Origin: a virus
Lineage: Duplodnaviria > Caudoviricetes
DNA length: 64,000 nt
Reading direction: 5' to 3' (one strand)
IMG/VR virus record: IMGVR_UViG_3300042396_000691
Coordinates: 45,716-109,715 of that record
Under the pieces are notes generated by a model. That model did not search any database and was not told where the DNA came from. It saw nothing but the letters and a program-made list of their open reading frames with translations. Made by a program: the position numbers and the translations under genes. Of the stretch, positions 1 through 64,000 are shown in pieces (within the stretch, counting starts at the first letter, position 1; every line of letters starts with the position of its first letter).

Positions 1-2
1 TG

Positions 3-248
3 TTAACAGATTGTTTTTCATTTGGAACAATACCTATTTATTTAGGTAATCCTAAAATAGACTTGTTTTTTGATTCAAATGGAATAATATCTATAGGTTC
101 AGAGGAAGATCTTGATAAGATTGTTCTTAATGAAGAATTATATTGGTCTAGGTTTGATGGTGTAAAAAACAATTTTCAAAAATTGCAGACAATGGAAATG
201 AGCGATGATTATCTTTATCAGCAATGTTTAAAGCTTATGGAGGTTTAA
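3..248 (+). CDS. Glycosyltransferase family 10 (alpha-1,3-fucosyltransferase-like), C-terminal part, truncated by the window edge
   Basis: Frame is open from base 3 and reads LTDCFSFGTIPIYLGNPKIDLFFD, matching the GT10 motif (EK)lxDxFxxGtIPIYxG. Confidence 0.7.
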   Translation, partial: LTDCFSFGTIPIYLGNPKIDLFFDSNGIISIGSEEDLDKIVLNEELYWSRFDGVKNNFQKLQTMEMSDDYLYQQCLKLMEV

Positions 249-249
249 T

Positions 250-486
250 ATGTCTTTATTTAATATTGGTGATATAGTTGCTTTAAAATCTGGTGGAATG
301 CCAATGACGGTTGTTGCTTTTGGAGAAGAAACAAAAGAGGTTTTAGTTGTTTATTTTGATTTGGATGCTAATGTTATGCGAGATGGTTTTCCAGCAGAAT
401 CATTAGAGTTTACAGAAAATAGATGGAAGATGAAATATTGTGTTGATATAAACGAAGAAGATTATACAGATGATGAGGAATTTTAA
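250..486 (+). CDS. YodC/DUF2158 family small protein
   Basis: FNIGDIVALKSGGMPMTV matches the FxxGDxVxLKSGGPxMTV signature; RBS GGAGG upstream. Confidence 0.75.
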   Translation: MSLFNIGDIVALKSGGMPMTVVAFGEETKEVLVVYFDLDANVMRDGFPAESLEFTENRWKMKYCVDINEEDYTDDEEF

Positions 487-848
487 TGCCATACTATGAA
501 TTTTCTTGTGGGTCATGCGAATACAGTTTTGAGATTAAGCTTTCTTTTTCTGAAAGTCATCCTAAAGATTGTCCAAAGTGCAAAAAAGGAAAAGTAAATC
601 AGGTTTATGATGGAAACACCATTGTCTGTATCAAAGGTGGAGATACAATAGGTCAAGTAGGTGAAGCTAATTATAAGAAAGCTGGTGGAAAAATTAAAGA
701 ACACATGGCTAAAAAACAAGAATTGAAAGATTCAAAGTTGCCTTGGTGGAGATCAGGAAAGGTTACTGGATTAAGCAAAAAGGATAAACCTTTAAACTTA
801 TCTAAAATTAAAGATGTTAAAAATTACATAGAAACAGGAGAAGAATAA
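486..848 (+). CDS. FmdB-family zinc-ribbon protein
   Basis: MPYYEFSCGSCEYSFE...CPKC fits the MPxYxxxCxxC...CPxC pattern. Confidence 0.75.
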   Translation: MPYYEFSCGSCEYSFEIKLSFSESHPKDCPKCKKGKVNQVYDGNTIVCIKGGDTIGQVGEANYKKAGGKIKEHMAKKQELKDSKLPWWRSGKVTGLSKKDKPLNLSKIKDVKNYIETGEE

Positions 849-1096
849 TGGCTTTAATTCCTAAAGCTGGAGAAGAATCACCTCATACAGCTATAGTTAG
901 AATACATTGGGAGGTTCTTCCAATCAGTTCTGATGGTTCATACGGATCAAATCAACCAGTTGATATTGGTTTAATATTGCTGAGAGCAGATGGAACTTCT
1001 TTTCAAGAAGCTAAAGTTAAACTTGAATCTTTTTTGAATAATTCTATTGATGACAAAAATTTTGCACATATTTGGAAAAGAGGGCAGTCATCATGA
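848..1096 (+). CDS. Hypothetical protein
   Basis: 82-aa ORF coupled to both neighbours (TAATG and ATGA overlaps). Confidence 0.6.
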   Translation: MALIPKAGEESPHTAIVRIHWEVLPISSDGSYGSNQPVDIGLILLRADGTSFQEAKVKLESFLNNSIDDKNFAHIWKRGQSS

Positions 1097-1386
1097 AAAT
1101 TGAAGATCATGGAAATCTTATTATAAGCTGTAGTAATTGTAATAAACCACTTGTTGATTTATTTATAACTAATACAGACGCAGATATTTATTGGAAATGC
1201 GTTGCAGAATGCTGTTATTGTGGCGATAAAAGCTTTGTAAAAGATGTTAAAGGTATTTTTAGACCAGGTGGATGCGTTACTGTAGACAGAGAAAATCCAG
1301 ATTTTTTTACACAAGACACTCTTTTAACAGATATTGTTACTGAAGAAAATAAAATAATATTCAAAACACAGAAAGGAAAAAAATAA
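1093..1386 (+). CDS. Hypothetical zinc-binding protein
   Basis: CSNC and CCYC motifs; start placed at the ATGA overlap at 1093. Confidence 0.6.
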   Translation: MKIEDHGNLIISCSNCNKPLVDLFITNTDADIYWKCVAECCYCGDKSFVKDVKGIFRPGGCVTVDRENPDFFTQDTLLTDIVTEENKIIFKTQKGKK

Positions 1387-1706
1387 TGTTTTCTGTAATT
1401 GGGTTTGATAAAAATGGTAAAGAATGCGATCATGAAAACTTCTTGTCTCTTGCTAAAAAAAGCACTGATACAGAGTTGAAGAGTGAAAAATTTTGGGTTA
1501 AAGTTTGCACCAATGGAATAGATTCTGGAAAACTTTTTGATCCATCTTCAAACTTGCTAGAAGACTTGAAGCGTTTTGATAACCACACAGATAAACATAG
1601 ATACTCATACAAAAGTGTAAATAGGGAATGTTTTAACTTTTACATTTCTTATTTATCAACCAACAACTCTTCTTTTTTAAAAAATGCTGAAAGGAATATA
1701 TCATGA
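1386..1706 (+). CDS. Hypothetical protein
   Basis: 106-aa ORF with overlapping start and stop codons. Confidence 0.6.
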   Translation: MFSVIGFDKNGKECDHENFLSLAKKSTDTELKSEKFWVKVCTNGIDSGKLFDPSSNLLEDLKRFDNHTDKHRYSYKSVNRECFNFYISYLSTNNSSFLKNAERNIS

Positions 1707-1993
1707 CCAAAAAATCTAAAAATGCTCCCTTGAATGAAATTGAAATATATTTTATTGAGGGCAATTGTTCATCTATGTCTTTGGGTGATATTGCAGAAAA
1801 GCTTAGTAGAGATGTTGAATTTATTAAAGATGTTTACGATAAAGCTAGAACAAAAAAGTCTTTAACATTTCAAACGAAGCTTGGAAGCGTAGCTATGACA
1901 GCAGCACAATCTAGCAAAGGCGATGATATTGTTAGATCAAGTGAGAATGCTGCTTATATGAAAAAATTTAAAGACAGTATTCATAAAATATGA
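1703..1993 (+). CDS. Hypothetical protein, possible HTH
   Basis: MSLGDIAEKLSRDVEFI resembles a helix-turn-helix. Confidence 0.5.
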   Translation: MTKKSKNAPLNEIEIYFIEGNCSSMSLGDIAEKLSRDVEFIKDVYDKARTKKSLTFQTKLGSVAMTAAQSSKGDDIVRSSENAAYMKKFKDSIHKI

Positions 1994-2445
1994 TTTGCAA
2001 AACATACGACAAAGAATATTTTGAAGATAAGACTTGTTGGGCAGTAGAATTGTCCAATGGTGAAACCGTTTATCAAAACGATGGTTTTGATCAAGCTGTT
2101 GAGTTTTCTGCTTGGATTAGACTTAAAGAGTATTTGCACGAAAACAATTTGAAAATAGAAAAAATGTATGTGAGATTTAGATCGAATATTTTTTATCCTT
2201 TAGAAGATTATTGTGAAGGATATTTTTTCTCTATGGGTATCATTGGTATGATGTCATCTGCTGAAAATATAAATTTTTATATATTGGGTTCTATCAAGAA
2301 AGATGTTGTTAGTTTAAAAAAGATAAAAGTTCCAGAACTAATAATTTTTGATGAAGAAGAAAGAAACATTTCTGATTGTACTGAGCAACAAGTAATTTTA
2401 AATACGAAAGAAAATTATGGCAAAGGAAAGATCTTCAAACAGTAG
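1990..2445 (+). CDS. Hypothetical protein
   Basis: 151-aa ORF with ATGA coupling. Confidence 0.6.
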   Translation: MICKTYDKEYFEDKTCWAVELSNGETVYQNDGFDQAVEFSAWIRLKEYLHENNLKIEKMYVRFRSNIFYPLEDYCEGYFFSMGIIGMMSSAENINFYILGSIKKDVVSLKKIKVPELIIFDEEERNISDCTEQQVILNTKENYGKGKIFKQ

Positions 2446-2845
2446 ATATGAATCTAGGCATGGTGGTGGTTGGATAACTCCAGCACAGTTTTTGGCTGAG
2501 TTAATGTGTGAGCGTTTTGCCAAACAAAATCGTCAAGACATACCTCCAAAATTTTGGGATAAACAACCTTGGAAAAAAGAGTTTTTCAAACAGCTTTCTT
2601 TGGCAAACAAACTTTTAGAAAAATATGATCCAGCATTAGTTTCTAAGGCGTTAAGATCACAAGAAGGCAAAAAAATATTTTCTTTAGGTGCTCCTTGGTT
2701 AATAAAACTTATAGAGTATGAAGAATATAAGTTTAAGGAAGCAGATGAGAAAAAGGTTGAGAAAGTAGAATTTTTGCCAATTAAAAAGTCTTTTGTTTCA
2801 AAGAAATCAACACTAAGTAAATTAAAGGATATTGAAAATGAGTGA
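2417..2845 (+). CDS. Hypothetical protein
   Basis: 142-aa basic ORF overlapping its neighbours. Confidence 0.6.
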   Translation: MAKERSSNSRYESRHGGGWITPAQFLAELMCERFAKQNRQDIPPKFWDKQPWKKEFFKQLSLANKLLEKYDPALVSKALRSQEGKKIFSLGAPWLIKLIEYEEYKFKEADEKKVEKVEFLPIKKSFVSKKSTLSKLKDIENE

Positions 2846-4823
2846 TGAAGTAGAAAAAATAATCAAAGAAGTATCAAAACAATATGGTGCTGGTATTGCA
2901 ATAAATGCAAGCGATTTGTTAGATGAAGAAAAGCATGTCATACCGCTTTCTCCAGCTTTAAATCTTGGTTTGCATGGCGGTATACCAGAAGGTTCTTGGG
3001 TCACATGTTCTGGTCATCCAAAAAGCGGAAAAGAACAACCTATATCTGCTCTTGTTTACACTCCAAATGGACCTAAACCAATTGGTGAGTTGATGTTAGG
3101 TGAACATGTATGTACGCATGATGGAAATTCAGCAGAAATTCTTGCTATTTATCCACAAGGAGTTAAAGATGTTTATCGCATAAGTTTTTCTGATGGAACA
3201 TTTGCAGAGTGCGGATTGGATCATCTTTGGTCAATTAAAACAAAAGATCATAAAGATTTTGTTGTTAGACAACTTAAAGATTTTATCAATGATATTTATT
3301 ACAAGTCTGGAAAAGTAGCAAAATATTCTATACCAATTTCTACTCCTGCATTGTTTAATGAAACAACTAAAGAGATTTCTCCATACATAATGGGCATTTT
3401 TCTTGGTGCTGGAATTTTTGGAAAAAATTCAACATATGTAACTCTTGAAAAAGATTTAGATATTGTGAATGAAATGTCTGATAGCGATAAAAAATATATA
3501 GTTTATGACAATGAACCCAAAAAAATCTCTGCTAAAAATTCTAATCCTTTTATAAAGCTTGGACTTTTTAATATTGCAAATAACCAAAAGTTTATTCCCC
3601 CAAAATATTTATTTGATGGCGTTTATAATCGAACAAGATTAATAACTGGCATTTTAAAAGTAGCTGGATATTTAACTAAAGATAAAAGCTTGACTATTAC
3701 AGTATCAAGTCAAAGACTTGCAGAAGATATTGTCACACTCGTTCAATCTTTAGGTGGAATAGGCAACTATTCTGTTCACAAGAACAAAGGTTCAAAAAGA
3801 TATGTCTGCATATTAAAACTTAACATTTTACAAAAAAGAAAAAATAAATTTGAAAGAAAAATAATATCTGTAAAAAAAGTAAGAAAAGAAGAGTGTGTTT
3901 GTATTACTATAAACACTAAAGATGGTTTGTATTTAACTAACAACTTTATAGTTACACATAACACCTTGACCTCACTTTCTTTTGCTGCACAATGTCAAAA
4001 ACCTGAGAATGGTGGTAGACATGTGTATTATCTGAACATTGAAGGTCGATTGAAGCCTATGAACCTAAAGGGTATAGCTGGCTTAAATTTAGACAAGATG
4101 ACAATCTATAGGTCTACTCAAGATAAGATTCTTTCCGCAAAGGACTACCTAAATTTGGCTTTTAAAGCCATTAATACGCATCCAGGAAGTTTGATCATTA
4201 TAGATAGTGTTTCTGCCCTATGTGATGAAAAAGAGATGGATGAGGGCATTGGGTATGAGAATAGAGGGGCTGGTAATAAGCTTTTTGCTGGTTTTTGCAG
4301 ACAAGCAGCCAATATAGTGCCAGTACAAAACTGCATTGTTTGGGCGATTATGCACTTAACCCAATCTCAAGGCATGTATGGTGGTTATACAGAAAAAGGC
4401 TCTAGAACATTGCAGTATCAAGCAGATGTTCAAATGAGGGTTAAATTTGATAAAGCTTGGAATGTTGGCATAGAGGGCAAAGAAAAACAAATCGGTCAAC
4501 AAGTCCATTGGTTGATTGAATCTTGTGCTTTAGGTTCGCCCGGAATGGAAATTGACAGTTATATTCGTTATGGTATTGGTATTGATAATACATATGAAGC
4601 CATAAATCTTGGTTGTCAGCTTGGCCTTATAGCTAAAGCTGGTGCTTGGATGACACTTGATTTTATGCAAAGGCACTTAAAATTGTTAGATTCAAAAGAA
4701 TGGGATGATGCAACAATAAGAAAAGTTAAAACCCAAGGTGCAGAAAAGCTTTATAGGCTACTGCTTGAAAATCCTTTATGGGTAAAAGTTCTTGAGCAAG
4801 AAATAAAAGGTCTTTTATCATGA
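2838..4823 (+). CDS. recA: RecA/UvsX-like recombinase containing an intein
   Basis: LNLGLHGGIPEG; Walker A GHPKSGK|T split by an insertion; Walker B IIIDSVSAL; YGIGID C-terminal motif; ATG at 2838. Confidence 0.9.
   Translation: MSDEVEKIIKEVSKQYGAGIAINASDLLDEEKHVIPLSPALNLGLHGGIPEGSWVTCSGHPKSGKEQPISALVYTPNGPKPIGELMLGEHVCTHDGNSAEILAIYPQGVKDVYRISFSDGTFAECGLDHLWSIKTKDHKDFVVRQLKDFINDIYYKSGKVAKYSIPISTPALFNETTKEISPYIMGIFLGAGIFGKNSTYVTLEKDLDIVNEMSDSDKKYIVYDNEPKKISAKNSNPFIKLGLFNIANNQKFIPPKYLFDGVYNRTRLITGILKVAGYLTKDKSLTITVSSQRLAEDIVTLVQSLGGIGNYSVHKNKGSKRYVCILKLNILQKRKNKFERKIISVKKVRKEECVCITINTKDGLYLTNNFIVTHNTLTSLSFAAQCQKPENGGRHVYYLNIEGRLKPMNLKGIAGLNLDKMTIYRSTQDKILSAKDYLNLAFKAINTHPGSLIIIDSVSALCDEKEMDEGIGYENRGAGNKLFAGFCRQAANIVPVQNCIVWAIMHLTQSQGMYGGYTEKGSRTLQYQADVQMRVKFDKAWNVGIEGKEKQIGQQVHWLIESCALGSPGMEIDSYIRYGIGIDNTYEAINLGCQLGLIAKAGAWMTLDFMQRHLKLLDSKEWDDATIRKVKTQGAEKLYRLLLENPLWVKVLEQEIKGLLS
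3033..3962 (+). mobile_element. Class 3-type intein (310 aa) with a degenerate LAGLIDADG domain, inserted in the RecA P-loop
   Basis: Starts EQPISALVYTPNG; block B ECGLDHLW; block F ECVCITI; block G FIVTHN followed by Thr+1; removal restores GKT. Confidence 0.88.
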
Positions 4824-5224
4824 AAATAAAAGGTTTAGATGGAAGAATGCACTCTTGGTCATTTTATGGTCAAATGCCAGACATAAGTGATGAAAGAAAA
4901 AGATCGGAATTACACATAAGGACTAGGGTGTTGCTTAAATCTTTATATCCAGTAGATAGAATACTTGAAGAAGTTCATTTGCCTGGATCTGGAAATTTGT
5001 ACGCAGATTTTTGGTTGCCATTAAGAAATAAAATCATAGAAGTTCATGGGGAACAGCATTATAAATTTGTTCCCTTCTTTCATGGAACACAGCTAAACTT
5101 TTTGGCATCAAAGGCGAATGACAATAAGAAGAAAGAATGGTGTTTAATTAACGGAATAGTTCTTGTGGAGTTACCATTTAATGAATCAACCGAGCAGTGG
5201 CAATCAAGAATTGAACTTGACTGA
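4820..5224 (+). CDS. PD-(D/E)XK endonuclease, Vsr/DUF559-like
   Basis: LYADFWLP...IIEVHGEQHY...DNKKKEWC...GIVLVELPF. Confidence 0.7.
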   Translation: MKIKGLDGRMHSWSFYGQMPDISDERKRSELHIRTRVLLKSLYPVDRILEEVHLPGSGNLYADFWLPLRNKIIEVHGEQHYKFVPFFHGTQLNFLASKANDNKKKEWCLINGIVLVELPFNESTEQWQSRIELD

Positions 5225-5690
5225 AGAACAAAAGATTGATCTTGCTTTAGAAAAGTATGAATTAACCATTGGGTTAACTCCAATTCCTTCTGATAAAGAG
5301 TTTACATGCATAAAATATTTATACTTATCGCAGGATGATTTATCAAAAATGAGCAGTGAACAATGCTCAGAATCATGTGTTTTACTTAATAGCTTTTCTT
5401 TTCATATAAGCAGAGTTATAAATAAAGAAAAAACAAAATTAAGATGGTGCAACGAAAAGATTTTAAGTGTTGTAGCGAATAATCTTTCGGACTATAGATA
5501 TTTTTCAGCAGAAGAAAGAATGGCTTTGTGCATAAAAGACAACGATTATGCAAAGAAAATAAAAAAGCTATCTGCTTTAATACAAGCAAGAATAGATAGA
5601 ATTGAATATTTACCGATTAGACTTGAAAAAGTTGCTGAATCTTTGTCAAATTTAGCTTACTCAAAAAGGAAAAACAATGAATCTCGTTAA
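5163..5690 (+). CDS. Helical hypothetical protein, possible recombination mediator
   Basis: Helical/coiled-coil character and position near recA; true start probably TTG 5211. Confidence 0.45.
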   Translation: MWSYHLMNQPSSGNQELNLTEEQKIDLALEKYELTIGLTPIPSDKEFTCIKYLYLSQDDLSKMSSEQCSESCVLLNSFSFHISRVINKEKTKLRWCNEKILSVVANNLSDYRYFSAEERMALCIKDNDYAKKIKKLSALIQARIDRIEYLPIRLEKVAESLSNLAYSKRKNNESR

Positions 5691-6093
5691 CATGTTGAAA
5701 ACAGCAGTTGGAAACAAAGATTGGGTATTAGTGTCAAAAGCATTAGATATTTTAGCTGGCGATGAAGAATTTGTTGTTTTATCTACTCCAGTCAAACAAG
5801 TTAATTTTTTATCTAACAAGGCTTCTGTCGGAAGCAAATCTTTAGTTGCACCAACAGCCAATAAGTTTGTTGATGATTTAACACTTGAGTCGGGCTTCAT
5901 AGAAAAGAATCAAAAGCCTTCTAATAAAAGTTATAGGCAACCATTCAAAGAAGGCGATCATTTTTGTGAAGTAAAATGTTCTAGGTGTGGGTGCGTTATG
6001 AAGGTAACAAAAGAAGAACATAAGTTTAGAACAATTGATTCTGAATCAGCACCATTTACATGCATTAAGTGCATTAGAAATTCGAGTAGATAA
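5677..6093 (+). CDS. Hypothetical protein with C-terminal zinc finger
   Basis: CSRC...CIKC. Confidence 0.55.
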   Translation: MNLVNMLKTAVGNKDWVLVSKALDILAGDEEFVVLSTPVKQVNFLSNKASVGSKSLVAPTANKFVDDLTLESGFIEKNQKPSNKSYRQPFKEGDHFCEVKCSRCGCVMKVTKEEHKFRTIDSESAPFTCIKCIRNSSR

Positions 6094-7556
6094 TGAACGA
6101 TGTTGCGTCTGAAAGAGTTATATTGGCTGCTCTTTTTCAAAAGGGTTATGATTGCTATATTGAAATTTGCGATATTGTTGATGAAAACAGTTTTAGTTCT
6201 GATGAAACATCTGCGATATATAAGTGCTTGGTAAAAATAGTAAATGAAAAAGATTCAAAAGCTGATATACCATCAATTATAGCCGTAGCAAATTCTTTAA
6301 AAATACAGCAGTTTTTTCAAAAAGATGATCAAGCTAAATATCTTAGATCTTTGACATTATTGCCAGTTGAAATAGTTAATGCTAAAAAAGCAGCAGCAAA
6401 ATTAAAAAAGATGCAAATTGCTAAGACTTTAGCTTACAACTTATCTAATTGTGCAAATGAGCTTTTGGGCATGACAGGTGACGAACCTATTTCGCAAATA
6501 GTTTCTCTTGCAGAAGCAACTGTTTTAGATCAAACTTTTAAAATTTCGAATGCAGAAGATCCAACCCCAAAAGAAATATCTGAAGGTCTAGATGAATATG
6601 TAAAGTTTTTAGAAGATAATCCAATATCTCAACTTGGCATTTCATCTGGATTTAAAGTTTACGATAGGGCTATTGGTGGCGGTCTTAGACCTGGCACAGT
6701 TAATTTGATTGGTGCAAGAATGAAAACAGGCAAATCATTTTTTGCAGATAATGTTGCAATGAATGTTGCTAAACAAGGTATACCTGTCTTAATGTTTGAC
6801 ACTGAAATGACAGCGAAAGATCATTGGCATAGATTATTAGCTTGTATTGGAAATATTAAAATTGAGGAAATTGAAAATGGTTCTTTTTCAAAAGATTCCT
6901 CAAAAAAGAAAAGGGTTCACGATGCTTCAAAAGCATTGAAAGATATGCCGTTTAAGTATAAGTCTATTGCTGGAAAAAGCTTTGATGAAGTTTTAAGTCT
7001 TGCTAGAAGATGGGTTATAAAAGATGTTGGTTTAGATGATTTTGGTAAAGCAAAGCCATGTTTGATAGTTCTAGACTATATAAAATTGATGGATGATGGA
7101 ACAATATCAAAAAACATTGCTGAATATCAAGCGTTAGGTTTTTTAATGACAAGCCTTCACAATTTTATGGTTCAGTATGGTGTTGCTTGTTTAGCCTTTA
7201 CTCAATTAAATAGAGATGGCATAACAAGAGAGGATACAGATGTTGCATCAGGTTCCGATAGAATTTTGTGGTTGTGCAGCAATTTTTCAATATATAAGCG
7301 TAAAACAGAAGAAGAAATGGCAGATGAAAGTGTTTCTCAGAATAATGTTTCATATAATTTAAAACTAATACCAGTTGTTGCAAGACATGGCAAAGGTATT
7401 GATGCTGGTGATTATATAAACATATCTGCAAATTATGAATATGGAAGAATAACAGAAGGACCAACTAGAAATGAATTTCATCAACTTAGATCAACAAGAA
7501 TTAATAACGGTTTTCAAATAGAGGAATTACCAGATGAAATCTCAGCAACAAATTGA
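6093..7556 (+). CDS. dnaB: Replicative DNA helicase, DnaB family
   Basis: SERVILAAL N-terminus; GISSGF; Walker A GARMKTGKS; FDTEM; IVLDYIKLM; TQLNR. Confidence 0.93.
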   Translation: MNDVASERVILAALFQKGYDCYIEICDIVDENSFSSDETSAIYKCLVKIVNEKDSKADIPSIIAVANSLKIQQFFQKDDQAKYLRSLTLLPVEIVNAKKAAAKLKKMQIAKTLAYNLSNCANELLGMTGDEPISQIVSLAEATVLDQTFKISNAEDPTPKEISEGLDEYVKFLEDNPISQLGISSGFKVYDRAIGGGLRPGTVNLIGARMKTGKSFFADNVAMNVAKQGIPVLMFDTEMTAKDHWHRLLACIGNIKIEEIENGSFSKDSSKKKRVHDASKALKDMPFKYKSIAGKSFDEVLSLARRWVIKDVGLDDFGKAKPCLIVLDYIKLMDDGTISKNIAEYQALGFLMTSLHNFMVQYGVACLAFTQLNRDGITREDTDVASGSDRILWLCSNFSIYKRKTEEEMADESVSQNNVSYNLKLIPVVARHGKGIDAGDYINISANYEYGRITEGPTRNEFHQLRSTRINNGFQIEELPDEISATN

Positions 7557-8649
7557 TTTTAAACTAGCAAATAAAATAATTTCAAAAAATATAGATGTTG
7601 TTTTAAATCACTTCGATATTGAATTAAATTATACGGATGCTTATCTTTCTGGCCCATGCCCAATACATGGTGGAGATAATAAGACTGCATTTAACATTTT
7701 TACATCTGGTAATACGCATGTTGGAAATTGGATATGTTACACGCACCATTGTGAAAAAAGTTTTATAAATAACACCATTGGTTTTATTAGAGGATTGATA
7801 AGTCATAGTAAATATAATTGGTCAAAATCTGGAGATAAAATAGCATCATTTGCAGAAACATTGTACTTAATAAAAAGCTTGTACGATTTTTCAATTGATG
7901 ATAATTTATCTACAAATAAACCTAAAAACATATTAGAATCTTCTGCATTTACAAAGACCACAAAAGAAAAACAGGATAAGTGGAGTAAGACTTCTGTAAG
8001 ATCAAGCTTGTCAATACCATCTAAGTATTATCTTTCTAGGGGCTACACTGAAGAATGCTTAAATAATTATGACATAGGAGAGTCTAATTCCTCTATTGGA
8101 ATATTTAAAGATAGGGTAGTTGTTCCAGTCTATGACACAGATGGAAAATTTATAGTTGGATTCACAGGAAGAACAAAGTATAAAAAGTGTGAAGCATGTA
8201 AACATTATCATAAACAAGAAGCTAGTTGCAATGGTTATGTTCATATGTCTAAGTGGTGTCACAACAAGGGTTTTTCTAAGAAAGACTATTTATATAATTA
8301 TAATTTTGCGATTGAGTCTATTAAAAAAACTGGCGTTGCCATATTGGTAGAAGGACCAGGAGATGTTTGGAGAATTACTGAATCTGGAATTAAAAATTCA
8401 TTAGCTGTATTTGGATCTTCTTTAACAGATGCACAGCAGATTTTATTAGAGTCATCTGGAGCTTTGCACTTAATCCTACTGTTTGATTCAGATGAGGCTG
8501 GTTTAAAGGCTGGCAATAGCATAGAATCTTCTCTTGGTAGAATGTTCAAAATAATTAAGCCAAAATTGCCGAATGGCTTTAAAGATATTGGTGAGATGAG
8601 TGTGGATGATGTTAAAAGTTTTTTACTCCCTATTATGGAAAAGCTGTGA
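7534..8649 (+). CDS. dnaG: DNA primase, DnaG-like
   Basis: CHC2 zinc finger CPIHGGDN...CYTHHC; FKDRVVVP; Toprim LVEGPGD and FDSDEAG. Confidence 0.9.
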   Translation: MKSQQQIDFKLANKIISKNIDVVLNHFDIELNYTDAYLSGPCPIHGGDNKTAFNIFTSGNTHVGNWICYTHHCEKSFINNTIGFIRGLISHSKYNWSKSGDKIASFAETLYLIKSLYDFSIDDNLSTNKPKNILESSAFTKTTKEKQDKWSKTSVRSSLSIPSKYYLSRGYTEECLNNYDIGESNSSIGIFKDRVVVPVYDTDGKFIVGFTGRTKYKKCEACKHYHKQEASCNGYVHMSKWCHNKGFSKKDYLYNYNFAIESIKKTGVAILVEGPGDVWRITESGIKNSLAVFGSSLTDAQQILLESSGALHLILLFDSDEAGLKAGNSIESSLGRMFKIIKPKLPNGFKDIGEMSVDDVKSFLLPIMEKL

Positions 8650-9293
8650 TACAAAAAATAATTGGGTTCTCTGGAAAAAAGGGTTCTGGCAAAGATACTA
8701 TTGCTGGATTTCTTTCATTTAATTCTGTGGCTCTTTTTGGTTGTAGGTCATCCATTTATTCTTTTGCACAACCAATGAAAAAAATAGCTATTGATTTTTT
8801 TGGCTTAAAGCACAAACAAGTTTTTGGATCATTTGAAGATAAAAAAACTTTGACAAACTATTTATGGGAAGATCTTCCACATTACGAAGAAATTAAAATT
8901 CGAGAAGAAGTAGCTCCAACAGGTAAAATGACAGCTAGGGAATTTTTGCAGGAATTTGGAACTGGTATAGCCAGAAGAATGTGTAAAGATGTACACATAA
9001 ATGCTTGTTTTAACGAAATAAGAAATAGTAATTGTCCATTGAATTTTATTACTGATGCAAGGTTTGAAAATGAAGTAGATAGCATTAAAGCAAACGGTGG
9101 AATTGTTATAAGATTAACAAAAAGTACAGAAGACGATTATCACATAAGCGAAAATGAGTTGAACAGTAGTGAAAAATTTGATATTGTTCTAGACAATCAA
9201 AAAATGACAAAAGAAGAACAAAAAGTAGAAATTTTAAAAATTCTTAAGAAATTAGATTGGATAAAGAGTGATTATAACTTACTTAAGGTCTAG
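8646..9293 (+). CDS. Deoxynucleoside monophosphate kinase
   Basis: IIGFSGKKGSGKDT; TAREFLQEFGT; ITDARFENE; HISE, typical of phage dNMP kinases. Confidence 0.88.
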   Translation: MIQKIIGFSGKKGSGKDTIAGFLSFNSVALFGCRSSIYSFAQPMKKIAIDFFGLKHKQVFGSFEDKKTLTNYLWEDLPHYEEIKIREEVAPTGKMTAREFLQEFGTGIARRMCKDVHINACFNEIRNSNCPLNFITDARFENEVDSIKANGGIVIRLTKSTEDDYHISENELNSSEKFDIVLDNQKMTKEEQKVEILKILKKLDWIKSDYNLLKV

Positions 9294-10296
9294 TTCTGTA
9301 TCATCATACTCTTGGTGTCAGCACAAGTATTGGTTAACCTACAATCTTGGGTTTAAGGATGATTCCAATAAAAAGGCAGAAAAAGGCAATGTTGTACATA
9401 AGGGTTTAGAATTGTTGGCAAATAAAAAGCTTTGCCTACAAAATGGAACAATTTCGTTCTCTGATTCTGAATTGGGTATGGAATTTATAACATCAGAAAT
9501 GTCACCAGAAACAGCAATATTGGCTGGTTTTAATCATTATAAAAACAAAAGCACACATGAGTGGACAGATGTTGATTTTAAAGAATGTACTAAGTGGTTG
9601 TGGGATGTTCTATTATTTAATAATGGCATGTTTTCACCACTAACTAGAAATATTGTCATGCCAGAACAGTATTTTGACATTGAAATTGATAAGCCTTGGG
9701 CAAATTATGATTATTTTCTTCCAGATGGGCAAATAATTTCTGGAAAGTTACGAATAAAAGGAACTATGGACTTAATAACAAGAGTTGATTCAAAAACGGT
9801 AGAATATGTTGATTGGAAAACAGGGGAAAGAAAAAATTGGTCAACAGGAAAAGAAAAGGGTTATGATGATTTGTACAATGATTTTCAGCTTAGATTATAC
9901 CATTATGCTTTAAATGAGTTGTACCCAAATGAAAACATGATAATTATGACAATATTTTTTGTTAAAGCTGGTGGACCATTTTCTTTGTGTTTTCAAAAAG
10001 ACGACATAAAAACAACTGAAGAAATGATTAAAAAAGAATTTGAAAAAATTAAGAATTGCAATAGACCATCAAGGATAATAGACTATGGAAAAGATAAGTG
10101 GAAATGCATTAGACTTTGCAGCTTCTACAAAGATAAACATAAGGATTCTGAAAATGAATCGATATGTGATTATATGCATCAAGAATTAATACAACTTGGT
10201 ATTAATAATGCGTATGTTAAACACGCCAAAAAAGATACCGTAAAATCTTATGGCGATGGTGGTGGTCAATCTAATAGGGAGAATCAAAATGGCTGA
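9268..10296 (+). CDS. Cas4/RecB/AddB-like PD-(D/E)XK exonuclease with probable Fe-S cluster
   Basis: N-terminal CQHKY; GNVVH; GTMDLI; VDWKTG; QLRLYH; C-terminal CIRLC...C. Confidence 0.8.
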   Translation: MIITYLRSSSVSSYSWCQHKYWLTYNLGFKDDSNKKAEKGNVVHKGLELLANKKLCLQNGTISFSDSELGMEFITSEMSPETAILAGFNHYKNKSTHEWTDVDFKECTKWLWDVLLFNNGMFSPLTRNIVMPEQYFDIEIDKPWANYDYFLPDGQIISGKLRIKGTMDLITRVDSKTVEYVDWKTGERKNWSTGKEKGYDDLYNDFQLRLYHYALNELYPNENMIIMTIFFVKAGGPFSLCFQKDDIKTTEEMIKKEFEKIKNCNRPSRIIDYGKDKWKCIRLCSFYKDKHKDSENESICDYMHQELIQLGINNAYVKHAKKDTVKSYGDGGGQSNRENQNG

Positions 10297-10987
10297 TTGG
10301 AGATGGGAAGACATTGTTTTTACTAACAAAAAAGAAGAAGTTGGAACAACACCAACTCCTGCACTAGAAATTGTTAAATATGAACCTAAATACAATGGTG
10401 AAAAGGTTCTTGTTTTTAAAAATGAATTATTGAAAAATGATTCGTTTCAAGGATTCATTACTGGAGTTGAAGCAAAAAATTTACGAGATAAAATTCTTTC
10501 GACAGATAATATGTTTTATATTGATCGTGATATTGCAGAAAACGACAAATCTTATAAACAGGTTATACCATACTGTTTGATCAATCGTGGAGATTCAACA
10601 TTTTGTTATCAAAGATCTAAAAAAGGATCTGAAAATAGATTGCATGATTTATGGTCATTGGGTATTGGTGGACATGTTAATCCATGTGATGGATTAAATG
10701 GTGAAACTATCACTAATGCATGTAAAAGAGAAATTGAAGAAGAAGTTGAGTTTTCCAATTTGAGAAATGCACACTTTATTGGATTGATAAACGATGACTC
10801 AAATGATGTAAGCTCTGTTCATTTTGGGGTTGTTTATAGTGTCAATCTTCAAGATCATTCAACTTTTAAAGTTAAAGAAGAAGCATTAGCAGAAGGTTCT
10901 TTTGTTAAAAAAGAAATCGTTAAAGTTGAAGAAAAGAACTGGGAAAATTGGTCTAGTTTAATTGTAAAAGAATATTTAAGAAAGTAA
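10289..10987 (+). CDS. NUDIX-family phosphoesterase (MutT-like)
   Basis: AENDKSYKQVIPY; ENRLHDLWSLGIGGHVN; REIEEE; VHFG. Confidence 0.82.
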   Translation: MADWRWEDIVFTNKKEEVGTTPTPALEIVKYEPKYNGEKVLVFKNELLKNDSFQGFITGVEAKNLRDKILSTDNMFYIDRDIAENDKSYKQVIPYCLINRGDSTFCYQRSKKGSENRLHDLWSLGIGGHVNPCDGLNGETITNACKREIEEEVEFSNLRNAHFIGLINDDSNDVSSVHFGVVYSVNLQDHSTFKVKEEALAEGSFVKKEIVKVEEKNWENWSSLIVKEYLRK

Positions 10988-11005
10988 TTTTTTTAGGAAC
11001 AGCAC

Positions 11006-12919
11006 ATGAATAATTGGACAGCACTACATTGTCATTCTCATTACAGTCTTTTAGATGGTTTAACAAAGCCAGAATCTATGGCAAAAAGAGCCAAAAGCCT
11101 TGGACACAAGTCTATAGCTCTTACTGATCATGGAACTATTTCTGGCTCTATTTCTTTTAATAAGGCATGTGTTGCAGAAGAAATAAAACCAATAATAGGA
11201 TGCGAGTTTTACATATGTAATCAAAGTGCTTTAATTCATGATAAAACTAATTCTAAAAATTCTCATTTGTGCGTTCTTGCTAAAAATATTTCTGGCTGGT
11301 CTGAGCTTATAAAGCTATCATCTTTATCAAATAATAAAGATTATTTTTATTATAAGCCTAGACTAAGCTTGGAAGATTTTGCACCATACTCAAAAAACCT
11401 AATAGCATTCTCTGGACACCCAGGAACCCAATTGGCTAGATGCATTTTTCCAGATGAAGCATATAAATGTTCTAGTCCAGAAGAAGCAAGAGCTTTAATT
11501 AAAGATGATTGGTTTGAAGAGTCTAAAAAGCTATGTTCTAAACACCAAGATATTTTTGGCAAGGAAAACTTTTTTATTGAAATACAGCTTTTCGATAAAG
11601 ACAACCTACACTGTTCTGTAGTCCTTGCTGAATGTCTTAGGAAACTATCCAAGGAAACTGGTATTAAGGCAATAGCTACTCCTGATGCTCATTACGCTAA
11701 ACAAGAGGATGCTTCTGATCAAAGAATAATATTATGTGCATCTATGGAAACAACTCTTTCTAAAGTAAGATCGTCTTTAGACAAACATGAAGATTTTGGA
11801 TTGTCTAGCTTTTTTAAATCAAACAGGTATTACATTCCATCTACTGAAGAAATTTTAGCTCTTCATGAACCAGAAGAGTTAAAAAATTGTTTGTTGATTG
11901 AAGAGATGTGCGAAAATTATTCTTTAACAAAAAAATCTGTTTTGCCAAGTTTTGAGTGTCCAGAAAGTAAAAATGAACATGATTACTTAAGAGAACTTTG
12001 TAGAAATGGGTGGAAAGAAAAGTTTTCAGATTTAGAAAAAGATTCATCAAAGTTTGAAAGCTATGTTGGAAGAATTAAAAATGAGCTTTCTGTTATAGGC
12101 GATGCTGGCCTTGAAGGTTATTTTTTAATTGTTCAAGACTATTGCAATTGGGCTAGAAAACAAGGGTGGTTAACAGGAAGAGGTCGTGGATCAGGTGCTG
12201 GTTGTATGATTTCTTATTTGCTTGGAATAACTCAAGTAGATCCAATCGAGCATAATTTAGTTTTTGAGCGTTTTTACAATGCTGGAAGAAATGTTCCAGG
12301 TCATGTAAGTCTTCCAGATATAGATTGTGATTTTCCAATCACCAAAAGAGACAAGGTTATTGACTATATTAAATCAAAGTATAACGAAGAAAATGTTTCG
12401 CAAATGATAACATACAGTAGGATGCAGGGCAGGGGTGCTTTAAAAGATGTTTTAAGGGCACATGGTTTCTCTTTTGATGAAAGTAATGCTATTACAAAAA
12501 ACATACCTGATGAAGCTGAAATATCTGAACAGCTTCAAGAAATGAAGGAAGATGGTGGAGAATCATCAATCATTGGTTGGGCATTAGAAAATATCCCTTC
12601 AAAGCTTAAAGATTATTGTCAGATAGACGAACAGGGCAATATAACAGGAAAGCTATCAAAAGAGTTTGCACAAGCAATTAGGCTTGAGGGAACAAAGCGT
12701 AGCCAAGGAAAACATGCTGCTGGAATTGTCATAAGTCATACACCTTTAAAAGATATATGCCCTATGATTTACGATAAAAAGAATAAGCAAATGATTGCTG
12801 GTCTTGAAATGTCAGATCTTGAATCAATTGGTTTAGTTAAGTTTGATATTTTAGGGGTTGCAGTTTTAGATAAAATAATGGGGTGCATAAATTTATTGAA
12901 AGGAAAAGAAAATGAGTGA
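11006..12919 (+). CDS. dnaE: DNA polymerase III alpha, N-terminal half (PHP, palm, thumb)
   Basis: LHCHSHYSLLDG; ALTDHG; DAHY; GRGSGAG; catalytic PDIDCDF; HAAG; KFDILG, then stop. Confidence 0.93.
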   Translation: MNNWTALHCHSHYSLLDGLTKPESMAKRAKSLGHKSIALTDHGTISGSISFNKACVAEEIKPIIGCEFYICNQSALIHDKTNSKNSHLCVLAKNISGWSELIKLSSLSNNKDYFYYKPRLSLEDFAPYSKNLIAFSGHPGTQLARCIFPDEAYKCSSPEEARALIKDDWFEESKKLCSKHQDIFGKENFFIEIQLFDKDNLHCSVVLAECLRKLSKETGIKAIATPDAHYAKQEDASDQRIILCASMETTLSKVRSSLDKHEDFGLSSFFKSNRYYIPSTEEILALHEPEELKNCLLIEEMCENYSLTKKSVLPSFECPESKNEHDYLRELCRNGWKEKFSDLEKDSSKFESYVGRIKNELSVIGDAGLEGYFLIVQDYCNWARKQGWLTGRGRGSGAGCMISYLLGITQVDPIEHNLVFERFYNAGRNVPGHVSLPDIDCDFPITKRDKVIDYIKSKYNEENVSQMITYSRMQGRGALKDVLRAHGFSFDESNAITKNIPDEAEISEQLQEMKEDGGESSIIGWALENIPSKLKDYCQIDEQGNITGKLSKEFAQAIRLEGTKRSQGKHAAGIVISHTPLKDICPMIYDKKNKQMIAGLEMSDLESIGLVKFDILGVAVLDKIMGCINLLKGKENE

Positions 12920-13181
12920 AAAAGAAGAAATTGAATTAATAGCAAAACTGGTATCTCAACAAATGGGATTAGTTCAAGCTCTCTCAGAATGTCAAAATTC
13001 AAAAAGTCAACTTTCTTTACAATTTATAAAAATACTTAAAGCCATTGTATTAAAAAACAATGGTGATTTTGTTATAGAAAAAGAATTTTTTGATTCTGCT
13101 GATGACAATGACTTTAAATTAGATATTACAACTGATGAAGAAGAATCGATTATTTTACAATTTACAGAGAATGAGGAATAA
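12912..13181 (+). CDS. Acidic hypothetical protein
   Basis: 89-aa ORF between dnaE-N and the exonuclease. Confidence 0.55.
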   Translation: MSEKEEIELIAKLVSQQMGLVQALSECQNSKSQLSLQFIKILKAIVLKNNGDFVIEKEFFDSADDNDFKLDITTDEEESIILQFTENEE

Positions 13182-13820
13182 ATGTATAGCAATACAATTA
13201 TGGTTTTTGATTTTGAAACTGGATCTTTAGATATAAATAAGTGCGAAGTTATTCAAGTTGCAGCTATGGCAATAAACAGAAAAACCCTTGAACCAATCAA
13301 AGATGGTATTTTTGAAACATTGATAAAGCCAAGAGATTTTAACAATCTTCAAGATGAAGCTCTTGCAATAAATAAAAAGACGAGAGAAGAATTGAAGCTT
13401 GCACCAAGCATTGATGCTGTTTGGAAAAAGCTTGCAGATTTTATTTCTATGTTTAATAACGGCAAAGGAAATATCTCTGCACCAATTCCAGCAGGAAAAA
13501 ACATAAGGCATTTTGATATGCCTATTTTTCAAAGGGTTTGCTCAGAGCTTGGCTATGTAGATAAGAATGGAAATCAAAATTTGTTAAATAGAAGGAACAT
13601 GTATGACCTTGATGAAATAATGATGTTGTGGTTTGATAACACTACAGTAGTTCCAAATTACAAGATGGATACACTTAGAGACTTTTTTGGATTATCTAAG
13701 GCTAATGCTCATGATGCTTTAACCGATGTTTTGCAGACTTCTGATATTATTTTGCACTTTTTAAAGTTGCACAGAAGCATTTTTCCAAAGATTAAATTTA
13801 AAGATGCATTTAGAAAGTAA
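13182..13820 (+). CDS. DEDDh 3'-5' exonuclease (DnaQ/epsilon-like)
   Basis: ExoI VFDFETG; ExoII GKNIRHFD; ExoIII AHDALTD. Confidence 0.88.
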   Translation: MYSNTIMVFDFETGSLDINKCEVIQVAAMAINRKTLEPIKDGIFETLIKPRDFNNLQDEALAINKKTREELKLAPSIDAVWKKLADFISMFNNGKGNISAPIPAGKNIRHFDMPIFQRVCSELGYVDKNGNQNLLNRRNMYDLDEIMMLWFDNTTVVPNYKMDTLRDFFGLSKANAHDALTDVLQTSDIILHFLKLHRSIFPKIKFKDAFRK

Positions 13821-13822
13821 TT

Positions 13823-15445
13823 ATGAAATATTATAAGTTTGAATGTGGTTGTTCTTGGCCAATAATTGAAGAATCTAAGATAGAAGGTGCTTTACCCTTA
13901 ATGGAAGTTGATCCATTAAAATTGCCATATTGTCAGTCAACTTGGGATTTATTTGCCAGAGGCGATACAAAAGGCGTATTCCAGCTTGAGTCAGATCTTG
14001 GTAAACAATGGAGTAAACGACTAAGGCCAAAGAACGCAGAACATTTGTCTGCTATTGGTGCATTGATTAGGCCAGGAACACTTCGTGCATTAGATGAAAA
14101 CGGCATTAGTATGACCGCCCACTATTGCAAAAGAGCCAACTTTGAAGAACCAGTTGAGTCATATCATCCTGTTGTTGATGAAATTTTAAAATCAACATAT
14201 GGATCATTGGTGTTTCAAGAACAGGCTATGGAGTTATCTAAGTCTGTCGCTGGCTTTACTCTGCAAGAAGCTGATAAGCTAAGAAAGGCTATGGGTAAAA
14301 AGCTTGCTAGTGAAATGGCAAAATGTAAAAAATTGTTTATTGAGGGTGCTAAAAAAGTTGAAGTTGTAAGCGAAAAACAGGCTGAAGAAATATTTAGTTG
14401 GATTGAACAAAGTCAAAGATACTCATTTAATAAAAGCCACAGTTGTTGTTATGGTTTAACTGGATACGATACTGCTTACTTAAAAAGTCATTTTCCAGTT
14501 CAGTTTTATTGCAGTTGGTTGTATTACGCAAAGGATAAGCTCGATTCTCAACTTGAGATAATGGATCTTGTTGAAGATGCAAGAAAGTTTAACATAGATG
14601 TTTTAGCACCAGATGCTTTTAAACTAAATAAAAATTTTGCAACCGATGGTTTAAATATATGGTTTGGTATCACTGATATTAAAGGCATTGGTGAATCACA
14701 ATTCAATAAACTTAAAGCATCTATGGAAAAAAACAAAGATAAGTTAAATACTTGGGAAAATTTTGTAGTATTTTGTTCTGATGAAATACCAAGTTCTACT
14801 ATAATAAAACTAATATCTGTTGGTGGATTTAAAAGATATAATTCGTGTAGACAAAAACTTTTAGCGGAATATAATTCTTGGGTACAGTTAACAGATAAAG
14901 AAAGAGAATGGATTAAAATTAATTTTACAGAATCTACTATGGCTGAATTAATATCTTCAGCAGCAAAACCAAAAAAGGAAAATGGTGGTTGCTCTAATCA
15001 AAATAGGGTTTTATTTTTAAAGGATTTGGCCAATTTGCTTATTAATCCACCATCTCCACACATTGATCTTCCTCAATGGCTAATTTGGGCAGAAAAAGAT
15101 GCTTTAGGCATTTCTTTAACTTGTAATGCAATTGATTCATGCGATACTGCACAAGCCAATACCACATGTAAAGAATTTTTAAATGGAAAAACTGGTTTTA
15201 TGATTTTTGGAGTGGAAATACGAAGATGCAAAGAAGTTATAACAAAAGCTGGCAAATCTCCAGGATCTAAAATGGCTTTTATGTCTATATCAGATTCAAC
15301 TGGAAAAGTGGATGATGTAATATGTTTTCCAGACTCGTACAAAGATAGTTCGTCTTTGTTAAAAGAGGGCAATACTGTTTTAATTCATGGTGAAAAAAGC
15401 AGGGGTAGTGATTCTCTTTTAGTTAAAAAGGTTTTTCAAATTTAG
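13823..15445 (+). CDS. dnaE: DNA polymerase III alpha, C-terminal half (fingers, HhH, OB)
   Basis: GDTKGVFQLES; ALIRPG; TYGSLVFQEQ; ADKLRKAMGKK; YSFNKSHS; IKGIG; MAFMSISDSTG. Confidence 0.92.
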   Translation: MKYYKFECGCSWPIIEESKIEGALPLMEVDPLKLPYCQSTWDLFARGDTKGVFQLESDLGKQWSKRLRPKNAEHLSAIGALIRPGTLRALDENGISMTAHYCKRANFEEPVESYHPVVDEILKSTYGSLVFQEQAMELSKSVAGFTLQEADKLRKAMGKKLASEMAKCKKLFIEGAKKVEVVSEKQAEEIFSWIEQSQRYSFNKSHSCCYGLTGYDTAYLKSHFPVQFYCSWLYYAKDKLDSQLEIMDLVEDARKFNIDVLAPDAFKLNKNFATDGLNIWFGITDIKGIGESQFNKLKASMEKNKDKLNTWENFVVFCSDEIPSSTIIKLISVGGFKRYNSCRQKLLAEYNSWVQLTDKEREWIKINFTESTMAELISSAAKPKKENGGCSNQNRVLFLKDLANLLINPPSPHIDLPQWLIWAEKDALGISLTCNAIDSCDTAQANTTCKEFLNGKTGFMIFGVEIRRCKEVITKAGKSPGSKMAFMSISDSTGKVDDVICFPDSYKDSSSLLKEGNTVLIHGEKSRGSDSLLVKKVFQI

Positions 15446-15453
15446 GAGCAGAA

Positions 15454-15825
15454 ATGAACATTTGTAGTTTTATGGGTCGTTTAACTAGAGAACCAGAATA
15501 TGTACAATTACAAAATGGAAAAAATGTAATAAATTTTTCTATGGCTGTTAGAAACCCAAATACTGGCAATAAAGATAAAGCAGACACAACATTTATTGAT
15601 TGTGTAGCTTGGGAAGGAACCGCTGATTTAATAAACAAGTATTTTAAAAAAGGTTCTAGGATATTAGTCCATACATCTGCAAAAACAGATAATTGGATTG
15701 ATAAAGACACCGGAAAGAATAGGTATAAAATTAAATTTCTTGTACAAAAATTTTGGTATGTAGATCAAAAACAGGAAGATGCGTATTCAAACATTGAAAA
15801 TGTTGACGAAGAAGAAGTAATCTAA
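15454..15825 (+). CDS. ssb: Single-stranded DNA-binding protein
   Basis: GRLTREPE; FIDCVAW; KKGSRI; acidic tail. Confidence 0.92.
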   Translation: MNICSFMGRLTREPEYVQLQNGKNVINFSMAVRNPNTGNKDKADTTFIDCVAWEGTADLINKYFKKGSRILVHTSAKTDNWIDKDTGKNRYKIKFLVQKFWYVDQKQEDAYSNIENVDEEEVI

Positions 15826-15826
15826 T

Positions 15827-17326
15827 ATGCAAAAAAGAAAAGTCCTTCTTGTTAGTGAAGCCTCTTATCTTAATTCTGGATATTCCAATTATGGTTTCCA
15901 GATAATGAAGAGGCTTTATGACACTAAGGACTTTGATCTTGCTGAAATAAGTTGTCATGGAAGCGACAGTAGATCAGATGAAATACCTTGGAAAAGTTAT
16001 GTTGTTCCAAAAAAGTCAAACATCTTTGGCGAAGATATATTAAATGATGTTTTAATAGATTTTAAACCAGATATAGTTTGGTCATTTAGAGATCCTTGGG
16101 TAGATGAATTTATTGGCGATTCTGTATTAAGAAACAACTTTAAATGGGTCTACATGCCAACTGTTGATGCTTTGCCATTAGATGTTGATTGGGTTGATAC
16201 TATAAGCAGAGCAGATCATGTTTTAACATACTCTGATTGGGCAGCAGAAGAACTTGCAAGTCTATATCCTAGTATAAACATTTTAGGTTCAGCATCTCCA
16301 GGATTTGACACCAACTTTAAACCTGTTGAAGATAAAATTAAATTTAAGAAACAACATGGAATAAATGAAGAATCATTAATTATTGGCTCTGTAATGAGGA
16401 ACCAAAAAAGAAAACTTATTCCAGATCTTCTTGATGCATTTTCTGAGTTTTTAGATAAAGCACCAAAAGAAATTTCTGAAAAATGTTTTTTGTATCTTCA
16501 TACAACTTATCCAGATGTTGGTTGGAATATACCTAGACTTATTGCAGAAAGACCAAAAATATCCAACAAGGTTCTTTTTTCTTATAACTGCAACAACTGT
16601 TTTAAACTTTCAATCTCTTCTTTTTGTGGTGCGATTATACAATGTAATAATTGTAAACAGGTCAATTGTACATTTCCTAGAGTGTCAAAAGGCTCAAAAA
16701 GAGATGATATGGTTATGGTGTATAACCTTATGGATCTATATGTGCAATACTCTTGTGCAGAAGGTTTTGGTATGCCACTAGTTGAAGCAGCATCATGCGG
16801 TGTACCAGTTTGTGCTGTAGACTATAGTGCAATGACTGATATAGTTAAAAAACTAGAAGGTTATCCAATAAAAGTCCAAAGATATACATATGAGGTTGAA
16901 ACAAATAGAAAGTTTGCTTTGCCAGACAATTCTAGTTTTAGTGATATTTGCATCGACTTTTTCAAAAAGCCATATCCTATAAGGAAAGCAATATCTAAAA
17001 AAACAAGAGATTTAGTTGTTAAAAATTATACATACGAAAAAACATTCGACAAAATTAAAAACATTTTCTATTCAATAGAACAAGAAAACAAATGGGATTT
17101 TCCTCCAAAGTTTGTTGAAATGCCAAAAGATTTTAAAGATTGCAACTCTAACAACGAGATCATTGAAAAGATTTTTAAAAAAATTCCAATAAATTTGGGT
17201 CATATTAAACAAAAGTGTTTATTTAAATTAAACAACAGAATGCATGATAAACAAAAGGTTTTAAAAGAACTTTCTTCAATATTTGATTCTTATAACCATT
17301 ATGAGTCTTTAAGGGTAAAAAAATGA
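15827..17326 (+). CDS. GT-B glycosyltransferase (GT4-like) with zinc-finger insertion
   Basis: MRNQKRK; YNLMDLYV; EGFGMPLVEAASCGVP; two CNNC motifs. Confidence 0.85.
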   Translation: MQKRKVLLVSEASYLNSGYSNYGFQIMKRLYDTKDFDLAEISCHGSDSRSDEIPWKSYVVPKKSNIFGEDILNDVLIDFKPDIVWSFRDPWVDEFIGDSVLRNNFKWVYMPTVDALPLDVDWVDTISRADHVLTYSDWAAEELASLYPSINILGSASPGFDTNFKPVEDKIKFKKQHGINEESLIIGSVMRNQKRKLIPDLLDAFSEFLDKAPKEISEKCFLYLHTTYPDVGWNIPRLIAERPKISNKVLFSYNCNNCFKLSISSFCGAIIQCNNCKQVNCTFPRVSKGSKRDDMVMVYNLMDLYVQYSCAEGFGMPLVEAASCGVPVCAVDYSAMTDIVKKLEGYPIKVQRYTYEVETNRKFALPDNSSFSDICIDFFKKPYPIRKAISKKTRDLVVKNYTYEKTFDKIKNIFYSIEQENKWDFPPKFVEMPKDFKDCNSNNEIIEKIFKKIPINLGHIKQKCLFKLNNRMHDKQKVLKELSSIFDSYNHYESLRVKK

Positions 17327-18453
17327 AGGTTCTTTATATAGGCGTTTATCGTGATGGAACAGGTTATGGTCAAGCAGCAGAAGATTATATTCTTTCTTTA
17401 AATTCTGTTGGTGTTGATGTTGTTTGTAGACCTTTAAAACTTAATAATTTAGATTATGTTCCTAATCCAATAGTGGCTAAGCTTGAATCTAAAAGTTCAA
17501 AAAATTGTGACATTGTTATTCAACATATGTTGCCAATTCATATGCAGTACAATGGGGATTTTGACTACAACATTGGTCTTTTTGCTTATGAAACCAGCAA
17601 CTTTAAAATGTCTGGATGGAAAAATTATTTAAACTTAATGGATGCTAATGTTGTAATAAATAAACAAATGATTGATTCTTGTTTGAGCAGTGGAGTAAAT
17701 ACGCCATTACATGTAGTTCCTCACGCTAGAGATTTTTCTAGATACATTGAAAAATATGAAAAACTTGAAACCATAACATCACAAGTTTCAGATTCTGACT
17801 TTATATTTTATACAATAGGTGAAACAACAAAGAGAAAAAACTTTTCTGCATTGTTAAAGGCTTATTTTACAGAGTTTTCTGAATCTGAGCCTGTTTGCCT
17901 ATTGGTTAAAACCAATAATTCAACTTATGAATTTTATGATTATTGTGGAAAAATACTTGATGGCCTTTGTATAAAAAATCCACCAAAAGTTGTTACTATT
18001 ACAGAAAGAATGTCAAACGAAGACATAAATAGACTTCATTATACATGTAATGCTTTTGTGCAACCGTCTTATGGTGAAGCTTGGGGTATACCAGCTTTTG
18101 ATGCAATGGCTTTTGGTAAAACTCCAATTGTCACTAATTGCACTGGATATCTTGAATATATAGATGAATCTGTTGGTTGGTTAGTTAATGGTTTTGAGGA
18201 ACCAGTATTTGCTGCTGATAAACAAACAGATGATATATATACATCTGGTGAAAATTGGTTTTCAGTAGATATACTGGATTTAAAGAGAAAGATGAGAGAG
18301 TGTTACGCAAAGGAAGGAATTAGGAGGTCAAAAGCTGCAAATGCTTTAGATCGTGCTTACGAATTCTCCCATGAAAAAGTGGGTTCAATCTTTCTTGAGG
18401 TATTAAAAAATGTCACAAAAGAAAAGAAAACAGAACTGGTTAGAAGAAGCTAA
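17323..18453 (+). CDS. GT-B glycosyltransferase (GT4-like)
   Basis: TGYGQAA; RKNF; PSYGEAWGIPAFDAMAFGKTPI. Confidence 0.85.
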   Translation: MKVLYIGVYRDGTGYGQAAEDYILSLNSVGVDVVCRPLKLNNLDYVPNPIVAKLESKSSKNCDIVIQHMLPIHMQYNGDFDYNIGLFAYETSNFKMSGWKNYLNLMDANVVINKQMIDSCLSSGVNTPLHVVPHARDFSRYIEKYEKLETITSQVSDSDFIFYTIGETTKRKNFSALLKAYFTEFSESEPVCLLVKTNNSTYEFYDYCGKILDGLCIKNPPKVVTITERMSNEDINRLHYTCNAFVQPSYGEAWGIPAFDAMAFGKTPIVTNCTGYLEYIDESVGWLVNGFEEPVFAADKQTDDIYTSGENWFSVDILDLKRKMRECYAKEGIRRSKAANALDRAYEFSHEKVGSIFLEVLKNVTKEKKTELVRRS

Positions 18454-19156
18454 TAATGTAGAATTAGAAAAAACTATTTCTTGGAGAGATGAAAGGGATA
18501 AGTCTGCTGATGAGCAAAAAGAAAGTGCCAATAGCAATAAATTAAAACCAAAAACAAAAAATCAAGAAACATATATGAATTCAGTATACAGCAAAACAGT
18601 AACTATATGTTCTGGTGTTGCTGGAACAGGAAAAACATATATAGCTTGTGGAATAGCAGCAGAAATGCTTATTGATTTAAAGATAGAAAAAATAATTATT
18701 GCTAGACCTTTAGTTGAATGTGGTCAAAGACTTGGTGCGTTCCCTGGAGATTTAAAAGAAAAAACAGAACCATTTATGACAGCTATGCTTGAAGTATTTG
18801 GTAAGTTTATGACCAAAACAAAAATGCGTAAAATAAAAACCGATGAAGTTTTGGAAATATGCCCATTGGAAATAATGAGGGGAAGAACATTCCATAACTC
18901 TGTAATTATTTTAGATGAAGCACAAAATGCTACTAGAAGACAATTAAAAATGTTTCTTACTAGATTTGGGCAAGAATCAAAGGTTATTATTTGTGGCGAT
19001 CATACTCAAACGGATTTACCGCATTCAGAAGGAAATACAATGAATTGGTTGCTTGATAGGCTTGACCACAATGATATTGGTAAGGTATTCTTGACATCTG
19101 AAGATGTTCAAAGACATGGCCTTATTAAATATATAATAGAACAGCTTGGTGAATAA
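18410..19156 (+). CDS. phoH: PhoH-family ATPase
   Basis: PKTKNQ; GVAGTGKTY; LGAFPG; MRGRTF; IILDEAQN; LTRFG; GDHTQTD. Confidence 0.93.
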   Translation: MSQKKRKQNWLEEANNVELEKTISWRDERDKSADEQKESANSNKLKPKTKNQETYMNSVYSKTVTICSGVAGTGKTYIACGIAAEMLIDLKIEKIIIARPLVECGQRLGAFPGDLKEKTEPFMTAMLEVFGKFMTKTKMRKIKTDEVLEICPLEIMRGRTFHNSVIILDEAQNATRRQLKMFLTRFGQESKVIICGDHTQTDLPHSEGNTMNWLLDRLDHNDIGKVFLTSEDVQRHGLIKYIIEQLGE

Positions 19157-20136
19157 TGCACCATAATGTTGATAACATATTAAGATCTTCGACTAGAAAA
19201 ACTGGTCAAAGACTTAACATTCTAACATTCTCTACCCATGAAAGATATCAGTCTAATATGGCTGATGTTAATGCAAACTTTTGGGTTATCAATAATTCTA
19301 AAATTAAAACTTGGAATTTAAATTTTTCAGATATTCCTAAAAATCATACTATGTTAAATAATGTCTCACTTTTAAGCGATATACCAAAATACATAGATTT
19401 TGATTTAATAATTTCTCAAAGCAAATTTGTGCAATTTAATTTAGCTCTTGAAATAGCAAAGTATTTAAGCATTCCACTTGTTTGCATTGAGCACACTGAA
19501 ATGTTTGAAGATAGAAAAAAATTTAAACATATGATTGGTGACACAAACATATTTATATCTGATTATTCTGCTAAAACATGGGAAGCAGATTATGCATATT
19601 ATGTTATTGATCATGGAATAAACAGTTCTATATTTCACAACAAAAATATAAAAAGAGAAAATAAAGTATTAAGTATTGTAAACGATTGGATAAATAGAGA
19701 TTATGAATGTGGTTTTACACTTTGGAAAGAAGTAACAAAAGATCTTCCAGTTTATGTAGCTGGTGATACGCCCAACTTTTCTAAGCCAGCTAAAAATACA
19801 GAAGAACTTATTGACATCTATAACAGAAACTCTATATTTTTAAATACCTCTATACATAGTCCAGTTCCAACTACCTTGCTTGAAGCTATGTCTTGTGGGT
19901 GTTGTGTTGTTACCACTAAAAACGAAATGATAGAATCATTTATAGAAAATGGCAAAAATGGTTTTATTTCAAATGACAAAGACGAAATTAGAAAAAATTT
20001 AGAAGTTTGTTTAAAAAATCCAGACATGTGTAGAGAAATTGGAAAGAATGCTAGACAAACAATTATTGATAAATTTTCTTTGAGTGTATTTACGCAAAAA
20101 TGGGATTATGTTTTAGGTAGATCTTTAGGTAAATAA
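19156..20136 (+). CDS. GT-B glycosyltransferase (GT4-like)
   Basis: IFLNTS...PTTLLEAMSCGCCVVT; IENGKNGF; GKNARQ. Confidence 0.82.
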   Translation: MHHNVDNILRSSTRKTGQRLNILTFSTHERYQSNMADVNANFWVINNSKIKTWNLNFSDIPKNHTMLNNVSLLSDIPKYIDFDLIISQSKFVQFNLALEIAKYLSIPLVCIEHTEMFEDRKKFKHMIGDTNIFISDYSAKTWEADYAYYVIDHGINSSIFHNKNIKRENKVLSIVNDWINRDYECGFTLWKEVTKDLPVYVAGDTPNFSKPAKNTEELIDIYNRNSIFLNTSIHSPVPTTLLEAMSCGCCVVTTKNEMIESFIENGKNGFISNDKDEIRKNLEVCLKNPDMCREIGKNARQTIIDKFSLSVFTQKWDYVLGRSLGK

Positions 20137-20137
20137 A

Positions 20138-20608
20138 ATGAAAATAAACATTTGTTTTGGAAACTCAAACGAATATCTAAATGGATATGTTAATACTAAT
20201 TTTGTTAAAAATGATCAATTTGAAAATTGTCATCCTGAGAATTTAGATTCGATTATAGATGATGGCGAAGCAGATGAAATATTAGCTGTTAATGTTTTAA
20301 ATTATATTGAATTTAACAAAACAAAAGATGTTTTAATTAATTGGTATAAAAAATTAAAATACGATGGTACAATTGTCATATCCTTTTTTGATTTTGTAGA
20401 GATATGTAGGGCTTTAACCTCTGGACAATTAGATGTTTTAGATGCAAAGAAACTTATTTATGGCGAGCAAAATGAAGGTTGGCAATTTTTTAAGTCTGGA
20501 TCTTCACTGATTGAATTAAAGAAGTTTTTTTTATCTATTGGTTCTAAGATAGAATATTGTAAAATAGACGGTTTTATTTCATATATTAAAGTTAGGAGAG
20601 TTAAGTGA
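20138..20608 (+). CDS. SAM-methyltransferase-like protein with degenerate motifs
   Basis: KINICFG...GYVN; DEILAVNVLNY; WYKKLKYDGTIVI parallel the LNLGCG/HVLEH/LKPGG pattern. Confidence 0.55.
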   Translation: MKINICFGNSNEYLNGYVNTNFVKNDQFENCHPENLDSIIDDGEADEILAVNVLNYIEFNKTKDVLINWYKKLKYDGTIVISFFDFVEICRALTSGQLDVLDAKKLIYGEQNEGWQFFKSGSSLIELKKFFLSIGSKIEYCKIDGFISYIKVRRVK

Positions 20609-21432
20609 GTAATTTGCACACAAGCTGTAAAAATTGTTTTTATGCAATTTATGAAGAGTCTGAAAAAACTCAAATTGGTTGTCATTTTAATAAGTTGGAA
20701 AAACTTAAAGAAAACAATATTACAATAACAGAATCTTATGATGATGAAAAAGAATTTTTTGTTCTGGAAAAACATGCTTGTATGGCTCATAGAACTAAGT
20801 CATCTATGATTGCTGCTAATCAAGATGTTAAAGAAAGTATGAAACTAACTAGAAAACAAATGTCGCCCAAAATTGCTGCCGTTATAAATGTATTCAATGA
20901 AAACATGGAAGATTTAAAGAAAACAATTCAGCAAATATCCGATCAAGATATTCAATTTTACGAAGTTATTTTTTGTGTTTCATCAGGTATAAAGCCATCA
21001 GAAATTATATCTATGATTCATAAATTAAACTGTACATTTAAATGGAATATAAAACAAATAATAGATGAATATTGGTTGGGATCTAGAGCAATAAATGTCT
21101 CTGTTCAAAATAGTAAATCTACATATTTTGCACTTTTTAATTGTGGATTTGATATACCCAAAGCTTTCGTTAAAGAGATTGATGAAGCTATTTGTGATCA
21201 GATGAAAAGATTCATTGTGCTTCATGGGGTTGATGAAGAAGGAAATGGCTCTGTTTATCAAACATATGCTTTTAATGCACTAAGGGGCAATGAAGAAGCT
21301 TTCATTGAGCAAGAAAATGATAAACCAGCACATACCTTTTTAGAAAAGTTGAATTATCTTGCAGTTCAAAGCGATTTGATGCACCTACTTAAGAAATGCG
21401 AAGAAGTATGTCCTTGCATGAAAAACCACTAA
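20605..21432 (+). CDS. Hypothetical protein with Cys motif and possible GT-A remnant
   Basis: CKNCFYA...GC at the N-terminus; GT2-like segments QISDQ...EVIF and RAIN...SKSTYFALF without DxD. Confidence 0.45.
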   Translation: MSNLHTSCKNCFYAIYEESEKTQIGCHFNKLEKLKENNITITESYDDEKEFFVLEKHACMAHRTKSSMIAANQDVKESMKLTRKQMSPKIAAVINVFNENMEDLKKTIQQISDQDIQFYEVIFCVSSGIKPSEIISMIHKLNCTFKWNIKQIIDEYWLGSRAINVSVQNSKSTYFALFNCGFDIPKAFVKEIDEAICDQMKRFIVLHGVDEEGNGSVYQTYAFNALRGNEEAFIEQENDKPAHTFLEKLNYLAVQSDLMHLLKKCEEVCPCMKNH

Positions 21433-22178
21433 TATCCATAGTAATACCAAATCACAATTATGGTAGATGGATAGAGGATGCTATTGATAGCGTTGTTTAT
21501 GATGACTATTCTAATAAAAGAATAGTTGTTGTAGATGATGGTTCTATCGATGGATCAGCCAGAAAAGTTTATGGTCTTTTATCAGATCCAAAAGCTTCTG
21601 AATCATCTGGAATATCTGGTATAACAGGCAAATATAAAAAAACAGATGTTGAAATAACACTAATAGCTTGTAATGAGTGCAGAGGACCATCTGCTGCAAG
21701 AAACATAGGTATAAAGTTTTATTGGGAAAATACTGATGTTTATTCGTTTTTAGATTCTGATGATATGCACATAAGCGGAAAATTAAAAGAAAGCTTATAT
21801 GCTTTAATTAGTGGATGGGGATCAATTGGTGCTGTATATTGCGATTATATAAATTTTGATTATGAAAACAATATAAGTTTTCAACAGCACAAAGAAGCTT
21901 TTTGTTCTGAAAAAATATTACAAGAATGTATAATGCCATCGTGCAACTTAGTTCCTAAATATGTTTTTGAAAAAATAGGACTTTTTGATGAGACTATGCG
22001 TGTTGCAGAAGATTGGGATCTTTGGATAAGAATGTCTAAGCATTTTATTGCTTATCATATTCCAAAAAATTTTACAATCGTTAGGACAGGAAGTTATAAT
22101 TCTACCAATGTTGTTTCTGAGGAAGTTTGGTCTAAAAACTGGCGAAGAATATTAGAAAAAATAAAAAATGACAAATGA
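21408..22178 (+). CDS. Glycosyltransferase family 2 (GT-A)
   Basis: ISIVIPNHN; VVVDDGSID; GPSAARNIG; FLDSDD; FDETMRVAEDWDLW. Confidence 0.92.
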   Translation: MSLHEKPLISIVIPNHNYGRWIEDAIDSVVYDDYSNKRIVVVDDGSIDGSARKVYGLLSDPKASESSGISGITGKYKKTDVEITLIACNECRGPSAARNIGIKFYWENTDVYSFLDSDDMHISGKLKESLYALISGWGSIGAVYCDYINFDYENNISFQQHKEAFCSEKILQECIMPSCNLVPKYVFEKIGLFDETMRVAEDWDLWIRMSKHFIAYHIPKNFTIVRTGSYNSTNVVSEEVWSKNWRRILEKIKNDK

Positions 22179-22854
22179 TATATGTATTATTATACCAGTT
22201 GCTGGTCTTGGCAAAAGAATGAAGGCATATGGCCCCAAAGCATCAATACGCATAGACAAAGAAGAAACAGTTTTAAGCAGACAAATTAAAATTTTAAGAA
22301 ACTTTTTTCCAAAATCAAAAATAATTGTAGTCTGTGGTTTTCAAAAAGAAAAAATATTTGAAATAGTTGACCAAGACATTGTTTGTGTTGAGAATAAAAG
22401 GTATAAAAGCTCCAATGTTTGTCTTTCAATTAAAATAGCATTGGATAAATGTCATTGCAAAAAGATTTTAATAGTCAATGGCGATTTGGTTTTCACTGGT
22501 GAAATATTTAACACAATGCCAAAAAACTCATCTTGGATTGCTATTGATACAAACATAAATCAAAGGTCTTCTGAAGTTGGCGTTAACATAGTAGAAGGCC
22601 AAATAACTAATTTCTGTTATGGCTTAAATCCCAAATGGGGCCAAATAGTTTGTTTAATAGGAAAAGAAATGGAGTTCTTTAAAAAGGTGGTTGTTCTAGA
22701 AAGGTCTGAAAAAAAATTCTCTTTTGAAATACTTAATGATGTGATAGATATGGGTGGTATTATAAAGCCACAAATAAACAAGAAGTGGAAGCTTGTTGAA
22801 ATAGATACATCTAAAGATATAGCTAGAGCTAAAAAGCTTGTAAGGAGAATTTAA
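22168..22854 (+). CDS. Sugar- or choline-phosphate nucleotidyltransferase (LicC/NTP_transferase-like)
   Basis: IIIPVAGLGKRM...PK; NGDLVF; VEIDT. Confidence 0.8.
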   Translation: MTNDICIIIPVAGLGKRMKAYGPKASIRIDKEETVLSRQIKILRNFFPKSKIIVVCGFQKEKIFEIVDQDIVCVENKRYKSSNVCLSIKIALDKCHCKKILIVNGDLVFTGEIFNTMPKNSSWIAIDTNINQRSSEVGVNIVEGQITNFCYGLNPKWGQIVCLIGKEMEFFKKVVVLERSEKKFSFEILNDVIDMGGIIKPQINKKWKLVEIDTSKDIARAKKLVRRI

Positions 22855-23733
22855 ATGAATGTTCTGTGTGACATGGAATATCCATTGGATGAAAAAGAAA
22901 TGTTTGGATGGGGTAAAGCATTTTCCTCAATAAATCACGATTTCTTTTTTTTGAACAGAAAAGAAAAAGCAATAATTGATGCTTTTGAAGAAAAAAAACC
23001 TTCGATATTTATAACTCATGCAGCCCTATTAAATAGAGCATCGTGTAAAGCTATTATTAAAAACGAATACTGTAAAACATTTGTGTTTATTGATTCAGAA
23101 GAAGACAAAGAAAAACTAAAAGATAAATCAAATGTTTTTTATATTTCAAAAAATAAAAATTTAAATTGCATGTTTGTAGAAGAATCTTGCGATCTTTATT
23201 TGTCGTTAAAACCAAAAACAAACATAAATATGATATCTGACATATGCTACATAGGCGACTATGTAAAAGAGTGCATTCTTTCAAAGTGTTTTTCTATGTT
23301 TAGGGTTAAATGTTGGGGAAATACAAAGTGGCCTTTTACAACATATTTGGGAAAAATTAAACCAGACAAAATAAAAGATGCAATATGTTCTTCAACAACA
23401 TCTTTATATTTAGATGATTTAAACAATAAAAGCTGGCCACTATATACATATATATGTAATAGACCAATAGTTTCTTATAAAAGCACATGGTTAAAAAATG
23501 TTTTAAAAGATAAATCTTTATGTTTTTCAGACGAAGAATCTTTTTTTGAAAATCTTTTGAACATAATTAGAAATCCAGAAATAGCATACGAAAATATAAA
23601 AACCAATTCGGAATTTATAAAAAATAATCATTTGTCACACCATAGGGTTTCAGCTATACTAGATGCTATAGGACTTAAGGAGGATTCAATAAAATGTATC
23701 AATGTTGCGATGGATCTAACAAAGAAGTATTAA
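22855..23733 (+). CDS. CgeB-like GT-B glycosyltransferase, divergent
   Basis: SDICYIG; CWGNTKW; C-terminal NHLSHHRV resembling HTYxHR. Confidence 0.5.
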   Translation: MNVLCDMEYPLDEKEMFGWGKAFSSINHDFFFLNRKEKAIIDAFEEKKPSIFITHAALLNRASCKAIIKNEYCKTFVFIDSEEDKEKLKDKSNVFYISKNKNLNCMFVEESCDLYLSLKPKTNINMISDICYIGDYVKECILSKCFSMFRVKCWGNTKWPFTTYLGKIKPDKIKDAICSSTTSLYLDDLNNKSWPLYTYICNRPIVSYKSTWLKNVLKDKSLCFSDEESFFENLLNIIRNPEIAYENIKTNSEFIKNNHLSHHRVSAILDAIGLKEDSIKCINVAMDLTKKY

Positions 23734-24383
23734 GCGTTTTATTAGGATATGGCCAATCTCCACATGTTATTAAAAAGTCTTTATGGTGGATATCCGAAGA
23801 ACTAAATAACAACGAATACAATGTGATAGCTATAGACGATGGGCAATGTGGCGACATAGCAAAAGAAATGTCTAACTATGTTGCAAGAATATGCCCTAAA
23901 ATAATAAAAATAAATAATGCTGCACTTTTAGAACATTATAAAATAGACTCTATAACAAAAAGCAAAAAACTTGCTTATGCAATTTGTGAAAAATTTTCTT
24001 CTAATAAAAGGGTTTATGTAAGCCCAAGATCAATATGTTATGGCAAATCTTTTAAATCATTTTGTGATCAAGTGCAAAACAATAAAGTTATGCAGATGAG
24101 GTCATACTTAGTGCCATTGTATGTTCAAGAGGCAATAAGTGAATACTCTTCAAACTTTTGTAAATTTTTAGTTAATGAGTGCAAAAAATACCCAATATAC
24201 ACTGAAAACTATCCTGAGAAAAACATAGATTATATAACACAATCAACAGTTGATTCATTAGATGGTAAAGAAACATTCTTTTCAGAACACGAATGTTTTT
24301 ACTTAGAACCAAAAGACCCTGACCCAAAAGAACATCTTGAAACAATAGACCTAGAATTAATAGATAAAATCTTGGAAAATTAA
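23694..24383 (+). CDS. Hypothetical protein, possible degenerate GT-A
   Basis: VIAIDDG motif only. Confidence 0.4.
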   Translation: MYQCCDGSNKEVLSVLLGYGQSPHVIKKSLWWISEELNNNEYNVIAIDDGQCGDIAKEMSNYVARICPKIIKINNAALLEHYKIDSITKSKKLAYAICEKFSSNKRVYVSPRSICYGKSFKSFCDQVQNNKVMQMRSYLVPLYVQEAISEYSSNFCKFLVNECKKYPIYTENYPEKNIDYITQSTVDSLDGKETFFSEHECFYLEPKDPDPKEHLETIDLELIDKILEN

Positions 24384-25117
24384 TGATAATATATAAAGTA
24401 CCAAAACCAATTTCTATAATTGGAGAGCATTCAACAAAATGCATGATTTTTTCATCGTGCAACTTTAGTTATTTAAGCAAATTTGGAAATGTTAAATCTT
24501 TCTTTATAGACAAAAAAACAAAACATTTTTATAAAAGATGTTTTAAAAATTATAGCACAATAAAATCAAAGCTTTTAAATTTTATAGAGCTTGATGATTT
24601 CCCTTCTTGCTACACATCTATATTTGGAAAATTTAACTATATAAATAAAGCTTCAACAACATGGAACAATGTTCAAGTAGATAGCTCTAGCGATTTTTTT
24701 GATAATCTTTTAATCTTTCATATAAGAAGAAAACATTTTAAATACAGTAGAATAAAACCAATAGAAAACTTTAACATTGGAATTATTCACAAAATGGTGG
24801 ATGATGCCTATAACGCATATGTAGATAAAGACTTTAAATTTATGGGGAAGTTGATAGATTCTTATTGGAGAATAAAAACTGAATTAGATCCAAATTCTGC
24901 AAATGAATTCATCTATAAGGTTTATTCTGATTGTAGACTGTCTGGTGCTTGGGGAGGAAAAATGGATGAAAACACAATGATTCTTTTAGCACCAAAACAA
25001 AAACATGAAGAGATATGTTCTATAATGAAGAATCATATAAGATTAAACTCTTCTGTTAATATAACAGGAATAGTAAGAGAGGAACTGTTTAGTGGAAATA
25101 GCAATTGCTGTAAATAA
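24383..25117 (+). CDS. Degenerate GHMP sugar kinase-like protein (HddA-like)
   Basis: N-terminal MIIYKVPKPISIIG and C-terminal GKLIDSYWRIK...SGAWGGKM are GHMP-like; PxxxGLGSS and GAGGGG are absent. Confidence 0.55.
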   Translation: MIIYKVPKPISIIGEHSTKCMIFSSCNFSYLSKFGNVKSFFIDKKTKHFYKRCFKNYSTIKSKLLNFIELDDFPSCYTSIFGKFNYINKASTTWNNVQVDSSSDFFDNLLIFHIRRKHFKYSRIKPIENFNIGIIHKMVDDAYNAYVDKDFKFMGKLIDSYWRIKTELDPNSANEFIYKVYSDCRLSGAWGGKMDENTMILLAPKQKHEEICSIMKNHIRLNSSVNITGIVREELFSGNSNCCK

Positions 25118-25544
25118 GATTAAAAGAGATCAACTTCTTTTTGATATAAGAAATCAATGTGCAAAACATAACATTGTTGTATATTCAAATAAAGAGATGT
25201 TCCTTAATAAAAGCTTTGGCTTTAGTATACTTACATATTACGACATGTGGTATTCAAATGCCGATTATCATGTGGCTACATGCCTATACTCTGCTAAAAG
25301 TATGTTGTTGAACCCAAAGATTAAAACCGTATATTTTTATGTGTGGGATTTAGAATGGGTTTACGGTGTGCATGAGTATGAAGACATCAAAAACATTTAT
25401 GCCAATAAGAGAATAGAACTTATTGCAAGAAGTGAAGATCATAGTAAATCGATATATGATTCATGGAACATTAAAGCTAGAATAGCTTATAACTTTGACT
25501 TAGATAACATAGTGGGGAAAAAACATGAAAAAGTTAACATATGA
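25092..25544 (+). CDS. Hypothetical protein resembling a GT-B N-terminal half
   Basis: HVAT...VYFYVWDLE...IARS. Confidence 0.45.
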   Translation: MEIAIAVNKIKRDQLLFDIRNQCAKHNIVVYSNKEMFLNKSFGFSILTYYDMWYSNADYHVATCLYSAKSMLLNPKIKTVYFYVWDLEWVYGVHEYEDIKNIYANKRIELIARSEDHSKSIYDSWNIKARIAYNFDLDNIVGKKHEKVNI

Positions 25545-26289
25545 ATTTTTGCATAAACATTATGTTGAATTACAACAATCGACTTATGAAATAGCGGAAG
25601 TTTCAGAGACTTATCCTAACAAAATAAGAAGGGCACTAGTTTCATTTGGTATACCATTAAGGGATAAGTCAGAAGCTCAAGCAAAGGCTTTAGCCACAGG
25701 AAGATGTTTTCATCCAACTAAAGGTAAAAAATTAACAGAAGAAACGAAGATAAAGATAAGTGACTCTATGGCCAATTCTTGGGAATCAATGGATAAGACT
25801 GAAAGAGAAAGAAGATCGATTGTCTCTAAGAAAAATTGGGAAGCTATGCCTCTAAGCAAAATTGAAGAAATGCAAAAAAAAGCAGCAGAATCAGTTAGAG
25901 AGGCTGCTGAAAATGGTTCTAAGCTTGAAAAGTTTTTGATTAACGGAATAAGAAAAAATAAAATTAAGGCAGATTTTCATAAAGAATTCTATGTGATAGG
26001 CGAAAGACAACATATCGACATTTATATTCCAGAATATAAAGTAGGAATAGAAGTTGATGGCCCAACACACTTTAAGGCTATTTGGGGAACGGAAAAATAT
26101 GAAAAACAATTAAAAAGTGACACTAAAAAAACTGGATTGCTATTGAATTCTGGAATGAAGCTAATAAGAATAAAAAACATAAGCGGTAACAGTTCTGGCT
26201 TTTATATGAGAACTATCTTGAAAAAACTTCTCGATACGCTAGAATTGATAAAAGAAGGATCATTGGAAGGATTATACGAACTGGAGTAA
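25525..26289 (+). CDS. Free-standing homing endonuclease-like protein (HTH + NUMOD3 + Vsr-like nuclease)
   Basis: STYEIA...IRRAL..FGIP; KGKKLTEETKIKISDS; IDIYIPEYKVGIEVDGPTHF. Confidence 0.72.
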   Translation: MKKLTYEFLHKHYVELQQSTYEIAEVSETYPNKIRRALVSFGIPLRDKSEAQAKALATGRCFHPTKGKKLTEETKIKISDSMANSWESMDKTERERRSIVSKKNWEAMPLSKIEEMQKKAAESVREAAENGSKLEKFLINGIRKNKIKADFHKEFYVIGERQHIDIYIPEYKVGIEVDGPTHFKAIWGTEKYEKQLKSDTKKTGLLLNSGMKLIRIKNISGNSSGFYMRTILKKLLDTLELIKEGSLEGLYELE

Positions 26290-26291
26290 AA

Positions 26292-26984
26292 ATGGTTAAG
26301 AAAGTAGCAGAAGAATTGCAAGCGGTAGAAGAAAAAATTAACAGCAACAGCCCCGAATGGAACGAACATGTTCTTTCACATTTCCAGCAAGATGAGCTAG
26401 TTGATGGAAATCCAACTGTAGATGGATTAAGGCGAGTTGCTGAACTTTTAATTGGGCCAATCATCTCTGGAAAAGCAAATATTGTCCAATCACCTAATCC
26501 AGATAACGATGGGCGATGTGTAGTATCATACACTGTTATAGTTAAATCCTTAAATGGCTCTGACTTAACATTTGAGCAAACAAGCCTAGCAGATTGTTAT
26601 GCTGGAAATTGTGATCCAAGGTTTGCAGTATTTGCATCAGCGGTTGCAGAAACTAGGGCCGAAGGAAGAGCATTAAGAAAATTACTTAGACTACGCAAAA
26701 TAATTGCAGCGGAAGAGGCTGGCCTTGTTCCAGCCGAAGAAAACGGGTCTAACGGAAAAATAACGGCCACTCAAATGAGTTTTATCGAAACTCTGTGTAA
26801 CAGGAATGATATAAATGTTCCTGTTTATTTGGGTGACTCAAAAAGCTTCAGCTTTAGCGGTAGGTTGGAGGAAGTTCCTTATAGGTCAGCAGTGGCTATT
26901 ATAGCCCATCTATCTGAGCTTCAGCGTAACAATGCATCGATTAACCCTAAGTATAAGGGTTATAACCCCAATTGGAGAAAGTAA
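26292..26984 (+). CDS. Putative single-strand annealing protein (Rad52/Sak-like)
   Basis: AETRAEGRALRKLL helix and a C-terminal ITATQMSFI module. Confidence 0.45.
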   Translation: MVKKVAEELQAVEEKINSNSPEWNEHVLSHFQQDELVDGNPTVDGLRRVAELLIGPIISGKANIVQSPNPDNDGRCVVSYTVIVKSLNGSDLTFEQTSLADCYAGNCDPRFAVFASAVAETRAEGRALRKLLRLRKIIAAEEAGLVPAEENGSNGKITATQMSFIETLCNRNDINVPVYLGDSKSFSFSGRLEEVPYRSAVAIIAHLSELQRNNASINPKYKGYNPNWRK

Positions 26985-27358
26985 TGAAGGCTATTGTACC
27001 TTTTAAAATTTGCACTGTAGAAATTGAATCTGAGTCTGTAAAAGATCTTTTTAGAGAAATTGCAACTCTTGCTGAAGTACTCAATGAAGAAAAGTGCGGT
27101 GTTTGTGGTGAAGAACACATTATACCTAAGACAAGAAATGTAGAAAAAAACAAAAAGTTTTACGAATATTTTGAGATGAGTTGTTCTAATCCAAAATGTA
27201 GGGCAAGGTTAAACTTTGGTCAAAAGCAAGACGGTTCTGGAATTTTTCCAATCCGTAAGCTTGATGCCAATGGCAAGCCAGACCGTGAAAATGGGTCATA
27301 CGGCTCACATAATGGTTGGTCTAAGTACAAGGGCGGTAATGTAGATGAAGTGCCTTAA
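26984..27358 (+). CDS. Hypothetical zinc-binding protein
   Basis: CGVC...CSNPKC; ATG overlaps the upstream TAA. Confidence 0.6.
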   Translation: MKAIVPFKICTVEIESESVKDLFREIATLAEVLNEEKCGVCGEEHIIPKTRNVEKNKKFYEYFEMSCSNPKCRARLNFGQKQDGSGIFPIRKLDANGKPDRENGSYGSHNGWSKYKGGNVDEVP

Positions 27359-27512
27359 TATCGAATCTATGACAATAGATGATATAAAAGAAGAACTCCT
27401 TTGGCTGAAGGGCTTTGATGCCGATTGGTCAAAGGAGCTTTATAATTTGCTTAAAAAAGAACTATCTGTTAGAGATATTCAAGCTCAATCCAAAGAGCGT
27501 ACTGAGTCTTAG
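27345..27512 (+). CDS. Possible 55-aa small protein, absent from the ORF track
   Basis: MKCLNIESMTIDDIKEELLWLKGFDADWSKELYNLLKKELSVRDIQAQSKERTES; overlaps the convergent gene. Confidence 0.3.
   Translation: MKCLNIESMTIDDIKEELLWLKGFDADWSKELYNLLKKELSVRDIQAQSKERTES
27396..27437. terminator. Hairpin at the convergence of the two gene blocks, candidate bidirectional terminator
   Basis: CTCCTTTGGCTGA...TTGGTCAAAGGAG stem (with G-U pairs) plus inner GGC/GCC; T-rich tails on both strands. Confidence 0.5.
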
Positions 27513-28080
27513 AGCCAATCGTATCTGGACTAGCAGAAAGTGCCAAGTACCAATCATGTCTGCTATCAATAGTGTTAGAACCACTTGGGCTTAATCCTGA
27601 TGTACCAGGAGAATCCGCAAGGGTCATATATCCAGTTCCTGCTGGTGTTGACCAAGTATTGCTTCCAGATCCAATCAAACTTTCATTTGATGCTGGATGA
27701 ATCAGTTCTGCAACTTTGGTAGTAACACCGCTTGCTTCATTAGATATACTTGTCCTGTCATAAATTCTAAGTTTTGTATTTTGAGTTTTTACCCCAGTGG
27801 TATGGGTAAATCTAACATTTAGAGTAGCAAGACCATTTGCTATTGTTCGTAAGTGCCTTGCAGCACTACCGTTAGGATAACCAGATGCAGTATTAAAATA
27901 CTTTATGTTTTTGGCTTTACCGCCATTTGTTGCACCTTGACTATCAGTTATATAGGTATCATCTTGATATTGCCCAACGGCAACAGATGACCCAAATCCG
28001 CTAGATCCATAAAAACCTATACCACTAGATATAATGTTTTCAAGAGAAGCATCACCAGCAAAAAAACTAATTGTAGCCAT
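27469..28080 (-). CDS. Putative virion structural protein
   Basis: Ser/Gly/Thr-rich 203 aa; strong RBS AGGAG; last gene of the late block. Confidence 0.55.
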   Translation of the reverse strand: MATISFFAGDASLENIISSGIGFYGSSGFGSSVAVGQYQDDTYITDSQGATNGGKAKNIKYFNTASGYPNGSAARHLRTIANGLATLNVRFTHTTGVKTQNTKLRIYDRTSISNEASGVTTKVAELIHPASNESLIGSGSNTWSTPAGTGYMTLADSPGTSGLSPSGSNTIDSRHDWYLALSASPDTIGSKTQYALWIELEYL

Positions 28081-28101
28081 ATTTTTTCTCCTATGTGCAT
28101 A

Positions 28102-28113
28102 GTATTATACACC
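28102..28113 (-). promoter_or_regulatory. Candidate late promoter GGTGTATAATAC
   Basis: GGTGTAT motif recurs upstream of several late genes. Confidence 0.45.
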
Positions 28114-29352
28114 ATTTACAACCACACTTCCAATTTTATATTCTAAAGTAGGATCTTGCCAAAATTCAAATGTTGTACAATCTTGAAAAAATGTATATGA
28201 TGATGGATAATTTGTCCAAACACCATTGAATATTGCTGTTTTTGAGTCTATCAGTACTCTATTGTAACGATCTTCCCCAAAATAAGAACCAGGTGGAACT
28301 TGCCAATGTGTGTCGCAAGTAATTGTTCCATCAGGTTGAGTTATATATCCTCCCCACAGATTGTCACAACAATAATAAGCATTCATATACAGAGGAACAC
28401 AATCATCAGGAGGTCTTTGACAAGGATATCCTGTGTAAAAAAATGAAATGCCAAAACCATATTGATAACCACAACTTTGAGATATGGATACGAACATTTT
28501 TTCACTTTTATTAATTACAGTGAAACTCATATTGTTAGGGCAATTTGGAAATTGAAAATTTACAGTTGTCTCAGCTTTACCATATGATTTACAAATATCT
28601 AATGGAAATTCTATTACTGATTCAGTTATATAGCTTGCTTGCCCATTTATAATCCAAGTTGTACCATCAGTAGTATCTGCACCACATGGATCAGTACAAA
28701 AATATCTTAATTCTACTCCATCTGGACCGTTAAAATATTTACTTGGCACATCAACAATAATCATAGGCCCAATTGGTTCATCCCATTTTGCAGAATGAAT
28801 TATTTCTGGCTCAGACCAGTCTGCTATATTGTAATAATAATATCCATTTTCGTCTTGGAACAAAGTTGCTTTTGTAAATTTAGCCCACAATTGACATTCT
28901 CTTTTAACATTGTCTTGTTTTTCTTCAAGGCTAAAAATTGACATTACATGTGCTGGCACTGTTCCACCTGGAGCACCTAGCCAAGCTGAACTATCTCCAT
29001 CCCAATCTTCAACAAGATATCCAGAAAATACTGAACCAGAAGGTGATGATGTAAGTGAACCATATCCTGCTGGTGTACCACTTCTAGTTTGATTTTGCCA
29101 CCCTATATCTCCAGCCCAATAAAGTTTCCCATCTGCTTCAAAGGTTGCGTTATCTGCCAAATACTGATTGCTTGGTTTATCCCATCTTAAACTTGACATT
29201 GGTTTTGGGTATTTTCTATGTATCCAAGGACCAACCTGATAACCCATGTTATATGAAAATGGGTAAGTGTCAAATGATTCAACTTCAGCATTTGGATCAT
29301 TCTTTGGCACTCTGCATTTACAACCACCTGGTGTGCAACAATTACATGGCAT
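28105..29352 (-). CDS. Cys-rich putative tail-tip or receptor-binding protein
   Basis: MPCNCCTPGGCKC N-terminus; aromatic beta-rich body; follows the large tail protein. Confidence 0.5.
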   Translation of the reverse strand: MPCNCCTPGGCKCRVPKNDPNAEVESFDTYPFSYNMGYQVGPWIHRKYPKPMSSLRWDKPSNQYLADNATFEADGKLYWAGDIGWQNQTRSGTPAGYGSLTSSPSGSVFSGYLVEDWDGDSSAWLGAPGGTVPAHVMSIFSLEEKQDNVKRECQLWAKFTKATLFQDENGYYYYNIADWSEPEIIHSAKWDEPIGPMIIVDVPSKYFNGPDGVELRYFCTDPCGADTTDGTTWIINGQASYITESVIEFPLDICKSYGKAETTVNFQFPNCPNNMSFTVINKSEKMFVSISQSCGYQYGFGISFFYTGYPCQRPPDDCVPLYMNAYYCCDNLWGGYITQPDGTITCDTHWQVPPGSYFGEDRYNRVLIDSKTAIFNGVWTNYPSSYTFFQDCTTFEFWQDPTLEYKIGSVVVNGV

Positions 29353-29353
29353 A

Positions 29354-32300
29354 TTAAAACACCTTTATGTCATTTTTCTCAAGGACATCAACCAGTTGAA
29401 CAAACTTTTTAGTCAAAGCTTTAAGCTCTGCTCTTAGCAGTTTAACTTCTAGGTTTGGAAAACTTGAGCTAAAAACCGCTGGAGGAAGAGGTTGTGTTGA
29501 ACATTTTACAACACTAACACTTTTTGTCCATATATCGCCACCACCACTAACATAACCATCACCAGGACTTTGTGGGGCACATACAACAGCTTCAACAACA
29601 GTTACGCATGGGTTAGCAGTAGTAGTAGTAGTACTAGTTGTTGGAGCAGAAGTTGTAGTAGTCGTACTGGTTGTTGTACATATTGGACTACATTGGGCAT
29701 TTTGTGAATCTGCTTGTTCCATACAATCATCTAAATTTGTATACTCTCCCGATTCACCAGTTTCACAACTTCTACATGTGTAACAAGTGCTTTGATCGCA
29801 ACCGCCAGTAATCTTATAGCAACCTTGACATCTTGGGTCTTCAGAATCCGCTATTGTTCTTGCATCTTCGCAACCATTTTCACAAACTCCATCGATTAAT
29901 GTTCCTGGATATCCTCCAGTGCCATTTGGTGCTGTTGAACAATAATGACAAAATGTCTCTTCATTTTGATATAAGTAGTATGTATCACAAGGTGCTGGCG
30001 TAGTAGTAGTAGTACATGCTGGTATATTTGCATTTTGCTGATCCCTATCCATATTACAATTTTCAACTTTATTTGGACCAGTATATTCTCCATTTGCATC
30101 ATAATAACAACTAAAGCATGGATCATCAAAAACAAGTGTCATTGAACAATTGGCATTAAGTCCTGGTAAATACGATTCACATTCAGCTTTTGGGTATGGT
30201 CCTTGTAAAAAGAATTCGCTTTCACAATACTGAGTACAATTAAAGCATTGTGTTCCCTCTCCTGTTTCAACAACACAATATCCTGATGGTGCAGTTGTAG
30301 TTGTAGTTGTTGGACCTACTGTTGTTGTAGTATTAGGATCATCAGGATCTTCATGCCCCTCACATTCATCCTCATCTTCATCTGGTAAAATAATCTCTTT
30401 TGCAAGACCATGCCAAAACCACAGCGTATTTATGATTGGAACTATTGTTCCATCTGGACATTTCGTCACACCAATTACATATGGTACACCAGCATTCATA
30501 CCATGTGTTCGTATAACATCTACAAACTTATGCTCTGGACAAAGCGTTGTTTCTCCATTGTCCTTTAATCTTGCAACTGTATAAATGTCTGTTGTTTGTT
30601 CTGTTATGTCAAAATCCGCATAGTATTTAAATGAACTTTTCTCATTGCCAGTTGTAATATTATAATCGCAAATTGGTGGAGGGGGTGCTGGATTAGGACC
30701 AATAGTATTACATATTGAAGCATATATTTGTGCTTGTAATTTTAAATCATTGTATCTAGGTATAGCACCTTCGCCCTTTATATACCACCTATTGTCATAA
30801 ACAGAATAGTGTGCAAGAGTTTGAGTTGCTGGATATTGTGGTTTGCTTGAAAGATTGTACACTTCAACTAACTGATTGCTTAATAGGTCATTAGCATACA
30901 TTCGCACAAATGCTTTTGAAAGTCTTCCAGATGTATTGCATGTAAAATTGCTTCCATAAACAGTTGCCGATGGTTGCACTCTAACAACATCATGAGAAGT
31001 CCACATGCCTCTTGCTGAATCCCACATGAGATCAACTGGGCCAGTCATTTTATTTTCTGCTGCTTCCCAAGGAGCATTCGCACTAACATAAGGGTCTGGA
31101 GTAAACTTATCTGTTAAACCATAATCTACGCTTGGTATAATTTGGCCTGTCCAAAGATCAACACCCCATCCAGAAATCATCAATGGTCCACGAAGAGCAA
31201 TTGCTTTAACATCTATGGGTTGAGATCCAACACCTACAGATCCTTCAGATGAAAAATATTTTGTTGGTTCATTATGATTATCCCAATAATCTTGATTACA
31301 ATCTATCAATGTATCAAAATGACAAAATCTTTTGAAAGGATTGTATGTTATTGATGTTGGAACTTTACCTTGCCTAATATCAATTAAATTATCCCCCCTT
31401 TTATATTGAGGGTCTGGCGAATTTGTAAACTTTTGACTAACTAAAGTGTCTGGTGTTACTGGCCAGCAATGTGGCAAGTATCCAGATGATGAAAAAAACG
31501 CCCCACCACTATTTGCAAAATTATTTCTGAAAGGAACATACAGTGTATCCATCGATGCCACTGCTTTAGAATCTATTTGTACAGAATCAAGTTCTTTATC
31601 GCCAAGATCTTTCATTGATTCATTTTGTTTGTATGATGCACCAAGAATTTTTGTTCTTGTGTACATACCAATACCAAAATATGCACCAGGACCAGCATTG
31701 GCTATACCAATACCCATAACTATTAAAGCATGTGGACTCATTCTGTCATGTCTTCGACCTAAAAAGTCCAAGAAAAAGGATCTTATCTTACCGCCCATTT
31801 CTGAACGATTTGCAGATTGTTGTCGTGCAATTGTGTCCATGTAGGATTTTAAAATGGTTCTTCTGTCTTCATTTTGTTTTGCTGTTTGCTGCCTCATTCT
31901 ATTTATTACAACATCTGATGTTACGCCAAATCTTGGTAAAAATGTTCTAAATGAGTATTGGGTTGTTATTCCATTTGGTCCATAACTTGCACTAATAGAT
32001 GTTACAATAGCACCATTCTTAACTAGTTCATCTCCAAGTTGATGTTCTGGAGGATTGACCATTGTCAAACTTCCAGTTTCAAACTTATCAACTGGTTGTA
32101 TGTCTTTTAGTTTTTCTGAAAAAACTTGTCCTAAATTTGCACCTGAGCCAAATTCCCAAGGCGTAAGACTTGAATCATGTTCAACCTTAGTAAGACCACC
32201 TTTTCCACTATTCATGTACCAAGGACCATAAGCATCGTTAGTGGTAGCAACAAGACCTATTGCCATTAATTTTGGAGTAATTGGTATATAGCCAACTTTG

Positions 32301-34141
32301 AAAAGTTCAGATGAACCAATCTGAGTTACCCCATTAAATATACCAAAAAGACACCTTGATAGTGGATCATTACCAAGTTCTGATCTTGATGATTCTGGTC
32401 CTATTAAAAGTACAGATTGTGGTAAAGAAACATGAATATGCTCTTTACCATCAACCATGACATATTTATCAGAAACAGTTAATTTTAAAAAAATGTGATC
32501 TCCTATCACATAGCAGTCTGGACTTGTGTCATCTATTTGATATGTTCCGGGTGTTGCCAGTATAACTGCCCAATTTTCGAGTTTTCCTTTAGGGTCTTTA
32601 AACTGTCCATCAAATACTGGTTTTGGAATTTGTGCAAATGGACTAGAACCAACTTGAGTTGGGTCCATCCACCCACTTTGAGATGGAAGAATGTTATATG
32701 TTCCCTTTTGTTCATCTGTTAATGTGTCTTGTGGCAATTTTTTTTCTAACTTATTTCTTACTGTTAAGCCCCCAGTTACGCTAGTTTCACCATCAGGACC
32801 GATGTTGTTTGATCTTCCTTTAAGATCTGAATTTCCTCCACCATTTACTTGCACTAAAAATTGTTTTCCCCAATATGTTTCACAATAACTTTTTAAATAT
32901 GAATACAATCTAGCTGCTCTTCTTACGCCAACATCATTCTCTTTTTCTGAAAAATACCTTTTTAATAAAGTTGTACCAGCACCACCAAAACGACTCCAAT
33001 AAAGACGATCAGCATCCCAAGCTCTAGCCCCTCTTAAAAAAATATTTGCATATCTTTCTGGTTCATAAAGTTCAAGATAAAATTCCCAAGATTCTTGAGA
33101 ACCCATAACGCATTGTAGTTCTACAGAATTTGTTAAGTAATAAATACCACCTTCTATATCTTCAATTCCAATAGCTGGAATGTTTATGTTTTCCATTACT
33201 TCAAGAGTAAAAGAATCCCCTATAAGATTACGATATGTTTTAACTTCATAATTAATCTTTGTCTGAGGTGTTCCAGTTATATCATGACCAAAATAATATT
33301 TGATAACTGAATTTGGATTAATGTATGAGTCAAAACCCCTGTCAAACAATATGGTTTGTTCTTTTGCCCCGCCCCACACAACAAAATTGCAAGTAACCCC
33401 AGTTGCTGCTTCGCTTCCAGCATCCCAAGATATCGCCTTTTTATTTAGTGCCATTGTTTTTATAGTGCCAACAACCTTTTGATTGGCTGCATCTAATGCA
33501 AGAGATTGGATTTTTATCCTAAAAGTTTTTCCTTCTAAAACTAATCTCCACATATGACCAGTGGCTTCACATATTTGTGAAACAACATCTAATAATCCAA
33601 CTTTTGGTCCTGGTATTCTATAGTAATCAGGAAGTCCTGTTAATATAGCGGATATATCAACAGAGTATTTTTCTGTTCCATTTCTAACCCCACATAAGCC
33701 AGACAATGCTGAAACACCAGCAACAAATGTGTTAACCCCCATTCCAGATGCATTAGAATTTGCTGCTCCGTAACCAATTCCCTCGTAATATCTAAAAATA
33801 TTAAAATAATTATCAACTAAACAAGCACTATCATCTTTATTTCCATATAAATTACCAACTACGCATTGAACATTTCTTAAAATTTCTTTTCCATCACTCA
33901 ATGTAGCTTCATAAGTAATACCACTACTACTATGTCTTTCTATAACCCTTTCTAAAAAACCAACAAAATTAAATGCCCTAAAACTAAAATCTTTAACTTC
34001 ACCGATTTTATAAGGTGCTATAGATTCATCATCTTCGGGAGCCATTTTTACCGTTAATGTTGAACCAGCATCATTCCATCCAACGCTAGATGAAAAATCT
34101 ATAACTTTAAGACCAAGAAATTTTTGAGCATCAAATGCCAT
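29354..34141 (-). CDS. Large tail-tip/baseplate hub protein with Cys-rich, Thr-linker C-terminal fibre
   Basis: About 1595 aa downstream of TMP and distal-tail genes; hub-like N-terminus (FSSSVGW, LLDVVSQICE); poly-Thr tracts; start at MAFDAQ. Confidence 0.65.
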   Translation of the reverse strand: MAFDAQKFLGLKVIDFSSSVGWNDAGSTLTVKMAPEDDESIAPYKIGEVKDFSFRAFNFVGFLERVIERHSSSGITYEATLSDGKEILRNVQCVVGNLYGNKDDSACLVDNYFNIFRYYEGIGYGAANSNASGMGVNTFVAGVSALSGLCGVRNGTEKYSVDISAILTGLPDYYRIPGPKVGLLDVVSQICEATGHMWRLVLEGKTFRIKIQSLALDAANQKVVGTIKTMALNKKAISWDAGSEAATGVTCNFVVWGGAKEQTILFDRGFDSYINPNSVIKYYFGHDITGTPQTKINYEVKTYRNLIGDSFTLEVMENINIPAIGIEDIEGGIYYLTNSVELQCVMGSQESWEFYLELYEPERYANIFLRGARAWDADRLYWSRFGGAGTTLLKRYFSEKENDVGVRRAARLYSYLKSYCETYWGKQFLVQVNGGGNSDLKGRSNNIGPDGETSVTGGLTVRNKLEKKLPQDTLTDEQKGTYNILPSQSGWMDPTQVGSSPFAQIPKPVFDGQFKDPKGKLENWAVILATPGTYQIDDTSPDCYVIGDHIFLKLTVSDKYVMVDGKEHIHVSLPQSVLLIGPESSRSELGNDPLSRCLFGIFNGVTQIGSSELFKVGYIPITPKLMAIGLVATTNDAYGPWYMNSGKGGLTKVEHDSSLTPWEFGSGANLGQVFSEKLKDIQPVDKFETGSLTMVNPPEHQLGDELVKNGAIVTSISASYGPNGITTQYSFRTFLPRFGVTSDVVINRMRQQTAKQNEDRRTILKSYMDTIARQQSANRSEMGGKIRSFFLDFLGRRHDRMSPHALIVMGIGIANAGPGAYFGIGMYTRTKILGASYKQNESMKDLGDKELDSVQIDSKAVASMDTLYVPFRNNFANSGGAFFSSSGYLPHCWPVTPDTLVSQKFTNSPDPQYKRGDNLIDIRQGKVPTSITYNPFKRFCHFDTLIDCNQDYWDNHNEPTKYFSSEGSVGVGSQPIDVKAIALRGPLMISGWGVDLWTGQIIPSVDYGLTDKFTPDPYVSANAPWEAAENKMTGPVDLMWDSARGMWTSHDVVRVQPSATVYGSNFTCNTSGRLSKAFVRMYANDLLSNQLVEVYNLSSKPQYPATQTLAHYSVYDNRWYIKGEGAIPRYNDLKLQAQIYASICNTIGPNPAPPPPICDYNITTGNEKSSFKYYADFDITEQTTDIYTVARLKDNGETTLCPEHKFVDVIRTHGMNAGVPYVIGVTKCPDGTIVPIINTLWFWHGLAKEIILPDEDEDECEGHEDPDDPNTTTTVGPTTTTTTAPSGYCVVETGEGTQCFNCTQYCESEFFLQGPYPKAECESYLPGLNANCSMTLVFDDPCFSCYYDANGEYTGPNKVENCNMDRDQQNANIPACTTTTTPAPCDTYYLYQNEETFCHYCSTAPNGTGGYPGTLIDGVCENGCEDARTIADSEDPRCQGCYKITGGCDQSTCYTCRSCETGESGEYTNLDDCMEQADSQNAQCSPICTTTSTTTTTSAPTTSTTTTTANPCVTVVEAVVCAPQSPGDGYVSGGGDIWTKSVSVVKCSTQPLPPAVFSSSFPNLEVKLLRAELKALTKKFVQLVDVLEKNDIKVF

Positions 34142-34167
34142 TTTGTAATCCACCAATAAATTTGTTT

Positions 34168-35412
34168 TTAAACAAAATCCCCGCCATAAGTCCAAGTAAC
34201 ACTTCTGGTGACTTTTCCAGATCTTTCATCGTAAGTTTTTTCATCCTTATCAACAAAAGAATTTCCTGCTGGCTTATACTCGCTTACCGATGGTTCACCA
34301 TTGCTACCATCTTTATATATTACCGTAATATTCACAGATAAACTACCCTGTTTTTTAGTACCAAATCTTTGTAAGATTGGCCCTGTTGGTTTTCCAATGG
34401 CTGCAATAGAAGCATAAAATTCTGTTGGTACATTATCGGTTATATCTACAGTCCTATAAATCTCACCAGCCTTTTCAATTCCACCAGAAGCATCCATATT
34501 TACTGTTATAGTTCCAGCTACAACATTTCTTGAAACAGAAATAGACTTTATTTTATCAGTGGTAGAACCATCATAAGCATCTCCAATTTCTGGAATTGTT
34601 ATTGTTCCAAGATAAGCATTTGCATTTGCGTACTTATCTCCACCTCCTGGACCAGCAAGACCTTTTATACTTATTTGTTTTGAAAAACTTTTAAAAATTG
34701 AATCAGCAGATTCTTTTATAGAATATGTTTCTTCAACTAAGGCACTTGTTTTACATATAGTCCAACTCTCTGTGCATTCAACTGAGTTTTTTTCAGTGTT
34801 AACTGTATAGTTAGTCGTTTTATTGTAAGCAGAACCTGTTGTGGATGGTAAATAACTTGCACCATCAGTAAAACTAGATGAAGCTGGTAACTTTGTTATA
34901 GCCAATTGATAAGTTGCAGTTTCAGAACTATTTAATGTAATACTTCTAGATCTTGTTACTTTTACAAATCTGTCATATTCATCCGCTGGATCTAAAGACC
35001 AATTTTCATCAACATCTTGTGATTCAAATAAAACCTTTTCAAAAACTATTGTGTAATCAGCAAAAACACTACTTGGATCAGCTTGATAAGATTTTGATTT
35101 TAACTTTACCTTACCAGAAAGAAAGGGGGCACTCATTGTGCCAGTAACAAATAAGTTATTTACAGAATGAACAACTAGTCCTTCTATTACTGAATATGCT
35201 GTATTTATTTTTCCAAGTCTTCCAAATTCATTGTCTTGTGCAAGATCTACAACATCTCCGTTATTGTTTTTTGCAAGAGAAAGAGCTTTACCCTTTAAAG
35301 TTACTACCAATACGCTCTTTTTTACTTTTCCACTTTCTTTAAATTCGTTCTCTGTTTGTACTGTCACAAGCGGTGTTGGAACTATAGGTGTTCCATTAAG
35401 AGTTATTGCCAT
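34168..35412 (-). CDS. Putative distal tail/baseplate protein, paralog B
   Basis: Beta-rich; aligns along its length with 35413-36699. Confidence 0.55.
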   Translation of the reverse strand: MAITLNGTPIVPTPLVTVQTENEFKESGKVKKSVLVVTLKGKALSLAKNNNGDVVDLAQDNEFGRLGKINTAYSVIEGLVVHSVNNLFVTGTMSAPFLSGKVKLKSKSYQADPSSVFADYTIVFEKVLFESQDVDENWSLDPADEYDRFVKVTRSRSITLNSSETATYQLAITKLPASSSFTDGASYLPSTTGSAYNKTTNYTVNTEKNSVECTESWTICKTSALVEETYSIKESADSIFKSFSKQISIKGLAGPGGGDKYANANAYLGTITIPEIGDAYDGSTTDKIKSISVSRNVVAGTITVNMDASGGIEKAGEIYRTVDITDNVPTEFYASIAAIGKPTGPILQRFGTKKQGSLSVNITVIYKDGSNGEPSVSEYKPAGNSFVDKDEKTYDERSGKVTRSVTWTYGGDFV

Positions 35413-36699
35413 TTACTCACTCCATATAAAAACTGTAGTTCTTGTTGTTTTTCCAGCAGCAAGATTTTTTTGTACATTATCAGATTCAATTATATAATCA
35501 GCAGTTGGAGCATATTCTAGCGTATCTAATGTAATACTAGTAAGAGAAACAGCCTCTATGGTTACTGTTTTTGTATGAACTTTTTTTATGCCAATGTCTT
35601 GAAACAATGGTCCACCACCACCATAGATTGTTTGATGTATCACATATGTGTCTGGTGGATTAGCCAATATTCCCATTTCTGTTATGTTTACTTTTCTACT
35701 TTTTGAACCATCTGTTGGTTTAGGATAATCTTCTACTTGATAATCGTAATTAATTATTCCTTTAACTTCATCATGACTTTCTGATGTTGACACAATTGTA
35801 ATAGCTGCGTAGGTTGCAATTAATGCATTCTTAACAGTTGTCCATAAGGTAGATGCTGGACCATATCTATCACCACTACCACCGTTTAATCCAGCTATAG
35901 TTCCACTAATTGAAGTTGTTCCTCTAAAAGAATTAGAGTCACTTTTTTGCGTTATTGTTTGCTCATGAGTTGCTAATGCATCTTCGCCAGTTGCTGGATT
36001 ATGATACGATATTTCAACATCAGCAGAAACTTCATTGGTTGATGTGTTTACTCTATAAGATACTTTTTTATTGTGAGAGTTACTAAATGTTCCACTAGTA
36101 GCACCACTTATATCTGCTGGTATTGTAGAAGCTATATTCTCATCAACTTTTGCTTTGGCCTTTTTCCATCCTAGTTCCCATATGCCGTTAACATTTGTGT
36201 CTTTGCATTTTGCAGAAATTTTATGAGAAACTTTTGTGAATCTTTTATCTTCTTCATTTAATTCTACAGTCCAAGATTGATCGAAATTTAGATTTATCTG
36301 ATTTGCTGCTGGAACTTTTACACCATTGTATGTAAATGAATCAGCTTCCATTTCAATGCTATAATCTGAATAATCAACCCAAATGCCTTCGTCAAAAGAA
36401 ACTGATTTAATTCTACCGCTACAAGAAAATGTTCCAGTTCCATTTCTAGATGTAAACGAAAAGTTTTTTATTTCGCCATCTGAGCTATATGCACATGTAG
36501 AATTTATAGTCTGCTGTTGTGCAAGTATATAAGCATGTTTTGCAGCAGTTGTAGCACTTTGAGAAGCTACTATTTTTCCTTTTACAGATATGTTGAAAAG
36601 ATATTTTTCTAGTTTGCCACTTGACAAAAATTCTGTTTGTTGAGATACGCTTACAGATTGTATTGGGTTTAATTGTAAACCATTAAAAATTGCTGGCAT
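35413..36699 (-). CDS. Putative distal tail/baseplate protein, paralog A
   Basis: Beta-rich; downstream of TMP; paralog of 34168-35412. Confidence 0.55.
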   Translation of the reverse strand: MPAIFNGLQLNPIQSVSVSQQTEFLSSGKLEKYLFNISVKGKIVASQSATTAAKHAYILAQQQTINSTCAYSSDGEIKNFSFTSRNGTGTFSCSGRIKSVSFDEGIWVDYSDYSIEMEADSFTYNGVKVPAANQINLNFDQSWTVELNEEDKRFTKVSHKISAKCKDTNVNGIWELGWKKAKAKVDENIASTIPADISGATSGTFSNSHNKKVSYRVNTSTNEVSADVEISYHNPATGEDALATHEQTITQKSDSNSFRGTTSISGTIAGLNGGSGDRYGPASTLWTTVKNALIATYAAITIVSTSESHDEVKGIINYDYQVEDYPKPTDGSKSRKVNITEMGILANPPDTYVIHQTIYGGGGPLFQDIGIKKVHTKTVTIEAVSLTSITLDTLEYAPTADYIIESDNVQKNLAAGKTTRTTVFIWSE

Positions 36700-36700
36700 T

Positions 36701-38680
36701 TTATACCTCGTTTACTTTTATAAACATGTTCATATCAGCAAAATGGCTTGTGTGAAAATTAAGTCCATGCATATGTAAATATAATTTATTGTCTGCCCCT
36801 ACTACAACATTTGGAATGCTTAAATTAACAAAAGAATTTAAATTGTCGTGTCCTTTTTGAAATAAGTCTACATAATTATTCAAAGATGTTTTACCTTCTG
36901 TAAATAAATTCATAATATTTGCATAGTGTTCATTATCTCTAGAAACAAATAAGTCCATTTGCCCATTATTTGGCAGATAACCTTGAGATGTTCCAGTTCC
37001 TTCTATATAAAGTGTTTTTTCTATAGTTTTTCCCAAAGTGTCATTAAACAATGTTAAATTTAAATAGTTTTGAATATCTTCTTTAATTGTTAAAGACTCT
37101 GTGTATAAACTCATTCCAACAGAAAGATCCCCTATTAATGGAACTTCCATATATAAATTAAAACTTTGATGCTCACAGCTTCTAATGAAAAGATCTATGC
37201 CCTTATAGAATATTCTTATTGCCTCATCGCCCTGCATATAAAGGTTTGTTTTACCATCAAAAGGTATTCTTTTAGGTCCACTAATATAAAGTGGCAATAT
37301 TTTTTGAGGGTCTTGTTTTAAAAATAATTGCATTTTTTCATCAACTATGCATTTTACAAACATAGTTAAATTTGATTCTGTGTTTGAAAGTGTAAACAAT
37401 GACATTGAATTTTCTGGAAATGATTTGGTGAATAATCTTCTAATTCTTGTGCTTCTTCCAGCACCATCTATAAATAATGTTGCAGTATTTGAATAAGCAC
37501 CTCTGACATATAGGTTTTTTAAAGATGTATTTTTAGCATTTGATTTAACAAACAAGTTTAATGCGGATATAGGGTTTGCTTTTAAAAACATCGTCATAGT
37601 TTTAATAAAATCTTTATTGCCATGAGTAAATAAATTTAAATTGTTTTCTTCTGCGTTTTTAATAAACAATGAAACATTAGGTATTCCAACATTTATTGAA
37701 TCTAAAAAATAAGTTAATGAAAAACTATTGCTTATGGCAGGAGTTACACATGGGTTTGTAAACCTTAAAGTAAAATCTCCACCTGGATATATTTTTAAAT
37801 TTGAAAATGTTACTATACCATCTACAGCTTGTACCATAGTTGTACCAATGAATGCTCCTGTTCCAGTGTATATTTCTGCTGTAACTCGTAAATTAGAAGA
37901 GGTTACTACTTGATTATAAGCATCTCTAACCTCTATGACTGTAGCACCTAAAGCAACATTAGTGTAAGTGCCTGTTGGCTGAGTAGTTATGACCAATTGT
38001 GTTTCAGTAGTTATCTCATTACAGTAGATGGTTTGTATAAGGTCTATTTCTGTAGAATCAATTGCTTCGTCATATATTCTTAAGTCATCTAATTGATAGC
38101 CGTTAAAAGTATTAGTTATAAAAAATATGTTTGTATTATCAACTATCCTCTCTGTGCTAAACGGTATTGAATAATCTAATGTGTTTGGAGTTGGTGTTGT
38201 GCCATCAAAAAAAAGATCTTGTTGTGTTCCATTTAATGCCAAAGATAATGGTTCAGTTGGGCCTCTATAAATAATTATTATGTTTGTAAACTGTTGACTA
38301 AAATCATTTGCACCTAATTTTATTAAAGCTACTCCAGAATCAAAACCATTATTAAATCCAACGCTTAAGCTGTCTGTCGATGTTTTTATTGAAATGTAAA
38401 ATCTTGTATTTCCACCACCATAAATTTGAAAAATAATATCTTCTTCAACACCTTTTACCCAAAAAGATATTGTCCAAGGTGCATCTACCGTTGATGGCAA
38501 TGGGTTTGATTGTGTAAATACGCCACTAGTTAATGGGCCATGATAGCCATCTTGAAAGTTTAAACATTTTTGAACTAGCCCATCAACAAATGTGACAAGA
38601 CCTCTAGTATTAGAAAAATCTAAGTTTCCTATACTGTCAGTCAAGTCGCCATTGAATTTCCATTGATGTATTAATGCCAT
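36701..38680 (-). CDS. LamG/concanavalin A-like domain fibre protein with Ig-like domain and C-terminal repeats
   Basis: HQWKFNGDLTDSIG; WTISFWVK; LDDLRIYDEAI; QLVITTQP...GIVTFSNL; many LxLFxxG-type repeats. Confidence 0.72.
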   Translation of the reverse strand: MALIHQWKFNGDLTDSIGNLDFSNTRGLVTFVDGLVQKCLNFQDGYHGPLTSGVFTQSNPLPSTVDAPWTISFWVKGVEEDIIFQIYGGGNTRFYISIKTSTDSLSVGFNNGFDSGVALIKLGANDFSQQFTNIIIIYRGPTEPLSLALNGTQQDLFFDGTTPTPNTLDYSIPFSTERIVDNTNIFFITNTFNGYQLDDLRIYDEAIDSTEIDLIQTIYCNEITTETQLVITTQPTGTYTNVALGATVIEVRDAYNQVVTSSNLRVTAEIYTGTGAFIGTTMVQAVDGIVTFSNLKIYPGGDFTLRFTNPCVTPAISNSFSLTYFLDSINVGIPNVSLFIKNAEENNLNLFTHGNKDFIKTMTMFLKANPISALNLFVKSNAKNTSLKNLYVRGAYSNTATLFIDGAGRSTRIRRLFTKSFPENSMSLFTLSNTESNLTMFVKCIVDEKMQLFLKQDPQKILPLYISGPKRIPFDGKTNLYMQGDEAIRIFYKGIDLFIRSCEHQSFNLYMEVPLIGDLSVGMSLYTESLTIKEDIQNYLNLTLFNDTLGKTIEKTLYIEGTGTSQGYLPNNGQMDLFVSRDNEHYANIMNLFTEGKTSLNNYVDLFQKGHDNLNSFVNLSIPNVVVGADNKLYLHMHGLNFHTSHFADMNMFIKVNEV

Positions 38681-38698
38681 AGGTAATCCTTAGTTTAA

Positions 38699-41600
38699 TC
38701 AAAGTTCATTTCTTTTAAATCCAGTAATAGCATTTTGTATTTGTGCTGCAATATTCAATGTTATTCCAGATAATGATTGCTGTATTGCTTGTAGTACACT
38801 TGGGGTATTAAAGCTTATATTCAACAATAATGGTGACATAGCTAAATTTATTGTGCTTGGTATACGATCTAATGCAGAGGTTAAATCATTTACTGCCATT
38901 TCAAAATTACGACTACTAGAAGTCATGGCCGATGCAGCAGTATTCATAATTGATACCGCTTGATTAAAAGTTGAACTTGCAGAATTAAATGATCCAGAAA
39001 CAACTTGTAAAGTTTGATTTAGTGTTCCTGCACCAACAGCCACAGATTCTCCCGCAACTCGTAAATTATTTCCTGCATTATTTAATTCGCTAGAATCAAA
39101 GGTTGAAATTGCTCCACGACCTTTACCACTTCCACCATCATAGTAGCCAACTTTTCCACCCTTGGCATAATTATTAACTCTATCTAAAAATGCAGTTCCA
39201 ACTCTATCTACTGCTGGCTTACTTACAACAAACTCTCCTGGTGTTAACATAGCTGGTTGAGTATCGGTGCTTGAACCACCATTGGCCATAAATCGGAATG
39301 GCCGAACAGGACCAGAACTAAAGACTGGGTTTCCTTGTACTCTATTTGCTAAACTAAAATAGCGGTTAGGGGCTGGTCTTGGTGGAGTAATTTTTTGAAA
39401 CGGTGCATCGTAATGCGACATTCTTGCATTTTTAATAGTGTCTAAAGCTTGAGTTGCTGCGACATCTGTATTGTTTACTGATAAACTTCCTAGACCATCT
39501 TTTTGCAAGGAAGATATTGCCTGTTGAGCTATGCCCACATTACTTCCAGGCATACTAGCAAGGCTGCTTCCAGCCAAAGCTTTATTAGCACTAACGCCTT
39601 GGAATGATTGATTTCCAGCTTTGCTAAAGCCAAGTTCATTTATATAGTCTTTAAGACTAACCTTATCATAATTTTGACCATTATCACCATGATTTGGTGG
39701 ACCACCAATTAATCCAGATATATAACGACTTCCAACAGCCGATGTTCTATATCCAGTTATTGGTGCTCTAGAAATTTCTTTATTGTTTAAGATGTCATTA
39801 AAAACTGAATCTTCCATTGCAAATTTTGAAGCACCAGCCAATTTTGCTGAACCGTATCTGGAATCAGATACTGCATTTAATCCACCAACATAATTGGGGA
39901 TTGGACCACCACTAAAAGAAATATTACCAGATCCAACTCCACCAAATTCTTTTGAATGTTTTTCAAGAATTTCAGTGCCATAATTGAAACTGTAATATTT
40001 AAATAAATCTGGTCTATTTAAATTTCCTGACCTATCTGCCCTATAGTTAGCTAAATTTCCAAGAGTATTTGCAGTGACTCTAGGGTTATAGACTCTGGAA
40101 GCTAAATAGCCCTGTGTTCCTATGTCAAAATCTGTCCTTCTTTTTTCATATCTAGTAGGTCTATACCGTTTACCACTAGCCATGTCATAAAGACCAGTTC
40201 CTTGATCAGCCATTCTATCCATTTCATTGTTATATCTTGGTCCAGAGCTTATATATCCCCTGCCTGGAGATTGTCCAGAATACCTAGCGTACATTGGGTT
40301 TATAGCTGTAAGATTACCACCACGATTTAAATACTTTACCGCCCCACCACTGTTAAGATTTTGCAAGAGAGGGAGATTAGCAGCAGTTGCCCTAGCATTA
40401 ACTACATACTCACCGGGAGATAGTATTGCTGGTACAGTATCAGTACCCTTTGCGACAAAGAAGGATGGGTCAGGGTTTGGAGCACTGCTTGGAACAATAC
40501 CGCCAGAGGCCATAGCAAGAGGTTTTTCAAAATTGTCTTCTTTAGCACCAATCCAATTATATTTTATACCTTTGTTTTTTTCAAAATAGTCATATATGTC
40601 TTTTGAAACGACTTCTTTTTCATCTGGAATGCTCAAATCTTTTTTTAGTTTATTCGAGTCATATTTAAAGAAATTTTCTTTAGTTTCTACATTTCCATCA
40701 TTAGAACTGTATTGTAATGCATCAAATCCTGTGTTAAATAAATTGTTGTTAAAAAATGGAACTATTGCAGTAAGTTTTTTACCAAAGTCTTTGCTAAATT
40801 GTTCTAATATTAAAGCATTTTCTTTTTGCCTTTTTTCAATTTCAATATTTTGATATTGTGGCCATAGTCCAGCATAGTTTTTTTCTGTTAATCCATTGTT
40901 TTGATCATTGTAATAAATTTTATCATTTATGTTTTTTATTAAACTAATATAATCTAACAAATTATCTTTTGTTGTTTCTTCTTTGTAAACACCACCAAAT
41001 AATTCTTGTTCAAGAATGTTTTTTAAATTTATTCTTTTTTCTTTATCCGCATCTATCATTTGTGGCTTATCTACCAAAGGATCTCCATATGACATATATG
41101 GTTCCATTAATGAAGAAACTTTTGCACTTTGTTCATTTACATAATCATCAGATCTTATTTTTTCGATTGGTGGTGCATCAAGTCTTAATTTTTTACCTGT
41201 GTCTTTTATTTTTTGATCTTCTCCAGCTTTAAGTCTTTCAGCAATTTCAATTTTACTATACAGTTCTTGTGATCTAATAGACTCTATGTCAAAAACTTCA
41301 TATTTTCTGTTCAAATCTTTTATTGGATAACCTTTATCATTTGATGGCTTAACACCAAGTGATTTTGCTATTTCCACTATTTTTTGTTCATTTTGATCGT
41401 CAAACAATATTTTTGGTTCAAGCTCTGAAATATTTGATAGGTTTTTATCTTGTTTAAACAATCTTCCAAATATTGCACTTTTATCATAATCGTTTATTTT
41501 TCCAGAATCGCCTTTTCCAAGTTTTTTCAAAATGGAATCTATGGAATCCGAGGCTTTACCATCTGGATTATATTTTTCTCTGATTTTATTAAGTTGTCCT

Positions 41601-44600
41601 TCGCTTGCACCACTTTTTTGCAAAGGGCTTATTTCTGAGATAAACGATTCTGGTATTCCTCGTTCACCTTTGTTTTTTAACTTTTCAAAAAGTATTGCAT
41701 CTTCTATTGAAGTATAGGGATTTTCATTAAGATATCTTTGATTTGTTAAATCTTTAAATCTACTATCTGTTACCATTCCATAAGATTCAAGTTCATCAGC
41801 GTACTTATTGAGATATAAAGAAGGATTGTTATTTAATTCTTTTGTGTATGATTCATTATCTGCATCATCAAAAAAAGCAGCGTGATCAGTACCCATGCCC
41901 CTAGCATCAAATCTTGGTTGTAAATATTTTCTTAAATATTTTGCTTCTTCTCTTTTTCCCTTTTTTAAATTTTTAGCATATGCATTTGAAAGTGTTTTAT
42001 ACTGTGCAATTATAAGTCCAATTCCAGCACCAACTAATGTGGCACCTGGAATAGGAATAGCAGTTCCAGCAAGTGCTCCAGCAGCTATTGCTCCACCAGT
42101 AGAAACTAATTCTCCAGTGCCTGTTGTATCAGCATTGCCTCCACCAAAGATTGATTCTGAATCTTGATATTTTTTCTTGTCGTATAAATTTGCAATTTCT
42201 GGAAAAGCTTGCCCATAAGTTTCAACAGCCTTTTGAAGCCTCACAGGATTTATATCAGATGTAAGAGAAGTTCCTATTGCCTCTAAATCACTAACTGTTT
42301 GAGGTAAAAATGCTAACCCCAAAGGTCCAGCAAATGGGGCAACTCTTGGTATTCTTGTAAATAATTCAAACAAAGGAATAATTGCTGCTGATGTTGCTGC
42401 TTCTTGACCCAATTTTTTCTTAATTTCACTTGGATCAACACCATACATAGAATCAACAATTGCTGTTCTAGCAAGTGGTAATGCCATTTGTGCATAAGCC
42501 CCATACTTTGCTATTGTTTTTCCACCATCTGCCATTTTAAATTTTGGAGAATTAGTAATTATTTTGTTGGCATTACCTCCAGCCCTAACTACTTGCCTAT
42601 TTACTTCTACAGAAACTCCTTTATTTTTTTCCCTTACTTTCTCTACAGCCCCCATTATTTGATTAATATCTCCACTTTTTGAAATGTCTTTATATTCATT
42701 TAGAACTTGAGTCATTTCACTTGAGGTGACACCTTTGCTTGCTAATATTTCTCTAATTGTCTGTTGTTTAGGTTGTGCAACTGGTTTTGGTAATTCAGCT
42801 ACAATTGGTTGCGGTTTTGGTGGCAATTTTGTTTCTGGTAGTACTTCACTTGGTTGAGTGCCAGTTCTTCCATCTGTTCCTTTTCCTGCATCATTTAAAT
42901 TTGGTTTATTGCCTGTTGTTACATCAACTTTTGGTGGCAATTTTACTTCTGGTGGTAATTCAACTTTTGGTATAGGCTTAACCGTTGGCTTAACTTCTGG
43001 TGGAACCACTGGCCCAACGAATGGTTCTGGTGGTAATGGCCCAACGAATGGTGCTGGTGCTGGTGGTCCAAAGATAGGTTGTCTGACTAATGGTAAAGGT
43101 CTTCTTCCATCAGCATTCAACCGCATTCTTGGACCGCCCCTTTGAGCTTCTATTACATTTCTTCTATCTTGTAGTATTTGCTGTTGTCTTAAAGCTTGAG
43201 CTTCTTGTGCTCTTATTTGACCTGCTCTTAATTCAGCAGCAGAATTATTTCTATCATTTCTAAGTCTTTCTCCAAGAATTCCTATAACACCCCTTGTTTG
43301 TCTTTCTCTTATTTCTCTTGGATCTAATAAACCAATAATTCCAAAATCTGTTCTGAAATTTTTAGGTTTTTCAAAACTAAAGACAGTATTTTTTATAGGA
43401 TTTTGAAGTGCCTCAAAATGAGTTGTTCCAGATTTATTTTTAAGTATTTTTTCATTTAAAAAATTAGATTCACTTTTCATTAAATCTTTAATGTTATTTT
43501 TTGAATCAATTTTTACATTTACATCAGATGGTGTTGTTTTTTTAACTTCTGAAGTAACTGGCTTTGCCATATCTCCTGTTTTATAATCAGCTATCTGATT
43601 TTCAAACTTATTTTGTTCAATAGCATTCTTAATAAAAGCTTCTTTTCCCTTTTGACTTAAATCTTGATATTTTGATAAATCATCCATGTTTAAATTTTTA
43701 ATAATTCGACTGGCTTTTTCAGTTTCCAAAAATTTTTGTGGTGTTTCTATATTTTTACTATTTAAAAATTCAACCCTTTCGGATTGTGACATTGTTTTAA
43801 ATTTTTCTATTTCTTGTTGAGTTAACTTTGCATTTTTTATTTGTTCGCTTAAAGTAGTAGCAACAGGTTTAACAGGTTCAACAGGAGCTTCACCCTCTGG
43901 ATAAACATCAACTGGTTTTTGAAAGAATTTTATTGTTTTATTGATTGCTGCTTTAGCAAGAAAATATCCAGGAACACCGATTCCAGTAGCAAGAATACCA
44001 GCTTTTATAAAATCTTCTGTGTTAAATTCTCTGTCTAAATCAATTACTTTATTTAAATCTGTTATATTTGTTAAAGGTTTATCTGCTGTGCCAGTATAAA
44101 CTTTTTTTGGATCTGCCCCTTTTAATTCATTTGTAAATGCAAATACTGCACCAGCAGTAAGTCCTGTTTTTAAAAGTAAAGATCTTAAAGATTCTTTTGG
44201 TGCAAACGATATATTTTTTGATGGAATCTTACTTGATGAAACTTTTTTTGAAGAATTAATATCAGGTGCATCTATAATCTTCTTAGGTTTTGACAAATCA
44301 ACTATTGGATTTTCTATTTTAGGAGGAAATAATGTATGAATACTTGCTTCGTTGTTTGGGCCACTTATATTTAATCCTTTAATTTTTTCAGCAGCAATAT
44401 CTGGTGAATATGCTCTTTTTATAGCTTCTTTAACAAGTTCTACTTCAATGCCTCTATTGCCAAATTTTCCCCCTAAAATTCCATCTAGTGCAATTGGTTT
44501 TCCTGCTTTAATGTCTTTTGCAATACTTTGATGAAAACCACTATTGTAAATATCTGCCATAGATTCATCGCTAGCATGATCAAGCATACTTAGTAATGCC

Positions 44601-47600
44601 GTTAATCCACGACTTTTGCCTGATTTTAACTTACGACTTTCATTAGCATTTGCTTGTAATTCAGACAGAAAAGTAGGTATTCCACCCTGCTTCCAAGGAG
44701 AACTGGCACTACCCCTTTTGCCATATTCCTCCATATTTATAGCACCATACAATGAATTATGCATAGGTGACATTTTATCTTGAGCAAAATCTTGAATCGA
44801 ATGAGTTAATTCATGACCCATTATTCCTTTTTGTTCTACTGGCTTTTCACTTATAGAATAATGAGCAGGATTACTTTTATACATGCTACTTCCTGTGTAG
44901 CTTCTGTCATAAACGGTTGAAACTTTAGGTTGGCCTGGTCCAGAATTATCACCTCCACGACCTAAAATATATTTTTGATTACTTACTTTTTCTAAAAATA
45001 CATCCATAGAATTTTTTATTCTTCTATTACTTGGTTGATCAAATAATTTATCTCCTATTTCCCTACTTTCTTCAAGATACTTAGTGGTAAATATATCCTC
45101 TGGTTTTTTCCAACCCAAACCTTGTATTGGGCCTCTTTCTTCTCTCAATCTTGCCAATTCTAATTTATGTAAATCGTAAAGTTCATGCATTCTCTTTTCT
45201 TGTTCTAAATATCTTTTAAACTGATCTATTTTTCTCCTTGGATTAATAGATTTAGAATTAGGATCAATTAAATACTTCTCTGCTTGAATCATAAATTCTG
45301 GATCATGAAGCACCCCAAGAGGCGACTTGGGTATTTCTTGAGCTTTGGGTTCAGCAATATAGGCACTTGTGCCTTGCTTGCCATATCCAGAAGTCATTTG
45401 TTTAAACATTCTGGAGAATATGTTTTCTCTTGGTTTTTTTTCTCTTGGTTTTAAATAAGAAAGATCCTTATTAAGCTTTAACCTACCAGTACCTTTAAGA
45501 GCTTTCCGAACTTCAAGAAAACCTGGTTCAAATGTTCTTTGTACAATTTTAGCAACTTCGGCATCTTCTACTGCAAGATTTTCTATAAGTTCTTTATTGT
45601 TAAACCATGAACTACCAGCATTAACTAATGGTGGAGGTATTCTTCGACTACTCAATTCTTGTTTAGATGGTTTTAAATATTTGGACATCGACATAGGACC
45701 ATCACTACTACCAATAGATGGTTCAACTGGTTTTTTACCACCAAAAAACTTATTTAAACCAAGATACCCTAAACCAGCAACAGTAGTAACACCCAAACCA
45801 ACAGCACCAATTTTTAAAAAGTCTTCAATGTTGAATTCTCTGTCTTTCTTTACAACATTTTTTAAATCATTTGGGTTTATAAAACTTTGATCTTTTGTGC
45901 CACTTAAAACTTTTTTCGTTTCTCCTGCCATTGACATATTTGGGAATGCTAATGATCCAGCAGCAACTAATGCTGCACCTATAGCTTTTTTACCAGCACC
46001 AACAAATGGTGAGATAGTTTTTGGATTTAATGCACCTTTTGAAAAAACAAGTTCATACTGTCCATTACCAATATGTTTATAAGCTCTAAAATTCTCATTT
46101 AAAGAAGCTTGAGGTTTTCCATCTATCGTAGGAAAATAAGTTGAGCCTTTCCCATGTCTTCCAGAATTTGATGGCTTTATAGAAGCATCATCGCTGACAA
46201 TAATCGTATGATTTTCATTTTGCCCTGCATAAGCCATGCTCGCTTGGCCCTTGCTAAATGATGGAAAAGCAGTTGGGCGAGCCTTCATTTTTTCAGCAAG
46301 AGTAGCATTTGAAGAAACCTTAGCATTAGCATTTGTTCTTACTGTGCCTAATTTAACATCACCTAAAGACTCTTCCCCATGAATTACACGGTAATATGCA
46401 TCTGAATTGTTGAAAAAATTACTATTTACTCGTTCTGGATATCCACCTTTGCTTAAATAACTAACCTTACCCCCACCATTCATATGATCTAAAAGACCCT
46501 TATTCTTTTTAGCCTTATCTGCACTAACAATAAATTCTCCAGATTGAACCATAGCTGGAGTTCTACCACCAGCTTGACCCCCCTTAGAAAAACCTATTGC
46601 CTTAATATTTTTGATACTTTTTAAGCCATAATTTCTTTCAAAATAACCAGCCCCAATAGTAGTAATTTCTGGTGGACTTCCAGCCATTAACAAATCTTCA
46701 AAATATGGTTTTAAATTTGCTCTTCTTTCGTAATATGATCTGGTGTTACCATCACGATCAACAGGATCAACTGCTTGTCTTCCATCTAAACCAACTGGGT
46801 TAGCATTAGCTCTTAAATAATCTTCTGTAGCATCTAATATTTGTTGGTAAGGAACTTGTTTTATAGCCAATGGCATCCCATAAACTACACCAGCTTTAGT
46901 CATTTGAAGAAGATTGTTTCTTGCTTCTACGCCAAGATTTTCTATATTTAAACCAGTTTCTTTAATGTCTGTTATTTTAGACCAAGGGGCAATATTTTGT
47001 TTTGAAACTATTGCACTAATTGGCAAAGATCCATCTTTATAAGGGATATTTGTAAGATCAGCACTTCCTCTTAATATTCTTAAAGAGTTATTTAAGGCGT
47101 TTCTTCTCCAAGAACCTCTAAGATTTCCAAACTTTGTTAAAACTGCGATATCAACATTTTGTTTTCTTTGCATTTTTGCAATTTTTTGTGCTTCTAAACG
47201 ATTAACATTTAGTGGAGCAAAAAGATCGCCAAAACCACCTTCTGCTAAATAATTAACAGGACCGCCAGCATTCATTGCTTTTGTAGGCTTAACTGTTCCA
47301 CCGCCATTCAAAGCTTGTAGCAAAGGAAGATTTTCAGATGTTGCTTTTGCGTTAACCACATATTCGCCATGATTTAACATGGCTGGTATTGTATCTGGAC
47401 CTATCGGTTTAAATACAGTTGGATCTGCACCAACCATTGCAGAAGAATGGGTCACCATACCACCAGTGTTAAACGCTCTTGGTCTTGGGGTAAGCGGATT
47501 AACTGGAGCGACTTGATTTACTGGAATATTTAAAAGGTTTAACTGAGCATTTAAATTTTGTATGCTATTTGCTGCAATAGTTGATTGTGTTTGAAGTTGT

Positions 47601-50600
47601 TCGATTTGTTGAAAAAACTGTCCACCAATAAGACCGCCAAGTCTTTGTATATCATCTATTGCTTTTGAAAAAGCCGATGAACTAACATTTTGTTGAAGTA
47701 AATTTAAAACAAAACTTCCTAAGTTTGCCTTATCTCCTTGAGCATTTGGATCATTTGTAAAATAAGTATTATTATTTGCATCAAGCTGTCTACTTAAACC
47801 TAATTTATTAGCTAACTCACCAGATTGTGTTTGAACCTCTTTGTTTTGTATAGTTTGAAACTGATCACCAGCATATAACCTTATAATAGATGCAAGATCT
47901 TTTTGATTAATCACTCCACTAGTTTTAGCACTTCTTTCTTGGACTTGTCCAATAATGGCATTAATATCTAAGCCTTGAAGATTTTTATTTGCAGCAAGAT
48001 TATTTAATAATTTACTAACATCTAAAACATTGTTTTGACCCAAAGAATTTGCTGCTATAACATCAGCCTGATTGGTATCTCTAAATTCTTCAGCCTTTTT
48101 TTGACTAGACCGTTGTTTTTCAACAGAAGCTAAAAACACAGAAATGTCTTTGCTATTTGGTGCTACATATTTAGTGTAACTTTCTTGAGTTACCATATTG
48201 CCGATAACACTAGCAGATGGGGCTACTGCTTGTAATTCTTTTATTCTTGCATCGTTAGCCCTAAGTGATTGTTCTTGCCCACCTATTTGTGTTCTTGTAA
48301 GTTCTGCGGACAACCTTGTAAAAAATTGTTCATTTTGTTTTGATAGTTCTGCAAAAAATTGACCTTGTAAAGTTTGTTGATCTTTTATTATTAATGACTG
48401 TGCTTGTTCTCTTACTGCCATAGCAGCAAAAAGTTGTGCGTTTAGCTGAAGTAATTGTGGACCATATTTATCTTGAACTTTTGTTTCTGGCTTAGATACA
48501 AAACCGCTTGCTTGTAAAAATTCAGACTTTAATTTTTTGCCTTCTTCTCCAGAAAAATCTAAGTATTCAAAAATTGCTTTTCTTTGTTCAACATTAAACC
48601 TTAAAAGGTTTCCACCAAGTTCTTTAGCAATACTAGTCAATTGACTACCAGCTTGAAGTCTTTGTAATTGTTCTGGCGATGATGTTAATAATTTTTCGCC
48701 CCTATTTTCTGTTTCAGATTGTTTTCTTGCATTGTCTTGTTCTTCGTTTGCTATTTCTTGTCTTATTTTTCCAACTCTTTGTTCAATTGCAGATACTTCT
48801 TCGGTTGAATCAGCAAGATTTTTCATTGCTTGATTAAGAAGTGAAGCTTCTACCTTTAATCTTCCCAACTCATTTGTCGCATCAGTATCTTGACCCCTTC
48901 CATTAGCCCCCGCTGTAAATCTAGCGTTTTTTCTTTTGGCTTCTGCTGCTTCTGTGTTAATTCTATTCTGATTGATTCTATCTTGTATTTGTTGAGGGTC
49001 TAATTGATCGCCATTATTAAGACCAGTAAGCCTAGCCTGTTGTTCTGCAAATGCTTGTGTCTGGTCAAATATGTTGGTCATATCAAGACCTATCTGACCC
49101 TCTTTTATCTCACCAAATCTTGCACCTAATGGATTTGCCGTTTTTTGTTTTTTTATTTCGTTTTCAATATCGATATTTGTTTTAAAATTTCTTGTTTGTT
49201 GTTGAATTTTTCCAAGTTTTTCGTATTCGTTTACAGTTTTTATTGTTTCTTGAGCTAATTTATTTATTCCAGATACATATGCATCTGATGCTTTTTCTAA
49301 ATCCTCTGCAATTTTTTGATAAGCTTTTAAGAATGGTTCTGAAACACCAGACATTATTTTTTTTGCAAATTCACCATAGTCACCACCAGATTCAGCAAGC
49401 ATCTTAGAGAAATCTTCGCCCATTTTTCCAACAATTGAATTAACATATGCTGTCGTATCTGATTTATTAAATCCTCTATTGTTTAACTCTTGTGTTAAAA
49501 CGCCTCTTAAAACAGATTGTGGATCTTTACCACCTTTAACATCATTTGGGTTTATGTTTGCAAGTATGTCTGGAAGTAGTGCAGATATATTTGCAACTAT
49601 GTTTCCAGATTTTTCAAAATTAGATCCGCTTGAACCAAGTCCGCTAGAAACATCTTTTAAGTTTTCCACAAACATATTAGGGTTTAAAAATGATGATTGA
49701 ACATCAGAAGATATTCTTTTCTTTTGACCTATAGAAAAATTTGAAGATAGTGCATCTGTTATTGTTTGAAACCTTGGACTTAAATTATTCAATGTTGAGG
49801 CAGCATTAGATGAAGCATTTGCCAAAAGTGAAAACGCTACATTAAGTTGTTCTGTACTTTTAACTGATAGTGTTTGATTTTTAATAGCAATCTGTTGTTT
49901 TTCAAAATCCCTTGCGAATGTTTCAAATTTCTTTTTTAATTTTTCTATTGGTTGATCTAAACCAATTGATAATTTTCCAATCTGTGCTGAATTAGAAGTG
50001 TCTTCAAAAAATTTACTTGGATCAAATTTTTGATCATCTCTTGGTTTAAAAGTTTTAGTTTTTTCATCAAAAGCTATACTTGATTTTATTTCTTCTTCAA
50101 TTTGTTTTGATAGAAGAGAATCTATTCCAGATGCTTGTCCTGCATATTGTGTTCTTCTTTCCGCTTTAGCACTCTTAGCCTCTTGCGTTCCCGAATTGGT
50201 TAATGAAAAACTTGTAACAGATGCTTTTGATTTTTCTGCAATTGCAGTATCGATTTTATCTTGTAAATCCGTTATTTCTTTTAATGTTGTAGCTGCTATT
50301 TTTTCAAATGATGTAGCTGCAACAGCAAATGCATTTTTTAATTGCGTTCCAGCTTGTTCTAATTTTATATCCGCAATTTGTTTTTCAGCATCTTTAAGAC
50401 CATTTACAAAACCAGTCAATCCACCAACAGCAGCACCAACAGCTATTCCCCACGGTCCTAAAAAGCTACCAACAGAAGCTCCAGCAGCAACACCAGTAAA
50501 AAGACCAGCACCCGCAGCATTGGCCTTATATTGAGCCTCACTTTTACTACTAACAGCTTCTTTTGCTTTAGCATCACTTAAATCAAATGATCCACCAATC

Positions 50601-53600
50601 ATGCCAAGGCCAGTACTAGCAGCAAAAATGTTGTTTTGCAAGTTCTCTCTAGAAAAAGTGGTTTTCGCAAAATCACTAACTTTTCTTCCTATTCCCTTTT
50701 TTCCTGTTTCCGAATAACCTTCTTTTTTTAATCGTTTAGCCAAATTTTCATCATAAAATTCACCCTTGGCTGTTGTTTGTACTTTTCTTCTTCCTGCTTC
50801 AACTTCACTAGCCATTTGTTGAGCTTGATCATTTGCAAATTTTTCATTAAACTCTAAACCTTTTGCTTCAGAAAAAGATTTTAATTGTTGAAAATATCCA
50901 GCTTTTGCCCTATCGTTAACATTGGTTGTAAGTGCTTTTCTAGTAGAACCAGTTGCTTCTTCCCCATAAAGTTTTTTATAATTAGAAAGTTCTTTTTCTA
51001 ATATTTTATTGTAACTATTTCCAAAAGTTGATGTTATTACCTGTCCATCTTTTGTAATATTTCCATCTGGATTTTCTTTGTATTTATTTTTTAATTTTTC
51101 AATTTCTCCCTGCACCCTTGCCCTAGATCTTTCATCTTGCCCTATTCTTTTCCTATTATCTGCCAACTCTGTATTTACTTTTCCCAAATCAGCAAGTGTA
51201 GCAGCATAAGCTTGTTCTGCTGCTACTCTAGTGGCTGTAGAAGCGGTAGTTGGTACACCAGCCCTAATATCTCTTTGTTCAGCCTTTTTTGCTTTTCTTA
51301 CATCTTTTTCTTGTTGAGACAAAGCCCCTGTTAATTTTTGTTTTTCTTCGTTTAAAAGTTTTTCGTATCTTAAACCTACTATTATTTCTCTTGTTACTTT
51401 TCGGTTTGCATCCAAAAGAGGTTTTACATCTTTGCTAGTTTGATTCATATCTTTTACAACATCTATTGCCTGTTGTCTATTTTGGCCTCTTTCAGTAGAA
51501 TTTGTTGGTATTCTAAATTGCTGTTCAAGCCTTTTTGCAATTTTTATTTCTTCTTTTGTTAAACCACCATAACCACCACTGGCAAATTTCTTTCTACCAG
51601 TCGTATTCATATAATCTAAGTTAGGAACACCAATCTGCTTTGTTTCATCTGGACTATAGATGTATTCCCCAGGCATAACTAATGATGGAATAACACCACC
51701 ACCAGCCCTTCCAAGTCGAGATAAGTTTGAAGCACCTATGCTGTTAACTGAAGATTTTTTAATTACATAAGAACCAATCGGCAAATCTAATGGAACACTG
51801 TCAGTGTTACCAACGCCTGGAACTAAACCGCCAAGAGCTAATTTTGGTGGTTTTGGTAATTTTGATGTTTTTAAAACACTATTTTGTTGTTCCGTTAGTT
51901 TTAGTTTTTGATTTTGAGTATTAGCAAGGCTTGGATCTCCTTGTGTATAATTTTTGTCTTTTACAAGTTGTTCATATTCACCTTCTTTAAACTTTGCAGT
52001 ATTGTAAACAACACCAATACTACCAAGATTTATAAGGTTGTCTTTTTCTATGCTATTACTAAGCTTTTTTTGGTTCCCAATTCGCATTTGATATCTAGCT
52101 AATTTGTCTACTAATTCAGCATCTGAAACTGCTTCTCCTACATTTTTTACCTCATATGGAATTTTTCCAATTAAATCAATAGGAAAACCAGGCTTTGTTC
52201 TTGAAGCACCCAATCGTTCTGCTGCAAATATTTCAAAGGAATTTCCTTGAGCACCAATGTTTTTTAATTTGGCCGATTTTTGATCTTCTAATGGAAAACT
52301 AATTATGTTGTATTTAATTGTATCATTTGGATTAATTAGATTTCCAGACCTATAATCGTCATCCTTTGGATTTTTTGATGAATCAAAGAGTTTTAAAAGC
52401 AATTCTTTTGATATGAATTGCTCGGCTTGAATAGAGCCACCACCGCTAAAACGACTTCTTGGAATAACCAATTCACCTGGTTCCAACAATGCAGGAACCT
52501 TATCACCCCTACCAACTCCTGGTACAATTCCACCCTTCGCCATTTTAATTATCCCACCAGAAGCTTTTTTTGCTCCAGTTGGCAAAAATGGAGAAAATGT
52601 ACTTGGTTGATTTGCTGGTGCAGGAGAAAAAGCCGTACTACCAAATCCCTTTGCAAAACCAGTCAAACTTTGAGCCGTTTTTACTGCTGCAATAGCAGTT
52701 ATAACTGGCAAAACCCCTTTTAAAGAATCGGCAAGTGCAATACCAGCAGAAGCAGCACCGAGAAGTAAATCTATAAGCGATTTAAAAGAAGATGTGTTCG
52801 TAAGATTTCTAATAAAATCTGAAAATTCTTCTTTAACCTTTTGTATTTTTACACCAAAAGCCTCTTGTGCTTGTGCAGCATTTAGAGCAAGAGAAGCACC
52901 ACCTATTTGGGCGACACCTAAAGCTTTCTGTGCGACACCAAATTCTTGAATAAGTGGTATAACCTTAGAGATCTGCCTATATCCACCAAGTTCTTCGACA
53001 ATGGCACTAAACCTTGGATCTGTAGATCTAAGCTCATTAAGAGCACCAGAAAGCCTTTTAACAGCCTCGTATGGCCCAACAAACTGATTTGCAAGACCTA
53101 AATCGCCAGCAGCTTTAGCTTCGTCTGCTGTATACCTTAGTTGTACGCCAATTTCTTTAAGTGCTTCAACAGTTTCGTTACGCTGTACCCTAGTAAATAT
53201 AGTTCTAAGTCCAGTTCCAATACTTTCTGCACTTTCTCTAGTTGTTTGCCTAATCGATGTGAATAATGCTAAAAATTCATTTAGGTCGCCACCAGCAGCT
53301 TTAAAAGCACCACCAGCTTTACGAACACCTTCAATTAAGTCTTCAGCCTCAACAGCAAATTCAGCAGCAACAGCATTAATTGCACCAAGGGCATTACCTA
53401 AGTCTTTTGCACTTATGCCAAACTGATTCATAACTGCAATAGCACCTTCGGTAGTGTCTCTAAGGTTATCAAAGCTTGGGGCTAATGCAGCTTGAGCCAA
53501 TGCTTCAAGTGCTGCTTTGGTGTCCGCTAAACTTAAGTTTGCTTGTTTTAATGTCACTGCCGTTGTAAGCAGTTCTTTGCTAGAAACACCATAATTCTTT

Positions 53601-53992
53601 GACAGTCTACTTACTTCACTACCTACAGCACCAACTTGCCCAACACTGTCTGTAGAAACTTGAGTTAATCTGATCATTTCACGATCAAAATCTATAGCAG
53701 CAGTTAATGCTTGCTTTAGAGAAGATGTAAAAGTGATAATAGCTCCAGCAGTAAGCGTAAAAGCCACAAATCTTTTAGCAGCTAAACCTGACTGTCTACC
53801 AAACTGTTCCATAGCAGTACTAGCTTCTTCTGCTTGCACTTTAATGTATTTTAAACTATTTCCAGAATCTTTTGGTAAACCTAAAGACACTGCACCAACA
53901 TCTTTCAATTGACTGTTGATGGTGTTAGCAGCATTTTTTAAAGATGCCGTATTTAGTGCTACATTCAACTGTGCCGTTAAATTAAAAGCCAT
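38699..53992 (-). CDS. Giant tail tape measure protein (5097 aa) with embedded accessory domains
   Basis: TP901-type core (AIDFDREM, ESAESIGTGLRTIFTR); Ala/Gly hydrophobic segments; coiled coils; position after tail tube and chaperones. Confidence 0.9.
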   Translation of the reverse strand: MAFNLTAQLNVALNTASLKNAANTINSQLKDVGAVSLGLPKDSGNSLKYIKVQAEEASTAMEQFGRQSGLAAKRFVAFTLTAGAIITFTSSLKQALTAAIDFDREMIRLTQVSTDSVGQVGAVGSEVSRLSKNYGVSSKELLTTAVTLKQANLSLADTKAALEALAQAALAPSFDNLRDTTEGAIAVMNQFGISAKDLGNALGAINAVAAEFAVEAEDLIEGVRKAGGAFKAAGGDLNEFLALFTSIRQTTRESAESIGTGLRTIFTRVQRNETVEALKEIGVQLRYTADEAKAAGDLGLANQFVGPYEAVKRLSGALNELRSTDPRFSAIVEELGGYRQISKVIPLIQEFGVAQKALGVAQIGGASLALNAAQAQEAFGVKIQKVKEEFSDFIRNLTNTSSFKSLIDLLLGAASAGIALADSLKGVLPVITAIAAVKTAQSLTGFAKGFGSTAFSPAPANQPSTFSPFLPTGAKKASGGIIKMAKGGIVPGVGRGDKVPALLEPGELVIPRSRFSGGGSIQAEQFISKELLLKLFDSSKNPKDDDYRSGNLINPNDTIKYNIISFPLEDQKSAKLKNIGAQGNSFEIFAAERLGASRTKPGFPIDLIGKIPYEVKNVGEAVSDAELVDKLARYQMRIGNQKKLSNSIEKDNLINLGSIGVVYNTAKFKEGEYEQLVKDKNYTQGDPSLANTQNQKLKLTEQQNSVLKTSKLPKPPKLALGGLVPGVGNTDSVPLDLPIGSYVIKKSSVNSIGASNLSRLGRAGGGVIPSLVMPGEYIYSPDETKQIGVPNLDYMNTTGRKKFASGGYGGLTKEEIKIAKRLEQQFRIPTNSTERGQNRQQAIDVVKDMNQTSKDVKPLLDANRKVTREIIVGLRYEKLLNEEKQKLTGALSQQEKDVRKAKKAEQRDIRAGVPTTASTATRVAAEQAYAATLADLGKVNTELADNRKRIGQDERSRARVQGEIEKLKNKYKENPDGNITKDGQVITSTFGNSYNKILEKELSNYKKLYGEEATGSTRKALTTNVNDRAKAGYFQQLKSFSEAKGLEFNEKFANDQAQQMASEVEAGRRKVQTTAKGEFYDENLAKRLKKEGYSETGKKGIGRKVSDFAKTTFSRENLQNNIFAASTGLGMIGGSFDLSDAKAKEAVSSKSEAQYKANAAGAGLFTGVAAGASVGSFLGPWGIAVGAAVGGLTGFVNGLKDAEKQIADIKLEQAGTQLKNAFAVAATSFEKIAATTLKEITDLQDKIDTAIAEKSKASVTSFSLTNSGTQEAKSAKAERRTQYAGQASGIDSLLSKQIEEEIKSSIAFDEKTKTFKPRDDQKFDPSKFFEDTSNSAQIGKLSIGLDQPIEKLKKKFETFARDFEKQQIAIKNQTLSVKSTEQLNVAFSLLANASSNAASTLNNLSPRFQTITDALSSNFSIGQKKRISSDVQSSFLNPNMFVENLKDVSSGLGSSGSNFEKSGNIVANISALLPDILANINPNDVKGGKDPQSVLRGVLTQELNNRGFNKSDTTAYVNSIVGKMGEDFSKMLAESGGDYGEFAKKIMSGVSEPFLKAYQKIAEDLEKASDAYVSGINKLAQETIKTVNEYEKLGKIQQQTRNFKTNIDIENEIKKQKTANPLGARFGEIKEGQIGLDMTNIFDQTQAFAEQQARLTGLNNGDQLDPQQIQDRINQNRINTEAAEAKRKNARFTAGANGRGQDTDATNELGRLKVEASLLNQAMKNLADSTEEVSAIEQRVGKIRQEIANEEQDNARKQSETENRGEKLLTSSPEQLQRLQAGSQLTSIAKELGGNLLRFNVEQRKAIFEYLDFSGEEGKKLKSEFLQASGFVSKPETKVQDKYGPQLLQLNAQLFAAMAVREQAQSLIIKDQQTLQGQFFAELSKQNEQFFTRLSAELTRTQIGGQEQSLRANDARIKELQAVAPSASVIGNMVTQESYTKYVAPNSKDISVFLASVEKQRSSQKKAEEFRDTNQADVIAANSLGQNNVLDVSKLLNNLAANKNLQGLDINAIIGQVQERSAKTSGVINQKDLASIIRLYAGDQFQTIQNKEVQTQSGELANKLGLSRQLDANNNTYFTNDPNAQGDKANLGSFVLNLLQQNVSSSAFSKAIDDIQRLGGLIGGQFFQQIEQLQTQSTIAANSIQNLNAQLNLLNIPVNQVAPVNPLTPRPRAFNTGGMVTHSSAMVGADPTVFKPIGPDTIPAMLNHGEYVVNAKATSENLPLLQALNGGGTVKPTKAMNAGGPVNYLAEGGFGDLFAPLNVNRLEAQKIAKMQRKQNVDIAVLTKFGNLRGSWRRNALNNSLRILRGSADLTNIPYKDGSLPISAIVSKQNIAPWSKITDIKETGLNIENLGVEARNNLLQMTKAGVVYGMPLAIKQVPYQQILDATEDYLRANANPVGLDGRQAVDPVDRDGNTRSYYERRANLKPYFEDLLMAGSPPEITTIGAGYFERNYGLKSIKNIKAIGFSKGGQAGGRTPAMVQSGEFIVSADKAKKNKGLLDHMNGGGKVSYLSKGGYPERVNSNFFNNSDAYYRVIHGEESLGDVKLGTVRTNANAKVSSNATLAEKMKARPTAFPSFSKGQASMAYAGQNENHTIIVSDDASIKPSNSGRHGKGSTYFPTIDGKPQASLNENFRAYKHIGNGQYELVFSKGALNPKTISPFVGAGKKAIGAALVAAGSLAFPNMSMAGETKKVLSGTKDQSFINPNDLKNVVKKDREFNIEDFLKIGAVGLGVTTVAGLGYLGLNKFFGGKKPVEPSIGSSDGPMSMSKYLKPSKQELSSRRIPPPLVNAGSSWFNNKELIENLAVEDAEVAKIVQRTFEPGFLEVRKALKGTGRLKLNKDLSYLKPREKKPRENIFSRMFKQMTSGYGKQGTSAYIAEPKAQEIPKSPLGVLHDPEFMIQAEKYLIDPNSKSINPRRKIDQFKRYLEQEKRMHELYDLHKLELARLREERGPIQGLGWKKPEDIFTTKYLEESREIGDKLFDQPSNRRIKNSMDVFLEKVSNQKYILGRGGDNSGPGQPKVSTVYDRSYTGSSMYKSNPAHYSISEKPVEQKGIMGHELTHSIQDFAQDKMSPMHNSLYGAINMEEYGKRGSASSPWKQGGIPTFLSELQANANESRKLKSGKSRGLTALLSMLDHASDESMADIYNSGFHQSIAKDIKAGKPIALDGILGGKFGNRGIEVELVKEAIKRAYSPDIAAEKIKGLNISGPNNEASIHTLFPPKIENPIVDLSKPKKIIDAPDINSSKKVSSSKIPSKNISFAPKESLRSLLLKTGLTAGAVFAFTNELKGADPKKVYTGTADKPLTNITDLNKVIDLDREFNTEDFIKAGILATGIGVPGYFLAKAAINKTIKFFQKPVDVYPEGEAPVEPVKPVATTLSEQIKNAKLTQQEIEKFKTMSQSERVEFLNSKNIETPQKFLETEKASRIIKNLNMDDLSKYQDLSQKGKEAFIKNAIEQNKFENQIADYKTGDMAKPVTSEVKKTTPSDVNVKIDSKNNIKDLMKSESNFLNEKILKNKSGTTHFEALQNPIKNTVFSFEKPKNFRTDFGIIGLLDPREIRERQTRGVIGILGERLRNDRNNSAAELRAGQIRAQEAQALRQQQILQDRRNVIEAQRGGPRMRLNADGRRPLPLVRQPIFGPPAPAPFVGPLPPEPFVGPVVPPEVKPTVKPIPKVELPPEVKLPPKVDVTTGNKPNLNDAGKGTDGRTGTQPSEVLPETKLPPKPQPIVAELPKPVAQPKQQTIREILASKGVTSSEMTQVLNEYKDISKSGDINQIMGAVEKVREKNKGVSVEVNRQVVRAGGNANKIITNSPKFKMADGGKTIAKYGAYAQMALPLARTAIVDSMYGVDPSEIKKKLGQEAATSAAIIPLFELFTRIPRVAPFAGPLGLAFLPQTVSDLEAIGTSLTSDINPVRLQKAVETYGQAFPEIANLYDKKKYQDSESIFGGGNADTTGTGELVSTGGAIAAGALAGTAIPIPGATLVGAGIGLIIAQYKTLSNAYAKNLKKGKREEAKYLRKYLQPRFDARGMGTDHAAFFDDADNESYTKELNNNPSLYLNKYADELESYGMVTDSRFKDLTNQRYLNENPYTSIEDAILFEKLKNKGERGIPESFISEISPLQKSGASEGQLNKIREKYNPDGKASDSIDSILKKLGKGDSGKINDYDKSAIFGRLFKQDKNLSNISELEPKILFDDQNEQKIVEIAKSLGVKPSNDKGYPIKDLNRKYEVFDIESIRSQELYSKIEIAERLKAGEDQKIKDTGKKLRLDAPPIEKIRSDDYVNEQSAKVSSLMEPYMSYGDPLVDKPQMIDADKEKRINLKNILEQELFGGVYKEETTKDNLLDYISLIKNINDKIYYNDQNNGLTEKNYAGLWPQYQNIEIEKRQKENALILEQFSKDFGKKLTAIVPFFNNNLFNTGFDALQYSSNDGNVETKENFFKYDSNKLKKDLSIPDEKEVVSKDIYDYFEKNKGIKYNWIGAKEDNFEKPLAMASGGIVPSSAPNPDPSFFVAKGTDTVPAILSPGEYVVNARATAANLPLLQNLNSGGAVKYLNRGGNLTAINPMYARYSGQSPGRGYISSGPRYNNEMDRMADQGTGLYDMASGKRYRPTRYEKRRTDFDIGTQGYLASRVYNPRVTANTLGNLANYRADRSGNLNRPDLFKYYSFNYGTEILEKHSKEFGGVGSGNISFSGGPIPNYVGGLNAVSDSRYGSAKLAGASKFAMEDSVFNDILNNKEISRAPITGYRTSAVGSRYISGLIGGPPNHGDNGQNYDKVSLKDYINELGFSKAGNQSFQGVSANKALAGSSLASMPGSNVGIAQQAISSLQKDGLGSLSVNNTDVAATQALDTIKNARMSHYDAPFQKITPPRPAPNRYFSLANRVQGNPVFSSGPVRPFRFMANGGSSTDTQPAMLTPGEFVVSKPAVDRVGTAFLDRVNNYAKGGKVGYYDGGSGKGRGAISTFDSSELNNAGNNLRVAGESVAVGAGTLNQTLQVVSGSFNSASSTFNQAVSIMNTAASAMTSSSRNFEMAVNDLTSALDRIPSTINLAMSPLLLNISFNTPSVLQAIQQSLSGITLNIAAQIQNAITGFKRNEL

Positions 53993-54006
53993 TTTTTCAC
54001 CCCAAT

Positions 54007-54052
54007 AAAAAAGGGCAGGGAATAAGCGTAAATGTACGATTACTCACTACCC
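54007..54052 (-). terminator. Intrinsic terminator/attenuator immediately upstream of the TMP gene
   Basis: Minus strand GGGTAG-T-GAGTAA-T-CGTA loop TACG-C-TTATTC-C-CTGCCC followed by TTTTTT. Confidence 0.65.
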
Positions 54053-54075
54053 ATCTTTGAAGATACTGTCCGTTA

Positions 54076-54957
54076 TTACTTACTTTCGATATCTTTCTTT
54101 TCAACAGATTCAACTGCTTGAACCTTTTCAACTGTCTCAGCTTTTTCAGCTTTTTCAGCCAAGGGCTTGCCTTCGTCATCCAAGAATGGAGTAAATTCAA
54201 CAATATACTCCCCTTTTTCATCAACCAGATTGCCATGAATATCAATTAGTTCATCTTTTTCATTGATATATCTGCCATCTTTGTTGACTAATCTTCCTTC
54301 GGAATCAACCCTGTGGCCACTTTTATTAACAAAATTCAAGTCTTGATCTACAAACTTGTACTTCTTAAGAAATTCATTCTCTGGAAGCTTTTTTTCATAG
54401 TCTGGATCAAGGTTATACAGCATCAACGCTAGGTTACTTGCTGCTGGATTAGTTACTGGGTCATCATCCCTATTTAGATAGTCTTCATAACTAGCATAAT
54501 AAGTTTTACCCGTATCTGAATACACCGTACAAGCACTAACCCAGTAGTTGAATTGAGCATTATCTGCTTGACCTTCAGCAGTATTTGAATCTAACGAAGA
54601 ACGCTCAGATGTAAGCGACCTAAGTTCAGCCCTGTCCTTCTTCATTTGAAGGGCTAAGTCCTTTGCCTCAGACAGTTTAATACCACCAGACTTGATCTTT
54701 CTTTCATTAGAATTAATTTTTTCAACTAATTTTTTATACTGAGCTTCCTTATTATCATCCCACAAGTTCTGCTCTCGCATAACATTGTTTACTTTAGCAC
54801 GAAGGATAGCACCTGATTCGACTGCATCCCGAAATGCCTTGTTGTATGTCTTTTGCCCTTCTTGTCGTTGTTTGACATTAGGGCGAATTACGCACAATTC
54901 CATCTCTTTGCTATCAAGAGTTACCTTAAAAACCTTCTTGTTATCGTTGACACTCAT
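54076..54957 (-). CDS. Putative tail assembly chaperone (short paralog)
   Basis: Directly upstream of TMP; helical; has [VI][DN]xxG beta-hairpin repeats. Confidence 0.55.
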   Translation of the reverse strand: MSVNDNKKVFKVTLDSKEMELCVIRPNVKQRQEGQKTYNKAFRDAVESGAILRAKVNNVMREQNLWDDNKEAQYKKLVEKINSNERKIKSGGIKLSEAKDLALQMKKDRAELRSLTSERSSLDSNTAEGQADNAQFNYWVSACTVYSDTGKTYYASYEDYLNRDDDPVTNPAASNLALMLYNLDPDYEKKLPENEFLKKYKFVDQDLNFVNKSGHRVDSEGRLVNKDGRYINEKDELIDIHGNLVDEKGEYIVEFTPFLDDEGKPLAEKAEKAETVEKVQAVESVEKKDIESK

Positions 54958-55324
54958 CTTTGTCCTCCTTTGTTTTTAGAAAAGTCTGGTGTCTATTCCA
55001 AGAAATCAAATACTGGCCCATCTCATTTTCTACTGCTCTTATTTGATGATTGCCGTTATTGAGTACTGCCGTTCTACATTCTTCCCATAATTGCTTCCAT
55101 TCTAACTGTTCGTCTGTAAGTTCACTTTCTGACAAACGATGCCCCCAAAGCTCTCCAAAATTTTGCTCAAAAGAAGATAACGCACCAATAAAGGCAGTCC
55201 TAACTTTTGTGCTAGTAATTTTAAAAAGCCTAGCTCTTGAATCTGATTGATATTTTTTTTTGCCCTTTTCATTTTCCTCCTGACTTAATCTTAACGCATC
55301 TTGCATCTGTTTTTCAACATCCAT
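54941..55324 (-). CDS. Hypothetical tail-module protein
   Basis: 127-aa ORF with RBS AAGGAG. Confidence 0.55.
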   Translation of the reverse strand: MDVEKQMQDALRLSQEENEKGKKKYQSDSRARLFKITSTKVRTAFIGALSSFEQNFGELWGHRLSESELTDEQLEWKQLWEECRTAVLNNGNHQIRAVENEMGQYLISWNRHQTFLKTKEDKDECQR

Positions 55325-55326
55325 TT

Positions 55327-56373
55327 TTATCTCCTTAATTTATTAGATTGCATCTGTAAATCAAGTTTTGTATCTGGCATGTCTGCTTCATTTAAGAAAC
55401 CCTTTTGTTGAATCATTTTCAATCTTTGTTTTTTTATATTTCTTGCATTATCATCATTTAATGAATCAATTCTTTCCCGATCACTTTTCGATTGCCCTAT
55501 AACAAAAACTTCTCCGCTATTCTTAATCTTATCATTAGATATCAGGTCTTCTACTTGTAATTTTGTTTGATTTTTCTGTCTGTCTTTCCTTTGCACAATC
55601 ATCCACCCATCTATCAAATCATCATCGTCAACTATTTCCTGCTGTGGACAACTTGGGTGTTCATAAATATTATCATACATAGTAGACCAAATCACTAAAG
55701 ATTTTTGATCTTCTGTTAAATCTACGGTTGGAACGCCAAAAACTTCTCGTTCACACTTCTTGCAAGACCAAGTAGATCTCCAAGGCTCTGTTCTAGCCAT
55801 CTCTCTAAAGTCTTGTTCGCTTATTCTACTGTCTATAAAAATTGTTGTAGCTTCTTCTAGTAGTGGTTCTACATTTTTCCAAAAGTCATCGTTTTCCCAA
55901 ACTCTAGTGCCATCTTCGTGATATAGACTTTTACCAACTAGATAACGAATCCTCATCATTGAGGCTGTTCCAGAACATGATAAGTGATTGTAAGAATTTT
56001 TTTGTTCTAGTAACTCAGAGAGTTTTTCTTTTGCCATACTCAAAAATTTTCTAAGCACTTTTCTTTCTTCAGATTTGAAAGCTGCTTGAAAAAGTTTTAC
56101 CTTATAGTCTTCTATATCTTGTTGGACTTGTTTTAAATCGTTTTCTTTTTCTTCAGACCAAATTGAGTTTTCGTATAAGAATTCTTTTATTTCTTTATCG
56201 TTATATAATCCATCTAATTCAGCATCTCGCAATGCTTCTAAATACATCTCTTGTGCGATGTGTCTTGTATGGCGATCTGGTTGTTTTATTAGATAAACTT
56301 TTCCGTTTACTTTGCAACGAAAAAATCCAGAAATGATTCTACTAATGTAGAGTTCCTTTATTGCCTGTTCCAT
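55327..56373 (-). CDS. Putative tail assembly chaperone (long paralog)
   Basis: Follows the major tail gene; N-terminal half aligns with 54076-54957. Confidence 0.55.
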   Translation of the reverse strand: MEQAIKELYISRIISGFFRCKVNGKVYLIKQPDRHTRHIAQEMYLEALRDAELDGLYNDKEIKEFLYENSIWSEEKENDLKQVQQDIEDYKVKLFQAAFKSEERKVLRKFLSMAKEKLSELLEQKNSYNHLSCSGTASMMRIRYLVGKSLYHEDGTRVWENDDFWKNVEPLLEEATTIFIDSRISEQDFREMARTEPWRSTWSCKKCEREVFGVPTVDLTEDQKSLVIWSTMYDNIYEHPSCPQQEIVDDDDLIDGWMIVQRKDRQKNQTKLQVEDLISNDKIKNSGEVFVIGQSKSDRERIDSLNDDNARNIKKQRLKMIQQKGFLNEADMPDTKLDLQMQSNKLRR

Positions 56374-56395
56374 CCAATGTTCCTAAAAATTAAAG

Positions 56396-56420
56396 GAGTC
56401 GCAAGGGTTACTTGCGACTC
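56396..56420 (-). terminator. Terminator hairpin after the major tail protein gene
   Basis: Perfect 10-bp stem GAGTCGCAAG / CTTGCGACTC, followed on the minus strand by CTTTAATTTTT. Confidence 0.75.
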
Positions 56421-56442
56421 GTTTATTGAAATCAATTAACCG

Positions 56443-57534
56443 TTACACAAAAGAACCAGGATCTTTAGTGTGCGTAACCTTGAAATCATTAAAGGTCTGG
56501 AAGCTATAAGTAACAGTAGCATTGCCACCGTCAGTTCCACCACCTTGATAATTAGCAGACTGCAACTTGTTCTTGCCACCAAGATCAATAACAGTGCCTT
56601 CGGTTAAATACAACTTAATGGTTTCATCATTAAGGTTTTTACCGTTACCAAGAACGCCAGCTTCAGTTGCACCAATTTGATCACCGTTCTTGCTTATAAC
56701 TGCCAATTCGCAAGTAACTGCTACTGGAAATTTAACATAACGGAAATATGGTGCTTTGCGACCAAGCTCAAGAATCTGTTCACGACCAAGATTAGCAGAG
56801 GTCGAAAAAGATTGGAAAGATGCACTATAACATTTGAGAACATCATCCAAAACATTTTTACCTGATCCATTAATACCAGGAATACATTTTGGAAACAATG
56901 ATTGAGCCATGTCAACATGTTGCCTACGAGCAATACCAGAGGCAATTTGACCAGCAGATGCAGTTGCATCATCATATGGATCAGCATCCCAAGTACTTCC
57001 TGGAACAGCACCTGTTCCTGGAACATCTACTGGTTGGAAATCAGCAGTCCAAGTAGTGCCAGTTGACCAAGTTTTATTGTTGGCAACCAAAGTTACTGAT
57101 TCAGTAGCATTTCCATCTACTGCAACTTTATAGCTAACTTGGCTAACAAAACAACCAGAGATAAAGCAAGTTGTGTTTGGTGTTCCAGAAGCAGCTTCAA
57201 AAGTATCATCAACAATAGAAAGTGCTAGGCCAGCTTTTGCATTAGATCTACCAACAAGGGTAGCACTAGTGGAACCATCGCTGGTAGCAAGATGATAAAT
57301 CAATGGGAAACCATCAAGAACTTTTTCAAGAGTTATTTCAACATCTGGAATATTTTCGATGTTTTCATAGATTGAAATCATACCGATTTCAAAAACTTGT
57401 TCAAGATTAAAGGTGGTATTAATACCAACGCTTTGTAAACCACGAATTTCACGGAAGTTTGCACTATTAAGTTCAACACCGTCACCGCCAATACCTACAG
57501 CTTGGCAAGCATAAAAAATTCTTCTATTTGACAT
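56443..57534 (-). CDS. Major tail (tube) protein
   Basis: Beta-rich, with duplicated motifs LEQVFEIG and REQILELG; strong RBS AGGAG at MSNRR; own terminator; canonical position. Confidence 0.7.
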   Translation of the reverse strand: MSNRRIFYACQAVGIGGDGVELNSANFREIRGLQSVGINTTFNLEQVFEIGMISIYENIENIPDVEITLEKVLDGFPLIYHLATSDGSTSATLVGRSNAKAGLALSIVDDTFEAASGTPNTTCFISGCFVSQVSYKVAVDGNATESVTLVANNKTWSTGTTWTADFQPVDVPGTGAVPGSTWDADPYDDATASAGQIASGIARRQHVDMAQSLFPKCIPGINGSGKNVLDDVLKCYSASFQSFSTSANLGREQILELGRKAPYFRYVKFPVAVTCELAVISKNGDQIGATEAGVLGNGKNLNDETIKLYLTEGTVIDLGGKNKLQSANYQGGGTDGGNATVTYSFQTFNDFKVTHTKDPGSFV

Positions 57535-57584
57535 TTCTTTTCTCCTAAGTGTATTGTCTGTCCAAACAAAACTGCCCCTCACCT

Positions 57585-57596
57585 AACAAATACACC
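57585..57596 (-). promoter_or_regulatory. Candidate late promoter GGTGTATTTGTT
   Basis: Intergenic, upstream of the major tail gene. Confidence 0.5.
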
Positions 57597-57600
57597 AAAA

Positions 57601-58566
57601 TCATAAAGAATCTATTGAGAAAGTAACCCTAATGGTTGCTGCAAACATTGGTGGAGCAGTAATTTGCTCTTGAGATCTGATTTTATCCCAAGAAACAGGT
57701 TGCAAGCTGTATCCAGTAGTCAACATTTGATCATATGTTATGCCAGAAGGTGCTATATTGCCTTCAAAATTAAGAGGGTATTTACTATCTGCCAATAATT
57801 TTTTCTTATTTATTAAAGATATCCTTTTTTGATACTGATTTACAATTATGTCGTGTATTTGTTTTCTATCCCAAGGTGTTTCCGCTATAACATGCATAAA
57901 AACATCTTGATAATGAACCCTATTTATTGAACCAAGTTCATATGGTTTCATATTTATTGCTGGTAATGACTCTAAAACAACAGCAGGAAGCTGCACCCTA
58001 TTCATTGCCAAAATATCCCAAGTTCCAGAACCCTTCTGAGAAAATTGAACATCATCCCCACGAAAACTGTTGAATTGCACAGACTGAAACCAATTGGTGT
58101 CTGATGATGCAACCCTAACATTTCTATATGAATGAGCACATTTAACAACTGAAGTTGCTGGTAGTGCTGTGTTAAATACTATTTTGCCTTCTGGATAGTT
58201 TATTTTAAAACCAGAGGGGCCAGTAGTAGTATTTTCATAAAAGCTATTGTTTACAAAAACACCACTAATAGATATCGGCTGAGTTGTATAATCAATAGAT
58301 GATTCCCAAACCCATTCAGACCTGATGCCTTCCCAAGCTTTTCCTGATGTATATCTTGGATCTCTTGCCAATCTAAGCTTATAAGGCTCAAAAGAATGTG
58401 ATCCAACACCAGATGGGTATGTTCCAGTAGGTATAACAACATTCGTAAAAGCACCAATATTTAAAAAAGCTGCTTGCATGAACATATAAACAGACGATTC
58501 TAATGTGTCTGAAAAAAGTGGATCGCCATAATTAACAACTCCAGCAAATTTTGACAATGTTCCCAT
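57601..58566 (-). CDS. Putative tail terminator/completion protein
   Basis: Position before the tail tube; QLPAVVLE motif like tail-terminator proteins. Confidence 0.5.
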   Translation of the reverse strand: MGTLSKFAGVVNYGDPLFSDTLESSVYMFMQAAFLNIGAFTNVVIPTGTYPSGVGSHSFEPYKLRLARDPRYTSGKAWEGIRSEWVWESSIDYTTQPISISGVFVNNSFYENTTTGPSGFKINYPEGKIVFNTALPATSVVKCAHSYRNVRVASSDTNWFQSVQFNSFRGDDVQFSQKGSGTWDILAMNRVQLPAVVLESLPAINMKPYELGSINRVHYQDVFMHVIAETPWDRKQIHDIIVNQYQKRISLINKKKLLADSKYPLNFEGNIAPSGITYDQMLTTGYSLQPVSWDKIRSQEQITAPPMFAATIRVTFSIDSL

Positions 58567-58573
58567 TATTCAC

Positions 58574-59218
58574 CTATATATTTATGTAGTCTGTTATAAC
58601 TTTTTGAAATAAATTTGATATATTTCCTTCAACTCTTTTAAGAGATCTTGTTATCCAGTTGTCATTTTCTGTTCCAGCATAATCAGGGTCAATGCTGAAT
58701 CCCTTAGTTTTTGATTTAACCATAATAGCCTGTCCAGTCCTTGATGTGTCAAAAAATCCGTACATAACCCTATATCCAGAAATAACTTCCGATGTTCCAG
58801 CAGTGAGAAGCCAATCTAACCAATCGACTTTTCCACCCTTAGATTGATAAGAACCCATTGGCAAAGACAATATTTGTTGTATACCATCTTTTAAAACAGT
58901 TAATCCTATTCCACCCAAATCATTACTTCTTGCAGGAAGTTTTCTAAGTTCTATTGAACTTACCACTAGTTCAACTATTTGTTCTGCCACTTGTCCAGCA
59001 TTTGATAAACCAACATCATAATAAAGAATGCCATCAATATAATTTAAAAGCTCTAAATAAACAATGTCTTGTCTTAAAGCTGTTTTTATTTCTTGCACAA
59101 AGAGAGTTCTAGTTTTTCTAATAGCAAAACTAATAGATTGACCCACAACTTTTACAATTTCTTTGTTTGCAGCACTATAAAATTCGTTCTCATCAATTCT
59201 AATTGTGTATTTATTCAT
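58574..59218 (-). CDS. Putative neck/tail completion protein
   Basis: Position in the head-tail module; C-terminal AGTENDNWITRSL resembles HK97 gp10-like PGT.P..F. Confidence 0.4.
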   Translation of the reverse strand: MNKYTIRIDENEFYSAANKEIVKVVGQSISFAIRKTRTLFVQEIKTALRQDIVYLELLNYIDGILYYDVGLSNAGQVAEQIVELVVSSIELRKLPARSNDLGGIGLTVLKDGIQQILSLPMGSYQSKGGKVDWLDWLLTAGTSEVISGYRVMYGFFDTSRTGQAIMVKSKTKGFSIDPDYAGTENDNWITRSLKRVEGNISNLFQKVITDYINI

Positions 59219-59740
59219 TTAAGCACCTACCCTGCTCCACATTCCTACCCAATACCTATTTTGAACGATGTTTCCTTGATCAATAGGTTCACCATAGAGT
59301 TCATATGTGAATCTTATCATAGGTTCTAAGCTTATCTGTACAATTAGCTTCCTTGACTGTAAAACATCTGGTAAATCTGAAATATATCCTTTTGTTTGTA
59401 TCATTCCCGCTGGAACTTGAAGTCCAGAAGGCATTTTAACAAACCATTCTGAAGGGCTATTGCCAATAAGAAGCTTTAAAGGTTTTGTCATTTGTTTAAA
59501 ATGATAGCCAGAACCATTGCAAGAAGGGCAAATGGAACCATTTGGAAATGGTATAGGTCCACCATTTATCCAATAGTTTGATGATTTGTTACCAATTGGG
59601 TCCAAAACACAGTTTTCACATATCTCTGGAAGTGCCGGAAATAAAAGAAGACAATCTTTGCCAAGCTGATCTATTAAATCATCTATAGCATCTTGGGCGA
59701 TTTTTTTAACATCAGCAGAAAGCGTAAATAATTTTGCCAT
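59219..59740 (-). CDS. Putative head-closure protein with zinc-finger insertion
   Basis: CENC...CPSCNGSG; RBS AAGGAG before MAKLF; position. Confidence 0.45.
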   Translation of the reverse strand: MAKLFTLSADVKKIAQDAIDDLIDQLGKDCLLLFPALPEICENCVLDPIGNKSSNYWINGGPIPFPNGSICPSCNGSGYHFKQMTKPLKLLIGNSPSEWFVKMPSGLQVPAGMIQTKGYISDLPDVLQSRKLIVQISLEPMIRFTYELYGEPIDQGNIVQNRYWVGMWSRVGA

Positions 59741-59757
59741 GATGGTGTACTCCTTAC

Positions 59758-59769
59758 AATAAATACACC
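59758..59769 (-). promoter_or_regulatory. Candidate late promoter GGTGTATTTATT
   Basis: Intergenic, just upstream of the RBS of 59219-59740. Confidence 0.5.
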
Positions 59770-59778
59770 GATAAAAAA

Positions 59779-61566
59779 TTATGACTTTACTGCTATTAAA
59801 CACTTATCTGAAATAAACTGAGTCTTGTAGTCTGCAACATCAGAAAAAGCTTCTTTAATTTCTTCTTCTGGATGAACAATTATTAAAACATCTCCACTTC
59901 TTAAAAATGATGCCTGTTTTTCATAAGCAAAGTCTTTTAAATAATCTGGAATATTTTTGTAATTGATTAATAAAGCCCTGCCACCATCTTCTGGAGCTTC
60001 TATGGTTTCATCTAATTCTGCAATAATAAAATTGGCATAACCAAATACATCAAGTTCTTTTTTGAGGGTTTCTTTATCTTGATTTTGGAAGTCGTAGACT
60101 CTTACAATACCAAGACCTTTTTGACAAAGAGCCAATGTCGTTTGAAGAGATATAGCAGAAACATCTAAACACCATTTGTCTTTTGCTGACCAAACAATTT
60201 CTCTAATGTCACAAAAATCTAAACCTCCAGATACATTATCTAAATGATTTAAGTTTGGATTTACCCTATATAAAATTTCTTTTTTCGTTAAAACAAATGG
60301 TGCAACATTATTTCTTTTTGCGACATCTGATAATTTTAAGTTTTGATTTTTATTTAATATAATTCTTGCAAAATCTTTGCTTATGATTAAAGAGGCACTA
60401 TTGTCTATGTCTACATCATCCGCAATTCTATATGAAAAAAAGTCGTTTTTTCTTTTCAAAGAATTTTTTTTAATTTCATTTAAAGATGCTATTTTTAAAG
60501 TCTTTTGCTTAATAGTAATCCATTCATCAATCTTTTCTATTGTTTTTGGATCAATACTTTCACCAGACTTTATAATTAAGCAATAATTCTCATCTCTAGA
60601 AACAAAATCATTTATAGCTGAAATAAAAGATTTGTCTTCTAAGCTTATTTTAGGGTATGACCAATTAAAATTTTTATAAGTTTCACTGTTTTCATCGTCT
60701 AATATATAAGCAACTTTACTTGTTTTATAGTCTTTAGCAGGAGAAATTGACATTGGTGTTCCTAGAGCTTTTGTAAACTCTTTGAGTATTTCACCTATTT
60801 GATTTGTGTTTAAAGACTTCTTAAAAAACTCCAAAACCTCCTGATAGTTCATGCCCAACTCAGACCATCCAATTAAATAATTTATAATCCTGTCTTTAAT
60901 GTCTAATGGATATGGAACACCCTTTGGTCTTGCAAATCTATGAATCCATTTCAACCAAGATAAGCATATAGCCTTTCCACCATTCTGCCTTGTTTTTTCT
61001 TGAATGTATCCTTCTTCACCACCAAAACCACGGAAGTTAGAATTAAATTTTGGCCAAACATCTTTCCTCATGCAAAATAATCCTAGACCCTGCATAGGTA
61101 TTTCAAACTTTTCTTGAGTTAAATGCCTAGAATCTGTTTCCCAAGTTCCATACATTTGTCCACGCCACTCAGGTTTAAAGTGAGTCGATATATTTTTTTG
61201 ATCATCGTAAAGCAATGGTCCTTGAATTAAATCCTTAGTGTCAATGTTTGCGTAAATATATTCTTTTAGTTTTTTAACAGCATCTTTAACCAATAAAACA
61301 TGACAGTCAATACACATTACAAATTTGCCAGTTGCTACTTCAAACACATGGTTTCTTGAAGCAGATGTTCCAACTTTATCTGGCCTGTGAAAATATTTTA
61401 CACCAAGAGCATTGCAAGTATTTGCTGTGTCTTTGCAAGATTCTTTTTTGGTATCAACTACAACTAACTCTACATCTTGTAAATCTTGATATGCTTTTAA
61501 AGCTTCTAAAGTGAAATAAACCCCATCAAAATCATCGTATGTGGCCATGCCAATTGTAAGAATCAT
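59779..61566 (-). CDS. Polypeptide N-acetylgalactosaminyltransferase-like GT-A fused to degenerate C-terminal domains
   Basis: DxH motif (IDCH); IPMQGLGLFCMRK; RGFGGEEG; RQNGG; WIHRFAR...PY. Confidence 0.78.
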   Translation of the reverse strand: MILTIGMATYDDFDGVYFTLEALKAYQDLQDVELVVVDTKKESCKDTANTCNALGVKYFHRPDKVGTSASRNHVFEVATGKFVMCIDCHVLLVKDAVKKLKEYIYANIDTKDLIQGPLLYDDQKNISTHFKPEWRGQMYGTWETDSRHLTQEKFEIPMQGLGLFCMRKDVWPKFNSNFRGFGGEEGYIQEKTRQNGGKAICLSWLKWIHRFARPKGVPYPLDIKDRIINYLIGWSELGMNYQEVLEFFKKSLNTNQIGEILKEFTKALGTPMSISPAKDYKTSKVAYILDDENSETYKNFNWSYPKISLEDKSFISAINDFVSRDENYCLIIKSGESIDPKTIEKIDEWITIKQKTLKIASLNEIKKNSLKRKNDFFSYRIADDVDIDNSASLIISKDFARIILNKNQNLKLSDVAKRNNVAPFVLTKKEILYRVNPNLNHLDNVSGGLDFCDIREIVWSAKDKWCLDVSAISLQTTLALCQKGLGIVRVYDFQNQDKETLKKELDVFGYANFIIAELDETIEAPEDGGRALLINYKNIPDYLKDFAYEKQASFLRSGDVLIIVHPEEEIKEAFSDVADYKTQFISDKCLIAVKS

Positions 61567-61596
61567 ATTTCCTCCTTCTATTCCCTAAAACAAAAA

Positions 61597-61627
61597 GGCT
61601 GCTGTACCTTTATATGATACAACAGCC
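61597..61627 (-). terminator. Intrinsic terminator
   Basis: Minus strand GGCTGTTGTATC loop GGTACAGCAGCC followed by TTTTTGTTTT. Confidence 0.75.
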
Positions 61628-61648
61628 AATATGGATCATCAATACTTT

Positions 61649-62107
61649 TTAAGCTTCTTTTGCAATAAATCGAGCACCACTTGTGGCACATATAATGTTC
61701 ACAGTAGAGGCTGGAATAAAAGCACTATCAAAGATTAAATTGCCACTTGCTGGTATTTTAAAAGAAGAAGTAGTGTTTGCCGGTATTCCAAAATCTACAT
61801 ACATATCGTTGCCTGACTCATTTTGAAAATATAAATAATGCCTGTCATCATTAGGAGAAAATATTTGCTGACTTGTATTAGAAGCAAGTATGGTTGAAGA
61901 ACCATCTGAAAAAACTGCTGGCCTTGAAATATCAACGATAGGAATAGCAAAACTTCTTTCTATCGCTGGATAATCCAATGTGTCTGATTTCGTAGCTCTT
62001 CCTTCGCTAACATAATTGATTGTTTGGCCACTTGGATTTCCTTCAGTGGGATTAATCGTTGAATAACCATTTACTATACCAGCACCAATAATGTGAACAG
62101 TTCCCAT
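61649..62107 (-). CDS. Small beta-sandwich virion protein (hypothetical)
   Basis: RHYLYFQNESGNDMYVDFG-type jelly-roll segment common in phage structural proteins. Confidence 0.5.
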   Translation of the reverse strand: MGTVHIIGAGIVNGYSTINPTEGNPSGQTINYVSEGRATKSDTLDYPAIERSFAIPIVDISRPAVFSDGSSTILASNTSQQIFSPNDDRHYLYFQNESGNDMYVDFGIPANTTSSFKIPASGNLIFDSAFIPASTVNIICATSGARFIAKEA

Positions 62108-62122
62108 GTGAAAAAACCCTCG

Positions 62123-62653
62123 TTATGGAATAAAGTTTCTACCATCTCTACTGTAAGGATAGTATGCTATATCTCTAAAGCCAGCAAAAACTCTGAATGG
62201 AGTCATAATGGCTGCACCAGCAATTGCCCCATTTCTATTTGCTTGATATTCTAGCTTGGTGTCATCATATACTGCACACCAGCCCTTTTCAAGCAATTTA
62301 AGCCTACCATCCATAGTTCCACGAAGATCAATAGAGGAACTACCATCTCTAATAGCAATTCCTTGACCAACAGACTTTCTAGTTTCTCCACGCTCTATTA
62401 AACATGCTGCTTTTATACAAACTAAATTTATAAAATTTTCATCTCTAGTTGAATCTCTATCTACTGGACTTGGTTCAATAGTTAAAGCTTGAATATCAAC
62501 CCTAAATTTATTAGGAAAATTTAATTCATTTGTAACTAATTGAGCAGCTACTGCCAAAACTTGCGTAAGTCTTTTGTCATTATATGTTTGTGGCGATGAA
62601 AGATCGTCAATCAAAACCCTTATCAGTGTTATGAATTCTGCTTGCCAGTACAT
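62123..62653 (-). CDS. Putative head-to-tail adaptor
   Basis: IRVLIDD...YNDKRL...AA helical pattern and IRDGSSSID hairpin; RBS GAGGTG. Confidence 0.5.
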   Translation of the reverse strand: MYWQAEFITLIRVLIDDLSSPQTYNDKRLTQVLAVAAQLVTNELNFPNKFRVDIQALTIEPSPVDRDSTRDENFINLVCIKAACLIERGETRKSVGQGIAIRDGSSSIDLRGTMDGRLKLLEKGWCAVYDDTKLEYQANRNGAIAGAAIMTPFRVFAGFRDIAYYPYSRDGRNFIP

Positions 62654-62684
62654 AATCACCTCGTTATTTAGTAATAATTACAAC

Positions 62685-62696
62685 TAATAATACACC
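62685..62696 (-). promoter_or_regulatory. Candidate late promoter GGTGTATTATTA
   Basis: Intergenic, upstream of the adaptor gene. Confidence 0.5.
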
Positions 62697-62701
62697 GTAT
62701 T

Positions 62702-63346
62702 CTAATCAGTAAATGGTGGAACGATTATAATATTGCCAACTACTAGGGTTATTATGTGACCATTTGACAAAACAGATCTAAATTCATAAGACCATCTACC
62801 AGCACCAATTTGTTGTAGTTCTTCATTGCTCAACTCAACTCTTAATGATGTTGTATTAAGCAATTGTGCTACCTTAGTAAATGTTGGCATTGAATCAATT
62901 ATGAAACTAGTAGAAGAGCCAGTTAAATCTGGCCAATTTACAGAGGTTATATCTATAGATCTAGATTCTGCAACTAAATAATCATCAGTTAATCTTAACT
63001 CTATAGGATCTGCTGGATTAATCGGTATTGGATTTGTCAGTGTAGGAACTCCAGTTCCAGTAGAACTACACCTTGTGCTAACTTTAACATCTATGTTTTC
63101 ATACTCTTCTGGATTAATAGCTAAAGCACCAAGAAATTCAATCCCGCAATAAAATTTGATAGCACCTCTAAAAGATGCTGGTATTGTTGGAGTAAATAAA
63201 AAGTAGCCATTAGTTAAATTTACAAATCCAGTTGTATATGGAGTACTATAACTTGTTCCATTTCCGTTTATTAATTGTGCAGATAAAGTTGTGCAATTTT
63301 CATAATTTTTACCAAAAGATAAGCTTATACCCATTTCAAATGCCAT
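62702..63346 (-). CDS. Virion-associated protein with BppU-like beta domain
   Basis: IELRLTDDY...GAGRWSYE...GNIII; paralogous to the C-terminus of the upstream gene. Confidence 0.55.
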   Translation of the reverse strand: MAFEMGISLSFGKNYENCTTLSAQLINGNGTSYSTPYTTGFVNLTNGYFLFTPTIPASFRGAIKFYCGIEFLGALAINPEEYENIDVKVSTRCSSTGTGVPTLTNPIPINPADPIELRLTDDYLVAESRSIDITSVNWPDLTGSSTSFIIDSMPTFTKVAQLLNTTSLRVELSNEELQQIGAGRWSYEFRSVLSNGHIITLVVGNIIIVPPFTD

Positions 63347-63347
63347 G

Positions 63348-63998
63348 TTAATCTCCAAAAGCAGGAGTTATAATTAAATTCCCAATGGTCAATGTCACAA
63401 TATGCCCACTTAGAAAAACTGCCCTTATTTCGTAAGACCATCTTCCAGCACCAATAGTAGATAATTCAAGATGACCAAGCTCTAATCTAATTGTGGTTGT
63501 ATTTATAGCTAAACAGTTTTTAACAAAGTTTATTTTACCATCTACAAAAAATAAAATTGTTAAATTATTTAATACTGGATAATCATTGGATACAAAATCT
63601 ATAGCTCTTCCATCTATGTCATAGTAATCATCAGTAAGCCTTATTTCTATTTGATCGCCAGCGTTGTACTTTATTGAATTTATATTTGGGGCTAATGTTG
63701 TCGTAGTCGTAGTGGGCGAAACTGTTGTGGTGGTCGTTGTAGGTGCTGAAGTAGTCGTTGGACTAGCGGTAGTTGTAGTCGTTGTAGTAGGTGCTGCTGT
63801 CGTAGTTGTAGTGGTTGGTGCAGCAGTGGTTGTAGTAGTTGTAGTTGTAGTAGTTGTAGTCGTAGTAGTTGTTGTAGTTGGTGCTGAAGTAGTCGTAGTA
63901 GTTGGTGCTGAAGTAGTCGTTGTGGTAGTTGGACTAACGGTTGTGGTCGTAGTCGTTGGTGCTAAAGTAGTCGTAGTGGTCGTAGGTTCTGCTGTCGT
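63348..63998 (-). CDS. Mucin-like Thr/Pro-rich protein, C-terminal part, 5' truncated and missing from the ORF track
   Basis: Open frame from the window edge: TTAEPTTTTTLAPTTT...LAPNINSIKYNAGDQIEIRLTDDY...PAFGD, stop at 63348. Confidence 0.85.
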   Translation of the reverse strand, partial: TTAEPTTTTTTLAPTTTTTTVSPTTTTTTSAPTTTTTSAPTTTTTTTTTTTTTTTTTTAAPTTTTTTAAPTTTTTTTASPTTTSAPTTTTTTVSPTTTTTTLAPNINSIKYNAGDQIEIRLTDDYYDIDGRAIDFVSNDYPVLNNLTILFFVDGKINFVKNCLAINTTTIRLELGHLELSTIGAGRWSYEIRAVFLSGHIVTLTIGNLIITPAFGD

Positions 63999-64000
63999 AG
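63690..64000 (-). repeat. Low-complexity ACN-codon repeat encoding T(n)-x-A/S-P units
   Basis: GTA/GTT/GTC/GTG triplets on the + strand; about 100 codons, mostly Thr, punctuated by AP/SP. Confidence 0.9.

Follow-up and report, generated by a model that had tools for sequence, protein, structure and literature searches.

A giant phage tape measure protein punctuated by seven copies of a module homologous to a single copy in lambda gpH

Introduction

Tape measure proteins (TMPs) of long-tailed phages are ejected first and provide the conduit through which the DNA passes; in some there is also a domain that degrades the cell wall. In the 64,000-nucleotide stretch of viral DNA analysed here (the window), a single gene of 15.3 kb encodes a TMP along which one short motif recurs seven times. 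This raises the question of what the repeated motif does in such a protein, and of what the long segments between its copies are. A first-pass annotation had proposed that the motif acts as a module boundary, being either a processing site or a joint for the exchange of cassettes, and that the whole protein is an injected polyprotein of effectors.

The tape measure gene and its layout

The reading frame at 38699..53992 (minus strand) is a single uninterrupted ORF of 5,097 aa that contains no stops; a purine-rich stretch, GGGGTGA, precedes the start ATG at 53992. It is the TP901-type TMP of an uncultured long-tailed phage, with matches to PF10145 (E 1.1e-24, 87.8 bits against a curated cut-off of 33.2; Pfam) and to TIGR01760 (E 2.3e-21, 76.2 bits against a curated cut-off of 28.8; NCBIfam), and a PHROGs search with the 5,097-aa protein likewise matched TMP PHROGs. 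This N-terminal TMP domain was the only family match found by Pfam, PHROGs and NCBIfam in the whole protein. The ORFs flanking the gene lie on the same strand, and among ten of them none matched a PHROG and two matched Pfam families, a glycosyltransferase and a ConA-like lectin. The features of the protein, all on the minus strand, are as follows.

52988..53614, minus strand: PhageMin_Tail/TP901 tape-measure domain, aa 127-335 (Pfam)
52685..52786, minus strand: hydrophobic stretch, aa 403-436, just upstream of copy 1 (Kyte-Doolittle)
52430..52513, minus strand: core of motif copy 1, aa 494-521 (HMM 26.8 bits; conserved Pro at aa 500)
51812..52429, minus strand: slot B, aa 522-727, hypervariable among close relatives, with an invariant E..D..ExK
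51707-51811, minus strand: motif copy 2, aa 728-762, in tandem with copy 3 (38.5 bits; Pro at aa 734)
51602-51706, minus strand: motif copy 3, aa 763-797, in tandem with copy 2 (38.7 bits; Pro at aa 769)
47402..51601, minus strand: segment C, aa 798-2197, a long, moderately conserved body
47306..47401, minus strand: core of motif copy 4, aa 2198-2229 (41.8 bits; Pro at aa 2203)
46577..47305, minus strand: segment D, aa 2230-2472, kept in the close clade
46478..46576, minus strand: core of motif copy 5, aa 2473-2505 (35.6 bits; Pro at aa 2479)
40451..46477, minus strand: slot E, aa 2506-4514, hypervariable, about 2,000 aa with several sub-modules
44273..45592, minus strand: HExxH module within slot E, aa 2801-3240, with a conserved alignment signature
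40349..40450, minus strand: core of motif copy 6, aa 4515-4548 (47.1 bits; Pro at aa 4521)
39275..40348, minus strand: segment F, aa 4549-4906, rich in Gly, Ser, Asn and Tyr
39170..39274, minus strand: core of motif copy 7, aa 4907-4941 (about 46 bits; Pro at aa 4913)
38702..39169, minus strand: C-terminal tail, aa 4942-5097, homologous across the family

The layout is that of a TP901-type N-terminal domain and a hydrophobic stretch, followed by segments that are each closed by a copy of the module, and then by the conserved tail. Hydrophobic stretches are present in the Kyte-Doolittle profile of the 5,097-aa protein, and the one at aa 403-436 makes copy 1 the only copy here with a lambda-like hydrophobic stretch upstream. 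Segment D matched no family, and its PDB profile search returned chance-level matches only (best E 0.29). A weak, sub-threshold glycine-zipper-like match lies at aa 1161-1224 of segment C.

Seven copies of one module

The core of the module comprises 35 aa, approximately GG..D.(V/I)PA(M/L)L.PGE(Y/F)V and then a stretch that closes with L..LN. Additional flanks contain GG, and GG pairs stand beside every copy. A loose pattern scan of the protein returned exactly seven sites. With a motif HMM of 35 positions, trained on 696 copies from 121 proteins, the seven copies score 26.8-47.1 bits, as compared with a maximum of 4.5 bits in 500 shuffles of the protein and with no score above 4.2 bits among the other six-frame ORFs of at least 40 aa in the window. 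The count of seven made by the first-pass annotation is therefore confirmed, all HMM envelopes falling within the ranges given there.

Inside the protein the cores are only 9-37% identical to one another, except for copies 4 and 6 (69%). Between relatives, the best match of each copy was the copy of the same rank in 112 of 112 comparisons, and the copies form the conservation peaks of the relatives' alignment. They are old, specific to their positions and more conserved than any other part of the protein. Given this strong constraint, each copy is probably needed for some function of the tail machine. Recombination among copies within the gene was rejected, as none of the 20 largest direct-repeat families listed lies at motif coordinates.

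Distribution among giant tape measure proteins

Mapping of the motif HMM over related TMPs, a check proposed with the first-pass annotation, revealed several copies in all 121 giant relatives, each with 2-10 and together with 700. In a library of 1.84 billion proteins, the motif gave 13,141 matches at E<=1e-3, 3,335 at <=1e-10 and 641 at <=1e-30, the last being the 641 protein clusters that score as multi-copy. Among 50,697 phage records searched with the N-terminus and the copy-7 region of this protein, no cultured phage with at least three copies in its TMP was found. The best 150 library matches are 2,122-7,872 aa long and carry 4-11 motif stretches each. The protein described here is one of a large class of giant TMPs, apparently undescribed before; a search of the literature, supplements aside, turned up no account of giant TMPs with a motif in several copies, which is not proof of absence.

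The arrangement of copies follows a common plan. For the first copy the median start is aa 534, and the last ends at a median of 161 aa before the C-terminus; 212 of 224 C-terminal tails fall in one similarity component. By analogy with lambda, T5 and Douge, docking at the tail tip is presumed to be the part played by this C-terminal end of about 160 aa. A hydrophobic stretch lies upstream of 172 of 239 first copies, as against 39 of 1,109 other copies. Copy number rises with protein length, at approximately one copy per 650-1,000 aa (r = 0.66, a value inflated by a second protein set that was picked by total motif score), and gaps of fewer than 20 aa separate adjacent copies in 52 of 579 cases. 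Two called proteins start at the motif and one ends just after it, together 3 of 247; gene fission at motifs was rejected on these few edge cases, which are possibly gene fragments.

Mosaicism and recombination joints

At several motif copies, entire segments have been swapped among relatives. The exchange shows in hypervariable slots, mosaic segment-by-segment identities to relatives, and conflicting trees. In the alignment, conservation gives way to hypervariable sequence immediately downstream of copy 1, downstream of copy 5, and upstream of copies 2 and 6. The segment trees conflict in AU tests (p = 7.9e-6, 4e-7 and 0.0025, with p = 0.09 in one reciprocal test, so that one of the four tests did not reject the alternative grouping, the groups having been chosen after inspection of the trees).

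Joints were located by the Spearman correlation of identities in 150-aa blocks on either side of a boundary. The correlation falls to 0.08 at copy 1 and to -0.08 at copy 6, below all 35 pseudo-boundaries within segments (median 0.77). Copy 7 takes an intermediate value (0.34), and the correlation is weakly reduced at copy 5 (0.51) and at copies 2-3 (0.61), where the decoupling is no clearer than at about one third of the internal pseudo-boundaries; at copy 4 it remains at 0.81, without decoupling, and this copy is not a joint. A further, motif-free joint occurs inside segment C, near aa 950-1100, and other family members, for example P0062 compared with P0097, have high-identity modules in permuted order that are likewise joined away from motifs. 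The proposal that the motif is a module boundary or recombination joint consequently stands in part, most strongly for copies 1 and 6, less so for copy 7 and weakly for copies 2-3 and 5, and it fails for copy 4 and for the joint near aa 950-1100.

At the nucleotide level, the coding DNA of the copies is nearly identical between otherwise diverged relatives. In three relatives, 13 of 23, 7 of 10 and 13 of 33 exact shared runs of at least 26 nt beyond aa 450 lie within 30 aa of a motif, where about 13% would be expected. End-points of alignments also cluster near motifs (43% against 12.5% expected), but part of this enrichment arises simply because the motifs are islands of conservation.

Candidate cassettes between the copies

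Some of the cassettes look enzymatic from their sequences, as in the HExxH module of slot E and in an ART-PolyVal domain of one relative. Of 121 proteins, 20 carry the HExxH module, nine of them after copy 5 and eleven after copy 1, so that the same module occupies different slots in different clades. Residues H260, E261, H264 and E311 (numbering of the aligned stretch aa 2801-3260) are invariant in all eight aligned rows, four of which have the spacing HExxxH; with E311 as a candidate third ligand, the pattern would suit a zincin-type metallopeptidase. The module matched nothing in Pfam or in PDB profile searches, and a word-based search found no stand-alone homologues of 253-805 aa. An AlphaFold2 model from the eight-row alignment (mean pLDDT 39.4) consisted mostly of low-confidence helices and was unusable.

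Slot B has residues E118, D137, E145 and K147 (numbering of the aligned stretch aa 470-830) invariant in eight of eight rows, a signature that may be called nuclease-like, in the manner of PD-(D/E)xK enzymes, by its pattern only. No Pfam family matched the slot, a PDB profile search with aa 470-830 gave one chance-level match (E 0.041) to an unrelated enzyme, and stand-alone homologues of 113-361 aa were not found by word-based search. The ESM Atlas provided a weak lead only (0.79 to RE_Eco47II). Relationship to the window's own PDDEXK_1 protein was rejected (hhalign 0.17%).

Recognised enzymatic Pfam domains occur in 3 of 120 listed relatives (ART-PolyVal, ADPrib_exo_Tox and SNase). Eleven of the 120 are listed with another Pfam family, PF28597, which may correspond to the motif itself or to a cassette. 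The ART-PolyVal domain (E 1.5e-17) lies at aa 529-724 of relative P0044, between motif copies at 477 and 989, which corresponds to the first slot. Among five further multi-copy relatives, four had the TMP domain only. Muralytic domains are embedded in some TMPs, such as T5 pb2, SPbeta YomI and those of mycobacteriophages; in the present protein, no lysozyme, SLT, M23 or Rpf-type domain was detected in Pfam at E <=0.1, and no recognised effector or conflict domain in Pfam, PHROGs or NCBIfam. Support for the idea of an injected effector polyprotein is weak, since the greater part of the sequence between copies is without a family match.

Comparison with known tape measure and polyvalent proteins

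The motif is homologous, by sequence comparison, to a single copy in lambda gpH. When searched against 177,635 PDB sequences, a profile of the seven copies gave two matches in the TMP of mycobacteriophage Douge (E 8.8e-7) and one in lambda gpH at aa 747-776 (E 0.027), and the family HMM scores 19.2 bits at 753-773 of gpH. As reported for lambda, gpH is ejected and forms a trans-envelope conduit, and it is cleaved to gpH* and gpHC, of which gpHC is retained; gpH* is estimated at about residues 1-710, with cleavage within a glycine-rich region (PMC12617516). In gpH this region of cleavage, glycine-rich at about aa 700-721, is followed directly by the motif (aa 733-776 with its GG flank). A hydrophobic, glycine-rich stretch lies upstream of the motif in gpH, as a hydrophobic stretch does at copy 1 of the present TMP, and the tip-binding C-terminal tail downstream has a presumed counterpart here, but gpH has one copy in 853 aa and no inserted slots, compared with seven copies in 5,097 aa. 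Cleavage directed by the motif is putative in lambda as well, where the cut site is unmapped.

The Douge TMP gp16 (PDB 8ZDO) carries two copies, at aa 970-1011 and 1417-1459 of 1,699, as against seven here; the motif regions are unresolved in that structure. Its C-terminal 42 residues are reported to form a trimer docked within the baseplate hub (PMC13033339). In T5, pb2 is described as undergoing a cut during assembly that separates its enzymatic end from a hydrophobic stretch, and the resulting pb2C as staying in the tail, with a proposed ejection into the periplasm (bioRxiv 10.1101/2022.09.20.507954). No motif is detectable in pb2 (HMM -4.1 bits), where a GG...GE..E.V after the hydrophobic segment is similar by eye only.

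Polyvalent proteins (Iyer et al. 2017, PMC5512222) are likewise very large, delivered with DNA and composed of chained, variable conflict domains. Their ART-PolyVal domain is the one found in a relative, and none of their signature Pfam domains occurs in the present TMP; in the main text of that paper the word "tape" is absent and no punctuation by a repeated motif is described (PMC5512222).

Thermus phage P74-26 has a very long tail. Its TMP, at 5,006 aa, is similar in size to the present one, and the record annotates a metallopeptidase domain; it has no copy of the motif. SPbeta YomI (2,285 aa) has an N-terminal TMP domain 28% identical to that of the present TMP and also no copy. The punctuated architecture is thus not general to giant or enzyme-bearing TMPs. 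In some SPbeta-like records, the matching gene is labelled a transglycosylase.

What the copies may do

The explanation regarded here as probable is a genuine single-gene giant TMP, punctuated by a motif whose copies are both nodes of the tail machine and landing pads for the recombination of cassettes. Within the tube, the likeliest role of the module would be as a node of the TMP bundle that serves for docking, as a hinge or in maturation. Near-identity of their coding DNA suggests that the copies also serve as landing pads for homologous recombination, with the result that the segments between them are exchanged as cassettes, most markedly in the slot after copy 1 and in the slot between copies 5 and 6. 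On ejection of the TMP, those cassettes that look enzymatic would be carried into the envelope or the cytoplasm of the cell.

It is possible, rather than likely, that the protein is a plain long ruler, serving solely to fix the tail length of a very long-tailed phage, with the copies as periodic nodes for bundle registration or for chaperone or tube contact and the segments as interchangeable spacers devoid of any effector role. A rise of copy number with length fits such a structural role without any cargo meaning, but the correlation is inflated by the choice of the second protein set, and the tandem copies 2-3, together with the short gaps in the family, are not periodic. The predominance of inter-motif sequence without a family match, the low-confidence helices of the AlphaFold2 attempt and the 5,006-aa TMP of the cultured phage P74-26 are also consistent with a ruler. 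Spacers, however, would not keep an invariant H-E-H...E or E...D...ExK across diverged relatives, nor would ART-PolyVal, ADP-ribosyltransferase and nuclease families be expected in them.

A true polyprotein, cut beside every copy into up to eight fragments that are ejected separately, some of them enzymes acting in the envelope or cytoplasm, appears unlikely. It is suggested by analogy with lambda, where the one homologous copy directly follows the glycine-rich region of gpH cleavage, and with the similarly placed cut reported for T5 pb2, and it agrees with the hydrophobic stretch before 172 of 239 first copies and with the GG pairs beside every copy. The link between motif and cut in lambda is, however, positional only, because the cleavage site is unmapped and no protease is known, and the lambda-like hydrophobic context is shared by the first copy only. 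A conserved module of 35-80 aa is moreover far larger than a protease site requires. The three proteins of 247 that start or end at a motif would fit with cleavage there, but may be mere gene fragments. Neither the TMP nor its ten neighbouring ORFs matched a protease family, and the HExxH module, being present in just 20 of 121 proteins, cannot be a general processing enzyme. A self-cleaving, S24 peptidase-like fold for the motif was rejected (hhalign probability 0.77% against lambda CI). The boldest form of this reading, again by analogy, would have the module as a maturation determinant beside each copy of which the TMP is cut, and the giants with 4-11 copies as virion-packaged polyproteins that inject swappable peptidase-, nuclease- and ADP-ribosyltransferase-like proteins; this is quite improbable.

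A mis-assembled or mis-called ORF joining several genes, considered on account of the metagenomic contig and the length of the ORF, is hardly credible, given a frame without stops, collinearity outside the variable slots with 17 close relatives (3,635-5,166 aa) of differing origin, and the same architecture on four independent viral contigs; a chimeric assembly is unlikely in view of the many contigs that encode collinear relatives of 4,400-5,200 aa.

Significance

These results tie a conserved and easily recognised module to the region of lambda gpH in which cleavage occurs. In hundreds of uncultured phage lineages, TMPs of 2,100-7,900 aa carry this module in multiplied form, and the segments that separate its copies are exchangeable. 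If the module directs maturation or docking, the giants would illustrate how injected functions can be added or swapped while the tail machine itself is left unchanged. If it is a structural node only, it would still constitute a previously unnoted repeat unit of very long TMPs, as well as a scaffold for intragenic recombination. Were the polyprotein reading true, such TMPs would be the tail-lumen counterpart of the head-packaged polyvalent proteins.

Genomic context of the tape measure protein

The source IMG/VR record of 109,715 bases was estimated to be 73% complete (CheckV), which gives a genome of ~150 kb. Replication genes lie in the plus-strand half of the window (DnaB, primase, a split PolIII alpha, a RecA-like protein, a PD-(D/E)xK nuclease and three glycosyltransferases), and large ORFs, in one block, make up the minus-strand half. 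A search of the whole 64-kb window found no tRNA or tmRNA gene. The main features are:

11006-12919 (+), DNA polymerase III alpha, PHP and NTPase domains
12912-13181 and 13182-13820, two small ORFs between the PolIII alpha halves
13823-15445 (+), DNA polymerase III alpha, finger, HhH and OB domains
15827-20136 (+), three group-1 glycosyltransferases of the replication half
29354-34195 (-) and 34168-38680 (-), ORFs of 659, 428, 414 and 1,613 aa downstream of the tape measure protein (TMP)
38699-53992 (-), TMP, 5,097 aa
54076-54957 (-) and 54941-55324 (-), two ORFs immediately upstream of the TMP, overlapping by 17 nt
59779-61566 (-), 595-aa ORF of the structural block with a family-2 glycosyltransferase domain

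The PolIII alpha split may reflect an inserted mobile element or be natural. Tail assembly chaperone pairs with a programmed frameshift usually lie directly upstream of the TMP, as the two overlapping ORFs do; PHROG and Pfam searches gave no family match for either ORF. The four downstream ORFs had no PHROG match, and in Pfam the 659-aa ORF alone matched, with a ConA-like lectin domain; the putative tail-tip module is very divergent.

The TMP ORF has no interruption, and a purine-rich stretch precedes its ATG. Its product matched PhageMin_Tail at residues 127-335 (Pfam, 87.8 bits against a cut-off of 33.2), TIGR01760 tape_meas_TP901 at residues 87-298 (NCBIfam) and, in PHROG, tape-measure families only; Pfam, PHROG and NCBIfam searches of the whole protein found no further family in the rest of it. 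No close relative was found among 50,697 deposited phage genomes, where the best matches were SPbeta-group TMPs (28% identity over 215 aa).

The seven motif copies

The first-pass annotation described seven copies of a GG...(D)x(V/I)PA(M/L)LxxG(E)(Y/F)V...L..(L/M)N motif, and a loose pattern recovered seven sites, each within its ranges. Their cores lie at aa 494-521, 728-762, 763-797, 2198-2229, 2473-2505, 4515-4548 and 4907-4941, copies 2 and 3 forming a tandem pair. A motif HMM, refined on 696 copies and mapped over the relatives, scored the seven copies at 26.8-47.1 bits; the maximum over 500 shuffles of the protein was 4.5 bits, and the window's other ORFs stayed at or below 4.2 bits. The unit is larger than first proposed, with a 35-aa core and GG flanks: upstream usually a hydrophobic-x-x-GG-hydrophobic strand, downstream usually one or two more GG elements.

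Core identity between copies is 9-37%, except for copies 4 and 6 (69%). When the copies were compared with those of 16 seven-copy relatives, the best match had the same rank in 112 of 112 cases, which, with the divergence between copies, indicates that the copies are old and positionally fixed rather than recent duplications. Within the gene, the copies had no DNA-level repeat in common among the 20 largest repeat families.

A family of giant TMPs

A search limited to proteins of 2,803-8,920 aa gave 136 matches; lengths of the 120 listed range over 2,803-7,872 aa, and PF10145 is present in nearly all of them. Together with the window TMP, all 121 proteins carry 2-10 copies, most often 5-7. Against 1.84 billion representative proteins, a seven-copy profile matched 13,141 at E <=1e-3, 3,335 at 1e-10 and 641 at 1e-30. 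The top 150 matches have lengths of 2,122-7,872 aa and contain 4-11 matched stretches each.

In a set of 247 proteins, the median start of the first copy is aa 534, and the median distance from the end of the last copy to the C-terminus is 161 aa; longer proteins have more copies (r = 0.66, inflated because half were picked by motif score). Almost all N-terminal domains (220/225) and C-terminal tails (212/224) fall into one similarity component each, and the last inter-motif slot forms 93 components in 223 proteins. Among relatives P0093, P0214 and P0244, two called proteins start with Met at a motif copy and one stops 16 aa past a copy; these ends could be gene fissions or mere fragments.

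Mosaicism and proposed recombination at the motif

The copies delimit segments B (aa 522-727), C (798-2197), D (2230-2472), E (2506-4514) and F (4549-4906) and a tail (4942-5097); Ec is the C-terminal part of E (3750-4480) used for identities, trees and AU tests. When the 18 closest proteins were aligned, every motif stood out as a conservation peak. Identity drops right after copy 1 (aa 521) and recovers just upstream of copy 2 (aa 720), then drops again past copy 5 (aa 2520) and recovers ahead of copy 6 (aa 4480); many local alignments end at aa 2517-2530 or begin at aa 4483-4489. Identities per segment form a mosaic.

Identity of three relatives to the window TMP (B, C, Ec, F, C-terminal tail)
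P0002: 73%, 75%, 32%, 57%, 96%
P0003: 35%, 55%, 86%, 69%, 46%
P0011: 36%, 54%, 24%, 83%, 79%

In maximum-likelihood trees of three segments (14 closest proteins; P0015-P0018 excluded as long branches), the window TMP fell in three different neighbourhoods, with support of 87-99 each. AU tests, whose groups were all named post hoc after the trees were seen, rejected the Ec grouping on segment C data (p = 7.9e-6) and both other groupings on segment F data (p = 4e-7 and 0.0025); Ec data did not reject the C grouping (p = 0.09).

As a boundary control, identities of 150-aa blocks flanking each motif were correlated over 91 protein pairs and compared with 35 within-segment pseudo-boundaries.

Spearman correlation across each boundary
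Copy 1: 0.08
Copy 6: -0.08
Copy 7: 0.34
Copy 5: 0.51
Copies 2-3: 0.61
Copy 4: 0.81
Pseudo-boundaries (n = 35): median 0.77; 0/35 <=0.10; 6/35 <=0.35

The earlier proposal that the motif is a recombination joint thus holds in part: a joint is clear at copies 1 and 6, probable at copy 7, weak at copies 2-3 and 5 and absent at copy 4, and an extra joint near aa 950-1100 has no motif.

Over 26-83 nt, motif-coding stretches remain identical to the DNA of diverged relatives, which would provide a foothold for homologous recombination. Beyond aa 450, the exact runs within 30 aa of a motif were 13/23, 7/10 and 13/33 in three relatives (~13% expected from length). Alignment end-points were also enriched near motifs, at 43% before and 26% after de-duplication (12.5% expected), partly because motifs are conserved islands. 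Homologous modules were order-permuted in 301 of 3,892 protein pairs, some junctions not lying at motifs.

Comparison with known TMPs

Against PDB sequences the seven-copy profile found two TMPs, mycobacteriophage Douge gp16, with copies at aa 970-1011 and 1417-1459 (E 8.8e-7), and lambda gpH, with one match at aa 747-776 (E 0.027) that the family HMM confirmed (19.2 bits). The extended unit of gpH begins at ~aa 733, immediately past a glycine-rich stretch (~aa 700-721). According to one lambda study, the cleavage product gpH* spans about residues 1-710, the cleavage site and protease are not known, the product gpHC is retained in the virion bound to gpI via residues 818-849, and residues ~690-817, motif included, lack a resolved structure (PMC12617516). 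As in lambda, a hydrophobic stretch precedes the first copy in 172 of 239 giant TMPs; other copies have one in 39 of 1,109 cases. According to a T5 preprint, pb2 is cut between a hydrophobic stretch and a C-terminal piece with a metallopeptidase motif, which remains in the tail (bioRxiv 10.1101/2022.09.20.507954). The family HMM did not detect the motif in pb2, and SPbeta YomI and the 5,006-aa TMP of Thermus phage P74-26 are without it. Our literature searches did not find this punctuated giant-TMP architecture described.

A docking, hinge or registration role would fit the module at least as well as a maturation site, since the module is large and constrained and holds fixed terminal positions. 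The lambda parallel makes a maturation site plausible, and processing at all copies appears rather unlikely.

Cassettes between the copies

Of the 121 proteins, 20 contain an HExxH module (aa 2801-3240 in the window TMP, slot E). In 9 of them it follows copy 5, sometimes as a duplicate, and in 11 it follows copy 1, so that one module occupies different slots. Over eight aligned rows H, E, H, a downstream E and another H are invariant, four rows having the spacing HExxxH; confidence of its fold model was too low to bear out the earlier proposal that several inter-copy intervals are globular domains. In slot B, which three close relatives have swapped for a longer, different type, an E...D...ExK constellation is invariant. 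Relative P0044 has an ART-PolyVal domain after copy 1 (E 1.5e-17); the main text of the paper on polyvalent proteins makes no mention of tape measures (PMC5512222). Precomputed annotations of the 120 listed relatives include ADPrib_exo_Tox and SNase once each and, in few relatives each, EF-hand families, SHD1 and the uncharacterised PF28597.

PF28597, which might describe the motif or a cassette, was seen in 11 of the 120 (P0007, P0008, P0014, P0019, P0035, P0038, P0050, P0078, P0080, P0082 and P0092); in P0014, a Pfam release without PF28597 matched PF10145 alone. Two homologous ~60-aa repeats, 45743-45925 and 43913-44125 (-) (aa ~2690-2750 and ~3290-3360), flank the HExxH module, both terminating in a hydrophobic glycine-rich stretch. 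Spotted by eye in the translation and not reported by self-BLAST at E 1e-3, they look like a footprint of module insertion or duplication. Slot E also contains ~400 aa (aa 3241-3640; 43073-44270, -) that aligned to none of the 120 relatives, followed directly by a Pro-rich linker (aa 3640-3745).

The suggestion that inter-motif segments are injected effectors is weak: four of five further multi-copy TMPs had the TMP domain alone, neither the HExxH module nor slot B had stand-alone relatives or PDB profile matches, and the putative nuclease and peptidase labels derive solely from residue patterns. The best-supported reading is that the giant TMP is a mosaic, cassette-bearing protein, in which the tail machine requires a conserved punctuation module that doubles as a scaffold for recombination.
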